Origin: Nitrosopumilus maritimus SCM1 | Lineage (GTDB): Archaea; Thermoproteota; Nitrososphaeria; Nitrososphaerales; Nitrosopumilaceae | NCBI RefSeq assembly: GCF_000018465.1 | Contig: NC_010085.1 | Coordinates: 1,530,001 to 1,562,000 of the forward strand | Length of the DNA: 32,000 nt | Direction of reading: 5' to 3' | In this document: piece by piece, positions 1 through 32,000 of the stretch | Position numbering within the stretch: the stretch's first letter is position 1 | How the letters are laid out: each line of letters begins with the position of its first letter | Notes under the pieces: model-generated | What the model saw: the letters and a program-made list of their open reading frames with translations, nothing else | Told to the model about the DNA's origin: nothing | The model's database searches: none | Position numbers and translations under genes: made by a program

Positions 1-44
1 AAAACATTCTTACCAATTATAACCATAAGATGGTGTTGTAAACT

Positions 45-1619
45 GTGAATAAATCAAAATATCTAATCATTATTGCCAGTACAATAGTGCTAGCAGCAGT
101 CGGATTATACGCCTATGATGAATTAATAGAAGACAAGGAATCCAAAATACAAGAGACTCGATCAGAAATAACAATACAAACAGAACCTGAATCAATTGAG
201 ATTGTAGAGCTTACAGGAACACCACTGGATAACTATTCTCCTGAAGAACGAGATCAGCATTGTGGTAAATCAGATTTTAAATCAACTCGATATATTGAAG
301 AGTTTGAGATCCCTACACCTTGTACTCAACCTCTTTCAATAATTACAGACTCTGAAGATAATGTATGGTTTGTTCAATCAAATACCGGAAATGTGGCAAT
401 GTTTGATCCAATAACAAAAGAATTTGTAGAATACCAAAATGATCAATGGAATTTGAAAACGGCATCAATGATGTGGGGAATAACAATAACTGAAGATAAT
501 GAGATATGGTTTACAGATGAAACAAATGATTACATTTGGAGGTTTTCAATTGATGACAAGACATATTCAAAAATAGACTTTCCTAGTGAAATAGAAAACG
601 CTTTTCCACAAAAATTAGAATATCATAATGGATATTTCCTGATAAATGATTTTACAGGAAATCGAATTGTAATTTTAAATCATGAAAATTTGGATAATGG
701 AGAAACAGAGTATGCAGTAATTGCAACACCCTCAGGATTCTTTACTAGTCAGACATCCGTTGATGACGATGAAAACATTTGGTTTGTGATCTGGAAATAC
801 CAAAAAGAAGCAATTTTGATTAAAACAAATTTTGAAACACGCGAAACTGAAAATTTCATTCTTCCATCTAGCATTAGTGCACCAAATGGAGTTTCAGTTG
901 GGCCTGCAGGAAATGTGTGGATTGCAGATACTGCAAGTAGTTCATTTTACAGATTCAGCCCAAATGATAACAAAGTAATTGAATTTGTTACATCTGATGC
1001 ACCAATATGGACATTTGGAAATTCGTCAGGATTGATTAAAACACCAATTACTAGACCGTATTGGAATTCATTTGATTCAAATGGAAACATGTGGTTTAAC
1101 CAACAAACAGCAAATAGATTAGCGGTGTTTGACCCTGTTTCAGAGTCATTATTAGAGTACGATATTCCGTCTAAAAATCCGGGATGGGCAGATTGTGGAG
1201 AACTGGTAGACTGTGGGACAGCACAAAGTTTTGATTTTACAGTTCAAAACGGGCAGGTTTGGTTTACAGAATGGGTTGAAAACAATATCGGGGTTTTAGA
1301 TACCTCAGTAGACATTCCTGTAACATTAGATGTAGAACAAAATGAGATTGAGATTAAACAGGGTGAGCAGAAGAAAATCTTTCTTACAATAAAGCCACAA
1401 GAAAAACAAAAAGTGGAATTATTTTTATCTACATCTACCAATTCGGAATTGATTGGAACAGAAACAAATACAGAACCCATATCAATTTCAGAACAAAGTC
1501 AAATTCCAGTCACAATACTTGTTGATGAAAATGCACATCAAGGAGATTATAAAATTCTATTAAGTGCACATCTTTTAGATGTAGTTGTATCAGAATATGT
1601 TACAGTCAAAGTAATTTAG
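45..1619 (+). CDS. Membrane-anchored/secreted beta-propeller repeat protein (Vgb/streptogramin-lyase-like or NHL-like blades) with C-terminal Ig-like region
   Basis: 524-aa ORF with GTG start and hydrophobic N-terminus (YLIIIASTIVLAAVGLYAY). A blade motif recurs six times: DNVWFVQSNTGNVAMFDP, NEIWFTDETNDYIWRFS, ENIWFVIW, GNVWIADTASSSFYRFSP, GNMWFNQQTANRLAVFDP, GQVWFTEWVENNIGVLD. The family name is from pattern only. Confidence 0.7.
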   Translation: MNKSKYLIIIASTIVLAAVGLYAYDELIEDKESKIQETRSEITIQTEPESIEIVELTGTPLDNYSPEERDQHCGKSDFKSTRYIEEFEIPTPCTQPLSIITDSEDNVWFVQSNTGNVAMFDPITKEFVEYQNDQWNLKTASMMWGITITEDNEIWFTDETNDYIWRFSIDDKTYSKIDFPSEIENAFPQKLEYHNGYFLINDFTGNRIVILNHENLDNGETEYAVIATPSGFFTSQTSVDDDENIWFVIWKYQKEAILIKTNFETRETENFILPSSISAPNGVSVGPAGNVWIADTASSSFYRFSPNDNKVIEFVTSDAPIWTFGNSSGLIKTPITRPYWNSFDSNGNMWFNQQTANRLAVFDPVSESLLEYDIPSKNPGWADCGELVDCGTAQSFDFTVQNGQVWFTEWVENNIGVLDTSVDIPVTLDVEQNEIEIKQGEQKKIFLTIKPQEKQKVELFLSTSTNSELIGTETNTEPISISEQSQIPVTILVDENAHQGDYKILLSAHLLDVVVSEYVTVKVI

Positions 1620-1737
1620 AGTTACAAATTTTGAACACAGGATATTGAGAGTAGTGTCAACACAAAAGTAGATTCCGAATAAATAAAATTTTTATTTAGA
1701 TTATAGCAAATTAGGTATGAGAATGATCTAACTAAAA

Positions 1738-2256
1738 ATGGAAAAACAAAAAATAATTGGTATTATTTCAATTGTAGTAATAGTTGTAGTGATTGGCTAT
1801 TCTTTGTTAAATGTATATGCATTAGAACAATTAGAATTTAGTGGAGTAGATAATATTTTTAGATTTTTTGAAATGAGTACAGTAAATGGAAAAATAAATA
1901 TCTGCAATAATACTTTTCTTCCAGCAAATTTTAATCAATTTAACATTTTGATATATTTCGAAAGGGAGTTATTAGGAACTTTTACAGTAGATTCTACCAA
2001 CATCATGCCTGATTCGGTTTTTGAGGCAAATGGAAAGTATATGTCATCTTCAATGGCTCAATCTCAATCACTTTTCATGCATTTTGATCATCTATTTAGT
2101 AACAGTGACAATACTATCAGAATTGATCCTAGGAAAATGGATGTAGTGATGCAATTTCAAACAACAATAATAGGAATACCATATTTGGTTACAGAGCAAC
2201 ATACTGCATTTGATTTTTGGAATATGTTAAATGATGAAAATAATTTATCGTGTTAA
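1738..2256 (+). CDS. N-terminally anchored hypothetical protein (weak LEA_2/Hin1-like beta-sandwich pattern)
   Basis: 172-aa ORF with ATG start and TM helix IIGIISIVVIVVVIGYSLL. The following INICNNTFLPANFNQFNILIYFERELLGTF resembles the core of LEA_2 domains. An A/T-rich TATA-like stretch lies upstream. Confidence 0.6.
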   Translation: MEKQKIIGIISIVVIVVVIGYSLLNVYALEQLEFSGVDNIFRFFEMSTVNGKINICNNTFLPANFNQFNILIYFERELLGTFTVDSTNIMPDSVFEANGKYMSSSMAQSQSLFMHFDHLFSNSDNTIRIDPRKMDVVMQFQTTIIGIPYLVTEQHTAFDFWNMLNDENNLSC

Positions 2257-2269
2257 TGTTTTAGAAAAA

Positions 2270-3424
2270 TTAGTCAGGTCTTTTCTCTAACAAGATATCT
2301 TTGAAAATTATCTTATCATCACGTAAAATTTTCAAAGTAGTAGTATCGCCTACAGATTTTTCCTTTTGTAAATGAGTTATAAGATCATCAACCTTTCTTA
2401 CCTCAACATCATCAATTGCCAGAATTACATCACCTCCTAAAGTGTATTGTATTCCATTTTTTTCTATAATTTCAGATGATCCCATTAAATCAGATTTATC
2501 TGCAGGACCATCTTTTACTACATTCATTATCATAATACCTGTTGCGTCTTCTAGTTCTAAAATATCAGCAATATCAGGAGTGATGTTTATGCTAGTAATA
2601 CCAACCCAAGGATGGTTGTATGAACCGTCTTTAATCAAAAAAGGGATGATTTTGTTTACAGTATTTGATGGGATCGCAAAGCCTACACCAGAAAAGCCAC
2701 CATCACGAGAATATATTGCAGTAGTTACTCCCACCACATCTCCTTTCATGTTTAGTAATGGGCCTCCTGAATTTCCTGGATTAATAGCTGCATCAGTTTG
2801 AATCACATCAGGAATAGTAAAACCAGAATTTTGCGATGGAATCAATCTACCAATTTGACTTACAATTCCAGCAGTCATAGAACCAGATAATCCATAAGGA
2901 TTGCCAATTGCTGTGACCCTTTCTCCTACTTTAATCGAATCAGAATTACCTAGAATCAAAGGATCAAGAATAGATTCATCAACATTTATTTTAATTACTG
3001 CCAAATCAGAATATGCATCAGTACCAACAACTTTGGCGTTATATGATCTTCCATCAATAAATGTCACAATTATTTTCTTTGCATTTTCTACAACATGGCT
3101 ATTAGTAATGATATTTCCTGTGTCATCATATACAAAACCTGATCCGACTCCACCAGAATTTATTATTGATGATTTTGTTACTGCAATGCTTACAATTCCA
3201 GATTCAGATTGTTCAAAAATTTGAGTAAGAGACAAATTATCAGGGGAATTCTTGATAGATTTGTCTCTTACTTCGGAATCTAGGATCTCAGAGGATGTGG
3301 TTTCAGCAGTTACATTCACGATTCCAGGAACGAATGAAGCAGAAAAGATCGTCGCAACAAGCACAACTGCCGAAACTATAGATAATCCTCCAAGTGAAAT
3401 CTTTGATTCATACATTTTTACCAA
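2270..3424 (-). CDS. htrA: HtrA/DegP-family serine protease with C-terminal PDZ domain
   Basis: 384-aa ORF with N-terminal TM (LGGLSIVSAVVLVATIF). Trypsin-fold triad contexts are present: TNSHVV (His), YSDLAVIK (Asp), GNSGGPLLN (Ser). The C-terminal segment is PDZ-like (GGDVILAIDDVEV). The longest ORF starts at TTG 3424; the first ATG is at 3415. Confidence 0.88.
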   Translation of the reverse strand: MVKMYESKISLGGLSIVSAVVLVATIFSASFVPGIVNVTAETTSSEILDSEVRDKSIKNSPDNLSLTQIFEQSESGIVSIAVTKSSIINSGGVGSGFVYDDTGNIITNSHVVENAKKIIVTFIDGRSYNAKVVGTDAYSDLAVIKINVDESILDPLILGNSDSIKVGERVTAIGNPYGLSGSMTAGIVSQIGRLIPSQNSGFTIPDVIQTDAAINPGNSGGPLLNMKGDVVGVTTAIYSRDGGFSGVGFAIPSNTVNKIIPFLIKDGSYNHPWVGITSINITPDIADILELEDATGIMIMNVVKDGPADKSDLMGSSEIIEKNGIQYTLGGDVILAIDDVEVRKVDDLITHLQKEKSVGDTTTLKILRDDKIIFKDILLEKRPD

Positions 3425-3506
3425 TCCAAATTGAATTTATTTTTTCTAGTAGATAGAAAAAACATAAGGGAGTTTATTTTGTTGTTGTTATTACGTTTAC
3501 GAAAAT

Positions 3507-3542
3507 TAGTACAACAAACAAACAATTTTTCAAATAATTAGA
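3507..3542 (+). promoter_or_regulatory. Bipartite upstream element TAGTACAAC-N20-AATTAGA, 24 nt before ATG 3567
   Basis: Read directly: ttAGTACAAC aaacaaacaatttttcaaat AATTAGA ttagcataaattcgtgatagaaat ATG. Confidence 0.55.
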
Positions 3543-3566
3543 TTAGCATAAATTCGTGATAGAAAT

Positions 3567-4310
3567 ATGCTAAGCATGAGACAAAAATTAACTGCAAAAG
3601 TGAATAGTGAAACGATACAAAAAATTCTAGAATCAACAGATCAATTCAAAACAGTGTCAGAGATAAGTACAGAATGTAAAATTCCAAAAAGTACAACATA
3701 TCGTAAAATTAAATATCTTCAAGAAATAGGAATGCTAGAAGTAACAGGGTTTATTACAGATGGAGGACGAATTAACAAATACAAGTGTGGAAAATTGTTA
3801 AGATATGGAAAGTACAACCCCAAAGTAAAAAAAATTCTTAGTATTATTACATCAAATCCAGGTATATGCTATAATGAATTACAAGAAAGTTCAGGAATAC
3901 CAAATGGCACTCTGAGTCATTATGTATCTAGTATGGTAAAAGACTCAAAAATCATTGTTAAACGTACATCACGTCGTTCATGGTTTTTTCTTCCTAATGC
4001 AAAACCATCAGAAATTAACCTAATAATTAATCTACGTAAAGAGACAGGTAAGAACATTCTATCATTTCTATTATTGAATGGTTCTTCAACATTTTCAGAC
4101 ATACAAAAATCTACAATTAAAGCACCTGCTACAATTTCACTTACCATTACTCACTTAGTAGAACTTGGATTAGTTAGACGCATACCAGGAACTCGTCCAA
4201 AATACGAATTAACAGATAGAGAACTTACCTTTGAATGTATTAAAAAACTTGAGCCAGATACTTCAGATAGACTCAAAGAAAGATTTGCAGACACATTTTC
4301 ATATTTGTAA
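3567..4310 (+). CDS. Transcriptional regulator built from three tandem winged-helix (ArsR/TrmB-like) modules
   Basis: 247-aa ORF with ATG start. It contains three HTH-plus-wing segments: FKTVSEISTECKIPKSTTYRKIKYLQEIGMLEV, ICYNELQESSGIPNGTLSHYVSSMVKDSKIIVKR and STFSDIQKSTIKAPATISLTITHLVELGLVRR. Confidence 0.75.
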   Translation: MLSMRQKLTAKVNSETIQKILESTDQFKTVSEISTECKIPKSTTYRKIKYLQEIGMLEVTGFITDGGRINKYKCGKLLRYGKYNPKVKKILSIITSNPGICYNELQESSGIPNGTLSHYVSSMVKDSKIIVKRTSRRSWFFLPNAKPSEINLIINLRKETGKNILSFLLLNGSSTFSDIQKSTIKAPATISLTITHLVELGLVRRIPGTRPKYELTDRELTFECIKKLEPDTSDRLKERFADTFSYL

Positions 4311-4531
4311 TTGCTCTTGTTTGATTAATAGTATCATAACAATTCAAACACATCATTGAAATTCTGAAGAGTTTTGTTTACGGGTTTAGAGTTGTATTTT
4401 TGCAACGCATATCTTACATATTGAACGGTTTGTAAAATAAAGATATTTTTTTCATGAAATGTAATAGAAATTATTTTTGTAAAAACAGTAAAGGACAAAA
4501 GACGTTTAGATGAAGAAATTGTTTAGTTTTA

Positions 4532-4915
4532 CTAGTCTGATCTAAATATTCCAATTACAAAAAATGAAAGCATTGTAAATATCAATCCATGAGTAATCAA
4601 AGTGTCAACATCAGGCGTAGGTGGGGTATGAGATAATATGAACGAAACAATTGAGAATAATTCCACTGTAGTAATTGTGGCAAATGCGCATAATACCAAA
4701 AATAATCTCGTAGTTTTAAATTCAGAATAAGTAATCAATGCAACTATACTAAGGAACAATCCTAAGAGAGCAGAAGATATGTGAATAAATATGTGAACTT
4801 TATTTTCATCAGTAAAATTTTCACTGGTAAGTGGAATAAGAATTACTAATCCTATGAGCACTAAAATTCCAAGAAGTTTAAATTTTGATTTATTATCTAA
4901 TGTTGAAACTTGCAA
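4532..4915 (-). CDS. Small integral membrane protein (about 4 TM), unknown function
   Basis: 127-aa ORF with four hydrophobic segments. TTG start at 4915, with no in-frame ATG that keeps the first TM. It has its own upstream motif (see 4945..4981). Confidence 0.6.
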   Translation of the reverse strand: MQVSTLDNKSKFKLLGILVLIGLVILIPLTSENFTDENKVHIFIHISSALLGLFLSIVALITYSEFKTTRLFLVLCAFATITTVELFSIVSFILSHTPPTPDVDTLITHGLIFTMLSFFVIGIFRSD

Positions 4916-4944
4916 TAAAATTTAGACACCATACAATTAATTAA

Positions 4945-4981
4945 ACTAATTGAAGTTGTTAATTGTTTTATGGTTCTACTA
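4945..4981 (-). promoter_or_regulatory. Degenerate element TAGTAGAAC-N21-AATTAGT, 29 nt before TTG 4915
   Basis: Reverse complement reads aTAGTAGAAC cataaaacaattaacaacttc AATTAGT ttaattaattgtatggtgtctaaatttta TTG. There is one mismatch in each half. Confidence 0.35.
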
Positions 4982-4988
4982 TTTTTTG

Positions 4989-6710
4989 TCAAGTCTTAAT
5001 TTGAAAATTTGTAACATATTTTGTTTTAGATAGTACAACAATAGAAATTAAAATAATTGCAAGAATAATTGAAACACCTAATGGAAATTCAGGTGCAACG
5101 TTAACTGCAATCTCAACATATTCATCAGTACCACCAATATTTTCAATTCTGATTGTGACATCACCAGCCTCTTTTTCAACAAACACAAAGTTCTCAAAAG
5201 TTCCTCCACCAGTTGCAAGTCCAGATTTACGGTGAATTTCAGTACCATTCTTGATTAATACAAAATCATAGGCAATATCACCTGTTGTTAAGCCAGTATC
5301 TTTTTGATAAAAACTCATTATGAATTCAGATTCACCAAGACTCAAAATATTTGGAAACCATGTAAGATCAACCAAGTATTTACCATTAGTTGGATTCGAT
5401 GCAGAAACACTTTCAAGCACAATTGGAAATTTGGCATTTTCAGGCTCATTTATCGCTACTAAAAAGTTGACATTTGCCAATGAAAATCCTTCAATTTCAG
5501 ATATTCTGAATTTTATTGTTCCAACATTTTCAGGAGAAAAATTGTATTGAAAACTGTCTGTCTTGCCAGTATTTACGCTGCCAGAAACACGTTTGTTGAA
5601 TATAGTATTTTCATTTTGAATTAGTTCTATCCCATATTCTATATTTTTATTAGTTTTATCAGTGAAAATTTCATCTGTTTTTACAAAAAATGTAACATCT
5701 TCTCCGGGAGTAATTACTTCAGGTTCCCAAGACAGAAAAACTCTATATCGATAATCAGGTGTAACTGCTTCTAATGGAAATCCATCACCTTGACCAGGCC
5801 CTAACTCAAAATACATTTGTGAATCTGATTTTTGTATTGCATGTTCTTTGATTTGATTTAGATCTTCTCTGTTTAATACCATGTGTACTGTTCTTCCATC
5901 AAGAGAGTAATCATCAATTGTAACAACTTCAGCAGGTAATAAAATATCATTTACCTTTGCTTCATATTTTGTGTGAAGTAACTCTGAAAATTCTGGAGCA
6001 ATACGTACTTCTTGATGCACTACGCTTAGTTGCTCAAAGTCTTGATTCCAATCAAAGGGCATAGAAAATGATATCATATTTGAATCAAACTTAAAATTAT
6101 TGACCGAATCAAAATATGAAATTACATTTACGTTATGAGTATTTTCTTTTGAATCGGTTACTTGGAAAGTATTATGTTCAGCAAGACTAATTGCACCAAC
6201 TAACTCCATTCGTTTGTCAAGGAAATTAAAATCAGAGTCGACAGTAAGAATTTCTACTTTATATTCATAAAGACCTCCAGAATCAAAGATAGGTCCAGTC
6301 ATTATCACAGGTTCTGTTGCAGTTCTCATCCATGACTCAATTGCAGGGGATTTATCACCTATAACCTTGATTTCATTTGAATTATCATAGATTGTTTTAA
6401 TTGTTAAATTTCCCAAATCGTCATGAAACAGTTTTCTAAAAATTTGCTTACCGTCTTTTATCATCTCAAATGCATAAGTTACATGTTCTACAGCAGCTTC
6501 ACTTTTTGCATTTTTGAGGTTGATTGTAATGTATCGTTCAGGATCTTCTACATCAAAAACTGAGGGGCTAATATCAATAGATAATATCACATCACGTCCA
6601 TCTAGAGTAACGGGAGGATGAGTTTCTCCACCTAATCCATGTCCAAATGCAGTAGGAACAAAGCTAGAGGCAACAATTCCCATCATAAAAATCAACAAAA
6701 ATTTTTTCAT
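4989..6710 (-). CDS. Secreted surface protein with PEF(G)-CTERM-type sorting signal and two copies of a ~95-aa beta-sandwich-like domain
   Basis: 573-aa ORF with ATG start abutting the upstream stop (6711). The signal peptide ends ..PTAFG|HGLG. The C-terminus is NVAPEF + TM (PLGVSIILAIILISIVVL) + basic tail (SKTKY). Paralog of 13991..15379. Confidence 0.85.
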   Translation of the reverse strand: MKKFLLIFMMGIVASSFVPTAFGHGLGGETHPPVTLDGRDVILSIDISPSVFDVEDPERYITINLKNAKSEAAVEHVTYAFEMIKDGKQIFRKLFHDDLGNLTIKTIYDNSNEIKVIGDKSPAIESWMRTATEPVIMTGPIFDSGGLYEYKVEILTVDSDFNFLDKRMELVGAISLAEHNTFQVTDSKENTHNVNVISYFDSVNNFKFDSNMISFSMPFDWNQDFEQLSVVHQEVRIAPEFSELLHTKYEAKVNDILLPAEVVTIDDYSLDGRTVHMVLNREDLNQIKEHAIQKSDSQMYFELGPGQGDGFPLEAVTPDYRYRVFLSWEPEVITPGEDVTFFVKTDEIFTDKTNKNIEYGIELIQNENTIFNKRVSGSVNTGKTDSFQYNFSPENVGTIKFRISEIEGFSLANVNFLVAINEPENAKFPIVLESVSASNPTNGKYLVDLTWFPNILSLGESEFIMSFYQKDTGLTTGDIAYDFVLIKNGTEIHRKSGLATGGGTFENFVFVEKEAGDVTIRIENIGGTDEYVEIAVNVAPEFPLGVSIILAIILISIVVLSKTKYVTNFQIKT

Positions 6711-7364
6711 TTAAATTACCTCAAATGAGTTCAAAATTGAATTAAAGTCTGATTTTTCTAGTTCAGTTAGATTTTCAGGAGATTTGCCAGAGTATTGAAT
6801 CATGTAGAGTTTGTTGTCTTTTAGAAATAATAACTGTTCAGAAAAACTATCATCAGTATTTTTCTCACTATCAAAAGAAACTATTGCCCAATCATTTGAT
6901 TTTGATATGCGTTTAATTGGAATTTTAATCTCTTCTGAGTTCATCATATCAATTTGTTTAGATATGTAATTCTCCAGTTGAAAGTTTTTTGACTGTACAT
7001 CAAAAACAGAAACTAAAAAGCGTCTATCAGAGTCTTTATCTAGATAAATTCCATCAACATATCCTTTTGATTTTAAGTAAGCAAGTTCTTCTGTACGTAT
7101 AGTTTCTGAAGCTACTCGAATATCCCATTTATCATTTGGTTTTGATAATTGAAATGATAACTCACTATTATGATACATGTTATTTTCAAGAAATGATGGT
7201 TGTTTGGGATCAAATATGGTAATTTCTCCAAAACTAGACATTATTGTAATGCCAGAATCATCATAAGAAAATTGTGTAAAAAGCACCATCAATCCTGCAG
7301 TCGATACAATGACTGCAATGATTAAAGATAGTCTAACAAGTTTTACTTCTTTGGAAATATTCAA
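6711..7364 (-). CDS. N-terminally anchored extracytoplasmic protein, unknown function (weak PsbP/Mog1/DUF1795-like pattern)
   Basis: 217-aa ORF with TTG start 2 nt after the cupredoxin stop. TM helix is LSLIIAVIVSTAGLMVLF. The patterns ELSFQLSKPNDKW ... FNSILNSFEV are only weakly suggestive of a PsbP-like fold. Confidence 0.65.
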   Translation of the reverse strand: MNISKEVKLVRLSLIIAVIVSTAGLMVLFTQFSYDDSGITIMSSFGEITIFDPKQPSFLENNMYHNSELSFQLSKPNDKWDIRVASETIRTEELAYLKSKGYVDGIYLDKDSDRRFLVSVFDVQSKNFQLENYISKQIDMMNSEEIKIPIKRISKSNDWAIVSFDSEKNTDDSFSEQLLFLKDNKLYMIQYSGKSPENLTELEKSDFNSILNSFEVI

Positions 7365-7366
7365 TT

Positions 7367-8377
7367 TTACACAGGACTCGCTTTTCTTTCAGGATAATTA
7401 TAAGTAGGTTTTTTTCCTTTCATATATAGCACTATAACTGCCAACATAATTGCAGGAACTATAATCATTGCTACGGCAATCTCATAATAAAATTGCAAAG
7501 TATCTCGAGGTTGTACAATTTTTTCAGTAGTAGTTTTCTTTTCATAATTTTCATAAACCATAGCTGTAAAATCTCCTAATCTAGCAGTGGCATCAGGTCC
7601 AAGATTGATTTGTGTTTCTGCTACAGAACCATAAGGTTTGATATTTGATATTTTAACAATGATAGGGCCTGGTTCTTCAAATATCCATTGTCGGTAATCC
7701 CCACCCGCACCTGATACTGCGCCTTCATCTTTGTATAACACTTGATTATTTTGTAAAATAGCTATATCATATTCTAACTTTCTTAATGGCTGATCATATA
7801 TTGCATCATAAAAACGATAGATGAAGTTTGTTTTTTCATGGGTTTTAATGACTCGAGGTTCCCATGAAAAATTAATTTCAATTGAACCATCAGGAGTTAT
7901 AAGAAATGTAGGGAACTGTTCATACTTTTTTCCTGTAGCATCATGGGGATAATCAGGAATAAATGGTTTCACAAAAATAATTCCTTCCATCCAGGGATGA
8001 ATTACACAAAAGTAATTGTAATCTCCAGCTTTTTCAAATGTATATGACCAAGACTCGTCTGGCATAAATCTTAAACTATCAAACAGTCCATCAGGCTCAC
8101 CAAGATTCTTGGCATCCATCCAATCAAATCTTCCTGCACCACTGCCACTGGTAACTGTATGCCCTTCTCTATCATCATTTACCCATGTTACAGTATCCCC
8201 TTCAACAATAGATAATTCAGGTGGATCATACCAAACTTTAGCAGGGGTATTTAGTTCAGGATTAAATGCACCAAAAGGAATACTTACAACAAAATCCTCA
8301 GCAAAGGAATTTTGTATGTTTCCTGTAAATAGAAAACTTGTTGCAACAACAAACAAAATGAAAAATTTTTTTTGCAT
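7367..8377 (-). CDS. Membrane-anchored type-1 (blue) copper protein: amicyanin-like cupredoxin domain plus a ~95-aa domain
   Basis: 336-aa ORF with ATG start and signal peptide (FILFVVATSFLFTGNIQNSFA). Cu ligand pattern is EGHTVTSG ... YFCVIHPWMEG (His...Cys-x2-His-x2-Met). The second domain is FSWEPRVIKTHEKTNFIYRF...GAGGDY...ISNI. C-terminal TM is IAVAMIIVPAIMLAVIVLYM followed by KGKK. Confidence 0.85.
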   Translation of the reverse strand: MQKKFFILFVVATSFLFTGNIQNSFAEDFVVSIPFGAFNPELNTPAKVWYDPPELSIVEGDTVTWVNDDREGHTVTSGSGAGRFDWMDAKNLGEPDGLFDSLRFMPDESWSYTFEKAGDYNYFCVIHPWMEGIIFVKPFIPDYPHDATGKKYEQFPTFLITPDGSIEINFSWEPRVIKTHEKTNFIYRFYDAIYDQPLRKLEYDIAILQNNQVLYKDEGAVSGAGGDYRQWIFEEPGPIIVKISNIKPYGSVAETQINLGPDATARLGDFTAMVYENYEKKTTTEKIVQPRDTLQFYYEIAVAMIIVPAIMLAVIVLYMKGKKPTYNYPERKASPV

Positions 8378-8400
8378 ATGTTCAAAAACATGATTTTGAC

Positions 8401-8436
8401 TCTAATTAATTATCATATTGTTTTATCATTGTACTA
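8401..8436 (-). promoter_or_regulatory. Bipartite upstream element TAGTACAAT-N20-AATTAGA, 23 nt before ATG 8377
   Basis: Reverse complement of 8378..8437 reads cTAGTACAAT gataaaacaatatgataatt AATTAGA gtcaaaatcatgtttttgaacat ATG. Confidence 0.55.
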
Positions 8437-8787
8437 GTGTTTCTCAAATTCTTACACGTGCTTGTCTTACATTGTTTAATGTTTGAGAATTCAAAATATT
8501 CTGTAATGATGTGATTGCAATCGTTTGCACTGCATCAATATTAACCGCTTATGTATTTTGGCATGTTGCGCCTGCAAAAGTTGCTGAAACAGTAAAAATT
8601 ATTGAAATACAGAAGCAGGATGTATTGCAGAAACAAGAGACGGATTTGCAGTAAATATTGGACCATGTGACGCAGAAGAAGGTGATTACATCATGGCAAT
8701 GATAGATACAAAGGTAAAGGAAAGAGAAGCTGCCATGAACACTTAAAATCATAGGATTTTAGGCGTGAGTTTTATTCAAACATACAA

Positions 8788-8979
8788 TCAAGAGACTTTT
8801 TTTGTGCTATCATGTCTTGGTTGAGTTCTAAGTTTTACACCACAACATGGACACCGTAATGTAGGTATTTGAAAAAATCCCTCACAAACACTACAACGTT
8901 TGAATCCATTTAGATATTTATTTGATACAGCAACAGATGAAATGAATTCATTACAAACTCCTTTGCATCTATATGGCAC
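8788..8979 (-). CDS. Small cysteine-rich zinc-ribbon protein
   Basis: 63-aa ORF with GTG start. Cys pairs are CKGVC, CSVC and CPCC, followed by a basic tail. It is preceded by the bipartite promoter element at 8998..9035. Confidence 0.5.
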   Translation of the reverse strand: MPYRCKGVCNEFISSVAVSNKYLNGFKRCSVCEGFFQIPTLRCPCCGVKLRTQPRHDSTKKVS

Positions 8980-8997
8980 AAATATTTTTTTGTAGAG

Positions 8998-9035
8998 TCT
9001 AATTTAAGACAAGTGAATATTTTATTGTTGTACTA
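8998..9035 (-). promoter_or_regulatory. Bipartite upstream element TAGTACAAC-N22-AATTAGA, 18 nt before GTG 8979
   Basis: Reverse complement reads cTAGTACAAC aataaaatattcacttgtctta AATTAGA ctctacaaaaaaatattt GTG. Confidence 0.55.
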
Positions 9036-9041
9036 GTTTTT
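9020..9041. repeat. 22-nt exact direct repeat, copy 1 (ttttattgttgtactagttttt)
   Basis: Identical to 9350..9371. Both are followed within a few nt by aattttttt. Confidence 0.8.
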
Positions 9042-9069
9042 CGTGAATTTTTTTAAAATATAATTAAGA

Positions 9070-9273
9070 TCAAGTTGCCAACTCTGGCTTGATGTGCCAT
9101 ACTATTCCTAACATAATAAAGGGAATTGATATGATTCCAATTATCCCCAATATAGTATAGAAAGCAGATTCAGGGATATCAGGATTGTTAACAATCCAAG
9201 GTAATGGAAGTGTTACAATTACCCAAATTATTGCAAGTAAAATTATTGTTTTTGTTTTTCTATTAAAACTCAA
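9070..9273 (-). CDS. Small two-TM membrane protein
   Basis: 67-aa ORF with TTG start and two hydrophobic helices (IILLAIIWVIVTLPLPWIV, FYTILGIIGIISIPFIMLGIVW). Confidence 0.5.
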   Translation of the reverse strand: MSFNRKTKTIILLAIIWVIVTLPLPWIVNNPDIPESAFYTILGIIGIISIPFIMLGIVWHIKPELAT

Positions 9274-9349
9274 TTGGTAAATTTGTAATCAGCAGTTATT
9301 AATTTTATACGTTTTGTGTTAAAAAAATTTAAAGAATTAATTTTGTTTG

Positions 9350-9371
9350 TTTTATTGTTGTACTAGTTTTT
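9350..9371. repeat. 22-nt exact direct repeat, copy 2
   Basis: Identical to 9020..9041. It contains the TAGTACAAC 9-mer on the minus strand. Confidence 0.8.
9357..9365 (-). promoter_or_regulatory. TAGTACAAC copy 83 nt upstream of TTG 9273, without the AATTAGA half
   Basis: Exact 9-mer inside the 22-nt repeat copy 2. The downstream partner is AAATTAATTC rather than AATTAGA. Confidence 0.3.
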
Positions 9372-9387
9372 TTAATTTTTTTATTTT

Positions 9388-9555
9388 ATGTTATACGTTA
9401 AATATACAACAATACAACAAAAATTATTGAGTACATCAATATTGCCAGTAGAATCATATGAATTTCTATTTACAGAACCTCAAGAAGTATCATATCATTG
9501 CAAGTCTAATCCATGGATGAAAGGCGAAATCTCAGTAAAGAAGAGTAGATTCTAG
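9388..9555 (+). pseudogene. C-terminal fragment of an amicyanin-like cupredoxin, with the His ligand position occupied by Asn
   Basis: Hand translation gives MLYVKYTTIQQKLLSTSILPVESYEFLFTEPQEVSYHCKSNPWMKGEISVKKSRF*. Its tail aligns to ESWSYTFEKAGDYNYFCVIHPWMEGIIFVK of ORF 7367..8377. No N-terminal half (signal peptide, first His ligand) exists in any frame upstream. Confidence 0.55.
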
Positions 9556-10227
9556 TTGTTCAGATATCTATTTTCAATAATTTTAATCATGGGAATTTTC
9601 GTGAGTCCTGTATTTGCTCAAGAGGTAAAAAATCCATCATTAATTATTGAGACAATAGAGATTCCAGCCAAAGAATTTGACACAATTCAACGTGAGGCAT
9701 CAATTGTTGAATTAGATAATATTCATGCAATAAGTTGGCAAGTTACAATTGATAACAATCTCAATTATGTAAATTCAGAGGGGAATGCAGTCTTTAGACT
9801 CTATGATACCAACTCTGAAGATAAATTCATCGAGATAGGTATGGGTTCAAAACCTGAAGACAAGTTTTGGGTTGCAGTGCAGACTCCAAAAGAAGGATAT
9901 GTTGTAGTTCACAAGGATTTGGAGAGAGGATGGTATCCAGAAGCTAAATCCATCGCATCCTTTACTGACAGAGCAGGGCTGACTGTAAATAACGGAGCAA
10001 GAATTGTAGTTACTAATCTAGACATTGGAGAATTTGCAATTGGTTCTTACTCAGTGTATGGAAAAGAAGGTTCTACTGAACCTACTGCAGTAAATACAGG
10101 CAGTCTAATTTTAGAAATAATGTCAGGAGATCCTGCAAAGAATATTTTTGCGCTATTTCCATTTTACATAGCTGCAGGTGTGGGGATCATAGTAGGAGTA
10201 CTTTACATAACTAAAAAGCGTTCATAG
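9556..10227 (+). CDS. Secreted protein with C-terminal TM anchor and basic tail, unknown function
   Basis: 223-aa ORF. TTG start directly follows the TAG of the fragment ORF. Signal peptide is LFSIILIMGIFVSPVFA|QE. C-terminal TM is FALFPFYIAAGVGIIVGVLYI followed by TKKRS. Confidence 0.75.
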   Translation: MFRYLFSIILIMGIFVSPVFAQEVKNPSLIIETIEIPAKEFDTIQREASIVELDNIHAISWQVTIDNNLNYVNSEGNAVFRLYDTNSEDKFIEIGMGSKPEDKFWVAVQTPKEGYVVVHKDLERGWYPEAKSIASFTDRAGLTVNNGARIVVTNLDIGEFAIGSYSVYGKEGSTEPTAVNTGSLILEIMSGDPAKNIFALFPFYIAAGVGIIVGVLYITKKRS

Positions 10228-10270
10228 TGGTACAAATGATTGTTATTAACAAGTCTAAAACAGGTTTTGG

Positions 10271-10423
10271 ATGATGAATTCTATATTAATTATGATAATT
10301 ATTCTTGTATTAACAATTGTCATACTTTTTGTAATTCCTTTTCCAATATCTATTGAATATTGTAATGTAGAATTTATGCAAGATACAATCTATGAATTAC
10401 AGACAAAATGTTGGTCTCGGTAA
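10271..10423 (+). CDS. Candidate 50-aa single-TM mini-protein (hand-translated)
   Basis: ATG ORF: MMNSILIMIIILVLTIVILFVIPFPISIEYCNVEFMQDTIYELQTKCWSR*. It has a clean TM helix plus a polar tail with two Cys. It lies below the track cutoff and has no homology evidence. Confidence 0.3.
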   Translation: MMNSILIMIIILVLTIVILFVIPFPISIEYCNVEFMQDTIYELQTKCWSR

Positions 10424-10578
10424 TTAAATCATAATAGTGGTCAAAATACCAATAAAGATAGAAAGACTCACATATCAATATCCATTCTTCAAATAATCCA
10501 ACCTAAAAACCAAAGCTCAATTTACAAAATTTGGTTTGCACGCCAATACTGTTTACATATTATTGGCTACGCATGAAA

Positions 10579-11460
10579 TTATTGTTTTTTGTACAAAAGA
10601 TAGATCCCAGTTAAGATTATCCCCATTGCAATTATTTGGACATGGCTGATTTGTTCTTGCAAAAATATTGCTGCAAAGATAAGACCAAAAACAGAAGATG
10701 TTGAAAAGATCATTATTGTTTTTACAGTTCCAATTCTTTTCAAACCCTGTAAAAATAGAAAGATAGATGCACCAAATCCTGCAATTCCTAAAAGTAGGAT
10801 GTTTGGTAGATGTTCTAATTCTATGTTGATAGGAATTTGCAGTAAAAATACCAATAGCAAAAGAATAGAACCTCCAATTAGAGATTTTAGTTGAACAATT
10901 CTTGCAATATCTAATCGTGTGCTTAGGATTTTGCTTAGATTGTTATCTAAAGCCCAAAACAAAGTGGCTCCAATAATGAGAAAATTTCCTTGATTCCTAA
11001 CATCAAATACAGAATAAGAAAATTCCATATCCGTAGTTACTAGTATCACTCCTGCAATCACTATTGCAACAGCAAGATAACCAATCGTAGTAATTTTTTC
11101 TCTAAACAACAAGATTGCAAGAAATACTGAGAAGATGATTTCCCCATTTAGCAATAATGCAGAATTTGAAGCACTTGAATTTTCCAATCCTGTGAAAAAT
11201 AACATTGGTCCAATTACTGCACCTGAGAAGGCAATAGTTAGCAATAACCATTTGTCTTTGAAAGAAATTGAAGAATTCTTTTTTGAAATTAATGGAGTTG
11301 CAACCAATGAAGCTAGAAAATAGACCAGAGATGCAAGCAATATTGGATGTATTGTAATTAGTGATGGTTTTGCAACAGCAGATACAGAACCAAACAATAA
11401 AGCAGCAAGTATTGCTGAGATATATCCAAACTTTGTTTGGTTAATTGATGCAAAATTCAA
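10579..11460 (-). CDS. EamA/DMT-superfamily transporter (about 10 TM)
   Basis: 293-aa ORF with two five-TM halves typical of duplicated EamA domains. Its TTG start overlaps the upstream TGA as TTGA. Confidence 0.85.
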   Translation of the reverse strand: MNFASINQTKFGYISAILAALLFGSVSAVAKPSLITIHPILLASLVYFLASLVATPLISKKNSSISFKDKWLLLTIAFSGAVIGPMLFFTGLENSSASNSALLLNGEIIFSVFLAILLFREKITTIGYLAVAIVIAGVILVTTDMEFSYSVFDVRNQGNFLIIGATLFWALDNNLSKILSTRLDIARIVQLKSLIGGSILLLLVFLLQIPINIELEHLPNILLLGIAGFGASIFLFLQGLKRIGTVKTIMIFSTSSVFGLIFAAIFLQEQISHVQIIAMGIILTGIYLLYKKQ

Positions 11461-11726
11461 GCAAACTCAATCTGAAAAATACCATGCAGTTGTATATGTA
11501 CTGACTTGAAGCTGCCATTACATTGAAAAAGGCGACGTTTTCCGTGTGTGTGAAGAATCCCTGTAGATATCACTAATTCATGGTCTTCAAGAAGGCGTAT
11601 TATTTTGTAAACAGTAGTAATTTGGATTTTAGTTTCAATAGAAATTTCTTTGACTGACTTTGGAGTTTTTTGAATGCTCAGTAATATTTCGTTACAATAA
11701 TCAAAATGATTTTCTAATTTCATCAT
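11457..11726 (-). CDS. Small winged-helix transcriptional regulator (ArsR-like)
   Basis: 89-aa ORF with ATG start. HTH segment is PKSVKEISIETKIQITTVYKIIRLLEDHELV. It is translationally coupled to the transporter gene. Confidence 0.7.
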   Translation of the reverse strand: MMKLENHFDYCNEILLSIQKTPKSVKEISIETKIQITTVYKIIRLLEDHELVISTGILHTHGKRRLFQCNGSFKSVHIQLHGIFQIEFA

Positions 11727-11746
11727 TAGACAAAATGGAATTTGAC

Positions 11747-11783
11747 ACTAATGAATTGATGTTGTTGTTTGAGAGTTGTACTA
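11747..11783 (-). promoter_or_regulatory. Related element TAGTACAAC-N22-ATTAGT, 20 nt before ATG 11726
   Basis: Reverse complement reads tTAGTACAAC tctcaaacaacaacatcaattc ATTAGT gtcaaattccattttgtcta ATG. Confidence 0.4.
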
Positions 11784-11869
11784 ATCTCTCCCTAACTGTT
11801 TAATCGTTCAATGATTACCTGTTTAATCTAGAGTTATAATATAGAATCTTTATTACATTTTGATGTTAA

Positions 11870-12235
11870 ATGAGCGAGCAATCAAAGAATTTTTTTACTT
11901 CGATTCTGTTATTTTTTCTAGCCGGTCTTTGTGAGATTGGCGGAGGATATTTGGTATGGCTCTGGATTCGTGAAGATTTTGGTTTTGTATTAGGAGCAGT
12001 TGGTGGTTTTGTATTATTTTTGTATGGAATAGTTCCAACATTTCAGAAAACTCACTTTCATAGAATCTATGCAGCTTATGGAGGAGTCTTTATTGTAATG
12101 TCAGTGTTTTGGGGTTGGTTAATTGACGGTGTACAACCTGACAACTATGACATCATTGGGACAATAATTGCAGTAATTGGAGTCTTGATGATTTTCTACT
12201 ATCCAAGAAAAGGAGAAAAGATTTGGTTGAAGTAG
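11870..12235 (+). CDS. ynfA: YnfA/UPF0060-family small four-TM membrane protein, copy 1
   Basis: 121 aa. LCEIGGGYLVWLWIRE, RIYAAYGGVFIV and DGVQPDNYDIIGTIIAVIGVLMI match the E. coli YnfA pattern (LCEI..G..L.WLW, RVYAAYGGVY, DGV....D..G..IA). Confidence 0.85.
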   Translation: MSEQSKNFFTSILLFFLAGLCEIGGGYLVWLWIREDFGFVLGAVGGFVLFLYGIVPTFQKTHFHRIYAAYGGVFIVMSVFWGWLIDGVQPDNYDIIGTIIAVIGVLMIFYYPRKGEKIWLK

Positions 12236-12552
12236 CATCAACTGTTGGAGTGTTCTTTTTTGCGGCACTCTTGGAAATTGGCGGAGGATATTTGGTATGG
12301 AAATGGTTGCGTGATCATAAAGGAAAAGTTCTAGGATTAATTGGAGGTTTGGTCTTGTTTTCTTATGGGATTGTAATGACTTTGCAGCCAGCAGATTTTG
12401 GCAAAGTCTATGCTACTTATGGCGGAATCTTTGTCGTATCATCAATAATTTGGGGATACTGGGTTGACAAGAAAAGACCAGACAGATATGAAGTGATTGG
12501 TTCAGTAGTTGTTTTGATTGGTGTTACAATCATGTTTTACTGGCCACGTTAG
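12223..12552 (+). CDS. ynfA: YnfA/UPF0060-family small four-TM membrane protein, copy 2
   Basis: 109 aa with LLEIGGGYLVWKWLRD and KVYATYGGIFVV. TTG start overlaps copy 1 by 13 nt and is preceded by GGAG (12212..12215) at 7-nt spacing. Confidence 0.85.
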   Translation: MVEVASTVGVFFFAALLEIGGGYLVWKWLRDHKGKVLGLIGGLVLFSYGIVMTLQPADFGKVYATYGGIFVVSSIIWGYWVDKKRPDRYEVIGSVVVLIGVTIMFYWPR

Positions 12553-12606
12553 GCTCACAGACCAACCAACAACTCGCCTCTTTGTTAACTAAAACAGTAT
12601 CAATTT

Positions 12607-13926
12607 TTAAAATCCAAGAGTTCTATACAAATTTCCTAAAGATGAACTACGTCTTCCTGAAGACAGTAATTTGAGTCGTTTGGATGCTTGTGCTGCAGCT
12701 TCTTTTTTCTTTTTTGATTCCACAACACTAGGCCACCAGTCAGGAAAACAAGAGTTACCAATTAGTTCCGGATCAACTGAAAGTTTGAACTGACTGCCAT
12801 ATCCATGTCTGCCCTTGGATTCTGTCTTTGATACTGCAATACCAGAGTTTACCAATTCAACTAGCATCTCAGAGAACCTCCGATAGGATATCTGCCTAGT
12901 ATCAGGCGATATAATCTTCTGATACTGTTTGAACAGATCAGATGTGCTGTGCCATCCTTCATCATTGATATATGTGAGTCTGGAGAGTGCAGCACATGCA
13001 AGCCTGAAATGATACGAGCCTCCAGAGATGATAGTAGTTATTTGATTTTTTTGCAGTTGGGAGACTGCCTTATCCACGTGTTTTTTTGAAATTTTTTCAT
13101 TTTCAGTTCCTGCAATCTCACCGCTTGTTCTTAGAAGATCAATTGCGCGTCTTGCATCACCGTGCTCTTCAGAACTGATATCAGCGCAATACTGCAAAAC
13201 ATCATCATCTATTTTTTTCAAAAATGATTTTTTTGCTCTATTACGAATTATCTTTAACACATCACTTTGAGAATAAGAATCAAAATAAATCTCAGAAGTG
13301 CCAATTCTCGATACTACTCTGTCATCTAAATTAAATTCAGATAATACCTTGTTTGATATAGTTACAATACACATGTGTCTTTTTAGTGTACGAAGCTTTT
13401 CAACTAGGACAACAATCTTGTAAACAAAGTCCGAAGGCTTGCCTCGTTTGTCATAGAATAACGTATCAAATTCATCAAGACATAATACAAAAATAGAATT
13501 ATCAGATTTTTCAAGTTTTTGTAAAATTAGTTTCTCAAATATTCCAAAAGCATAATTCATGCCCTGAGCGTTTTTGAGATTTTCATGGCCTAGTTCAGAC
13601 AATATCAGATTAATGCATCCAAAAACTGTTTTTGCTTTTCTTAAATTGACATAACAAAAATCAACATCCAAGTTTTGGCAAACAAACTGAACAATGGTAG
13701 ACTTGCCTGAACCACTCCTTCCATAAATTGATACAAGTGGAACAACTAGTCCCTTTTCATAAGATAGCAAGAACTTTACGAGTTTCTTTGATTCAGATTC
13801 CCTTCCAATAATGGAGTTTGTGACAGATAGATTGTCAAGAAATGACTTGTCTGAAAATATAGAATTCTGTGCACGTACATCACCTACAATCTTCTCTAGC
13901 GCTTTTTTGTCCACATAATGTTCCAC
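12607..13926 (-). CDS. cdc6: Orc1/Cdc6 AAA+ replication initiator
   Basis: 439 aa. Motifs are IIGRESE, Walker A GRSGSGKST, Walker B LCLDEFD, and a C-terminal winged-helix segment (SYRRFSEMLVELVNSGIAV). There is an extra ~50-aa basic/Ser-rich tail. GTG start at 13926, with a second in-frame GTG at 13914. Confidence 0.9.
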   Translation of the reverse strand: MEHYVDKKALEKIVGDVRAQNSIFSDKSFLDNLSVTNSIIGRESESKKLVKFLLSYEKGLVVPLVSIYGRSGSGKSTIVQFVCQNLDVDFCYVNLRKAKTVFGCINLILSELGHENLKNAQGMNYAFGIFEKLILQKLEKSDNSIFVLCLDEFDTLFYDKRGKPSDFVYKIVVLVEKLRTLKRHMCIVTISNKVLSEFNLDDRVVSRIGTSEIYFDSYSQSDVLKIIRNRAKKSFLKKIDDDVLQYCADISSEEHGDARRAIDLLRTSGEIAGTENEKISKKHVDKAVSQLQKNQITTIISGGSYHFRLACAALSRLTYINDEGWHSTSDLFKQYQKIISPDTRQISYRRFSEMLVELVNSGIAVSKTESKGRHGYGSQFKLSVDPELIGNSCFPDWWPSVVESKKKKEAAAQASKRLKLLSSGRRSSSLGNLYRTLGF

Positions 13927-13990
13927 TAGAAACTCATATATAATTACTGGAGGAATTTTTATGCCTAGATTAGAGGAAAGTTATCAAAAA

Positions 13991-15379
13991 TTACATCCTA
14001 ATGAGAGAAAAAGTCTCATATTTTCTGGCAATTACAATTATTCCAATTATAGAAACAACAAGTATCAAAATTGCAATAGTACCAAATTCAGGTGCAACCA
14101 TTATTCCAAACTCAGTTTCTTGTCCAGTATTTCGTATGTTTTCAAATTTAATTGTTGTAGGACCTGTTTGGTCTTCAGCAAATGTGAATTTTTCAAATTC
14201 ACCACCAACTGTTGCAGTTCCAGATACCCGGTATAACTCCGCTCCATTTTGAATGATTACAAAAGAATAATCAGAATTTCTTAAAGGTTCATTTGTCCAT
14301 CCGTCTCTAATAGTAAAGACAAAGTTTGTTTCAACTCCTGGTTCAAGATCTATAGGATCCCATGACAAGTTTACTTTGAAGTCTTCACTCTTTGTAAATG
14401 CCTCTAATGGAAATGATATTTTTTCATTTGTAGTTAAAGTGAAAACAATATTGTCTGGTAGTGGCTCATCAGATTTTTTCATCTCATTTTTTATGAATCT
14501 TAGATGGTCTTGCAATAAAACAAAGTGAACTATTCTCTCATCTTCTTCTGTGTAATCATCAATTGATACTGAAGCTTTGAACAACTCAATTCCATTTGCG
14601 TATCCTGAATAACTAGGACTCAAAAATTCAATGAAATGTTTTGGAAAATGTACTTCTTCGTGCACAACTGTAACGTGAGACATGCTGTTCTCACTCCAAT
14701 CAAAAGGCATCTCAAAAGTTACTTGTTTTGTTGCAGGATCATATTGGAAATTTTGGATTTTATCAAAATAAGATTTCATTCTAAATTCTACATCATTTCC
14801 TTCAGTATCTTCTTGAGGATGAGAAGTGGTTTCAACAAGTGTCAAATCTGCACGATATACACCTGAATCTTCTATGATGTTAGTTGGCTCATCAATGGTT
14901 CTAACTTCAATCTCAAAAGTAAACAATCCACCTGAATCAAAGACGGGGCCTGCAATCTCTATTGGAGATGATTCAGTTGCATGATATGCTCCCAAAAGTG
15001 AATCTTGCTCTCCATTAATTACAAAATTATCATATCCTTGTTGTGATAGTACAGTTATTGGTAAAACACCATTTTCTGTGAAAAAGTAGTTTCTGAAAAT
15101 CATCTCATTGCTATGGAACAATCCAATGAGAAATGTCACATTTTTTGCAGGCTCGTCTGTCTCTTTGTCAGTTGCAGTAATTGTGATTTGTTCTTGCTCA
15201 CTTTCAAAGTACATTGGCATCTCAACTGAAATTGAGATTTCTTTTCCAGCAACATCTACTGAAGATATAGTATCAATTCCCAATCCATGACCATAAACAC
15301 TACTAGCTGGAAACAGCAAACATGCGGCTAGAGCCAAAATTGAAAGTTTTGTAATTGACATCATATCAAATCTTATCAA
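13991..15379 (-). CDS. PEFG-CTERM surface protein, paralog of 4989..6710 (one copy of the ~95-aa domain)
   Basis: 462 aa. The longest ORF starts at TTG 15379; a likely ATG is at 15364. The signal peptide ends ..SSVYG|HGLG. Blocks shared with the paralog are GPVFDSGGLF, FEMPFDWS, VVHEEV and IDDYTEEDERIVHFVL. The C-terminus is MVAPEFG + TM + ARKY. Confidence 0.85.
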   Translation of the reverse strand: MIRFDMMSITKLSILALAACLLFPASSVYGHGLGIDTISSVDVAGKEISISVEMPMYFESEQEQITITATDKETDEPAKNVTFLIGLFHSNEMIFRNYFFTENGVLPITVLSQQGYDNFVINGEQDSLLGAYHATESSPIEIAGPVFDSGGLFTFEIEVRTIDEPTNIIEDSGVYRADLTLVETTSHPQEDTEGNDVEFRMKSYFDKIQNFQYDPATKQVTFEMPFDWSENSMSHVTVVHEEVHFPKHFIEFLSPSYSGYANGIELFKASVSIDDYTEEDERIVHFVLLQDHLRFIKNEMKKSDEPLPDNIVFTLTTNEKISFPLEAFTKSEDFKVNLSWDPIDLEPGVETNFVFTIRDGWTNEPLRNSDYSFVIIQNGAELYRVSGTATVGGEFEKFTFAEDQTGPTTIKFENIRNTGQETEFGIMVAPEFGTIAILILVVSIIGIIVIARKYETFSLIRM

Positions 15380-15382
15380 GGG

Positions 15383-16096
15383 TTATTTTATTGTCAGTAA
15401 TTCTTCAACCTTTTGAAGTAATTCATCCATTGTTGTGGCCTCTAGTATTGGTTGCAAGTCATTAGGATCTTTTGCGCCAAGTGCAGATAGCGAATAGATG
15501 TAATCAATTGTAGGAGTATCAGTTGTAAGATAGTATTGTTCTAAAACATGTTCTAATGAATGGGGGTCAACTACTTGCGGCAATGCCTGTTTGATAATCT
15601 TCTTCTTCCACATAGCAACTAGCTCTTCCCATTGTTCTAGTGAGATGTTCTCATCAATTTCAGGAATCATTTCAACTTCAGCTTGAATGTACATTTTTGC
15701 TTCGGTTCCAATTTTTTCGTGTATCTCAGAGATTTGTTGATGACCTTCAACTGAAAGTGGATCATAGTTTTCAGGTTGAGGAATTGAAGGTGGAATAATT
15801 TTTTTAATTCTAAATGAATTTCTGCCTAGTGTTTCAATGTGGAGTTGCAGTCCATCCATTTCAACGTCTGAGCATTTTGTAATTTTTGCAATGGTTCCTA
15901 CCATTTTAGGAGAGTTCCAACCACTAACAGAATTTGTCTCATCAATCAGACATACACCAAACTGACCATCACCTAGCATGCAGTCATCAACTAGCTGCTT
16001 GTAGCGGGGCTCAAAAATTCTCAAAGGAAGTTCTTGTCTAGGGAACAAGACCAAGTCCAATGGAAAAATTGGAATGACTCTAGTTTCTGCCAACAA
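15383..16096 (-). CDS. Stand-alone Lon N-terminal (LonN, PUA-like) domain protein
   Basis: 237 aa. IPIFPLDLVLFPRQELPLRIFEPRYKQLVDDC is the hallmark start of the Lon substrate-binding domain. TTG start. No AAA+ or protease part. Confidence 0.8.
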   Translation of the reverse strand: MLAETRVIPIFPLDLVLFPRQELPLRIFEPRYKQLVDDCMLGDGQFGVCLIDETNSVSGWNSPKMVGTIAKITKCSDVEMDGLQLHIETLGRNSFRIKKIIPPSIPQPENYDPLSVEGHQQISEIHEKIGTEAKMYIQAEVEMIPEIDENISLEQWEELVAMWKKKIIKQALPQVVDPHSLEHVLEQYYLTTDTPTIDYIYSLSALGAKDPNDLQPILEATTMDELLQKVEELLTIK

Positions 16097-16134
16097 TGAT
16101 GTTCAAACGTCTCTAGATATATGGAATACGGATT

Positions 16135-17064
16135 CTAGAATCCATTCTCATTTAGTGTCAAGCCCAATAATGCAGCTCGAGTGTACTTTCCATATTCGGC
16201 TTGCTCGAAATATTTTGCATTTTTTGTTTTGTCAACATCAGTTGAGATTTCATCAATTCTTGGAAGAGGATGCAAAATTATGCTATCATCTTTCATTTGT
16301 TTTAGCAAATCCAATCCGACAACATAGCTTCCCTTTACTTTGAGATATTCTTCCTCATCAGGGAATCTCTCTTTTTGGATTCTTGTAACATATAGAACAT
16401 CTAATTCATCAATGTGGTCTTCAATGTTAGTTGATTCAGTATAATCTAATTTTTGTTTGATTTCATAAGTAGAGTCTGATCTAATTCGTAATGATTCAGG
16501 GGAAATTAATCTAACATCAACATCATAGTTTCCTAGTCCATGCAAAAGTGAGTAAACAGTTCTTCCATATTTTAGGTCACCAACAATTCCAATCTTTAAT
16601 CTGTCAATCTTTTTCTTTTCTTTTTTAATTGTGTACAAGTCTTGAATTGCTTGTGTTGGATGCTCTTCTGTTCCACTACCAGCATTGATTACGGGTTTGT
16701 CTGAAACTTCAGCTGCAAATCTACTAGAACCATCAAGAGGGTGTCGTAAAACCATAGCATCAGAATAGATGGAGATGATTCTAACTGTGTCTGCAAGACT
16801 CTCTCCTTTTTGAGTTGAAGATGAGGTGATATCAGAGATTCCTAAAGAATTGCCTCCAATTGATGCCATCGCAGCTTCAAAACTTAGTCTAGTTCTAGTA
16901 CTTGGTTCATAAAACAAATATCCTAAAGTTTTGCCCTTACAAATCTCCCTTCTGTCAATTGGGTCAAGTGAGATGATTTTATCAGTTGATTGAAAGATTT
17001 GTTCAAGTTGATCCTTGCTAAAATCCTTAATTGAGATTATGTCTTTTTGGTAGAACTCGTTCAT
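16135..17064 (-). CDS. pyrB: Aspartate carbamoyltransferase catalytic subunit
   Basis: 309 aa with ATG start. Motifs STRTRLSFE, HPTQA and LHPLPR are present. Confidence 0.95.
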   Translation of the reverse strand: MNEFYQKDIISIKDFSKDQLEQIFQSTDKIISLDPIDRREICKGKTLGYLFYEPSTRTRLSFEAAMASIGGNSLGISDITSSSTQKGESLADTVRIISIYSDAMVLRHPLDGSSRFAAEVSDKPVINAGSGTEEHPTQAIQDLYTIKKEKKKIDRLKIGIVGDLKYGRTVYSLLHGLGNYDVDVRLISPESLRIRSDSTYEIKQKLDYTESTNIEDHIDELDVLYVTRIQKERFPDEEEYLKVKGSYVVGLDLLKQMKDDSIILHPLPRIDEISTDVDKTKNAKYFEQAEYGKYTRAALLGLTLNENGF

Positions 17065-17074
17065 TCTCTCAATG

Positions 17075-17097
17075 ATATATACAGGTGGGTATACAAA
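17075..17097. promoter_or_regulatory. Two opposed TATA-like boxes in the 41-bp pyrB/pyrI divergent spacer
   Basis: ATATATA (17075..17081) is centred about 28 nt before pyrI ATG 17106. TTTGTATAC on the minus strand (17089..17097) is centred about 29 nt before pyrB ATG 17064. Confidence 0.4.
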
Positions 17098-17105
17098 GTA
17101 TTCTG

Positions 17106-17567
17106 ATGGAACAGTCCGAACTTATGGTTCGACGAATCAAAGAAGGCACTGTAATTGATCACATTGATGAAGGCAAGGGTATTCAGGTACTTAATGCCCT
17201 TAGAATTGATGGAAGTGATGGCAGTCTTATCACCATAGCCCTCAACGTTCCAAGTGGCAAATTTAAGAAAAAAGACATCATCAAAGTTGAAAACAAGTTT
17301 CTAAAAGATGATGATACTAACAAGTTGGCAGTAATTGCACCAAAGGCAACCATCAACATGATCAAGGACTACAAGTTGGTAGAGAAGAGAAGAGTTTCAC
17401 TACCAAATGAGATTGATAGGATATTTCGATGCTCAAACCCTGATTGTGTAACAAACAGTACTGAGCATATCGAATCAATCATGGATGTTATTGACAAAGA
17501 AGGACGGGTTCTCAAGTGTAGATATTGTTCTAGAGTGCTAGACGTAAATCAGCTAAAATATAATTAA
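17106..17567 (+). CDS. pyrI: Aspartate carbamoyltransferase regulatory subunit
   Basis: IKEGTVIDHI N-domain and C-terminal Zn cluster CSNPDC...CRYC. The track ORF begins at GTG 17085; ATG 17106 (MEQSELMV..) is the more likely start. Confidence 0.9.
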   Translation: MEQSELMVRRIKEGTVIDHIDEGKGIQVLNALRIDGSDGSLITIALNVPSGKFKKKDIIKVENKFLKDDDTNKLAVIAPKATINMIKDYKLVEKRRVSLPNEIDRIFRCSNPDCVTNSTEHIESIMDVIDKEGRVLKCRYCSRVLDVNQLKYN

Positions 17568-17602
17568 AAAATTTTAAAAATTGAAAAATATGTTGTTTAG
17601 GA

Positions 17603-17911
17603 CTATTGTCCTAAGATGATAAACATCATAACTATACCGTAGATTGCGATTGATTCGACCATACCTACGAAGATGAACACCTTAGATTGTAAAGCTGGGT
17701 TCTCACTAATGACTGCAAGACCTGCTGCACCTACTTGACCAAGACCAATACCTGCACCAAATGCTGCAAGACCAAATGCTAGACCAGCACCGAGAATCTT
17801 CAAAGAGTCTGAACTTGCTGCTGCATCTCCTTCTGCTGCATATGCAATACTAGTAGATCCTGAAATAGAAATTACAGCTGCTGCCATAAGTAACAAGACT
17901 ATAGTTTTCAT
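17603..17911 (-). CDS. atpK: A-type ATP synthase proteolipid (subunit K/c), single hairpin with signal-like N-terminal extension
   Basis: 102 aa. Helix 1 is GAGIGLGQVGAAGLAVISENP; helix 2 is FIFVGMVESIAIYGIVMMFIIL and carries the carboxylate Glu. GGAGG lies 10 nt upstream of the ATG. Confidence 0.9.
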   Translation of the reverse strand: MKTIVLLLMAAAVISISGSTSIAYAAEGDAAASSDSLKILGAGLAFGLAAFGAGIGLGQVGAAGLAVISENPALQSKVFIFVGMVESIAIYGIVMMFIILGQ

Positions 17912-17921
17912 GGATGATGTG

Positions 17922-17926
17922 CCTCC
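17922..17926 (-). promoter_or_regulatory. Shine-Dalgarno-like GGAGG 10 nt upstream of atpK ATG
   Basis: The minus strand reads ttgaGGAGGcacatcatccATG. Confidence 0.45.
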
Positions 17927-17960
17927 TCAAAGTCCATATTTAAATCATGGTGAGATTGGA

Positions 17961-18092
17961 TTATACTTTTTCTAGTGCTTTCTTTTTGAAAGAACTTAGA
18001 TCGTCTTTAACAGACTGTGCAAAATTTTCATGTTCGCTTTCTAGGGAGTGTTTAGAATCTTCAACAATTTTCTTAATTTCTTCTTTGCCCAT
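17961..18092 (-). CDS. Candidate 43-aa charged helical protein inside the ATPase operon (possibly a short peripheral-stalk H/G-like subunit)
   Basis: Hand translation gives MGKEEIKKIVEDSKHSLESEHENFAQSVKDDLSSFKKKALEKV*. The ATG lies 2 nt after the atpD stop, with GGAGAG in the atpD 3' end. The ORF stops 49 nt before atpK. Confidence 0.5.
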   Translation of the reverse strand: MGKEEIKKIVEDSKHSLESEHENFAQSVKDDLSSFKKKALEKV

Positions 18093-18094
18093 TA

Positions 18095-18724
18095 TTATCT
18101 ACTCTCCATCTTAGCCTTCACTTTTTTTAACTTTGCGAATTCCTCTCTTTCTCTTTCCTCAAGAGTGGCTATGATGAATCTTACTTTTTGTTGATACTGA
18201 GGAATAATGACGTTTTCAAGTGCGTTTAGTAATTTCTGAGTTTTTTCTAATGCTTTTGCAAGACTGAAAATTGAATTTTCATATTCTGCGGCTTTACAGA
18301 TTTTTGGCAAAAGCTCTTTGATCTGTTTTGCTGCTCTATCAATTGAAGAGTTTGTATCAGCAAAACCATATGGCATTGATTTTGTATCTTTTTCAGTAAC
18401 AGATAGTGCAGGAATTTTTACATCAACGACTCTTCTGACATTTACATCTACTTCCATTACTGAAGGAGTGGATTCGGCAACAGAGTCTACAGTTGAAGAA
18501 CCTAATGCCAAGTATGCTTCATTTACAGAACTGTAGATGTCTTGGAGCGGTTCCCATATTCCACCTCTAGCTTTTGAGGCTTCTTCAATCATCTCTTCGA
18601 TGTTTTTTAGGAGAACTTTACGCTTGTCATCTAGAATTTTCTGCACCATTACGGCTACTTGACTAGATTTTTTGTATTTGAAAAGTTCAATTTTTGTTGC
18701 AGCAACATTTTGTCCAAATGACAT
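18095..18724 (-). CDS. atpD: A-type ATP synthase subunit D (central stalk)
   Basis: 209 aa. The coiled-coil N- and C-termini and the N-terminus NVAATKIELFKYKK are typical for A/V-type D. It sits directly after atpB. Confidence 0.9.
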   Translation of the reverse strand: MSFGQNVAATKIELFKYKKSSQVAVMVQKILDDKRKVLLKNIEEMIEEASKARGGIWEPLQDIYSSVNEAYLALGSSTVDSVAESTPSVMEVDVNVRRVVDVKIPALSVTEKDTKSMPYGFADTNSSIDRAAKQIKELLPKICKAAEYENSIFSLAKALEKTQKLLNALENVIIPQYQQKVRFIIATLEEREREEFAKLKKVKAKMESR

Positions 18725-18728
18725 TTTG

Positions 18729-20114
18729 CTACTCTTCCTTGTAATATTGATCTACGTACTTATCTTTGATTTTTGTAATTTCGTTTCTTGGTAGTTTAGA
18801 TACAATCTTCCATAAGATACCTAATGTCTCTTCAATGGTTCTATTCTCATCAGTTGCTTGTGAAAGGAATTCATTTTCAAAGACATCACCGACATCCATG
18901 TATTTCAAATCGATTTCAGTAAGTCCTGCTTTACCTACAATTCCTGCAAGTGCTCTGACTTCTTGTGCTCTAGAATATGCATCATAAACTTGATTTGAAA
19001 TTTCACCATGATCTGCTCTGGTACTTCCTTCACCAATACCGTCTTTCATCAGTCTTGAGAGACTCATCAAGATGTTTACTGGTGGATAGACTCCTTGTCT
19101 GAACAAATCTCTACCAAGTACAATTTGTCCTTCTGTAATGTAACCAGTAAGGTCAGGAATTGGGTGAGTAATATCATCAGAAGGCATTGACAAGATTGGA
19201 ACTTGTGTAACACTACCTTTCTTTCCGTTTAGTTTTCCTGCTCTTTCATAGATTGTTGAAAGGTCAGTGTAAAGATAACCAGGATAACCTTTTCTTCCAG
19301 GTACTTCTTCTCTTGCAGCACTAATCTCTCTGAGTGCTTCTGCATAGTTTGTCATATCTGTAAGAATAACTAGTACGTGCATTCCTAATTCAAATGCCAA
19401 ATATTCAGCGACAGTTAATGCAACACGAGGAGTAATAATTCTCTCAATTGCAGGATCGTCTGCTGTGTTTAAGAAAAGAACACTTCTTTTTAGAGCGCCA
19501 GACTCTTCAAGACTTCTTCTGAAATATTCTGCTTCACTGTATTGCACACCAATTGCTGCAAAGACTACAGCGAAATCATCTTGTGTACCAATTACACTTG
19601 CTTGTCTTGCAATTTGAGCTGCTAAGAGGTTGTGTGACATACCAGAACCTGAAAAGATTGGAAGTTTTTGTCCTCTTACAAGAGTAATCATTCCATCAAT
19701 TACTGAAACACCAGTTTGGATGAAGTCTTTTGGATATTCACGTTGTTCTGGGTTCATTGGTTCACCGTTAATGTCAATAAATTGATCAGCAATAGGATCT
19801 GGCAGTCCGTCTTTTGGTCTGCCTAAACCATCAAAGACTCTACCAAGTACTTCTCTTGAAACTGGCATCTCCATAACTTTGCCGACAAATTTTGCATTTG
19901 TTGCAGCAATGGATAATCCAGTAGTTCCCTCAAAGACTTGGACGATTGCTTTACCGTTTCCAACTTCGAGAACTTTACCTAATCTTCTTTCACCGTCTTT
20001 AGTTTCAACTTCAACTAATTCGTCAAATGCTGCATTCTCAACATCATCTACAATAACTAGAGGACCTTTGATTTCTGCAATCTTACTGTATTGAACTCCG
20101 CCTTCTGCTGTCAA
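18729..20114 (-). CDS. atpB: A-type ATP synthase subunit B
   Basis: 461 aa with [11 protein letters not shown] and [24 protein letters not shown] start overlaps the atpA stop as TTGA, with GGAGTG upstream. Confidence 0.97.
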
Positions 20115-21889
20115 TTTGATACTTTCACTCCTGTAATTGATTTGAATTCTTCTTGCATGTCTGCATCTAGTTGATCAAGTTTTGGCATCTCATCATCTTT
20201 GACATCCATTCTTGCTTTGAGAAGTGTTGTGATACTTTTCATTGCACGAATATCTGCAAGAGGAGTTCCTTCCTTGATTGCTTGTTGACCTTTCTTGTAA
20301 AAGTCAACTAGTAATTTCATTAACTTGTATTGTTTCTCTGGGCTACAATAAGTGTCAACATCATCAAATGAGTTTTGTTGTAAGAGACCAATCTTTACCA
20401 TTCTTGCAACTTCAAGAATTAATTTTTCTTCATCTGGAAGTGCTTCAGGTCCTAAGAGTCTGACAATTTCTTTTAGTGTATCTTCTCTTTGTAAGACACC
20501 ATAAACTTCACTTCTAAGACTTAGCCAGTCTTCGTTGATGTTCTCACCCCACCACTTTGCAATGTCTGCAAGATAACCAGAATAGCTGTTCATCCAGTTA
20601 ATTGATGGATAGTGTCTAGAGTATGCTAGTTTTGCATCCAAAGCCCAGAATGTTTTGATAAATCTCATGGTGTGAGTTGTAACTGGTTCTGTAAAGTCAC
20701 CACCAGATGGTGAAACAGCACCAATCAAAGTTACAGAACCATCACGGTCTGGACTTCCTGCTGCTCTAACACGACCTGCTCTTTCATAGAATTCTGCTAA
20801 TCTTGATGCAAGATATGATGGATAGCCTTCTTCTGCTGGCATCTCTTCTAGTCTACCACTCATCTCTCTGAGTGCTTCGGCCCATCTACTTGTTGAATCT
20901 GCTACAAGTACAACGTCTTTACCCATATCTCTGTAATATTCTGCAATTGTGACACCAGTGTAGATACTTGCTTCTCTTGCTGCTACCGGCATGTTACTGG
21001 TATTTGCAACAAGTACTGTTCTGTCCATGAGTGGTTTTCCACTACGTGGGTCTTTGAGGTGTGGGAACTCCACAAGTACTTCTGTCATTTCGTTTCCTCT
21101 CTCACCACAACCGATGTAAACTACAACTTGGGAATCTGCCCATTTTGCAATTTGGTGAAGTGTAACAGTCTTTCCTGTTCCAAATGCACCTGGGATTGAA
21201 CCTGTTCCTCCTTTTGCAATTGGGAAGAATGTGTCAATTACACGTTGTCCGGTGAGTAGTGGAACTGTTGGATCGTATCGGTTCTTGTATGGACGTGGTT
21301 TTCTTACAGGCCATCTGTGATACATTTTGAGTTCGACAGTTTCACCTTCTCCCTCAGTTGTTGCTAATACAGTTTCTAAATCATAATCTCCTTCTGATAC
21401 TAAGTTTGAAATTTTTCCACCTTTGTGGTCTGGTGGAACCATGATAGAGTGCTCAATAAGATCAGTTTCTTGAACAACGCCAATTACATTTCCTGCTGCT
21501 ACTTCATCACCATTACTAACTGATGGGACAAAGTGATATTTTTTGGCCATGTCAACTGGAGTAGTTGTAATACCTCTTCCGATAAAGGAACCAGAAGCTT
21601 CTGATAATGCTCTTAGTGGTCTTTGAATTCCATCATAAAGTTGTCCAATAATTCCAGGACCTAACAAAACACTAAGTGGGTTTCCAGTACCAATTACTGG
21701 TTCACCTGGTTTTAGTCCACTGGTTGATTCGTAAACTTGAATGAATGCTACATCTCCGGTTAATCTAATTACTTCACCGACTAATTTTGAATCGCCGACA
21801 GTTACAGTTTCATACATTTTTGCTTCAGACATACCGTCTGCTCTAACTGCAGGTCCACTTACCCAAACAATTCTACCTTGAGCTGCCAT
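20111..21889 (-). CDS. atpA: A-type ATP synthase catalytic subunit A
   Basis: 592 aa with Walker A GAFGTGKT and [20 protein letters not shown]. The length is normal, so there is no intein-sized insertion. Confidence 0.97.
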
Positions 21890-21890
21890 C

Positions 21891-22487
21891 TTATTCTCCT
21901 ACCCCGAATTTGGATGCAATCTCTTTCCTTATTAAAGGCTTCAGACGTTCAATTCTTGCATCGATCGTATTGTCAAATGTCATTGCACCATCTTTTGATT
22001 TTACAACAACTCCACCAAGACAATCAATTGTATCAGAAGATAATTCAGATCCTGGGAATTGTGACAAAGTTGATTGAACTACATCTTTGTCTTTGGCATT
22101 TGTAGTAACTGTAATTTCTGAAGTTCCCAAAATTTGGGTTGCTTCTGTAATCATTGTTTTAATCAAATTAGAATAATCACCACTGCGATCAGCATTTGCA
22201 ATTTGTTCAAGTGCTTTTGAAAATACCTTATCGACTGCATCTTCTAATGCCATTAATTGCTTATTTCTAGCCTCAATATCGGCACTTCCCATGATTTGTT
22301 TTTCAATTTTATCGGCTTCTTTCTTTCCATCTGCGATGATTTTATCAAATTCTTGTTCTAGTTTAGGAACAGAATCATCAAGGGTTTTCAGAGATTCATT
22401 TAGGGCAGATTCAACGTTTGAAATGACGGACTTTTCAGTTTGTTCAAGAATTTTGCTAATAGTGGTCTCTAAAGCAGAATTTGCCAA
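21891..22487 (-). CDS. atpE: A-type ATP synthase subunit E (peripheral stalk)
   Basis: 198 aa with a long charged N-terminal helix and a globular C-terminus. The stop lies 1 nt before the atpA ATG. TTG start, with no in-frame ATG in the first ~65 codons. Confidence 0.85.
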
Positions 22488-22503
22488 TGAGTCGCGTAAA
22501 TCC

Positions 22504-22524
22504 GTAATAGATTTTAATGTTTGG
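22504..22524 (-). promoter_or_regulatory. atpE-operon promoter element CCAAACATTAAAATC-ta-TTAC; TATA-like core ends 22 nt before TTG 22487
   Basis: Reverse complement of 22504..22524 is CCAAACATTAAAATCTATTAC, which matches the element before atpC at 19 of 21 positions. Confidence 0.6.
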
Positions 22525-22544
22525 GAATTGCAATTCAGAAAGAT

Positions 22545-22564
22545 ATTAAAATCAAAGGAGTTAC
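22545..22564 (+). promoter_or_regulatory. atpI promoter core ATTAAAATC (+TTAC), ending 23 nt before TTG 22577
   Basis: agatATTAAAATCaaaggagTTACcgttggattatcTTG. It has the same 9-mer core and spacing as the atpE and atpC units. Confidence 0.5.
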
Positions 22565-22576
22565 CGTTGGATTATC

Positions 22577-24676
22577 TTGGTAGTAGCCGATCTGAAACTT
22601 GGAAGTGTAATTTTACCAAGAAGCGAGTCTCCAAGAGCAATTTCCAGACTAACAGAGTTTGAATGGTTTCATAAAATCGATACTGAAAATGACTTAGTCA
22701 CACCAGAAATCGATGATCTTCTGTTAGAGGCACAAAAAACCTACCAATCAATTGATGATGTAGTTAAAGGACTAGGAGTCCCACCAACTGTAGGAATTCT
22801 AGAGATTTTGTTCAAAGGAACTATGATCAAAAAGAAGGATTATGAGATTGGAGAAATTGAGGACTTGGTAGAGGATCTCAAAAAGAAGACTCCATCAGTT
22901 ATTGACGAGCCAGCAAAACTTCTAGAAGAGCAAGCAGACACAAAACGAGGAATTGAAGAATATCGTTCATTAAAAGAGACTCTCGAAATTGCTAAAAAAC
23001 TCAACATTGATCTTTCAGGATTTGGATTGATGAAGTATTTCTACACAAATCTCTTTGTGATAGACTCTGGAGACTATGAAGAAATTAGCAGAGCATTAGA
23101 AGGCATTACATTTTACAAATATGATTTAGAAAGTAAAGACAAAGCCGCAGTCTTGGTAATTTGTGGAATTGATGATTCAGAAAAAGCACTAAAAGTACTT
23201 AGAGGATTCAACGCAAATCCATTTTCCATTCCTGATGGCATGTCACAGATTCCATCAGAGGCATATGCCACTGCTGAGGCAAAACTAAAAGAACTTACAG
23301 CAAAACAGGCACAAATTGCAAAACAGCTTGCAAAAATCACAAAGAACATCAGACGCGATATTCTGGTATTACACGAAGAAGCACTTGTTGCAAAAGATGT
23401 TCTTGAGACTTTGAGAAAACCAGGTGGAACTAAACATTTTGCACTTATCCAAGGATTCATCCCAAGTAAGATGGAAGAGAAGTTCAAGAATATTACAAGT
23501 CAATGGACTTCAGTAACTGAAGAGATTACAGATCCTAAACATCAAGAACAAGTTCCAACATTATTTGATAATAAAAAATTCGTTAGAACTTTTGAAGTAA
23601 TCACAGAAAGTCAAGGAATTCCAAGAAAGGGAGAAGCAGATCCTACACCAATGATTGCCCTAATGTGGCCAATTTTCTACGGACTGATGTTTGCAGATAC
23701 AGGTCACGGATTGCTCTTGATGGGAATGGGATTATTATTCAAATTCAAAGGACAAGGTAATCTCTCTAGATGGGGAATGCTCATTGCAATTTCTGGAGCA
23801 GCATCTGCTATTGCAGGTGTTGGTGCAGGAGAAGCGTTTGGATATCACATATATTACTTTGAACCATTCAAGGGACTATTAGCAGAAGGAGGACCACTAT
23901 ACCCAGTTAGTTTCATAGTTGGTATCCTTAGTGTTGCAGAATTATCATTTGAACAAGTAATCAATATTCTCAAAGTTTCATTGTTCATTGGAATCATCCA
24001 TTTGGTTTGGGCAATGATTCTCAGAATTAGAAGATTAGCTAGAGAAGGTCACAAGATTGTCATGTACTTGGAAGCAATTCCAAACATCACACTCTATGGC
24101 GGTATTGTAGTTATCATGATGTGTGCAATCGGTTCACAATATGATGTAATGAACATGTATTCCAAAGTCCACACAGAAGCTGTTCCTTGGGTTACAATAT
24201 TCCTAGGAGATTGGGCACAAGTTTGGATTGTTACAAGAATTGCAGTAGTAATTGTAATTGCATCTATGGCAATGATGATGGTTGGAGGAATAATGCATGC
24301 AAAGAAACATCCAGAGGATGGAGGTTCGGCGGCAAATGTCGTAATGGAAGTATTCCTTGGTAAGACAGTAGAAAGTTTAGCTCACACAATTAGTTATGCT
24401 CGACTCGGAATTATGCTACTGGTGCACGCAGCACTGTTGCTGACAGTAAATAATGCATTCAATTCACTTGGCGGTTCCGAATCATTTGGTGCATGGGCAA
24501 TGATTATTGGAGGAAACTTGGGAATCATGATGATTGAAGGATTGATTGTGTATATCCAGTCACTCAGGTTGCACTTGTACGAATACTTTACAAAATGGTA
24601 TGATGGTGGTGCACAACCATTTAGACAAGTTAGACCAGAATTGATTTACAACCAATTCATTTGGAAAAGAAAATAA
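22577..24676 (+). CDS. atpI: A-type ATP synthase subunit I (a-subunit, stator/proton channel)
   Basis: 699 aa with a soluble ~340-aa N-terminal half followed by multiple TM helices. The stator-arginine context LAHTISYARLGIMLLVHA matches the A/V-type SY.RL....L.H motif. TTG start. Confidence 0.92.
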   Translation: MVVADLKLGSVILPRSESPRAISRLTEFEWFHKIDTENDLVTPEIDDLLLEAQKTYQSIDDVVKGLGVPPTVGILEILFKGTMIKKKDYEIGEIEDLVEDLKKKTPSVIDEPAKLLEEQADTKRGIEEYRSLKETLEIAKKLNIDLSGFGLMKYFYTNLFVIDSGDYEEISRALEGITFYKYDLESKDKAAVLVICGIDDSEKALKVLRGFNANPFSIPDGMSQIPSEAYATAEAKLKELTAKQAQIAKQLAKITKNIRRDILVLHEEALVAKDVLETLRKPGGTKHFALIQGFIPSKMEEKFKNITSQWTSVTEEITDPKHQEQVPTLFDNKKFVRTFEVITESQGIPRKGEADPTPMIALMWPIFYGLMFADTGHGLLLMGMGLLFKFKGQGNLSRWGMLIAISGAASAIAGVGAGEAFGYHIYYFEPFKGLLAEGGPLYPVSFIVGILSVAELSFEQVINILKVSLFIGIIHLVWAMILRIRRLAREGHKIVMYLEAIPNITLYGGIVVIMMCAIGSQYDVMNMYSKVHTEAVPWVTIFLGDWAQVWIVTRIAVVIVIASMAMMMVGGIMHAKKHPEDGGSAANVVMEVFLGKTVESLAHTISYARLGIMLLVHAALLLTVNNAFNSLGGSESFGAWAMIIGGNLGIMMIEGLIVYIQSLRLHLYEYFTKWYDGGAQPFRQVRPELIYNQFIWKRK

Positions 24677-24693
24677 AATTTTAAAAAAAGAAT

Positions 24694-25470
24694 CTATATT
24701 TCTACAAGACTAACAGATATCTTTGTCATAGGTCTTGACAATTCATCAGGAACTACAATTAACAATCCACTATTCTTATCAACTCCGCTGCATTCTCCTG
24801 AAAACTTTTGGAAGTTGTTTGCAAAACATCCATCATTAGAGTAATGTTCAAAATTTTCAGGAAAGAGAAAATAGTACCATTGTTGAACAGGAGAGGGTAC
24901 AAAATACACATCAAATCCTATGGTTTTATCATTAACAGATACTGTGTATTCGTAGTTTGTTGATTCTTTGGAGGTGCAAATTGGAACAAATTGTGCAAAT
25001 CCATTTTGAAGTTTTTGTTTTTGAGATTCATCTGAATAAGCAGAATTAGGAATAGAAGATTCTTCTTCAAAGAAGTTTAGATTGTATCCAAGAAAATCAA
25101 GGCCAGTCTTTGCATAATGAAACCATTGGGATTCACAATCCCTATAATCATATTGTACTGCAACTACAGGTTTATTGTTAACATACTGAAGGCCATTTTG
25201 TCTTTGTTTTGCACCATGTTTAGTAATATCAGATTGTTCTTCTTCTCCAGGAACTACTTCACGGTCCCATGTTGTTGTAACATCAACAATCAGATTTCTA
25301 GGATAACTCTTCCATTCTGGTTGGAAATGAACATAATTTGCATATTCATTTGTTTGACTGATTTTTACAGTATCTCTTGATTCTCTATAAGTTCCAAATG
25401 CATCATCTACAACAATTACTGAGAACAAAATTGTAAAACTGACTATTAATGAAACATGGAATAAATTCAT
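24694..25470 (-). CDS. Secreted/anchored cysteine-containing hypothetical protein
   Basis: 258 aa. N-terminal hydrophobic segment is VSLIVSFTILFSVIVV. It has six Cys in the mature part and no recognisable family. The ATG overlaps the upstream TGA as ATGA. Confidence 0.7.
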   Translation of the reverse strand: MNLFHVSLIVSFTILFSVIVVDDAFGTYRESRDTVKISQTNEYANYVHFQPEWKSYPRNLIVDVTTTWDREVVPGEEEQSDITKHGAKQRQNGLQYVNNKPVVAVQYDYRDCESQWFHYAKTGLDFLGYNLNFFEEESSIPNSAYSDESQKQKLQNGFAQFVPICTSKESTNYEYTVSVNDKTIGFDVYFVPSPVQQWYYFLFPENFEHYSNDGCFANNFQKFSGECSGVDKNSGLLIVVPDELSRPMTKISVSLVEI

Positions 25471-25679
25471 TCGTTAACTACATCTCCCATATTTTTTGCC
25501 ATTGTAAAGCTACAAAAAGATAATCCACAATTTCCACAAGAGAACTTATCATCATCAAAGGTAATGTTTTGCGAACCACATTTCAGGCAATTTTTACTTG
25601 AAATCATGATATAATATACACAGGAATGGATATATTTTTCACGGAAAGATATTTTTTCATAAATGTCCAGATTGGACAA
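25467..25679 (-). CDS. Small zinc-ribbon protein
   Basis: CLKCGSQ...CGNCG four-Cys ribbon. The longest ORF starts at TTG 25679; the internal ATG at 25607 would give 46 aa. It is translationally coupled to 24694..25470. Confidence 0.5.
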   Translation of the reverse strand: MSNLDIYEKISFREKYIHSCVYYIMISSKNCLKCGSQNITFDDDKFSCGNCGLSFCSFTMAKNMGDVVNE

Positions 25680-25760
25680 TAAAATAGGTTCAATTATCTA
25701 AATTATGCAAAATATGTCCAATTCGGAAAATCATAATTAATAGCAATCAGCATTTGAATC

Positions 25761-26753
25761 ATGGTAGATGAGATTGATAAAATTATTCTAACAGAATTAG
25801 GAAAGAATGCCAGAAGATCATCTAAAGATATTACAAAGATTTTACAAAATATGAATTACCATATAACAGATAGAGGAATAAGACACAGATTACAACGATT
25901 AGAAAAAAATAATACAGTTGTAGGTTATTCTGTTACATTAAATCCAGAACTAATTTCAGAAAAAGTTAATCGTACAATAGTTTTGAAATTCAAATTTACT
26001 AAAGACACACCTGAATTGATCAACAGATTAACAGAGTATGTTAATGAATCACACTTTTGTACATATTCAAGCAGATTAAATGGAGATTTTGATTGGATTT
26101 GTCATTTTATTTTTGATTCTGTTGAACAGTTTGATTTAGAGACAAATAATTTCTTAAACAAATTTTCTGAACTGATATCAGATTACAGATCTTATGAATC
26201 AAATTTAGTCAAAAATACCCCATACACTATTTTTGATCAAGAACACGTTAATGAAAAGAAGCTTCAAGCTTGGAATATACTTCAACAAATAAAAAAATAT
26301 GATACATTAAATGAAAGACTTCAGTCCATAGTAGAAAGTCTGGTAAAATATTTTGATGCAACATTTGCCAGAGTTTGGTTTGTAGATAAATCTGAGAAAT
26401 CATTAATTTTACGATTTAGTGCAGGAAAATACAAAAATGTGAAAGGTGAGTTTTCCAAAGTTCCAATAAAATCACTAAAGATAGGAGCAATAGTTACTAC
26501 GAAAAAACCAATTGTTTCAAATGATGTAATACATGATCCAAGAATAAAATATCATGATTGGGCAAAAAAAGAGAAACTCAAATCATTTGCAGGTTATCCT
26601 TTGATGTATAACAAAAAAGTAGTTGCAGTACTTGCTTTGTTTAGCAAAAAACAATTCTCACCTTCAGATTTTGAGATTTTAGGCATGTTTTCAGACCAAA
26701 TATCAAAGGAATTAACAGGATTTTTTGAAACAAAAGATTTTCTTTCTGAATGA
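25761..26753 (+). CDS. Lrp/AsnC-family regulator fused to a C-terminal GAF domain
   Basis: 330 aa. The N-terminus IDKIILTELGKNARRSSKDITKIL...IRHRLQRLEKNNTVVGYSV is an Lrp HTH, followed by a RAM-like segment. The C-terminus LQSIVESLVKYFDATFARVWFVD...SFAGYPLMYNKKVVAVLALFS is a typical GAF pattern. Confidence 0.8.
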   Translation: MVDEIDKIILTELGKNARRSSKDITKILQNMNYHITDRGIRHRLQRLEKNNTVVGYSVTLNPELISEKVNRTIVLKFKFTKDTPELINRLTEYVNESHFCTYSSRLNGDFDWICHFIFDSVEQFDLETNNFLNKFSELISDYRSYESNLVKNTPYTIFDQEHVNEKKLQAWNILQQIKKYDTLNERLQSIVESLVKYFDATFARVWFVDKSEKSLILRFSAGKYKNVKGEFSKVPIKSLKIGAIVTTKKPIVSNDVIHDPRIKYHDWAKKEKLKSFAGYPLMYNKKVVAVLALFSKKQFSPSDFEILGMFSDQISKELTGFFETKDFLSE

Positions 26754-26755
26754 AT

Positions 26756-27397
26756 TTAGAATCTATCAGTAAAGACAACTTTGTCTAATGGAAGTTGTCC
26801 ACCACGAGGCATAGCCGGTTTGACTTGCTTGCCAATTACTACCATCATAGTTATCACATGATCTTTTGGTAAATTGATTAGTTGTGCAACTTTTTCTGGA
26901 TCAAATCCAATCATAGGATTTGAGTCATATCCCATAGCTTTGGCAGCAAGCATTATGGTCTGAGCTGCAATTCCACAAGACCTCATTGCCTCATCTCTTT
27001 GCAATTGCTCTTTTCCTTCGTAAAACATCCCCATTGCAGGAACCAAAAAGTCACGAGCTTCCTTTGGAGCATCCTTCCAATATTGAGCAGGATCTTTTTT
27101 CCAAGATTTCAAATCAGCACAAAGTACCAATAATAGCGAGGAATCTGTCACCTGAGCCTGATCCCATGATGCAGAACGAATCTGCTTTCGTATTTCAGAA
27201 TCTTTTACCAAGACAAATCTCCAGTTTTGCATGTTAAATGAGGTAGGAGATAAAACTGCTAGAGACAGTAATTTTTCAATCTCATCTTCAGAGAGTTTAT
27301 GATTTGGATCATAGTGCTTTACTGAACGACGCTCTTTGATTGCATCAAAGGTTTCCATAATTTTGATTAATTTTGCAACATTAATTGGTTTTTGCAA
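26756..27397 (-). CDS. Nitroreductase-family flavoprotein
   Basis: 213 aa with IKERRSVKHYDP and PTSFNMQNWRFVLV, which are characteristic of the family. Confidence 0.85.
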   Translation of the reverse strand: MQKPINVAKLIKIMETFDAIKERRSVKHYDPNHKLSEDEIEKLLSLAVLSPTSFNMQNWRFVLVKDSEIRKQIRSASWDQAQVTDSSLLLVLCADLKSWKKDPAQYWKDAPKEARDFLVPAMGMFYEGKEQLQRDEAMRSCGIAAQTIMLAAKAMGYDSNPMIGFDPEKVAQLINLPKDHVITMMVVIGKQVKPAMPRGGQLPLDKVVFTDRF

Positions 27398-27400
27398 AGA

Positions 27401-28177
27401 TTATTTTTCTACAGGAAGATCTAATCGATTTCCCCATTCTCCCCAAGACCCCAGATAGACCTTGATGTTTGAGAATCCTAGTTTTTTTAAAACCAAAAAA
27501 GAGTTGGCTGCCCTATATGCTCCTTGGCAGTATGTCACAATTTCAGTGTCTTTTGGAAAATCATACATTTTTGATAATTCTTCATCGCTTTTGAAAGTCC
27601 CATCTTCTTTGAGGTTTTGACTCCAATCAATATTGATGGCATTTGGGATATGACCTGATTGAGCAGCTCGAACTGTACTTCCATCATATTCTCCAGGCGA
27701 GCGGGCATCAAGGATTTTCACATTATCAAGATTATCTCGAATGTATTCAAATCCTGAAATTATCTCAGAATTGATTTTGCCTGAAAAATCAGATGGTTTG
27801 AATCCGTTTGGTTTTGTCTCAACTGCAAGATTTTCTTTTTGCCACTTTGTAATTCCCCCATCAAGCATCATGACATTTTGATGAGAAAAATACATCAACA
27901 TCCATACTCCTCTAGCTGCAAGCATTCCAGAAATTGAATCATAAAAGATGACTTTTTTTTCAGGAGCCACTCCAAGAAAAGACAATAGAGATTTTGACTG
28001 ATTATTGAAGTTATCAATTCCTTGTTTTGTAGTATCAATCCAGTGAAATGCAAACAAATCCAAATGAACTGCTCCAGGGATATGGCCCTCAGAATATTCT
28101 TTGAAGGAACGAGTGTCAGCTAGAATGAGATTAGGATCACCAAGGATGGAATTTAGTTCATCAGTTGAGATTAACAT
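27401..28177 (-). CDS. Tandem-rhodanese sulfurtransferase (thiosulfate/3-mercaptopyruvate type)
   Basis: 258 aa with two rhodanese repeats (EGHIPGAVHL, SGHIPNAINI). The active-site loop YCQGAYRAANS is in the second repeat and Asp sits at the equivalent site in the first. The gap to the nitroreductase gene is 3 nt. Confidence 0.85.
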   Translation of the reverse strand: MLISTDELNSILGDPNLILADTRSFKEYSEGHIPGAVHLDLFAFHWIDTTKQGIDNFNNQSKSLLSFLGVAPEKKVIFYDSISGMLAARGVWMLMYFSHQNVMMLDGGITKWQKENLAVETKPNGFKPSDFSGKINSEIISGFEYIRDNLDNVKILDARSPGEYDGSTVRAAQSGHIPNAINIDWSQNLKEDGTFKSDEELSKMYDFPKDTEIVTYCQGAYRAANSFLVLKKLGFSNIKVYLGSWGEWGNRLDLPVEK

Positions 28178-28250
28178 GATTTAGGTAAAATGATCAAATC
28201 TAAATTGATTTGGATTGAATAATAAAAAGAAGAAAAGAAAAGGGTTTTTT

Positions 28251-29816
28251 CTATTCGTTGACGTATGCTCTTTCGCCGTGTTGAGCCAAATCGAGACCAA
28301 TCTCCTCTTCTTTAGGAGTGACTCTGATTCCGCCTGGCCATACTGCGTCCATTACCTTTAGGATTACAATGGTTATACCAAATGCATATGCAATTGATAC
28401 TGCAGCACCGATGATGCTGATTGCTTGCTGTTCCATTCCTTCTGCAGTGCCAGTCCATGCACCAATACCGTCTCCAGTATCCCATACATGTGGACTTGCT
28501 AATGTACCAGTCAAAATTGCACCGGTAAGACCACCCATTCCATGTATTCCCCATACATCTAATGCGTCATCCCACTTTCTTGCATTCTTGAATGCTACAC
28601 ATGCATAACAAACTGTACCAGCGGCAATTCCCATGATAATTGCAGCCATTGGACCTACCCAACCTGAAGCTGGAGTGATTGTTACCAATCCTGCTACTGC
28701 ACCTGATGCAGCTCCAACAATACTTGGTTTTCCTGTATGTGCCCATGACATCAAGACCCAAGTAACTGCGGCCATACCAGTTGCGGTATTTGTAACAGTC
28801 CATGCGCTGACGGTAATGCCGTCTACCATTACTTCACTACCTGCGTTAAAGCCGAACCATCCGAACCAAAGAATACTTGCACCAAGTACTACCATTGGGA
28901 TGTTGTGTGGCTCCATTGGAACTTTGCCATATCCGAGTCTTCTGCCAAGGACTAAGGCTCCAGCCAATGCTGCAAATCCTGAAGAAATGTGTACTACAGT
29001 ACCACCAGCAAAGTCTAATGCAAACGTTGGCGATAAGTCTGGATCGAGGTCTAATCCACCTCCTCCTATGAAACCGCCTCCCCAGACCCAGTGTGCAATT
29101 GGGTCGTAAACGAAGGTACCCCATAAGAGTACGAATATGACTAATGCGCTGAATTTAATTCTGTCAATTAATCCACCAATGATAAGAATTGGTGTGATAA
29201 TTGCAAAGGTTCCTTGGAACATTGCAAACATTTGGTGAGGAACAGTTCCTGGCCAAGATTGACTACAATATTCGCCTTCCTTAAATTCATTCATCTGATA
29301 AGCTGCTGACCATGTGTCATGACATGGACCAAGTTCACCAATTGGTGCCCAAGCTGATACCATGTTAAATCCAGCATAATCTAGACTTCCCATGAACATG
29401 TTAGCGCCCTCATCCGCGTTAGGAGCAAATGCTAGTGAGTATCCCCATAGAACCCATTGTACTGACATGAGTCCCATAACAATGAGAGTCATACCAAGAA
29501 CGTTGACGATGTTCTTTGATCTGGCTAGACCGCCATAAAAGAAACCGACACCTGGAGACATGAAGAGAACGAGTGATGTTGCGGTAAGCATCCATGCTGT
29601 ATCACCGGTATCGATCATACAAGGTAGCATGCCACCTTCGCCATCATCAAACCAACATTCGTTAGGGTTACCAGTGTAAATTCCACTGGTTCCTTTTACA
29701 TATCCGTCCATACCATCTTCAACACTTTGTGCATATGCCTGAGACATTGCACCTGCTGCTGTGATGGATACTGCGGCTACAAGTAATAGAGCATACTTGT
29801 AGTTCCTAGAATTCAT
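28251..29816 (-). CDS. amt: Amt-family ammonium transporter with signal peptide
   Basis: 521 aa with signal peptide ..AMSQAYA|QS. Amt signatures are DFAGGTVVHISSGFAALAGALVLGRR and WGIHGMGGLTGAILTG (twin His). A T-rich run follows the stop. Confidence 0.95.
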   Translation of the reverse strand: MNSRNYKYALLLVAAVSITAAGAMSQAYAQSVEDGMDGYVKGTSGIYTGNPNECWFDDGEGGMLPCMIDTGDTAWMLTATSLVLFMSPGVGFFYGGLARSKNIVNVLGMTLIVMGLMSVQWVLWGYSLAFAPNADEGANMFMGSLDYAGFNMVSAWAPIGELGPCHDTWSAAYQMNEFKEGEYCSQSWPGTVPHQMFAMFQGTFAIITPILIIGGLIDRIKFSALVIFVLLWGTFVYDPIAHWVWGGGFIGGGGLDLDPDLSPTFALDFAGGTVVHISSGFAALAGALVLGRRLGYGKVPMEPHNIPMVVLGASILWFGWFGFNAGSEVMVDGITVSAWTVTNTATGMAAVTWVLMSWAHTGKPSIVGAASGAVAGLVTITPASGWVGPMAAIIMGIAAGTVCYACVAFKNARKWDDALDVWGIHGMGGLTGAILTGTLASPHVWDTGDGIGAWTGTAEGMEQQAISIIGAAVSIAYAFGITIVILKVMDAVWPGGIRVTPKEEEIGLDLAQHGERAYVNE

Positions 29817-29944
29817 TGAATTTATCGAAATTGGATTTTATTTAAGGGTTGGAGACTCAAGAATGTCTAGAAAAGTAAATTATTATATTTTAGTATATTC
29901 TGATAGTAACATAAAATATGGAAATTATGTTAAGGTGATCGCAA

Positions 29945-30610
29945 ATGGGAAAATCAGAGACCAAACTAGCAATTTTTGATACATTCAAAACCAAAGACGA
30001 AGAGTTAACTGGAGAAGCACTACGACAAAGAGCAATTATTGGAATCCTTGCAGGAGATGCAAATCCTGCTGAAAGAACTAGAACAGGGATATCACAAAAT
30101 ATGGCAAAAAAACAAGGAATTGCCTGGAAAAACATCTACTCAGGGATTTTTCGAGATTTGGATGAAATTCTGCTACCAATGGGGATTGCAGAGGAAGACG
30201 GCAGATTACCTCTTCAGAGAGGTCCCAAGGCCCTTCAAGAAAAAGGAATTCCATATTATCATCTCACAAAAAAAGGGATTTTGATCGCTCTTTCAATTAG
30301 CGATATCAAGAATAGAGAAAAATTGCTAAAAGAATTTTTCTCAAAGTCTGAATCTGAAGAAAAAGAGTTTGAAAAGATTCTATCTAGTCTATTAAAGAAT
30401 AGCCCAAAATTTGCATACTCTATTTTTCAAAAATATGTCAAGGCATTTTGCGATAATAAAATTAAGGAATTACTCCCATTTGATCTGACAAAATTGAAGG
30501 AGATTTCAGATGAATCATTGGAAATCCAAAAGGAGATTCTTGTAGCGTTTGTGGAACTCTCAAAGCAGGAAAAAGAGGATGCCATCAAATTTCTAGACAA
30601 AATCACTTAG
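29945..30610 (+). CDS. Hypothetical protein with a winged-helix-like N-terminal half and a charged helical C-terminal half
   Basis: 221 aa with ATG start. ISQNMAKKQGIAWKNIYSGIFRDLDEILLPMGIAEE...YYHLTKKGILIA looks like HTH plus wing. No family recognised. Confidence 0.65.
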   Translation: MGKSETKLAIFDTFKTKDEELTGEALRQRAIIGILAGDANPAERTRTGISQNMAKKQGIAWKNIYSGIFRDLDEILLPMGIAEEDGRLPLQRGPKALQEKGIPYYHLTKKGILIALSISDIKNREKLLKEFFSKSESEEKEFEKILSSLLKNSPKFAYSIFQKYVKAFCDNKIKELLPFDLTKLKEISDESLEIQKEILVAFVELSKQEKEDAIKFLDKIT

Positions 30611-30631
30611 AATTTGTTCCTATAGAGATCG

Positions 30632-30652
30632 CCAAACATTAAAATCCGTTAC
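30632..30652 (+). promoter_or_regulatory. atpC promoter element CCAAACATTAAAATC-cg-TTAC; core ends 23 nt before ATG 30670
   Basis: gCCAAACATTAAAATCcgTTACtcataaacaattttcaaATG, read directly. Confidence 0.6.
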
Positions 30653-30669
30653 TCATAAACAATTTTCAA

Positions 30670-31704
30670 ATGGGCAAGAACGTCTATGCATCAGTAAAGT
30701 CATACAGCCAAAGAGGAAAATTACTCAGTAGGGCTGATTTTCAGACACTGGCAGAATCAAGAGATCTTGATGAATTTATGACCAGAATAAAGAACACCAT
30801 TTATGGTGATTCAATTAATGATGTTCAAAAACCATATACTTCACAAGGTATTGAATCAGCATTTAGAGGACATTTGGCTGATGTCCATTACTCCATTGCA
30901 AAAACTGCTGGCGATTCTGATATTCTTGATGCATATTATATGAAGTTCATAATTTCAAATCTAAAATTAATACTAAAAGGCAAGGTTTTAGGTAAATCAC
31001 AAGAAGAGATTGAGAATCACATCAATCTACGTGCAGAAGAATTAGTTAAACAACGAGATATCATAATCAAATCCCTTGTTGCAAAAGATCTTGAAGAGGC
31101 AGTTGCAAGTCTAAATTCAGTTCAATTTGGAGATGAGATTGCAAAGGCTGCAACACTTTACAACGAAACAAAAAACATCCAAGTCTTTGACACGTATTTT
31201 GATAAAATTTTGTACCAACAACTAGGACGAGCTTTGAAGAATACAAGAGATAGAGATGTCATAAAGATTGTCGGAATGGATGTTGACTTTTACAATCTTC
31301 TTAGTGTGATTAGAGGAAAATTCTGGGGATTAGAAGAATCACAAATTCAAGATTTGATTGTGACTCAAACTCCAACTGTCCCAAGAGAACTTCTTGGAAG
31401 AATGATGGCAGCAGGTTCAGTCAGAGATGCACTAAATGAGCTTGCCACAACCAAATACAAAGACATGATTCCACAGATGGAAAATGAGTTAGATGCAGTT
31501 GCCGAATTTGAAAGAGCATTTGAGATGAGCATTTATCATTCATCTGCCAGAGCATTTACCAAGATGTTTAGTTTTGCAACAATCATAGGAATCACAAAAC
31601 TAACGGGCTTTGAAGTAAGGAATTTGGCTGCAATTGCATATGCAGTAGAGCAAAAAATTCCTACAGAAACAACAATGTCAAAATTGATTCTTGAAGAAGA
31701 ATAG
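30670..31704 (+). CDS. atpC: A-type ATP synthase subunit C (V-type d homolog)
   Basis: 344 aa, all-helical. The N-terminus YASVKSYSQRGKLLSRADFQTLAESRDLDEFMTRIKNTIYG fits the A/V-type C(d) pattern. It shares its promoter element with atpE. Confidence 0.85.
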   Translation: MGKNVYASVKSYSQRGKLLSRADFQTLAESRDLDEFMTRIKNTIYGDSINDVQKPYTSQGIESAFRGHLADVHYSIAKTAGDSDILDAYYMKFIISNLKLILKGKVLGKSQEEIENHINLRAEELVKQRDIIIKSLVAKDLEEAVASLNSVQFGDEIAKAATLYNETKNIQVFDTYFDKILYQQLGRALKNTRDRDVIKIVGMDVDFYNLLSVIRGKFWGLEESQIQDLIVTQTPTVPRELLGRMMAAGSVRDALNELATTKYKDMIPQMENELDAVAEFERAFEMSIYHSSARAFTKMFSFATIIGITKLTGFEVRNLAAIAYAVEQKIPTETTMSKLILEEE

Positions 31705-31712
31705 ATCTGAAA

Positions 31713-31949
31713 ATGATAAAATTTCCAAAGAAGAAAAATGAGATAACAACAGAGACAGTAATCAATACTATTTGGGTCAGTGCATTTATGGCCATGATAT
31801 TTTCATTGCCACCTTTAGCATTATTTTTGGGAATTTACTTTTGGGCAGGTGAATTAGCAATAGGCGCAATTGTTGGCTTTGGAGTACATTTTGTAACATT
31901 AGCATTTGCAGGCAGAATCTCAAAATTTTTGACCAACATAATGAGTTAA
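31713..31949 (+). CDS. Small two-TM membrane protein co-oriented 8 nt downstream of atpC
   Basis: 78 aa with ATG start and two hydrophobic helices (VSAFMAMIFSLPPLALFLGIYFW, AIGAIVGFGVHFVTLAFAG). Confidence 0.6.
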   Translation: MIKFPKKKNEITTETVINTIWVSAFMAMIFSLPPLALFLGIYFWAGELAIGAIVGFGVHFVTLAFAGRISKFLTNIMS

Positions 31950-32000
31950 CCTATAAGGATCCAATTATCTAAGTGATGTACCATGATGGGAGATAGAGAT

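Follow-up and report, generated by a model that had tools for sequence, protein, structure and literature searches.

Three genes on the minus strand of Nitrosopumilus maritimus SCM1, here called A, B and C, raise the question of whether a set of surface proteins serves the electron path of ammonia oxidation or the handling of copper. Both functions had been proposed in an earlier reading made from the letters alone (the sequence-only reading). The genes lie in a stretch of 32,000 nt, hereafter the window, and the features located in it are collected in Table 1.

Table 1. Features of the A-B-C locus and its surroundings, with positions counted from the first nucleotide of the window
Feature	Residues	Position	Strand	Remarks
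Gene A, Nmar_1678, ABX13574	336 aa	7367-8377	minus	ATG start; exact look-up
Gene B, Nmar_1677, ABX13573	217 aa	6711-7364	minus	TTG start; exact look-up
Gene C, Nmar_1676, ABX13572	573 aa	4989-6710	minus	ATG start; exact look-up
Conserved element upstream of A, TAGTACAATGATAAAACAATATGATAATTAATTAGAGTC		8398..8437	minus	phylogenetic footprint
GAGGT, Shine-Dalgarno-like		6718-6722	minus	7 nt before C start (ATG 6710)
A signal peptide	~1-25	8303-8377	minus	
A type-1 cupredoxin domain	46-136	7970-8242	minus	
A Ig-like stalk	~155-262	7592-7915	minus	
A TM anchor	294-323	7409-7498	minus	hydrophobic segment, then short basic tail
B TM anchor, N-terminal	6-34	7263-7349	minus	hydrophobic segment
B ectodomain, predicted PsbP/Mog1 fold	~40-217		minus	AF2 + Foldseek
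C signal peptide	1-23		minus	predicted mature N-terminus His24
C N-terminal module, ~285 aa	24-308	5787-6641	minus	novel
C domain 1	24-188		minus	H76/H96/D160 triad
C domain 2	186-308		minus	D201, W221, H232, E234, D266, H276
C stalk domains	309-425 and 428-541		minus	homologous to A stalk
C PEFG-CTERM	538-565	5016-5099	minus	TIGR04296
Nmar_1675 (TM130)	127 aa	4532..4915	minus	four hydrophobic segments, 4-TM
Nmar_1674, winged-helix regulator, TrmB/ArsR/MarR type		3567..4310	plus	Pfam HTH_24, TrmB, HTH_5
Nmar_1671, beta-propeller, Vgb_lyase/SGL type	524 aa	45..1619	plus	
C paralogue, PEFG-CTERM	462 aa	13991..15379	minus	C-family HMM 348 bits

The gene packing was as described in the sequence-only reading, with three minus-strand ORFs separated by 2 nt (junction TAA-AA-TTG between A and B) and 0 nt (TAA directly followed by ATG between B and C) and the GAGGT at its expected distance from C. 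The start of B agrees with GenBank, while RefSeq places the start of C 8 aa further in (565 aa); the longer MK... signal peptide is kept among homologues. The A-B-C order is found in the window and at 14 other loci, counts that are raised by the shared ancestry of the loci. With L003 left out, both junctions are at most 5 nt long or overlap by 4 nt in the window and at 13 of the 14 other loci, hence the packing is not the chance of one genome. The GAGGT overlaps the invariant FEV codons that close gene B; TTTGAGGT stands 7 nt 5' of the C start in 11 of 13 orthologous junctions compared, and the Glu codon at the end of B is GAG in these 11 and in L015. The order also extends beyond close relatives, as had been asked of it, since the identity of B falls to 40-50% across the loci keeping the module, which is present in Nitrosarchaeum and, rearranged with linkage retained, in Nitrosotenuis.

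Upstream of A the footprint contains the TATA-like ATTAATTA, about 25-30 nt 5' of the ATG, and further upstream a second conserved block that may be an operator. The element is conserved in L002, L005, L007, L008 and L010 and has a diverged form in L011, L017 and L019; in the same comparison the remainder of the intergenic region showed no conservation. Its core (8412-8432) occurs once in the window, against 0.04 matches expected, and it presumably has a promoter/operator role. Among the three genes only A is preceded by such an element. Together with the short gaps, the conserved spacing and the GAGGT before C, this supports Nmar_1678-1677-1676 as one operon.

All three products had been described as exported or anchored, and hydrophobic segments in each of them along with the PEFG-CTERM signal on C agree with this. 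Gene A scored 32.7 bits against Pfam Copper-bind (cut-off 21.2), and all of 41 homologues share its H73, C124, H127 and M130, set in the short C-x2-H-x2-M spacing. By these sequence criteria A is a type-1, amicyanin-like copper protein on an Ig-like stalk, tethered to the membrane, much as first proposed. The PDB entry closest to A in sequence is a Cu nitrite reductase (9cck, 4e-13), matched in the C-terminal cupredoxin domain; amicyanins come next (3e-10). The stalk of A is homologous to residues 311-409 (blastp 5e-10) and 442-541 (2e-9) of C.

Gene B had been considered to lack a recognisable family, a view overturned by a match of residues 62-216 to Pfam PsbP_2 (25.8 bits, GA 27) and by structure searches. 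The AF2 model of the ectodomain has a pLDDT of about 90, and in the Foldseek search of the PDB CyanoP and PsbP came on top (E 4.5e-5 to 4e-4, TM 0.55-0.64), followed by SciW/EagT6, Mog1 and DcrB. Hence a PsbP/Mog1 fold is predicted for B. No conserved His, Cys or Met was found across 16 homologues.

Gene C had been characterised by its sorting signal, and this part of the description held (TIGR04296 31.8 bits, cut-off 25; hydrophobic segments at 3-23 and 534-567), but the protein carries more than an anchor, namely a conserved N-terminal module with a signature like that of a metal site. The protein has no cysteines. No Pfam match to any of its domains and no PDB sequence relative was found, and profile comparison of the domains with CopC or YtkA revealed no relation. 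The AF2 model (pLDDT 85.6) is an all-beta stack that retrieved only generic MG/Ig stacks in Foldseek (complement, alpha-2-macroglobulin, integrin, transglutaminase). Within C, hhalign related the two stalk domains to each other at 99.5% and domain 1 to both at 70-80%, while domain 2 is unique.

Clustering at 50% identity divides the family of the N-module into at least 670 clusters, which apparently come from thaumarchaea only, with several paralogues per genome. In most of the best 150 matches the module begins 20-50 residues from the N-terminus. A set of 132 representatives (50% identity) has H (90) or D (31) at position 24, always with a G before it where signal peptidase is predicted to cut, and E or D at position 29; at least 128 of them retain D201, H232, E234, D266 and H276. 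This invariant set looks like a metal site, for which Zn, Fe, Mn or structural Ca are equally possible on the same residues. H76, H96 and D160 co-occur across the family (37/3/10/82, Fisher 5e-20). The 462-aa paralogue in the window belongs to a subfamily with the mature N-terminus HGLGID and without this triad; elsewhere, a CopCD fusion is found some 3 kb away from its orthologues. Some paralogues carry a repeated 'IPxWIKNNAxWW' tail in place of the PEFG anchor.

The three-gene module foreseen in the sequence-only reading stood as regards gene order, but the linked genes exceed three, with Nmar_1675, Nmar_1674 and, in relatives, a CopC-CopD fusion. Nmar_1675, for which a weak match to DUF7471 was the only one, has homologues beside C-family genes at about 39 other loci, usually in the order TM130>HTH>C, and homologues of Nmar_1674 (165-172 aa) lie immediately 5' of C-family genes at about 39 loci. 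Of 85 C-family loci, roughly 40 have a full CopC+CopD(+YtkA)+propeller fusion within the flanks examined; these loci cover three paralogous subfamilies of the C family, and the fusion stands in differing orientations. The neighbourhood of A-B-C in SCM1 holds no CopC-CopD fusion but the propeller-only paralogue Nmar_1671, which matches only the propeller part of the relatives' fusions. One locus (L087) has a multicopper oxidase, DsbD and a YHS protein as extra neighbours, and at some others (L093) no copper gene was found within 10 kb. A gene for an HtrA protease is a recurrent neighbour, also near C in the window. Four arrangements bring cupredoxins like A into the vicinity of C-family genes: A>B>C>; <B<A...C> (L023); A><X C> (L089-L092); and a natural fusion of N-module and cupredoxin in one protein (P0329). 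As the C copies of L092 lack the H76/H96/D160 triad yet lie beside an A-like gene, the link between triad and cupredoxin is not exclusive. Of the two functions first proposed, the gene neighbourhood favours copper handling over the electron path.

In the SCM1 proteome (10.1101/2021.04.01.436977 supplement) A and C were found at similar abundance in 10 of 10 samples, C with 14 peptides; Nmar_1671 was present at a lower level and B was absent from the list. As A and C are abundant at copper-replete standard growth, a constitutive role fits better than an uptake system for starvation only. Under Cu limitation a cluster of N. viennensis consisting of ArsR, a hypothetical protein, two CopC/D, several 'exported proteins of unknown function' and plastocyanin rises 2.7- to 7-fold (PMC7785015 supplement), and this cluster resembles the C-family neighbourhood in its gene types.

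Could A-B-C nevertheless belong to ammonia oxidation, with C as a novel copper or other metal enzyme for hydroxylamine, NO or a related intermediate, or as a quinone-reducing partner, A as its dedicated electron acceptor and B as stabiliser? The model for B would be PsbP, an extrinsic subunit that keeps the photosystem II metal cluster stable, and the predicted fold of B is one known from such a subunit of a redox metalloenzyme. The size and apparent thaumarchaeal restriction of the C family, the substantial and steady abundance of A and C in normal growth, and the electron-donor role of the cupredoxin domain closest to A among solved structures all agree with such a module. In Ca. Nitrosopelagicus brevis the co-expression module of amoABCX, nirK and Amt (bioRxiv 10.1101/175141) also takes in membrane-anchored cupredoxins and two proteins with PEFG-CTERM; these resemble Nmar_1678 and Nmar_1676 in protein type. 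However, A-B-C was found only in part of the Nitrosopumilaceae (Nitrosopumilus, Nitrosarchaeum and the rearranged Nitrosotenuis loci) and was not found beside Nitrosotalea-type paralogues, hence it does not resemble a universal core. At none of the loci read was amo or nirK its neighbour; what is conserved beside the C family is CopCD and the regulator, and no catalytic motif or substrate pocket was identified in C. We consider an ammonia-oxidation role unlikely.

The beta-sandwich architecture of C would also suit an envelope spacer, an S-layer-associated protein or an adhesin, in which the conserved acidic and His residues serve structural Ca2+ or protein contacts and A and B are neighbours through envelope targeting, not chemistry. 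The generic Foldseek matches, the relatedness of domain 1 to the stalks, the exchange of the PEFG anchor for another tail, the recurrent HtrA gene and, in H2O2-stressed Nitrosopumilus, the joint rise of PEFG-CTERM and S-layer proteins (PMC6593220) are in line with this. It leaves unexplained, though, why H/D24 is near-absolute in the 132 divergent representatives along with H232, H276, E234, D201 and D266, why an N-module is fused to a cupredoxin, and why CopCD and a regulator of metal type recur as neighbours, and as a whole we find it improbable. Many homologues of C are named 'peptidase' by NCBI, and H232-x-E234, H276 and the Asp residues are a conceivable Zn site, which together with the nearby HtrA gene might indicate a secreted metallo-hydrolase with A and B as unrelated passengers of the operon. 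But the peptidase models of Pfam and NCBIfam gave no match up to E 10, HExxH and other known peptidase motifs are absent, no PDB relative was found, the name has no traceable evidence, and the association with cupredoxins is left unaccounted for; a hydrolase is therefore very improbable.

As best explanation we tentatively suggest, at somewhat less than even chances, that A-B-C is a regulator-controlled surface module for copper handling and redox, similar to ycnKJI. The operon would be transcribed from the conserved region upstream of A, under control of the adjacent HTH regulator together with the 4-TM protein. A would be a one-electron carrier on its stalk, and C would display its N-module on two stalk domains of the A type. 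His24, E29, D201, H232, E234, D266 and H276 may form a metal site, most likely for copper, with H76/H96/D160 as a putative second site in the Nmar_1676 subfamily. B might be an extrinsic adaptor resembling PsbP, to which the pair of A and C owes its docking or stability, presumably with no metal or redox role itself. The module could then capture, hold or redox-switch Cu at the cell surface and hand it on to a CopC-CopD import route or to extracytoplasmic cuproproteins. Metal binding by C, electron transfer between A and C, the role of B and the copper-handling function itself are all inferred. The locus would thus speak for copper handling at the surface more than for the missing ammonia-oxidation enzyme.

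Compared with known systems, A shares the fold signature, the four type-1 ligands and the short loop of amicyanin and plastocyanin (PF00127). It is no amicyanin orthologue, as it scored 43.5 bits with TIGR02657 against a cut-off of 110, has no methylamine dehydrogenase context, and is a two-domain protein with a C-terminal anchor whereas amicyanin is a soluble carrier of ~105 aa; its single best match is the tethered domain of 9cck rather than an amicyanin. B is predicted to have the alpha-beta-alpha sandwich of PsbP and CyanoP, also that of the DUF1795 Eag chaperones and DcrB, and like PsbP it lies outside the cytoplasm as a putative accessory protein, its gene being next to those of metalloproteins. 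In contrast, its host has no photosystem, it is anchored by an N-terminal TM helix, conserved metal- or anion-binding residues are absent, and the Pfam match falls just under the threshold. The C terminus matches the PEFG-CTERM proteins of Thaumarchaeota above threshold, but this signal is a mode of anchoring and uninformative on the N-module, which is joined to another tail in paralogues.

Histidine-brace copper proteins include LPMOs, CopC, the CuB site of PmoB/AmoB and the LPMO-like copper-acquisition proteins Bim1/X325. The C protein resembles this group in that an H-G motif comes straight after the site where its signal peptide is predicted to be cleaved, in its beta-sandwich scaffold and in its anchoring by lipid or membrane, and some of its relatives are linked to a copper importer. 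The family differs in that 23% of representatives have Asp instead of His at position 24, and no homology of C to any known histidine-brace family was detected; we regard the resemblance as a lead. In B. subtilis, ycnKJI encodes the regulator YcnK, the CopC-CopD importer YcnJ and the tethered DUF1775 protein YcnI, which binds Cu(II) at an N-terminal-His site; Cu(II) is exchanged between two tethered extracellular domains, that of YcnI and the CopC part of YcnJ (PMC12362106). The C-family neighbourhood of relatives likewise combines a CopC-CopD fusion, a winged-helix regulator and a tethered extracellular protein, and C likewise has a predicted mature N-terminal His. Unlike YcnI, C is without sequence relation to DUF1775 or CopC, its copper binding is putative, and the CopCD gene of SCM1 is not adjacent to A-B-C. 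C is about five times larger than YcnI, with stalk domains and a PEFG-CTERM anchor, and to the set known from ycnKJI the thaumarchaeal module adds a cupredoxin and a PsbP-like protein.

The three minus-strand reading frames that the sequence-only reading had placed side by side were all recovered, with the tight packing it had described (junction TAA-AA-TTG between the first two, and TAA directly followed by ATG between the second and third). Exact look-up identified them as Nmar_1678 (cupredoxin, hereafter A), Nmar_1677 (PsbP-like, B) and Nmar_1676 (PEFG-CTERM protein, C), the 573-aa product being 100% identical to Nmar_1676 of Nitrosopumilus maritimus SCM1, and the neighbours as ABX13571 (Nmar_1675), ABX13570 (Nmar_1674, a TrmB-type regulator) and ABX13567 (Nmar_1671). 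The RefSeq version of C (WP_238523175, 565 aa) begins 8 codons later than the GenBank one. The longer version has a positively charged MKK n-region and leaves a 0-nt junction with B, and as homologues retain this longer MK... signal peptide we regard the 0-nt junction as the better call. The GAGGT reported ahead of C was found 7 nt before its start.

Further we ran HMMs of A, B and C on 85 loci, comprising 80 of 354 GTDB species-level matches together with metagenome contigs. The conserved three-gene order that the earlier reading had proposed as a check was borne out: apart from the window, 14 loci of Nitrosopumilus, Nitrosarchaeum and Marine Group I single cells show a colinear A>B>C> (arrowheads give the strand), with B identity down to 40-50%. 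The junctions are at most 5 nt or a 4-nt overlap in the window and in all 13 of these 14 loci for which they were printed, and TTTGAGGT lies 7 nt ahead of the C start in 11 of the 13. Upstream of A a conserved element holds two ACAAT..GAT half-repeats and a TATA-like box, and we suggest it as a site at which Nmar_1674, the regulator encoded nearby, may bind. A sigma-70 promoter and terminator scan was set aside, being inapplicable to archaeal promoters. The single promoter region, the lack of internal spacers and the conserved SD-like site argue for one transcript. A-B-C stands established as an operon of tight, conserved coupling whose three products are tethered at the surface. Three of the thaumarchaeal A-B-C contigs (L007, L009 and L010, 65-68% identity to SCM1) stand in GenBank MAGs named Rhodospirillales bacterium or Planctomycetota bacterium (OFTM118, OFTM39, OFTM151) and are probably mis-binned.

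Features of the window and of related loci (positions outside the window refer to the locus named)
Feature	Position	Strand	Remarks
A, Nmar_1678, ABX13574	7367-8377	-	336 aa
B, Nmar_1677, ABX13573	6711-7364	-	217 aa, TTG start
C, Nmar_1676, ABX13572	4989-6710	-	573 aa
Conserved element upstream of A	8398-8437	-	40 nt, TAGTACAATGATAAAACAATATGATAATTAATTAGAGTC; spacer around it unconserved; unique in window
Second C-family gene	13991-15379	-	462 aa, PEFG-CTERM; mature N-terminus HGLGID; lacks H76/H96/D160 triad
Lon-substrate-binding-domain protein	15383-16096		flanks second C-family gene
Cdc6/Orc1 gene	12607-13926		flanks second C-family gene
HtrA/DegP-type serine protease	2270-3424	-	PDZ
Small protein	8788-8979	-	63 aa, CxxC...CxxC zinc-ribbon-like spacing
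Short ORF	9388-9555	+	55 aa, ends ...ESYEFLFTEPQEVSYHCKSNPWMKGEISV
Anchored protein	9556-10227	+	223 aa, signal peptide, C-terminal TM anchor, no family match
A-type ATP synthase genes and Amt	17600-31704		subunits D, B, A, E, I, C
Amt ammonium transporter	28251-29816		
X protein, locus L089	5140-5970	-	
X protein, locus L091	332-1243	-	
X protein, locus L092	6973-7941	-	
Fusion protein P0329, locus L086	144-1544		

Residues 47-136 of A match Pfam Copper-bind (PF00127, the plastocyanin/azurin family) with 32.7 bits, above the curated threshold of 21.2, and the type-1 ligand set H73/C124/H127/M130 is kept in at least 95% of 41 homologues. The C-x2-H-x2-M spacing conserved in these homologues agrees with the amicyanin-type loop noted earlier, and on these grounds A is firmly assigned as a bona fide type-1 cupredoxin. 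The likeness to amicyanin is limited to the short-loop geometry; we rejected A as an amicyanin orthologue, since it scores 43.5 bits against a cut-off of 110 for the TIGR02657 equivalog, and the window holds no mau genes for a methylamine dehydrogenase partner. The best solved sequence relative is a copper nitrite reductase, through its C-terminal cupredoxin domain (9cck, 4e-13), followed by amicyanins. For the second domain of A (residues about 155-262) Pfam gave no match at E up to 10, and blastp shows it to be homologous to two C domains (5e-10 and 2e-9); a hydrophobic segment at 294-323 forms the membrane anchor.

The 217-aa product B was earlier held to belong to no recognisable family, a view that did not stand, as near-threshold Pfam and Foldseek results both point to the PsbP/Mog1 fold. 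Residues 62-216 match PsbP_2 (PF18933) with 25.8 bits (E 1.3e-5), narrowly missing the gathering threshold of 27, and one B homologue has a precomputed PF18933 match; a PDB sequence search with the B profile returned nothing. In the AlphaFold (AF2) model built from 16 homologues the ectodomain has a pLDDT of about 90, and its top 17 Foldseek matches in the PDB are PsbP, CyanoP or PPL (E 4.5e-5 to 1.2e-3, target TM 0.50-0.64), the best being CyanoP and PsbP (E 4.5e-5 to 4e-4, target TM 0.55-0.64). SciW/EagT6, Mog1 and DcrB follow further down with the same fold. The PsbP/Mog1 alpha-beta-alpha fold is accordingly the established prediction for the B ectodomain. Proteins of this fold serve as extrinsic subunits, assembly factors or chaperones. 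Whereas the PsbP family (PF01789) is associated with photosystem II or NDH, B occurs in a non-photosynthetic archaeon beside a cupredoxin and a PEFG protein. No conserved His, Cys or Met was found in the B family, so redox-metal binding by B seems unlikely.

The PEF(G)-CTERM signal reported for C was confirmed by TIGR04296 (31.8 bits against 25, residues 538-565), overlapping a hydrophobic segment at 534-567; a sortase gene was not found in the window. C holds zero cysteines, and its AlphaFold model from 46 sequences is an all-beta stack with a mean pLDDT of 85.6. Profile comparison with hhalign divides it into four domains. Domain 1 (24-188) is distantly related to domains 3 and 4, which are clear repeats of each other (99.5%) and form the stalk, and domain 2 (186-308) is unique in this comparison. 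None of the four matched Pfam at E up to 10, CopC, YtkA and DUF1775 included, and PDB sequence searches with profiles of C and of domains 1 and 2 together (residues 24-308, the N-module) gave nothing. Homology of C to CopC (PF04234) or YtkA (PF13115) was rejected, as hhalign of the four domains against those of the neighbouring CopCD fusions gave at most 4% probability.

The N-module belongs to a large family. An exhaustive profile search returned, at 50% identity, at least 670 clusters with E up to 1e-3 and 398 with E up to 1e-10, and in most of the 150 best matches the module starts 20-50 residues from the N-terminus. As the family tails are either PEF-CTERM anchors or the thaumarchaeal IPxWIKNNAxWW repeat, the family looks confined to thaumarchaea. 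Loci L017-L019 keep the A-B pair ahead of a paralogue, C', with a repeat tail in place of PEFG; here, as in many other C paralogues, the last stalk domain and PEFG-CTERM are replaced by at least two copies of IPxWIKNNAxWWAxGxIxDxxFxxGIQyLI, presumably an alternative, non-covalent thaumarchaeal surface attachment domain with no family name.

Close C homologues share an invariant G-H-G-x-G-x-E after the signal peptide (AFG/HGLGGE in C), along with invariant H96, H232, E234, H276, D220, W221, D266 and D267. Among 132 near-full N-module representatives position 29 is Glu or Asp, and G25, F95, G100, G146, Y148, Y199, D201, P218, W221, H232, E234, N254, D266 and H276 are near-invariant. H76, H96 and D160 in domain 1 (the triad) are present or absent as a set (37/3/10/82). 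We read the invariant set as the possible signature of a metal site needing a free N-terminus. In histidine-brace proteins His comes first in the mature protein and a second His completes a T-shaped N3 copper site. The cleavage predicted from the C sequence alone (AFG/HG) would put His24 first; across the 132 representatives this position is His in 90 and Asp in 31. Met-rich linkers of Cu(I) type occur in only about 3 of 147 representatives and are therefore no family feature. The mutual information of positions 24 and 29 with other columns (top: D224, L228 and the domain-2 stretch 192-195) was discarded as too confounded by phylogeny.

The link between C-family proteins and cupredoxins extends beyond the operon. 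Among the 85 loci, the triad is present in all 17 with A and/or B neighbours, and such neighbours occur in none of the 54 without it. The Nitrosotenuis locus L023 keeps the linkage in a changed order (<B <A ... TM130> HTH> C>, with TM130 and HTH the homologues of Nmar_1675 and Nmar_1674), and in other clades (L089-L091) the arrangement is A-like> <X C>. P0329, known from one 2.1-kb metagenome contig, is a natural fusion within one polypeptide: an N-module that carries the triad and has Asp at its mature N-terminus, then a Met/Ser-rich linker (MSSMSGSMSSMSGS...) and, at the C-terminus, a cupredoxin with the amicyanin loop (Pfam 34 bits). Locus L092, from a 2.49-Mb genome of 48.5% GC, reads <CopCD ... 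A-like PEFG cupredoxin> <X C> C>, with C copies lacking the triad; an A-like gene beside such copies rules out the triad as an exclusive mark of the cupredoxin-linked subfamily. These cases show the cupredoxin-C linkage to be recurrent and the triad to be a tendency, not a rule. The X genes separate the A-like cupredoxin genes from the C-family genes and run on the opposite strand; they take the place of B and encode TM-anchored proteins of about 275-310 aa of unknown family with no detectable relation to B (L089 versus L091: 34% identity, E 6e-50).

The wider neighbourhood was also found to recur. Nmar_1675 homologues have four TM helices and Nmar_1674 homologues are winged-helix regulators with ArsR, TrmB and MarR signatures; the two stand beside C-family genes in about 39 loci, as a rule in the order TM130>HTH>C>. 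A CopC-CopD(-YtkA)-beta-propeller fusion of 925-990 aa (CopCD) lies inside the fetched flanks of roughly 40 of the 85 loci, beside three paralogous C subfamilies and in differing orientations. The order CopCD>TM130>HTH>C>, seen in about 20 loci, belongs to the Nitrosotalea-type subfamily; the subfamily that includes the second paralogue of the window has <CopCD some 3 kb downstream; and the closest SCM1 relatives (L001-L006) show A>B>C>TM130><CopCD. In SCM1, L008, L010 and L011 a propeller-only paralogue (Nmar_1671 in SCM1) stands at the CopCD place. Further copper genes accompany other family members: L087 has a multicopper oxidase directly upstream, with DsbD, a YHS protein, HtrA and CopCD also present.

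Several further genes share these surroundings. Orthologues of the window's second C-family gene have a CopCD fusion about 3 kb and a small cupredoxin about 7 kb away. The HtrA/DegP-type protease, seen also in L006, L087 and L088, shares its neighbourhood with a C-family gene, the regulator and CopCD, and in more than 20 loci a homologue of the 63-aa protein occurs within a few kb, on one side or the other, of A-B-C or of a C-family gene. The 223-aa protein has a similar position in L005 and L006. The 55-aa ORF abutting its start ends like the last cupredoxin strands with the loop His changed to Asn, and is probably a gene remnant, as in-frame stop codons lie just upstream.

A and C are established to be made in SCM1. 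Both are listed in all ten SCM1 proteome samples in the supplement of Kraft et al. (bioRxiv 10.1101/2021.04.01.436977), C with 14 peptides, 108 PSMs and an abundance of about 2.6-5.5e8 and A with 4 peptides, 41 PSMs and about 2.1-3.6e8; B, Nmar_1675 and Nmar_1674 are absent from it. Over the 10 samples A and C abundance correlate with r = 0.34, which is uninformative. Nmar_1676-1678 are unnamed in the main text of the literature searched and have no entries in the other AOA omics supplements examined. In N. viennensis a cluster beside a plastocyanin is induced by copper limitation, with log2 fold changes of 1.4-2.8 (PMC7785015 supplement); it encodes an ArsR regulator, one hypothetical protein, two CopC/D and several "exported proteins of unknown function", and resembles the C-family neighbourhood in its gene types.

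The energy metabolism of ammonia-oxidising archaea depends on copper proteins; to our knowledge, the enzyme that follows ammonia monooxygenase and the route of copper to the many surface cuproproteins both await identification. We tentatively favour a reading, possible though short of probable, in which C would hold a metal at its N-terminal module, A and C would exchange electrons, B would act as an adaptor and the whole would serve copper handling, directed either to CopCD or to cuproproteins at the surface. Among the weakest points of this reading, the SCM1 locus lacks CopCD, and A and C keep a steady abundance in copper-replete growth. A role in the ammonia-oxidation electron path is unlikely. 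In Ca. N. brevis a co-expression module with amo, nirK and Amt holds two PEFG-CTERM proteins and membrane cupredoxins (10.1101/175141); amo and nirK were not found in the window. A mainly structural envelope role has a smaller chance again; the Foldseek matches of C, generic MG/Ig stacks alone (complement, alpha-2-macroglobulin, integrin), agree with it, and the conserved metal-site-like residues of the family speak against it. Many C homologues carry the NCBI name "peptidase", a label we rejected as no Pfam or NCBIfam peptidase model or catalytic motif matched, and a hydrolase is very improbable. Part of the probability is given to none of these readings.

Going beyond the copper-handling reading, we speculate that the N-module might be a new class of extracytoplasmic mono- or binuclear copper centre (mature N-terminal His/Asp plus His-Glu-Asp-His, joined in the cupredoxin-linked subfamily by a further 2-His-1-carboxylate triad), which with the cupredoxin and the PsbP-like subunit would form a thaumarchaea-specific redox enzyme, either for a hydroxylamine/NO-oxidising step or as a surface cupric reductase feeding CopCD. 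We consider this improbable; should C prove to be an enzyme, it would be a candidate for the step that is missing after ammonia monooxygenase.

The cupredoxin and the sorting signal are already known as kinds, and the PsbP fold is known in a new setting, while the N-module of C has no description in Pfam, NCBIfam, the PDB or the literature searched. The locus offers a concrete, expressed three-protein module open to testing, and an unnamed, apparently thaumarchaea-restricted family whose metal-site-like signature is linked to CopCD, a regulator and cupredoxins. Whether C turns out to bind copper or to be catalytic, the "hypothetical" or "peptidase" annotation would need revision in every AOA genome and metagenome.

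An experimental precedent is ycnKJI of B. subtilis, in which a tethered Cu(II) protein with an N-terminal His swaps copper with a CopC-CopD importer, alongside a regulator (PMC12362106). In relatives a CopC-CopD importer, a regulator and a tethered extracellular protein, putatively copper-binding, lie together, whereas the SCM1 locus has the regulator and the 4-TM gene with the propeller-only paralogue instead of CopCD. Taken as a whole, we regard the system as a variant of extracytoplasmic copper-trafficking or redox modules, a new metalloenzyme class having a minority chance. Should C bind copper, it would be for archaea what YcnI and other tethered Cu(II) proteins are elsewhere, with the electron partner built in.

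Follow-up and report, generated by a model that had tools for sequence, protein, structure and literature searches.

An 18-nt promoter element lies just ahead of the TATA box in about eight neighbouring genes of Nitrosopumilus maritimus SCM1, and the 9-mer TAGTACAAC is one half of it. Judged from sequence, the genes that carry the element form a candidate regulon, previously undescribed, and by analogy with a related archaeon this regulon may respond to copper. The analysis covered the window (the whole 32-kb stretch of SCM1 DNA under study) and loci of relatives, given L numbers below, that were chosen around the gene cluster. We know of almost nothing that has been established about gene regulation in ammonia-oxidising archaea. 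A literature search found no experimentally defined factor-site pair in these organisms, and a search by locus tag for Nmar_1670-1683 returned a single mention, in a list of uncharacterised families; a 2026 PNAS proteomics paper says nothing of these genes.

TAGTACAAC is the 5' half of the longer TAGTACAAC-NN-T[AC]AAACA; the consensus of the complete element, T[AG]G[TA]A[CGT]AA[CT]-NN-T[AC]AAACA, is 18 nt long and asymmetric. The 9-mer had been called over-represented on the strength of five copies, and it is: the five exact copies in the window compare with 0.12 expected, a count that none of 100 shuffles reached. With up to one mismatch allowed, the window holds 16 copies against 5.9 expected. 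Across 284.5 kb (the window plus Nitrosopumilus, Nitrosarchaeum and Nitrosotenuis relatives) the strict 16-position pattern matched 26 times against 0.13 expected, and an unbiased scan of 240 upstream regions gave TAGTACA, GTACAAC and AGTACAA as its top three 7-mers. Scored with a PWM, the 20 promoters of the window are bimodal, six at 23-28 bits and 14 at ≤2 bits. Because those other 14 score so low, the element is not a generic promoter (6 of 20 window promoters carry it). A seventh copy is cut by the start of the window, and all lie within its first 12 kb; 38 of the 240 promoters in the sampled loci bear the element. The sites in the window are:

1..24, + strand: seventh element, tail AAAACA at 1-6 and TATA-like box CAATTATAACC at 14-24, the box 22 nt before the GTG at 45
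3507..3524, + strand: element TAGTACAAC-AAACAAACA of the regulator gene, 25.3 bits
3536..3552, + strand: A/T-rich regulator promoter, with AATTAGA at 3536-3542 and CATAAATT at 3545-3552
4964..4981, - strand: element TAGTAGAAC-CATAAAACA of the membrane-protein gene, 24.5 bits, 66 nt before the TTG at 4915
5031..5039, + strand: exact 9-mer, not a member; inside the coding region of 4989-6710(-), second half missing, <12 bits
8400..8411, - strand: TATA-like box AATTAATTAGAG of the cupredoxin operon, ending 22-23 nt before the ATG at 8377 and including AATTAGA at 8401-8407
8419..8436, - strand: element TAGTACAAT-GATAAAACA of the cupredoxin operon, 26.6 bits, 59 nt before the ATG
8998..9007, - strand: TATA-like box TTAAATTAGA of the Cys-rich protein gene, from direct reading of the sequence
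9018..9035, - strand: element TAGTACAAC-AATAAAATA of the Cys-rich protein gene, 23.1 bits, 56 nt before the GTG at 8979
9348..9365, - strand: element TAGTACAAC-AATAAAACA of a 67-aa two-TM protein gene (9070-9273), 26.7 bits
11766..11783, - strand: element TAGTACAAC-TCTCAAACA of the 89-aa single-wHTH gene, 27.7 bits, 57 nt before the ATG

The original prediction described a bipartite motif, the 9-mer followed by AATTAGA. When the sequence was re-read, all of its quoted strings and coordinates were correct: TAGTACAAC-N20-AATTAGA-N24-ATG(3567) at 3507(+), TAGTACAAT-N20-AATTAGA-N23-ATG(8377) at 8436(-), TAGTACAAC-N22-AATTAGA-N18-GTG(8979) at 9035(-), TAGTACAAC-N22-ATTAGT-N20-ATG(11726) at 11783(-), TAGTAGAAC-N21-AATTAGT-N29-TTG(4915) at 4981(-) and, at 9365(-), the first half only. 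The two halves fared differently. The 9-mer half is specific and extends to 18 nt, whereas AATTAGA by itself occurs 16 times against 11.7 expected, without enrichment, and makes up the 3' end of a TATA-like box (AATTAATTAG, TTAAATTAGA), for which relatives have other sequences (AATTATAA, ATTATTAG). Because AATTAGA is unenriched and varies in relatives, the arrangement is a site plus a TATA box rather than a two-part specific motif, and AATTAGA is consistent with an ordinary TATA variant. The 9-mer copy at 5031(+) is probably a product of chance.

The TATA-like box starts 7-10 nt past the element and ends 20-26 nt before the start codon, which fits the proposal that AATTAGA is the TATA box of leaderless or short-leader mRNAs. 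The TATA boxes of thaumarchaeal amo genes lie 23-24 nt before the start codon, and AATTAGA occupies the TATA position of that BRE/TATA core promoter, about 23-24 nt before the start as in amoA/amoC; compared with the core promoter, the 18-nt element is found further upstream and at a minority of promoters (Bartossek et al. 2012, PMC3379541). It spans about -56 to -39 relative to the start codon and is missing at 14 of the 20 promoters, so it is not itself a BRE or TATA element. From the geometry and PMC3379541 we infer the TATA box and the leaderless starts, and the element then sits upstream of BRE/TATA as an archaeal activator site does. Also in keeping with such a site, it marks a subset of promoters, with bimodal scores and conservation at orthologous promoters.

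The foreseen positional bias relative to start codons was found. The distance from the first base of the element to the start codon is 51-63 nt (mode 56) in 30 of the 38 motif promoters of the sampled loci, but in only 3 of 121 unrelated metagenomic matches listed (Fisher p = 1e-21). Metagenome matches to the 16-base pattern served as a negative control for this bias. Almost all matches listed were chance, both for these metagenomes and for viral contigs scanned with the bipartite pattern, and among them L208 alone was thaumarchaeal. Conservation is limited to the 18 nt and the TATA box, and the flanking DNA diverges. Two other assignments were considered and rejected. TAAAACA within the 18-mer was rejected as the TATA box, with AATTAGA at the transcription start, since a separate TATA-like box lies 22-24 nt before the ATG or GTG in all lineages. 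Nor were the copies accepted as origin-recognition boxes, despite an Orc1/Cdc6 gene at 12607-13926: they span 12 kb and each keeps a fixed distance from a start codon.

Individual sites can be followed into relatives. The seventh element was recovered in full from an identical contig (L268), where it reads ACTAGTACAATGATAAAACA-ttcttac-CAATTATAACC-N20-GTG with a PWM score of 26.6 bits; ACTAGTACAATGATAAAACA begins 56 nt before the GTG at 45, and propeller orthologues in L123, L126, L127, L130, L143 and L145 have a matching arrangement of element and box. The box of the cupredoxin operon (ATTAATTA) is present in 14 orthologous promoters. In L121, the closest relative, the element of the membrane-protein gene scores 15.6 bits, and that of the two-TM gene lies 76 nt from its start codon. 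The spacing in SCM1 is 92 nt to the TTG, atypical for the element, so the spacing of this gene is not conserved. Orthologous small wHTH genes carry the element in L138, as four tandem copies, and in L139.

For the regulator gene alone, the N24-ATG geometry is doubtful, because RefSeq and the closest relative place its start at the ATG at 3576 and its conserved box is CATAAATT. The likely true start is 3576. CATAAATT is the sole box of the regulator promoter conserved in L121, lies 23 nt before this ATG and is probably the true TATA box of the gene; the element in L121 stands at an equal distance, 69 nt, from the shared start (MRQK/MAQK). The suggestion of autoregulation finds support in SCM1 and L121, the only two in which the arrangement was seen, and does not extend to the other relatives.

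The genes concerned in the window are:

45-1619, + strand: Vgb-lyase-like propeller gene, GTG start
3567..4310, + strand: regulator Nmar_1674, three tandem winged helix-turn-helix (wHTH) modules and a conserved C-terminal helix ending KERFADTFSYL
4532..4915, - strand: 127-aa multi-pass membrane protein gene, always adjoining the regulator
4989..8377, - strand: cupredoxin operon, comprising cupredoxin (7367-8377), PsbP-like protein (6711-7364) and a 573-aa PEFG-CTERM surface protein (4989-6710)
8788..8979, - strand: 63-aa Cys-rich protein gene, GTG start, four Cys pairs, zinc-ribbon-like
11457-11726, - strand: 89-aa single-wHTH gene, overlapping an EamA transporter gene (10579-11460) by 4 nt

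The domains of the cupredoxin operon match Pfam Copper-bind and PsbP_2 and NCBIfam PEFG-CTERM, and its three-gene order is repeated in L142, L143, L145 and L271. The pairing of membrane protein and regulator recurs in L131-L138, L142, L143, L145, L146 and L271, and orthologues of the Cys-rich protein lie downstream of the element in L121, L131, L133, L135, L136 and L137. Taken over all loci, the gene families under the element are the cupredoxin operon, the Vgb-lyase-like propeller, small Cys-rich proteins, a 91-aa protein and regulators. The element occupies orthologous promoters in Nitrosopumilus and Nitrosarchaeum and, in loci fetched separately, in Nitrosotalea; Nitrosotenuis has a divergent variant of it.

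Presence of the element goes together with presence of the regulator. Among loci chosen by their cupredoxin, the regulator adjoins the operon wherever the motif is present, and of the 16 loci that have the regulator 15 show the motif at the cupredoxin promoter, as against 0 of the 2 that lack it (p = 0.02, the negative set being two loci); in L121 the regulator is present and the cupredoxin promoter is rearranged and lacks the element. The form of the site also tracks the form of the protein: loci with a three-module regulator have ...ACAAY-RRTAAAACA (n = 31), and those with a two-module regulator have ...A[GT]AAC-YNTCAAACA (n = 25). Co-occurrence of regulator and motif is partly built in, because all relatives were sampled around the cluster, and the co-variation could be mere shared ancestry.

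Nmar_1674 (ABX13570.1 / WP_187146540.1) matches Pfam HTH_24, TrmB and HTH_IclR in three separate regions, and its AlphaFold model (pLDDT 82.8) has three H-H-H-E-E modules. At residues 165-218 the TrmB domain (PF01978) is matched with 43.2 bits (cutoff 25.6), and HTH_24 and HTH_IclR score equal or higher on the other modules. No match to the TrmB C-terminal sugar/effector-binding domain was found in the protein, which consists of the three wHTH modules and a short helical tail. ArsR-type models fell below their cutoffs, and no ArsR/SmtB metal site was recognised. Across 18 regulator-family members, no column that is invariant or 90% conserved holds a Cys or His, so the regulator is not an obvious direct metal sensor. 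Searches of sequence and fold against solved structures yielded nothing more specific than generic winged-helix or tandem-winged-helix matches. Foldseek ranked SelB WH1-4, TFIIIC tauB, Pol III RPC34/RPC62 and ScpB highest for the model, and all of these consist of consecutive winged helices; with TM-scores of 0.2-0.33 and identities of 10-15%, and none of them a prokaryotic-type promoter-specific regulator, the likeness of the model to them is architectural and does not imply homology. Among the matches listed, the tandem-wHTH family was not found outside Nitrosopumilales.

We propose, with moderate confidence and from sequence comparison, that the 18-nt element is the binding site of a locally encoded factor, that the tandem-wHTH protein is the best candidate for it, and that its action is most likely activating. 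Nmar_1674 would bind the element in SCM1, and a two-module orthologue would take its place in other lineages. The factor would sit just upstream of BRE/TATA, at roughly -56 to -39, on leaderless or short-leader genes, and once bound would most likely aid recruitment of TBP/TFB. The conserved half-sites are centred about 10-11 bp apart, so two adjacent wHTH modules could read successive major grooves; if the halves are indeed read by two modules of one polypeptide, the site would for that reason be asymmetric and oriented. The regulon would be small and would comprise clustered genes for extracytoplasmic proteins, namely the cupredoxin/PsbP-like/PEFG-CTERM operon, the propeller, the Cys-rich and 91-aa proteins and the partner membrane protein, and in SCM1 it would also take in the regulator gene and the second, small wHTH gene. 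The sequences show the element, its position, its conservation and its co-occurrence and co-variation with the regulator; which protein binds it, whether that protein activates and what it responds to, perhaps the availability of copper, is what we infer.

Several characterised archaeal systems are similar in layout. TrmBL1/Tgr (TGM), Ptr2 (the UAS of Methanocaldococcus) and TFB-RF1 (Pyrococcus) likewise have a short site directly upstream of BRE/TATA at co-regulated promoters, and a nearby-encoded, partly autoregulated winged-helix regulator (PMC4158304). Their sites are palindromic or paired and bound by dimers, whereas the SCM1 element is asymmetric and strictly oriented, in narrow register with the TATA box, and its candidate factor is a single chain of two or three winged-helix modules without the TrmB effector domain. 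The TrmB family at large binds palindromic sites as dimers and has an effector domain; the asymmetric site and the want of an effector-domain match in Nmar_1674 set the SCM1 element and its candidate factor apart from it.

The closest parallel in an ammonia-oxidising archaeon is that of Nitrososphaera viennensis, in which genes induced by copper limitation share the motif TTCSGSMTTTGWACYANT at -35 to -70 (Reyes et al. 2020, PMC7785015). There too the genes are clustered and encode exported, cupredoxin-type and thiol-disulfide proteins, with regulators nearby (PMC7785015). The reverse complement of that motif, ANTRGTWCAAA, contains T-R-G-T-W-C-A-A and agrees with SCM1 (A/G)(T/C)-T-R-G-T-A-C-A-A at 10 of 11 positions, the comparison being with the published consensus only. 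A palindromic GTAC core and its surroundings, about 9-11 nt in all, account for the likeness; the other half of the N. viennensis motif is GC-rich (KSCSGAA) where the SCM1 element has T[AC]AAACA, and its published orientation to the gene is mostly opposite. Homology of the two is a lead suggested by these consensus sequences, and the published motif lends indirect support to the copper connection that the original prediction had raised. A bolder version of our proposal would have a single chain of tandem winged helices bind the oriented 18-bp site as a monomer, in register with the TATA box, each half-site taken by its own module and the two spaced by roughly one helical turn; it would make this chain the master copper-availability switch of ammonia-oxidising archaea, equate TRGTACAA with the copper-limitation element of soil Nitrososphaera and assign the role of sensor to the 127-aa membrane protein; we consider this version doubtful, if conceivable.

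One alternative concerns the sign of regulation. The same factor on the same site could be a repressor, bound when the cell is replete and blocking or distorting assembly of TBP/TFB on BRE/TATA. Only 7-10 bp separate the element from the TATA-like box, which would put the BRE within reach of a multi-domain protein bound there; several relatives also have the element immediately ahead of the TATA box that serves the divergent membrane-protein gene, a compact layout in which occlusion is conceivable; and the majority of characterised archaeal factors repress (PMC4158304). However, archaeal sites upstream of BRE/TATA go with activation (TrmBL1/Tgr, Ptr2, TFB-RF1) and downstream sites with repression, and characterised repressors usually overlap the TATA/BRE or the start site (PMC4158304). 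The related N. viennensis motif marks induced genes (PMC7785015), although derepression would fit this as well. Overall we regard repression as rather unlikely.

A different local protein could read the site while the tandem-wHTH protein acts otherwise, the candidates being the 89-aa single-wHTH protein (11457-11726) and the Cys-rich zinc-ribbon-like protein (8788-8979). The element precedes both of their genes, as is typical of autoregulated factors, four tandem copies stand before the small wHTH gene of L138, and many genomes have kept the Cys-rich protein in the cluster. The 89-aa gene was nevertheless seen in three loci only (the window, L138 and L139), whereas the tandem-wHTH gene accompanies the motif in essentially all loci and its two forms track the two variants; a homodimeric single-wHTH protein would moreover be expected to favour a palindrome over an asymmetric site. 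This substitution of reader is unlikely.

Beside a regulator site, the original prediction had suggested a promoter class that depends on one of the numerous TFB/TBP paralogues of thaumarchaea, in which case the 18 nt would be an extended core-promoter element. Bimodal scores, occurrence in four genera and co-variation with the regulator speak for the regulator site. Strict orientation and a narrow register to the TATA box and start codon are admittedly more like a core promoter than a free operator. The element nonetheless stops 7-10 bp short of the TATA box on its upstream side, outside the stretch that a BRE usually covers, and the regulator promoter accepts about 10 bp of extra spacing; in the examined loci no TFB/TBP gene is linked to the cluster, the sole TFIIB-like gene being in L270, which is motif-free. 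We think the promoter-class reading very improbable. Finally, the element might have arisen by chance in AT-rich DNA (G+C 34.6%, AATTAGA alone unenriched), be the consensus of promoters in general or be left over from a short mobile repeat; this reading is already refuted by the enrichment of the 9-mer and of the strict pattern, by flanks that diverge around the conserved 18 nt and TATA box, by absence from 14 of 20 window promoters and by the presence of the element at orthologous promoters of distinct genera.

Ammonia-oxidising archaea carry out a large share of marine nitrification and rely heavily on copper proteins. The work gives them a precise, conserved cis-element, a short list of candidate targets (Nmar_1671-1683 and orthologues), a candidate factor in Nmar_1674 and a candidate membrane partner, and in ocean metatranscriptomes the expression of the target genes might be used to trace the underlying stress.

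Every string and coordinate of the original prediction proved correct when the sequence was re-read, and its 9-mer TAGTACAAC, present five times in the window where less than one copy had been anticipated, had an expectation of 0.12 from dinucleotide-preserving shuffles (16 copies against 5.9 expected when one mismatch was allowed). The proposed bipartite motif stood in part: its first half is specific and extends beyond the 9-mer, aligned good copies reading TAGTA[CG]AA[CT]-NN-[TC/AA][AC]AAA[CT]A, but AATTAGA by itself was not enriched (16 copies in the window against 11.7 expected). The resulting 18-nt asymmetric site, T[AG]G[TA]A[CGT]AA[CT]-NN-T[AC]AAACA, is called the element below. The 9-mer copy at 5031 (+) was rejected as an element; it lies in a region coding on the opposite strand, lacks the second half and falls below the matrix threshold. 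Three copies of AATTAGA within 87 bp (16400-16486, -; spacings 45 and 35 bp) are inside the ORF at 16135-17064 and probably belong to a repeated coding segment.

The window has a G+C content of 34.6%. Its first 12 kb also encode a 172-aa protein, an HtrA-type protease and a secreted 223-aa protein, in addition to the features listed here.

Features of the cluster (window positions, strand)
45-1619: Vgb-lyase-like beta-propeller, GTG start at 45
3567-4310, +: regulator with three winged-helix regions
4532-4915, -: 127-aa membrane protein
4989-6710, -: 573-aa PEFG-CTERM surface protein, cupredoxin operon
6711-7364, -: PsbP-like protein, cupredoxin operon
7367-8377, -: cupredoxin, cupredoxin operon
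8400-8411, -: TATA-like box AATTAATTAGAG, containing AATTAGA
8788-8979, -: 63-aa Cys-rich protein
8998-9007, -: TATA-like box TTAAATTAGA, containing AATTAGA
9070-9273, -: 67-aa two-TM protein
10579-11460, -: EamA transporter, overlapping the next gene
11457-11726, -: 89-aa single-wHTH protein

The regulator (ABX13570.1, Nmar_1674) has a 100% identical counterpart on a 1,645,259-bp contig. Its GenBank version has 247 aa; the RefSeq version (WP_187146540.1, 244 aa) begins three codons later, at 3576, a start that we favour because of the homologue alignment and a conserved CATAAATT box 23 nt upstream. Directly adjoining the cluster is a gene for an Orc1/Cdc6-type AAA+ protein (12607-13926, -); a cursory look around it revealed no origin-type repeat clusters. 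Two paralogous secreted proteins, of 573 aa (4989-6710, -) and 462 aa (13991-15379, -), have a common N-terminal HGLG motif; the first carries a PEFG-CTERM archaeosortase-type sorting signal, and only its gene is in an operon predicted to be under motif control. At 8479-8746 (+) lies a broken copy, with at least two frameshifts, of a 91-aa 'YLTWYVAPDEV...CIAE...NIGPCD' family, in three fragments (MFENSKYSVMM*, then ..VIAIVCTASILTAYVFWHVAPAKVAETVKII, then NTEAGCIAETRDGFAVNIGPCDAEEGDY...); the family is intact and motif-preceded in most relatives, and the SCM1 copy has no element of its own.

The possibility that the motif is simply the generic promoter consensus was addressed with a 20-nt matrix built from clear instances and applied to the 100 nt preceding each plausible first gene. 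Promoters fell into two separate groups: six scored 23-28 bits (3567, 4915, 8377, 8979, 9273 and 11726), whereas fourteen, among them all those between 12 and 32 kb, scored at most 2 bits. The generic-promoter alternative is thereby refuted. The cluster continues 5' of the window start, where positions 1-2755 of L268, a locus identical to the window over 12.2 kb, are SCM1 sequence. The seventh element, at the propeller gene, scores 26.6 bits, with its first T 56 nt before the GTG.

Features at and beyond the window start
Just across the window start, +: seventh element copy, AAAACA-ttcttac-CAATTATAACC-N20-GTG(45) at the window start, missing 5' part ACTAGTACAATGATAAAACA from L268
L268 1349, -: eighth element copy, TAGTGCAAC-CGTAAAACA, 1.4 kb further upstream, adjoining the second Cys-rich paralogue and the DsbA-like gene
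L268 about 1400-1620, -: second Cys-rich zinc-ribbon-like paralogue, MVCKNICIDYKAK..., preceded by a weak element copy
L268 1757-2479: DsbA-like gene
L268, within 1-2755: 73-aa ORF

Positional bias relative to start codons was sought in relatives. A profile of the regulator, run against one genome per species, yielded 21 loci from Nitrosopumilus, Nitrosarchaeum and Nitrosotenuis. Across the 284.5 kb made up by these loci and the window, a strict pattern with 16 specified positions matched 26 times against 0.13 expected, and 25 of these matches are followed, on the same strand, by an ORF (at least 45 aa) whose start is 44-92 nt downstream. The matrix found the element in 38 of 240 promoter-like regions, 30 of which have the start codon 51-63 nt from the first T (mode 56); this bears out the bias in the sampled loci. 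An unbiased 7-mer count over the 240 upstream regions ranked TAGTACA, GTACAAC and AGTACAA first (p = 1e-14 to 1e-11), above TATA-like words. As a control, only 3 of 121 listed unrelated metagenomic matches to TAGTACAAYNNTAAAACA had an ORF start at 51-63 nt (Fisher p = 1e-21). The gene families downstream of the element recur across genera.

Gene families downstream of the element
Cupredoxin operon
Vgb-lyase-like propeller, GTG start 22 nt after AATTATAA
Small Cys-rich proteins, 57-81 aa
91-96-aa protein, YLTWYVSPDEVTE...CIAE...NIGPCD
127-aa membrane protein
88-89-aa wHTH protein
DsbA-like protein
The regulator itself, in SCM1 and SCGC AAA799-D11

When 15 cupredoxin promoters were displayed anchored on the motif, the 18 nt, a short spacer and a ATTAATTA box were conserved and the flanks divergent. 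Nitrosotalea contigs, reached through a more distant homologue of the regulator, are syntenic (DtxR, propeller, regulator, membrane protein, cupredoxin), and their cupredoxin gene is preceded by TGGTAGAAC-TCTAAAACA, then ATTAATTAAT. In the Nitrosotenuis locus L122, a divergent 17-mer, TGGTACAATCAGCTAAC, occurs four times in 18 kb (7231, 10064, 14597, 16049). It matches the element in the first half but not in the second, its distance to ORF starts varies more, and it may represent a version of the site specific to this lineage. A Nitrosopumilus MAG (L138, 10498-10589) carries a naturally multimerised site, four head-to-tail copies of the 23-bp unit ATTAGTATAACCTTCAAACAAAA, each with an element, before an 88-aa single-wHTH gene.

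AATTAGA had been placed at the TATA position, and this was supported. Other window promoters have TATA-like boxes (e.g. AATTTAGAT or TTAAAATC) whose distance to the start codon is about 24-30 nt, and 23-24 nt is reported for the same spacing in thaumarchaeal amo genes (PMC3379541); AATTAGA thus forms the 3' end of a TATA-like box of the ordinary kind. Motif promoters run in the order 18-nt element, 7-10 nt spacer, a TATA-like box about 10 nt long, a further 20-26 nt and the start codon. On the assumption of leaderless or almost leaderless mRNAs, the element would occupy roughly -56 to -39 and border the BRE on its upstream side. The regulator's own promoter has its conserved TATA box CATAAATT about 10 bp farther from the element than usual, in SCM1 and SCGC AAA799-D11 alike. 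Several relatives have the element directly against the TATA box of the divergent membrane-protein gene as well, so that this gene and the cupredoxin gene may share one site that works in both directions. In L125, L126, L127, L143, L145 and L271, all relative loci, a conserved TTTTAAATT(A/C)TT stands directly 5' of the cupredoxin-promoter element, about 10-25 nt upstream, positioned as the TATA box of the divergent membrane-protein gene would be, which would set one element between two back-to-back boxes.

Loci fetched via cupredoxin homologues, and hence not selected for the regulator, link the element to the regulator. In L142, L143, L145 and L271 the cupredoxin operon is directly preceded by the genes for the regulator and the small membrane protein; L144 and L270 have cupredoxin homologues in other contexts, with neither a regulator nor an element at the cupredoxin promoter. 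L270 had no match of at least 11 bits in its 13.9 kb, and the sole match in L144 (12.1 bits) is about 7 kb from the cupredoxin gene on the opposite strand. Overall, the element was found at the cupredoxin promoter in 15 of 16 distinct loci with the regulator versus 0 of 2 without it (p = 0.02). The exception, SCGC AAA799-D11 (L121), is rearranged here and keeps only the TATA box: at 7460-7640, AATTAATTAGAG is retained with unrelated sequence in place of the 18 nt. Its cupredoxin intergenic region is about 1.2 kb longer than that of SCM1, and an insertion or rearrangement is suggested to have uncoupled the operon from the element. The regulator occurs at one syntenic position in three-module (241-247 aa) and two-module (168-172 aa) forms; the motif reads T[AG]G[TA]ACAA[CT]-[GA][GA]TAAAACA (n=31) in the former loci and T[AG]GTA[GT]AAC-[TC]NTCAAACA (n=25) in the latter. 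Such tracking would fit co-evolution of factor and site, although shared ancestry could give the same pattern.

The AlphaFold model of the regulator (mean pLDDT 82.8) shows three modules, each helix-helix-helix-strand-strand, and a pair of C-terminal helices bearing an invariant RF(A/S)D(T/S)FSY signature. Its top structural matches are tandem winged-helix chains (TFIIIC tauB, RPC34/62, SelB WH1-4, ScpB), all at low TM-scores, and no solved close relative was found by sequence. Because it lacks a TrmB effector domain and has neither Cys nor His among its conserved residues, it is not a classical TrmB and not an obvious metal sensor of the ArsR type. The membrane protein always encoded beside it is a candidate for a partner or sensor role. 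The information-rich blocks of the element, GTAC around position 4 and AAAC around 14-15, are about one helical turn apart and the element is not palindromic, an arrangement that would suit two adjacent winged helices of one polypeptide, each reading a block, rather than a symmetric dimer. In the archaeal systems that have been characterised, sites upstream of the BRE go with activation, as for TrmBL1/Tgr, Ptr2 and TFB-RF1, and those that overlap the TATA box or lie downstream of it act in repression (PMC4158304); the element's likely position is that of the activator sites.

A copper signal is a lead rather than a result. Reyes et al. (2020) reported twelve copies of 5'-TTCSGSMTTTGWACYANT-3', located at positions -35 to -70 of copper-limitation-induced Nitrososphaera viennensis genes, which encode CopC/D, multicopper oxidases, DsbD, a plastocyanin-like protein, exported unknowns and regulators (PMC7785015). 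The reverse complement of this published consensus, ANTRGTWCAAA, agrees with the element's first half at 10 of 11 positions; however, the second half is unlike the element's, the published orientation is mostly opposite, and the common core is palindromic GTAC. The gene context, with cupredoxins, DsbA and surface proteins in SCM1 and a multicopper oxidase, cation-efflux protein, DtxR, Nramp and YHS-domain protein nearby in relatives, would fit a metal or redox theme.

We found no description of the element, Nmar_1674 or its neighbours in the literature searched, apart from the listing of Nmar_1679 as a thaumarchaeon-specific uncharacterised membrane protein (arCOG08818), present in 29 of the 30 genomes of thaumarchaea and absent elsewhere (PMC6393860). 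Counting genes from Nmar_1674, the 67-aa two-TM protein (9070-9273, -) may be Nmar_1679. Enrichment, position, conservation among orthologues and linkage to a regulator family support the element as a putative regulator site upstream of the TATA box. With factor binding predicted, an archaeal promoter-proximal factor site and its regulon would be a known type of system; unusual here is the pairing of a tandem-winged-helix candidate factor with an oriented site. The practical interest is real, because gene regulation in ammonia-oxidising archaea is almost unexplored.

Follow-up and report, generated by a model that had tools for sequence, protein, structure and literature searches.

Four predicted BRE/TATA core promoters of the split A-type ATP synthase genes in Nitrosopumilaceae, and an element common to atpE and atpC

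The atp genes and their neighbours

The window analysed is a 32,000-nt stretch of the Nitrosopumilus maritimus SCM1 genome with a G+C content of ~34%, in which no tRNAs and no Rfam families were found. Pfam assigns atpK, atpD, atpB, atpA and atpE to the minus strand and atpI and atpC to the plus strand, with an Amt transporter gene between atpI and atpC. The divergent atpE and atpI genes are separated by a spacer of 89 nt (22488-22576). Judged from the sequence, the A-type ATP synthase genes are read from four predicted promoters, which serve atpE-A-B-D-orf43(-K), atpK, atpI and atpC(-p78) (Table 1). Species-representative genomes were scanned with AtpI, giving 80 Nitrosopumilaceae loci with AtpI identities of 75-98%, the best match (98%) lying in a Nitrosopumilus MAG, and the gene order atpK-D-B-A-E / atpI ... 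sulfurtransferase, amt / p221, atpC, p78 is conserved in these loci. Wang et al. (2019, PMC6863869) described a similarly split thaumarchaeal A-type cluster, in the order pyrB, pyrI, atpK-D-B-A-E, atpI, sulfT, amt and atpC. There the cluster is called an 'operon' and the word promoter is absent (0 occurrences), whereas four promoter-bearing units are resolved here; unlike in that study, a conserved 43-aa ORF is also found between atpD and atpK.

The 43-aa ORF (MGKEEIKKIVEDSKHSLESEHENFAQSVKDDLSSFKKKALEKV) starts 2 nt past the atpD stop codon and ends 52 nt before atpK. At the amino acid level it is conserved in almost every Nitrosopumilaceae locus that covers the gap between atpD and atpK, as well as in Nitrosotenuis and Nitrososphaera, with lengths of 41-52 aa. 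According to Wang et al. (2019, PMC6863869), neutrophilic AOA have no known homologue of subunit H/G. The charged helical peptide is a candidate for this subunit, though it is much shorter than known H/G and has no significant match in Pfam or PDB sequences. Another small ORF, p78, lies 8 nt past atpC and contains a long hydrophobic stretch, as judged by eye; its position is kept in most loci, it matches no family, and the next gene in relatives is Cas4-like, as in Wang et al. (PMC6863869). The 221-aa protein p221 is encoded directly upstream of atpC and divergently from amt, a placement kept in Nitrosopumilaceae and Nitrosotenuis. Pfam, NCBIfam and PDB profiles were uninformative for p221 and gave no family match, and a single-sequence AlphaFold model was poor (pLDDT 41.6); the predicted secondary structure resembles a winged helix followed by a helical domain. 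A conserved inverted repeat, TAACATA-N12-TATGTTA, is located upstream of the p221 gene.

Several other features of the window were recorded. The pyrB and pyrI genes are divergent and their promoters overlap. For pyrI, ATG 17106 is a likelier start than GTG 17085 of the ORF list: it is retained in 34 of 34 species and has the TATA sequence ATATATAC 23 nt upstream, and the pyrB TATA TTTGTATAC falls inside the first codons of the GTG-extended pyrI frame. The window also encodes an Orc1/Cdc6 replication initiator (NCBIfam TIGR02928, E 1.6e-62), and a replication origin may lie in an adjoining intergenic region. Six genes, namely those of two HTH regulators and a plastocyanin-like copper protein and three small ORFs, have a ~20-nt motif, AAAACTAGTACAACAATAAAA, 40-100 nt ahead of their start codons. 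Exact matches to TAGTACAAY comprise seven sites, the six copies of this motif and one intragenic site, while 31 matches are found with at most one mismatch vs 16 expected. Its probable role is that of an operator or UAS for a small regulon.

Table 1. Features of the window and of related loci (locus numbers are given for positions outside the window)
Feature	Position	Strand	Details
Unit atpE-atpA-atpB-atpD-orf43-atpK	17603..22487	-	Pfam, upstream table, conservation
Unit atpI (single gene, divergent from atpE)	22577..24676	+	Pfam V_ATPase_I; synteny in 80 loci
Unit atpC and 78-aa ORF, probably co-transcribed	30670..31949	+	Pfam vATP-synt_AC39; conserved atpC-p78 adjacency
Predicted atpE core promoter	22504..22524	-	BRE-like CCAAAC 22519-22524; TATA ATTAAAATC 22510-22518; downstream TATTAC
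atpE start TTG	22485..22487	-	22 nt past 9-mer; preceding base a conserved A, likely TSS
Predicted atpI core promoter	22537..22553	+	BRE-like AGAAAGAT 22537-22544; TATA ATTAAAATC 22545-22553
atpI start TTG	22577..22579	+	23 nt past 9-mer
Predicted atpC core promoter	30632..30652	+	CCAAAC, ATTAAAATC (30638-30646), CGTTAC
atpC start ATG	30670..30672	+	23 nt past 9-mer; ATG in species examined
Predicted atpK (c subunit) core promoter	17933..17949	-	CATGATTTAAATATGGA; 24 nt before ATG 17911
atpE conserved block			tTcCCAAACATTAAAATCtATTAt; 77 species
atpC conserved block			gatcgCcAAACATTAAAATC.gtT, also given as CgCcAAACATTAAAATC; 54 species
atpI conserved block			TcaGAAAGATATTAAA(a/c)tc; 80 species
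atpK conserved block			tcAtCATGATTTAAATAtGGA; 46 species
Fourth 9-mer copy	6225-6233		intragenic
12-bp palindrome	22525-22536		GAATTGCAATTC
SD-like GGAGG of atpK	17923-17927	-	between TATA and ATG
atpB start TTG	20112-20114	-	
43-aa ORF (orf43)	17964-18092	-	between atpD and atpK
Corresponding ORF, L201	13729-13860		
Corresponding ORF, L203	13958-14116		
Corresponding ORF, L204	46-192		
p78	31713-31949	+	78-aa ORF
p221	29945-30610	+	221-aa protein
p221 upstream region	29817-29944		inverted repeat
pyrB/pyrI overlapping promoters	17065-17105		
Orc1/Cdc6 gene	12607-13926	-	
AAAACTAGTACAACAATAAAA copy	3497-3525	+	
AAAACTAGTACAACAATAAAA copies	4966-4987, 8421-8442, 9020-9041, 9350-9371, 11765-11785	-	
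HTH regulator genes	3567-4310, 11457-11726		preceded by AAAACTAGTACAACAATAAAA
Plastocyanin-like copper protein gene	7367-8377		preceded by AAAACTAGTACAACAATAAAA
TAGTACAAY, intragenic	5031-5039		
Nitrosotenuis 44-nt tract regions, L204	4579-4654, 9947-10000		upstream of atpE and atpC
Nitrosotenuis 44-nt tract regions, L206	1579-1654, 6947-7000		upstream of atpE and atpC

Predicted core promoters, spacing and start codons

The initial annotation had pointed to a 9-mer, ATTAAAATC, in front of atpE, atpI and atpC, and direct reading together with pattern search gives the same positions and the same gaps of 22, 23 and 23 nt to the three start codons. With the intragenic copy there are four occurrences in the window vs 1.36 expected, and 7 of 100 shuffles reach four, so that the number of 9-mers by itself is unremarkable. 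An A/T-rich octamer that follows a purine-rich hexamer, with the start codon at a fixed 21-26 nt, leads to the reading of an archaeal core promoter with a BRE (TFB-recognition element) and a TATA box. The distance matches that between TATA and the transcription start in archaea, where an AT-rich 8-bp TATA box is centred ~26-27 bp upstream of the TSS. On this basis the repeats are read as core promoters of the usual archaeal kind, made up of BRE and TATA, at which TBP and TFB are expected to bind.

Alignments of the regions upstream of atpE, atpC, atpI and atpK across the family reveal four sharply bounded conserved blocks in otherwise variable intergenic DNA. Column identity of the 15-mer that makes up BRE and TATA is 0.94-0.99, compared with 0.41-0.66 in the flanks (0.41 in the upstream flank of atpE), which shows that the element is conserved relative to its surroundings. 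The purine-rich BREs, CCAAAC at atpE and atpC and AGAAAGAT at atpI, directly abut the TATA box and are conserved, the latter in 69 of 80 species. The atpI TATA has the form ATTAAA[A/C]nn, the exact 9-mer being present in only 29 of the 80. The promoters are retained in genomes where insertions have moved atpE and atpI over 1 kb away from each other. The stretch between the BREs of the two divergent promoters is a perfect palindrome of 12 bp, GAATTGCAATTC, which was considered as an operator; it was rejected, being confined to the closest relatives with no family-wide conservation.

Between the TATA box and the start codon the sequence varies freely while its length is fixed at 21-26 nt in the four atp promoters (46-80 species). 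The atpE gap is 22 nt in 64, 23 nt in 12 and 21 nt in one of 77 species, the atpI gap is 23 nt in 69 and 22 nt in 10 of 80 species, and the gaps of atpC and atpK range over 22-25 nt and 24-26 nt, respectively. A fixed length around a variable sequence gives indirect support to the earlier proposal that the mRNAs of atpE, atpI and atpC would be leaderless or nearly so, with starts predicted from the spacing. The further suggestion that an identical leaderless spacing sets the ATPase units apart did not hold up, since it recurs at other genes of the window: atpK falls within the same 21-26 nt, as do amt (22 nt from CTTAAATA), the sulfurtransferase gene (21 nt from AATTTAGA), pyrB (24 nt) and pyrI (23 nt, from ATG 17106), and amt, the sulfurtransferase gene, pyrB and pyrI each have a conserved block of their own. 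By this comparison the spacing is a property of the genome and not a link between ATPase units.

The distribution of Shine-Dalgarno (SD) motifs is in line with a known archaeal pattern. In Sulfolobus and haloarchaea, first genes are leaderless and SD motifs are found at internal genes (reviewed in PMC7531240); likewise, atpE, atpI and atpC of the window have no GGAG-type motif in the 22-23 nt before their starts and have their TATA box at the corresponding distance, while SD-like GGAG precedes the unit-internal atpA and atpB. At atpB a conserved SD-like GGAGT is located inside the end of atpA, with which atpB overlaps by 4 nt, and the start codon is TTG in 47 of the 47 species compared. A GGAG-type motif between TATA and ATG is present at atpK and at Nitrosotenuis atpC and atpE. 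Such a motif would not be expected on purely leaderless mRNAs; the explanation put forward is read-through transcription in the one case and hitch-hiking on a converted segment in the other (see below). The SD-like GGAGG of atpK would be usable on read-through transcripts, and its position suggests dual expression of atpK, with a leaderless mRNA from the internal promoter and SD-dependent translation of read-through atpE-D transcripts, in keeping with the c subunit's high copy number.

The atpE start codon is TTG in 71 and ATG in six of 77 species, always at the same position, and that of atpI is TTG in 78 and GTG in one of 80. In-frame stop codons close both frames just upstream (TAA 22547-22549 for atpI). 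The TTG starts annotated for the two genes are well corroborated by this conservation of position in 77-80 species and by the upstream stops. Directly ahead of the atpE TTG stands a conserved A, itself preceded by C; this initiator-like CA implies that the mRNA probably starts A-UUG. At atpI a purine (A or G) is found ~3 nt upstream of the TTG. Both mRNAs probably carry a leader of 1-3 nt that starts at the purine. In S. solfataricus, UUG is reported to be avoided on leaderless mRNAs with 0-nt leaders, probably as RNA polymerase prefers a purine at +1, whereas TTG is conserved here at atpE and atpI; all mRNA types nevertheless make use of AUG, GUG and UUG (PMC7531240). The initial remark that UUG is unusual for leaderless initiation is therefore right to the extent that it is mildly unusual, but it is not anomalous, given that UUG occurs on all mRNA types and that the SD-led atpB also starts with TTG.

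No mapped transcription starts or leaderless statistics for AOA were found in the literature searched. The same design was proposed for other AOA genes: the TATA/BRE of amoA, amoC and amoX lies 23-24 nt upstream of the ATG, and the starts of transcription and translation possibly coincide (Bartossek et al. 2012, PMC3379541), an inference also made for nirK (Park et al. 2014, PMC4010524). The resemblance to the atp promoters extends to the placing of TATA and neighbouring BRE 23-25 nt ahead of the start codon, to the inferred coincidence of the two starts, to a separate promoter for each gene of a linked set and to promoter blocks conserved across marine AOA. In contrast to amo and nirK, the same 15-bp BRE+TATA is found here at two units of one enzyme complex that lie apart, two first codons are TTG rather than ATG, and in one lineage the promoter and start codon were copied wholesale. 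The four-unit atp promoters are thus a fresh and well-conserved instance of a familiar element, whose spacing design was already described for AOA amo genes in 2012.

The element common to atpE and atpC

The 21-mer CCAAACATTAAAATCNNTTAC occurs in the window only in the atpE and atpC core promoters, with 0.08 occurrences expected and none of 100 shuffles reaching two, and the pair was also found independently by a repeat finder (I17). The element that the two genes have in common reads CCAAACATTAAAATC-NN-TTAC. Among 153 promoter-region pairs in the window, the atpE/atpC pair matches at 15 of 15 positions of CCAAACATTAAAATC and the next best pair at 12 of 15. Column by column, the 15-mer is conserved at ~0.99 identity in front of atpE (77 species) and of atpC (54 species) alike, with flanks at 0.41-0.65, and it is kept in genomes with GC-rich intergenic DNA (L069-L073, L078). 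The exact 13-mer AAACATTAAAATC is present at 78 atpE and 53 atpC promoters, and the 1.27 Mb of syntenic Nitrosopumilaceae DNA from 80 genomes that was searched has no other copy. Metagenomes were scanned with a pattern that requires the 15-mer and then ATG[A/C/T] at 21-25 nt, which excludes normal atpE and atpC. The 80 matches listed consist only of chance matches in bacterial or phage-like DNA and of a Nitrosopelagicus-like atpC variant; those that are thaumarchaeal are atpC only, and the other long ORFs are bacterial or phage-like, a weak negative result. A de novo motif search of ~24 first-gene upstream regions of the window returned only a noisy TATA-like motif and was set aside. The claim that the atpE and atpC sequences match far beyond a generic TATA box is vindicated family-wide by these comparisons, and the two genes share a true common promoter element.

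One way to account for such identity is that CCAAACATTAAAATC is simply the optimal BRE/TATA of Nitrosopumilaceae, on which strongly expressed genes converge, with nothing specific to the ATPase. The TATA type ATTAAA is indeed common to the atpE, atpI and atpC promoters, the amt promoter resembles CCAAACATTAAAATC in part (CCAACCCTTAAATAA, 11-12 of 15 positions), and AOA promoters of such geometry are general (PMC3379541). However, ~18 other promoter regions of the window all match atpE or atpC at 12 or fewer of the 15 positions, no more exact 13-mers appear in the 1.27 Mb taken from the 80 genomes, the thaumarchaeal matches among the 80 metagenome stretches listed are confined to atpC, and atpI and atpK, which are needed in the same complex, have kept different BREs over an equal evolutionary span. 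On the promoters sampled, convergence on a general optimum is considered unlikely.

The initial annotation had described one element as common to atpE, atpI and atpC and had offered it as an explanation for the co-regulation of the split units. Full sharing of the 15-mer stands for atpE and atpC; atpI has only the TATA in common with them, and that as the exact 9-mer in just the minority of species given above, next to a BRE of its own. The fourth unit, atpK, had been missed and has an unrelated conserved promoter with neither part. An element shared by two of four units is not enough to account for co-regulation of the complex as a whole, and the proposed explanation is overstated in that general form. 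In a narrower version, the extended element (BRE, TATA and the xxTTA after it) would be recognised by one particular TFB/TBP paralogue or by a TATA-overlapping factor, in a sigma-factor-like manner, coupling atpC to atpE-A-B-D. Thaumarchaeota encode several TFB paralogues, which counts for this possibility, as do the extension of conservation to 6 nt upstream and ~5 nt downstream of the TATA at both genes and the apparent restriction of the motif to the atpE and atpC units in the sampled DNA. The idea that the BRE/TATA sequence itself can define a co-regulated set has a parallel in haloarchaeal promoters specific for TFB/TBP paralogues (e.g. hsp5, PMC2396416), unlike which paralogue specificity is here a lead only. 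If this reading were true, promoter identity and not operon linkage would tie the detached atpC to atpE-A-B-D, in a regulon made from general transcription factors whose copies are kept matched by occasional gene conversion. Against it, just two of the four atp units carry the element, Nitrososphaera does without sharing it, the element has no dyad symmetry and the factor that would read it is hypothetical. The rare deviations are also not mirrored in the partner promoter: atpE of L205 has ATTCAAATC and atpE of L011 has AAAATG, each with atpC unchanged. A dedicated factor is a slightly less likely proposal than a generic optimum, and dedicated co-regulation of atpE and atpC is unproven.

More distant relatives give some clues to the origin of the two copies. 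Relatives recovered by homologue search with AtpC of the window all had at least 80% identity, and more distant ones were reached through a 50%-cluster library and further searches. In Nitrososphaera (L201, L203) the genes are in the order atpE-A-B-D-smallORF-K-I with atpC convergent. In front of atpE stands CAAAAGGTTAAAATC, a relative of the Nitrosopumilus element, and in front of atpI the likewise related AGAAAGGATTTTAAAG, AGAAAGG-ATTTTAAAG also being seen there; the atpC promoter is unrelated (TTTTTATAAAG or TTTTTAAGTAG). Sharing of the element thus does not extend to Nitrososphaera, and the presence of a related sequence at atpE with a different one at atpC indicates that the atpE-type promoter is older and that the atpC copy was derived within Nitrosopumilales.

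In two Nitrosotenuis uzonensis-like loci (L204, L206), the regions upstream of atpE and atpC are identical over 44 nt, CCAAACATTAAAATCCATTTGAAATAGGAGCCAAAACAATGGGT, and the identity runs through ATGGGT, that is, the start codon and the next codon, so that the N-terminus of AtpE is also altered to MGV. A related sequence at atpC of a sister Nitrosotenuis lineage (L207, L208) indicates that the tract was copied from atpC onto atpE. By comparison of these sequences, the tract is an unambiguous gene conversion of promoter plus start codon. It is direct evidence, at the level of sequence, that gene conversion moves sequence between the atpE and atpC promoters and that either can stand in for the other functionally; the start position assigned here gains support from it too. 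Where both upstream regions were recovered from other genomes (53), the identical run of atpE and atpC is 12-17 nt. Outside the core, no general excess of similarity within genomes was found (14.35 matches within vs 13.95 between genomes). Flanks that are no more alike within than between genomes imply that conversion is rare or occasional rather than ongoing and that the long-term identity is held by selection.

The Nitrosotenuis tract is at the same time an argument for regarding the identity as a mere footprint of duplication or gene conversion with no selective meaning, in that a 44-nt conversion did occur there. This is the least credible of the readings, and we give it almost no weight: a 15-mer that is ~99% identical at both genes next to flanks of only 41-65%, the GC-rich L069-L073 and L078 included, requires purifying selection and excludes a neutral relic.

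Taken together, the observations are probably best explained by four independent BRE/TATA promoters that give leaderless mRNAs or leaders of 1-3 nt, with the atpE and atpC copies being paralogous, identical through purifying selection and expected to have the same basal strength. Each BRE and TATA would start transcription at, or 1-3 nt before, the first codon of its unit. The atpE-type promoter would most likely have been copied to atpC by duplication or gene conversion, after which strong purifying selection on TBP/TFB binding would hold CCAAACATTAAAATC at both genes. The identity of the two promoters thus most likely reflects common descent combined with strong purifying selection. The same basal promoter at atpE and atpC would probably result in similar transcriptional output, and a matched basal output of the two units is plausible.

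Implications for ATP synthase expression in ammonia-oxidising archaea

The current understanding of archaeal transcription is not overturned by these promoters. To our knowledge, genetic manipulation of ammonia-oxidising archaea is still impossible, which makes conserved promoter blocks one of the few handles on how the expression of the central machinery is set. The analysis provides exact predicted core promoters and start codons, conserved across the family, for four A-type ATP synthase units. These may be used for the correction of start-codon annotation, for the interpretation of metatranscriptomes and for the choice of promoters for in vitro transcription or future genetic tools. Nitrosotenuis offers a clean natural experiment in which one promoter and start codon replaced another. 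As judged from the promoter predictions, the so-called atp operon of these archaea would really be several leaderless units.
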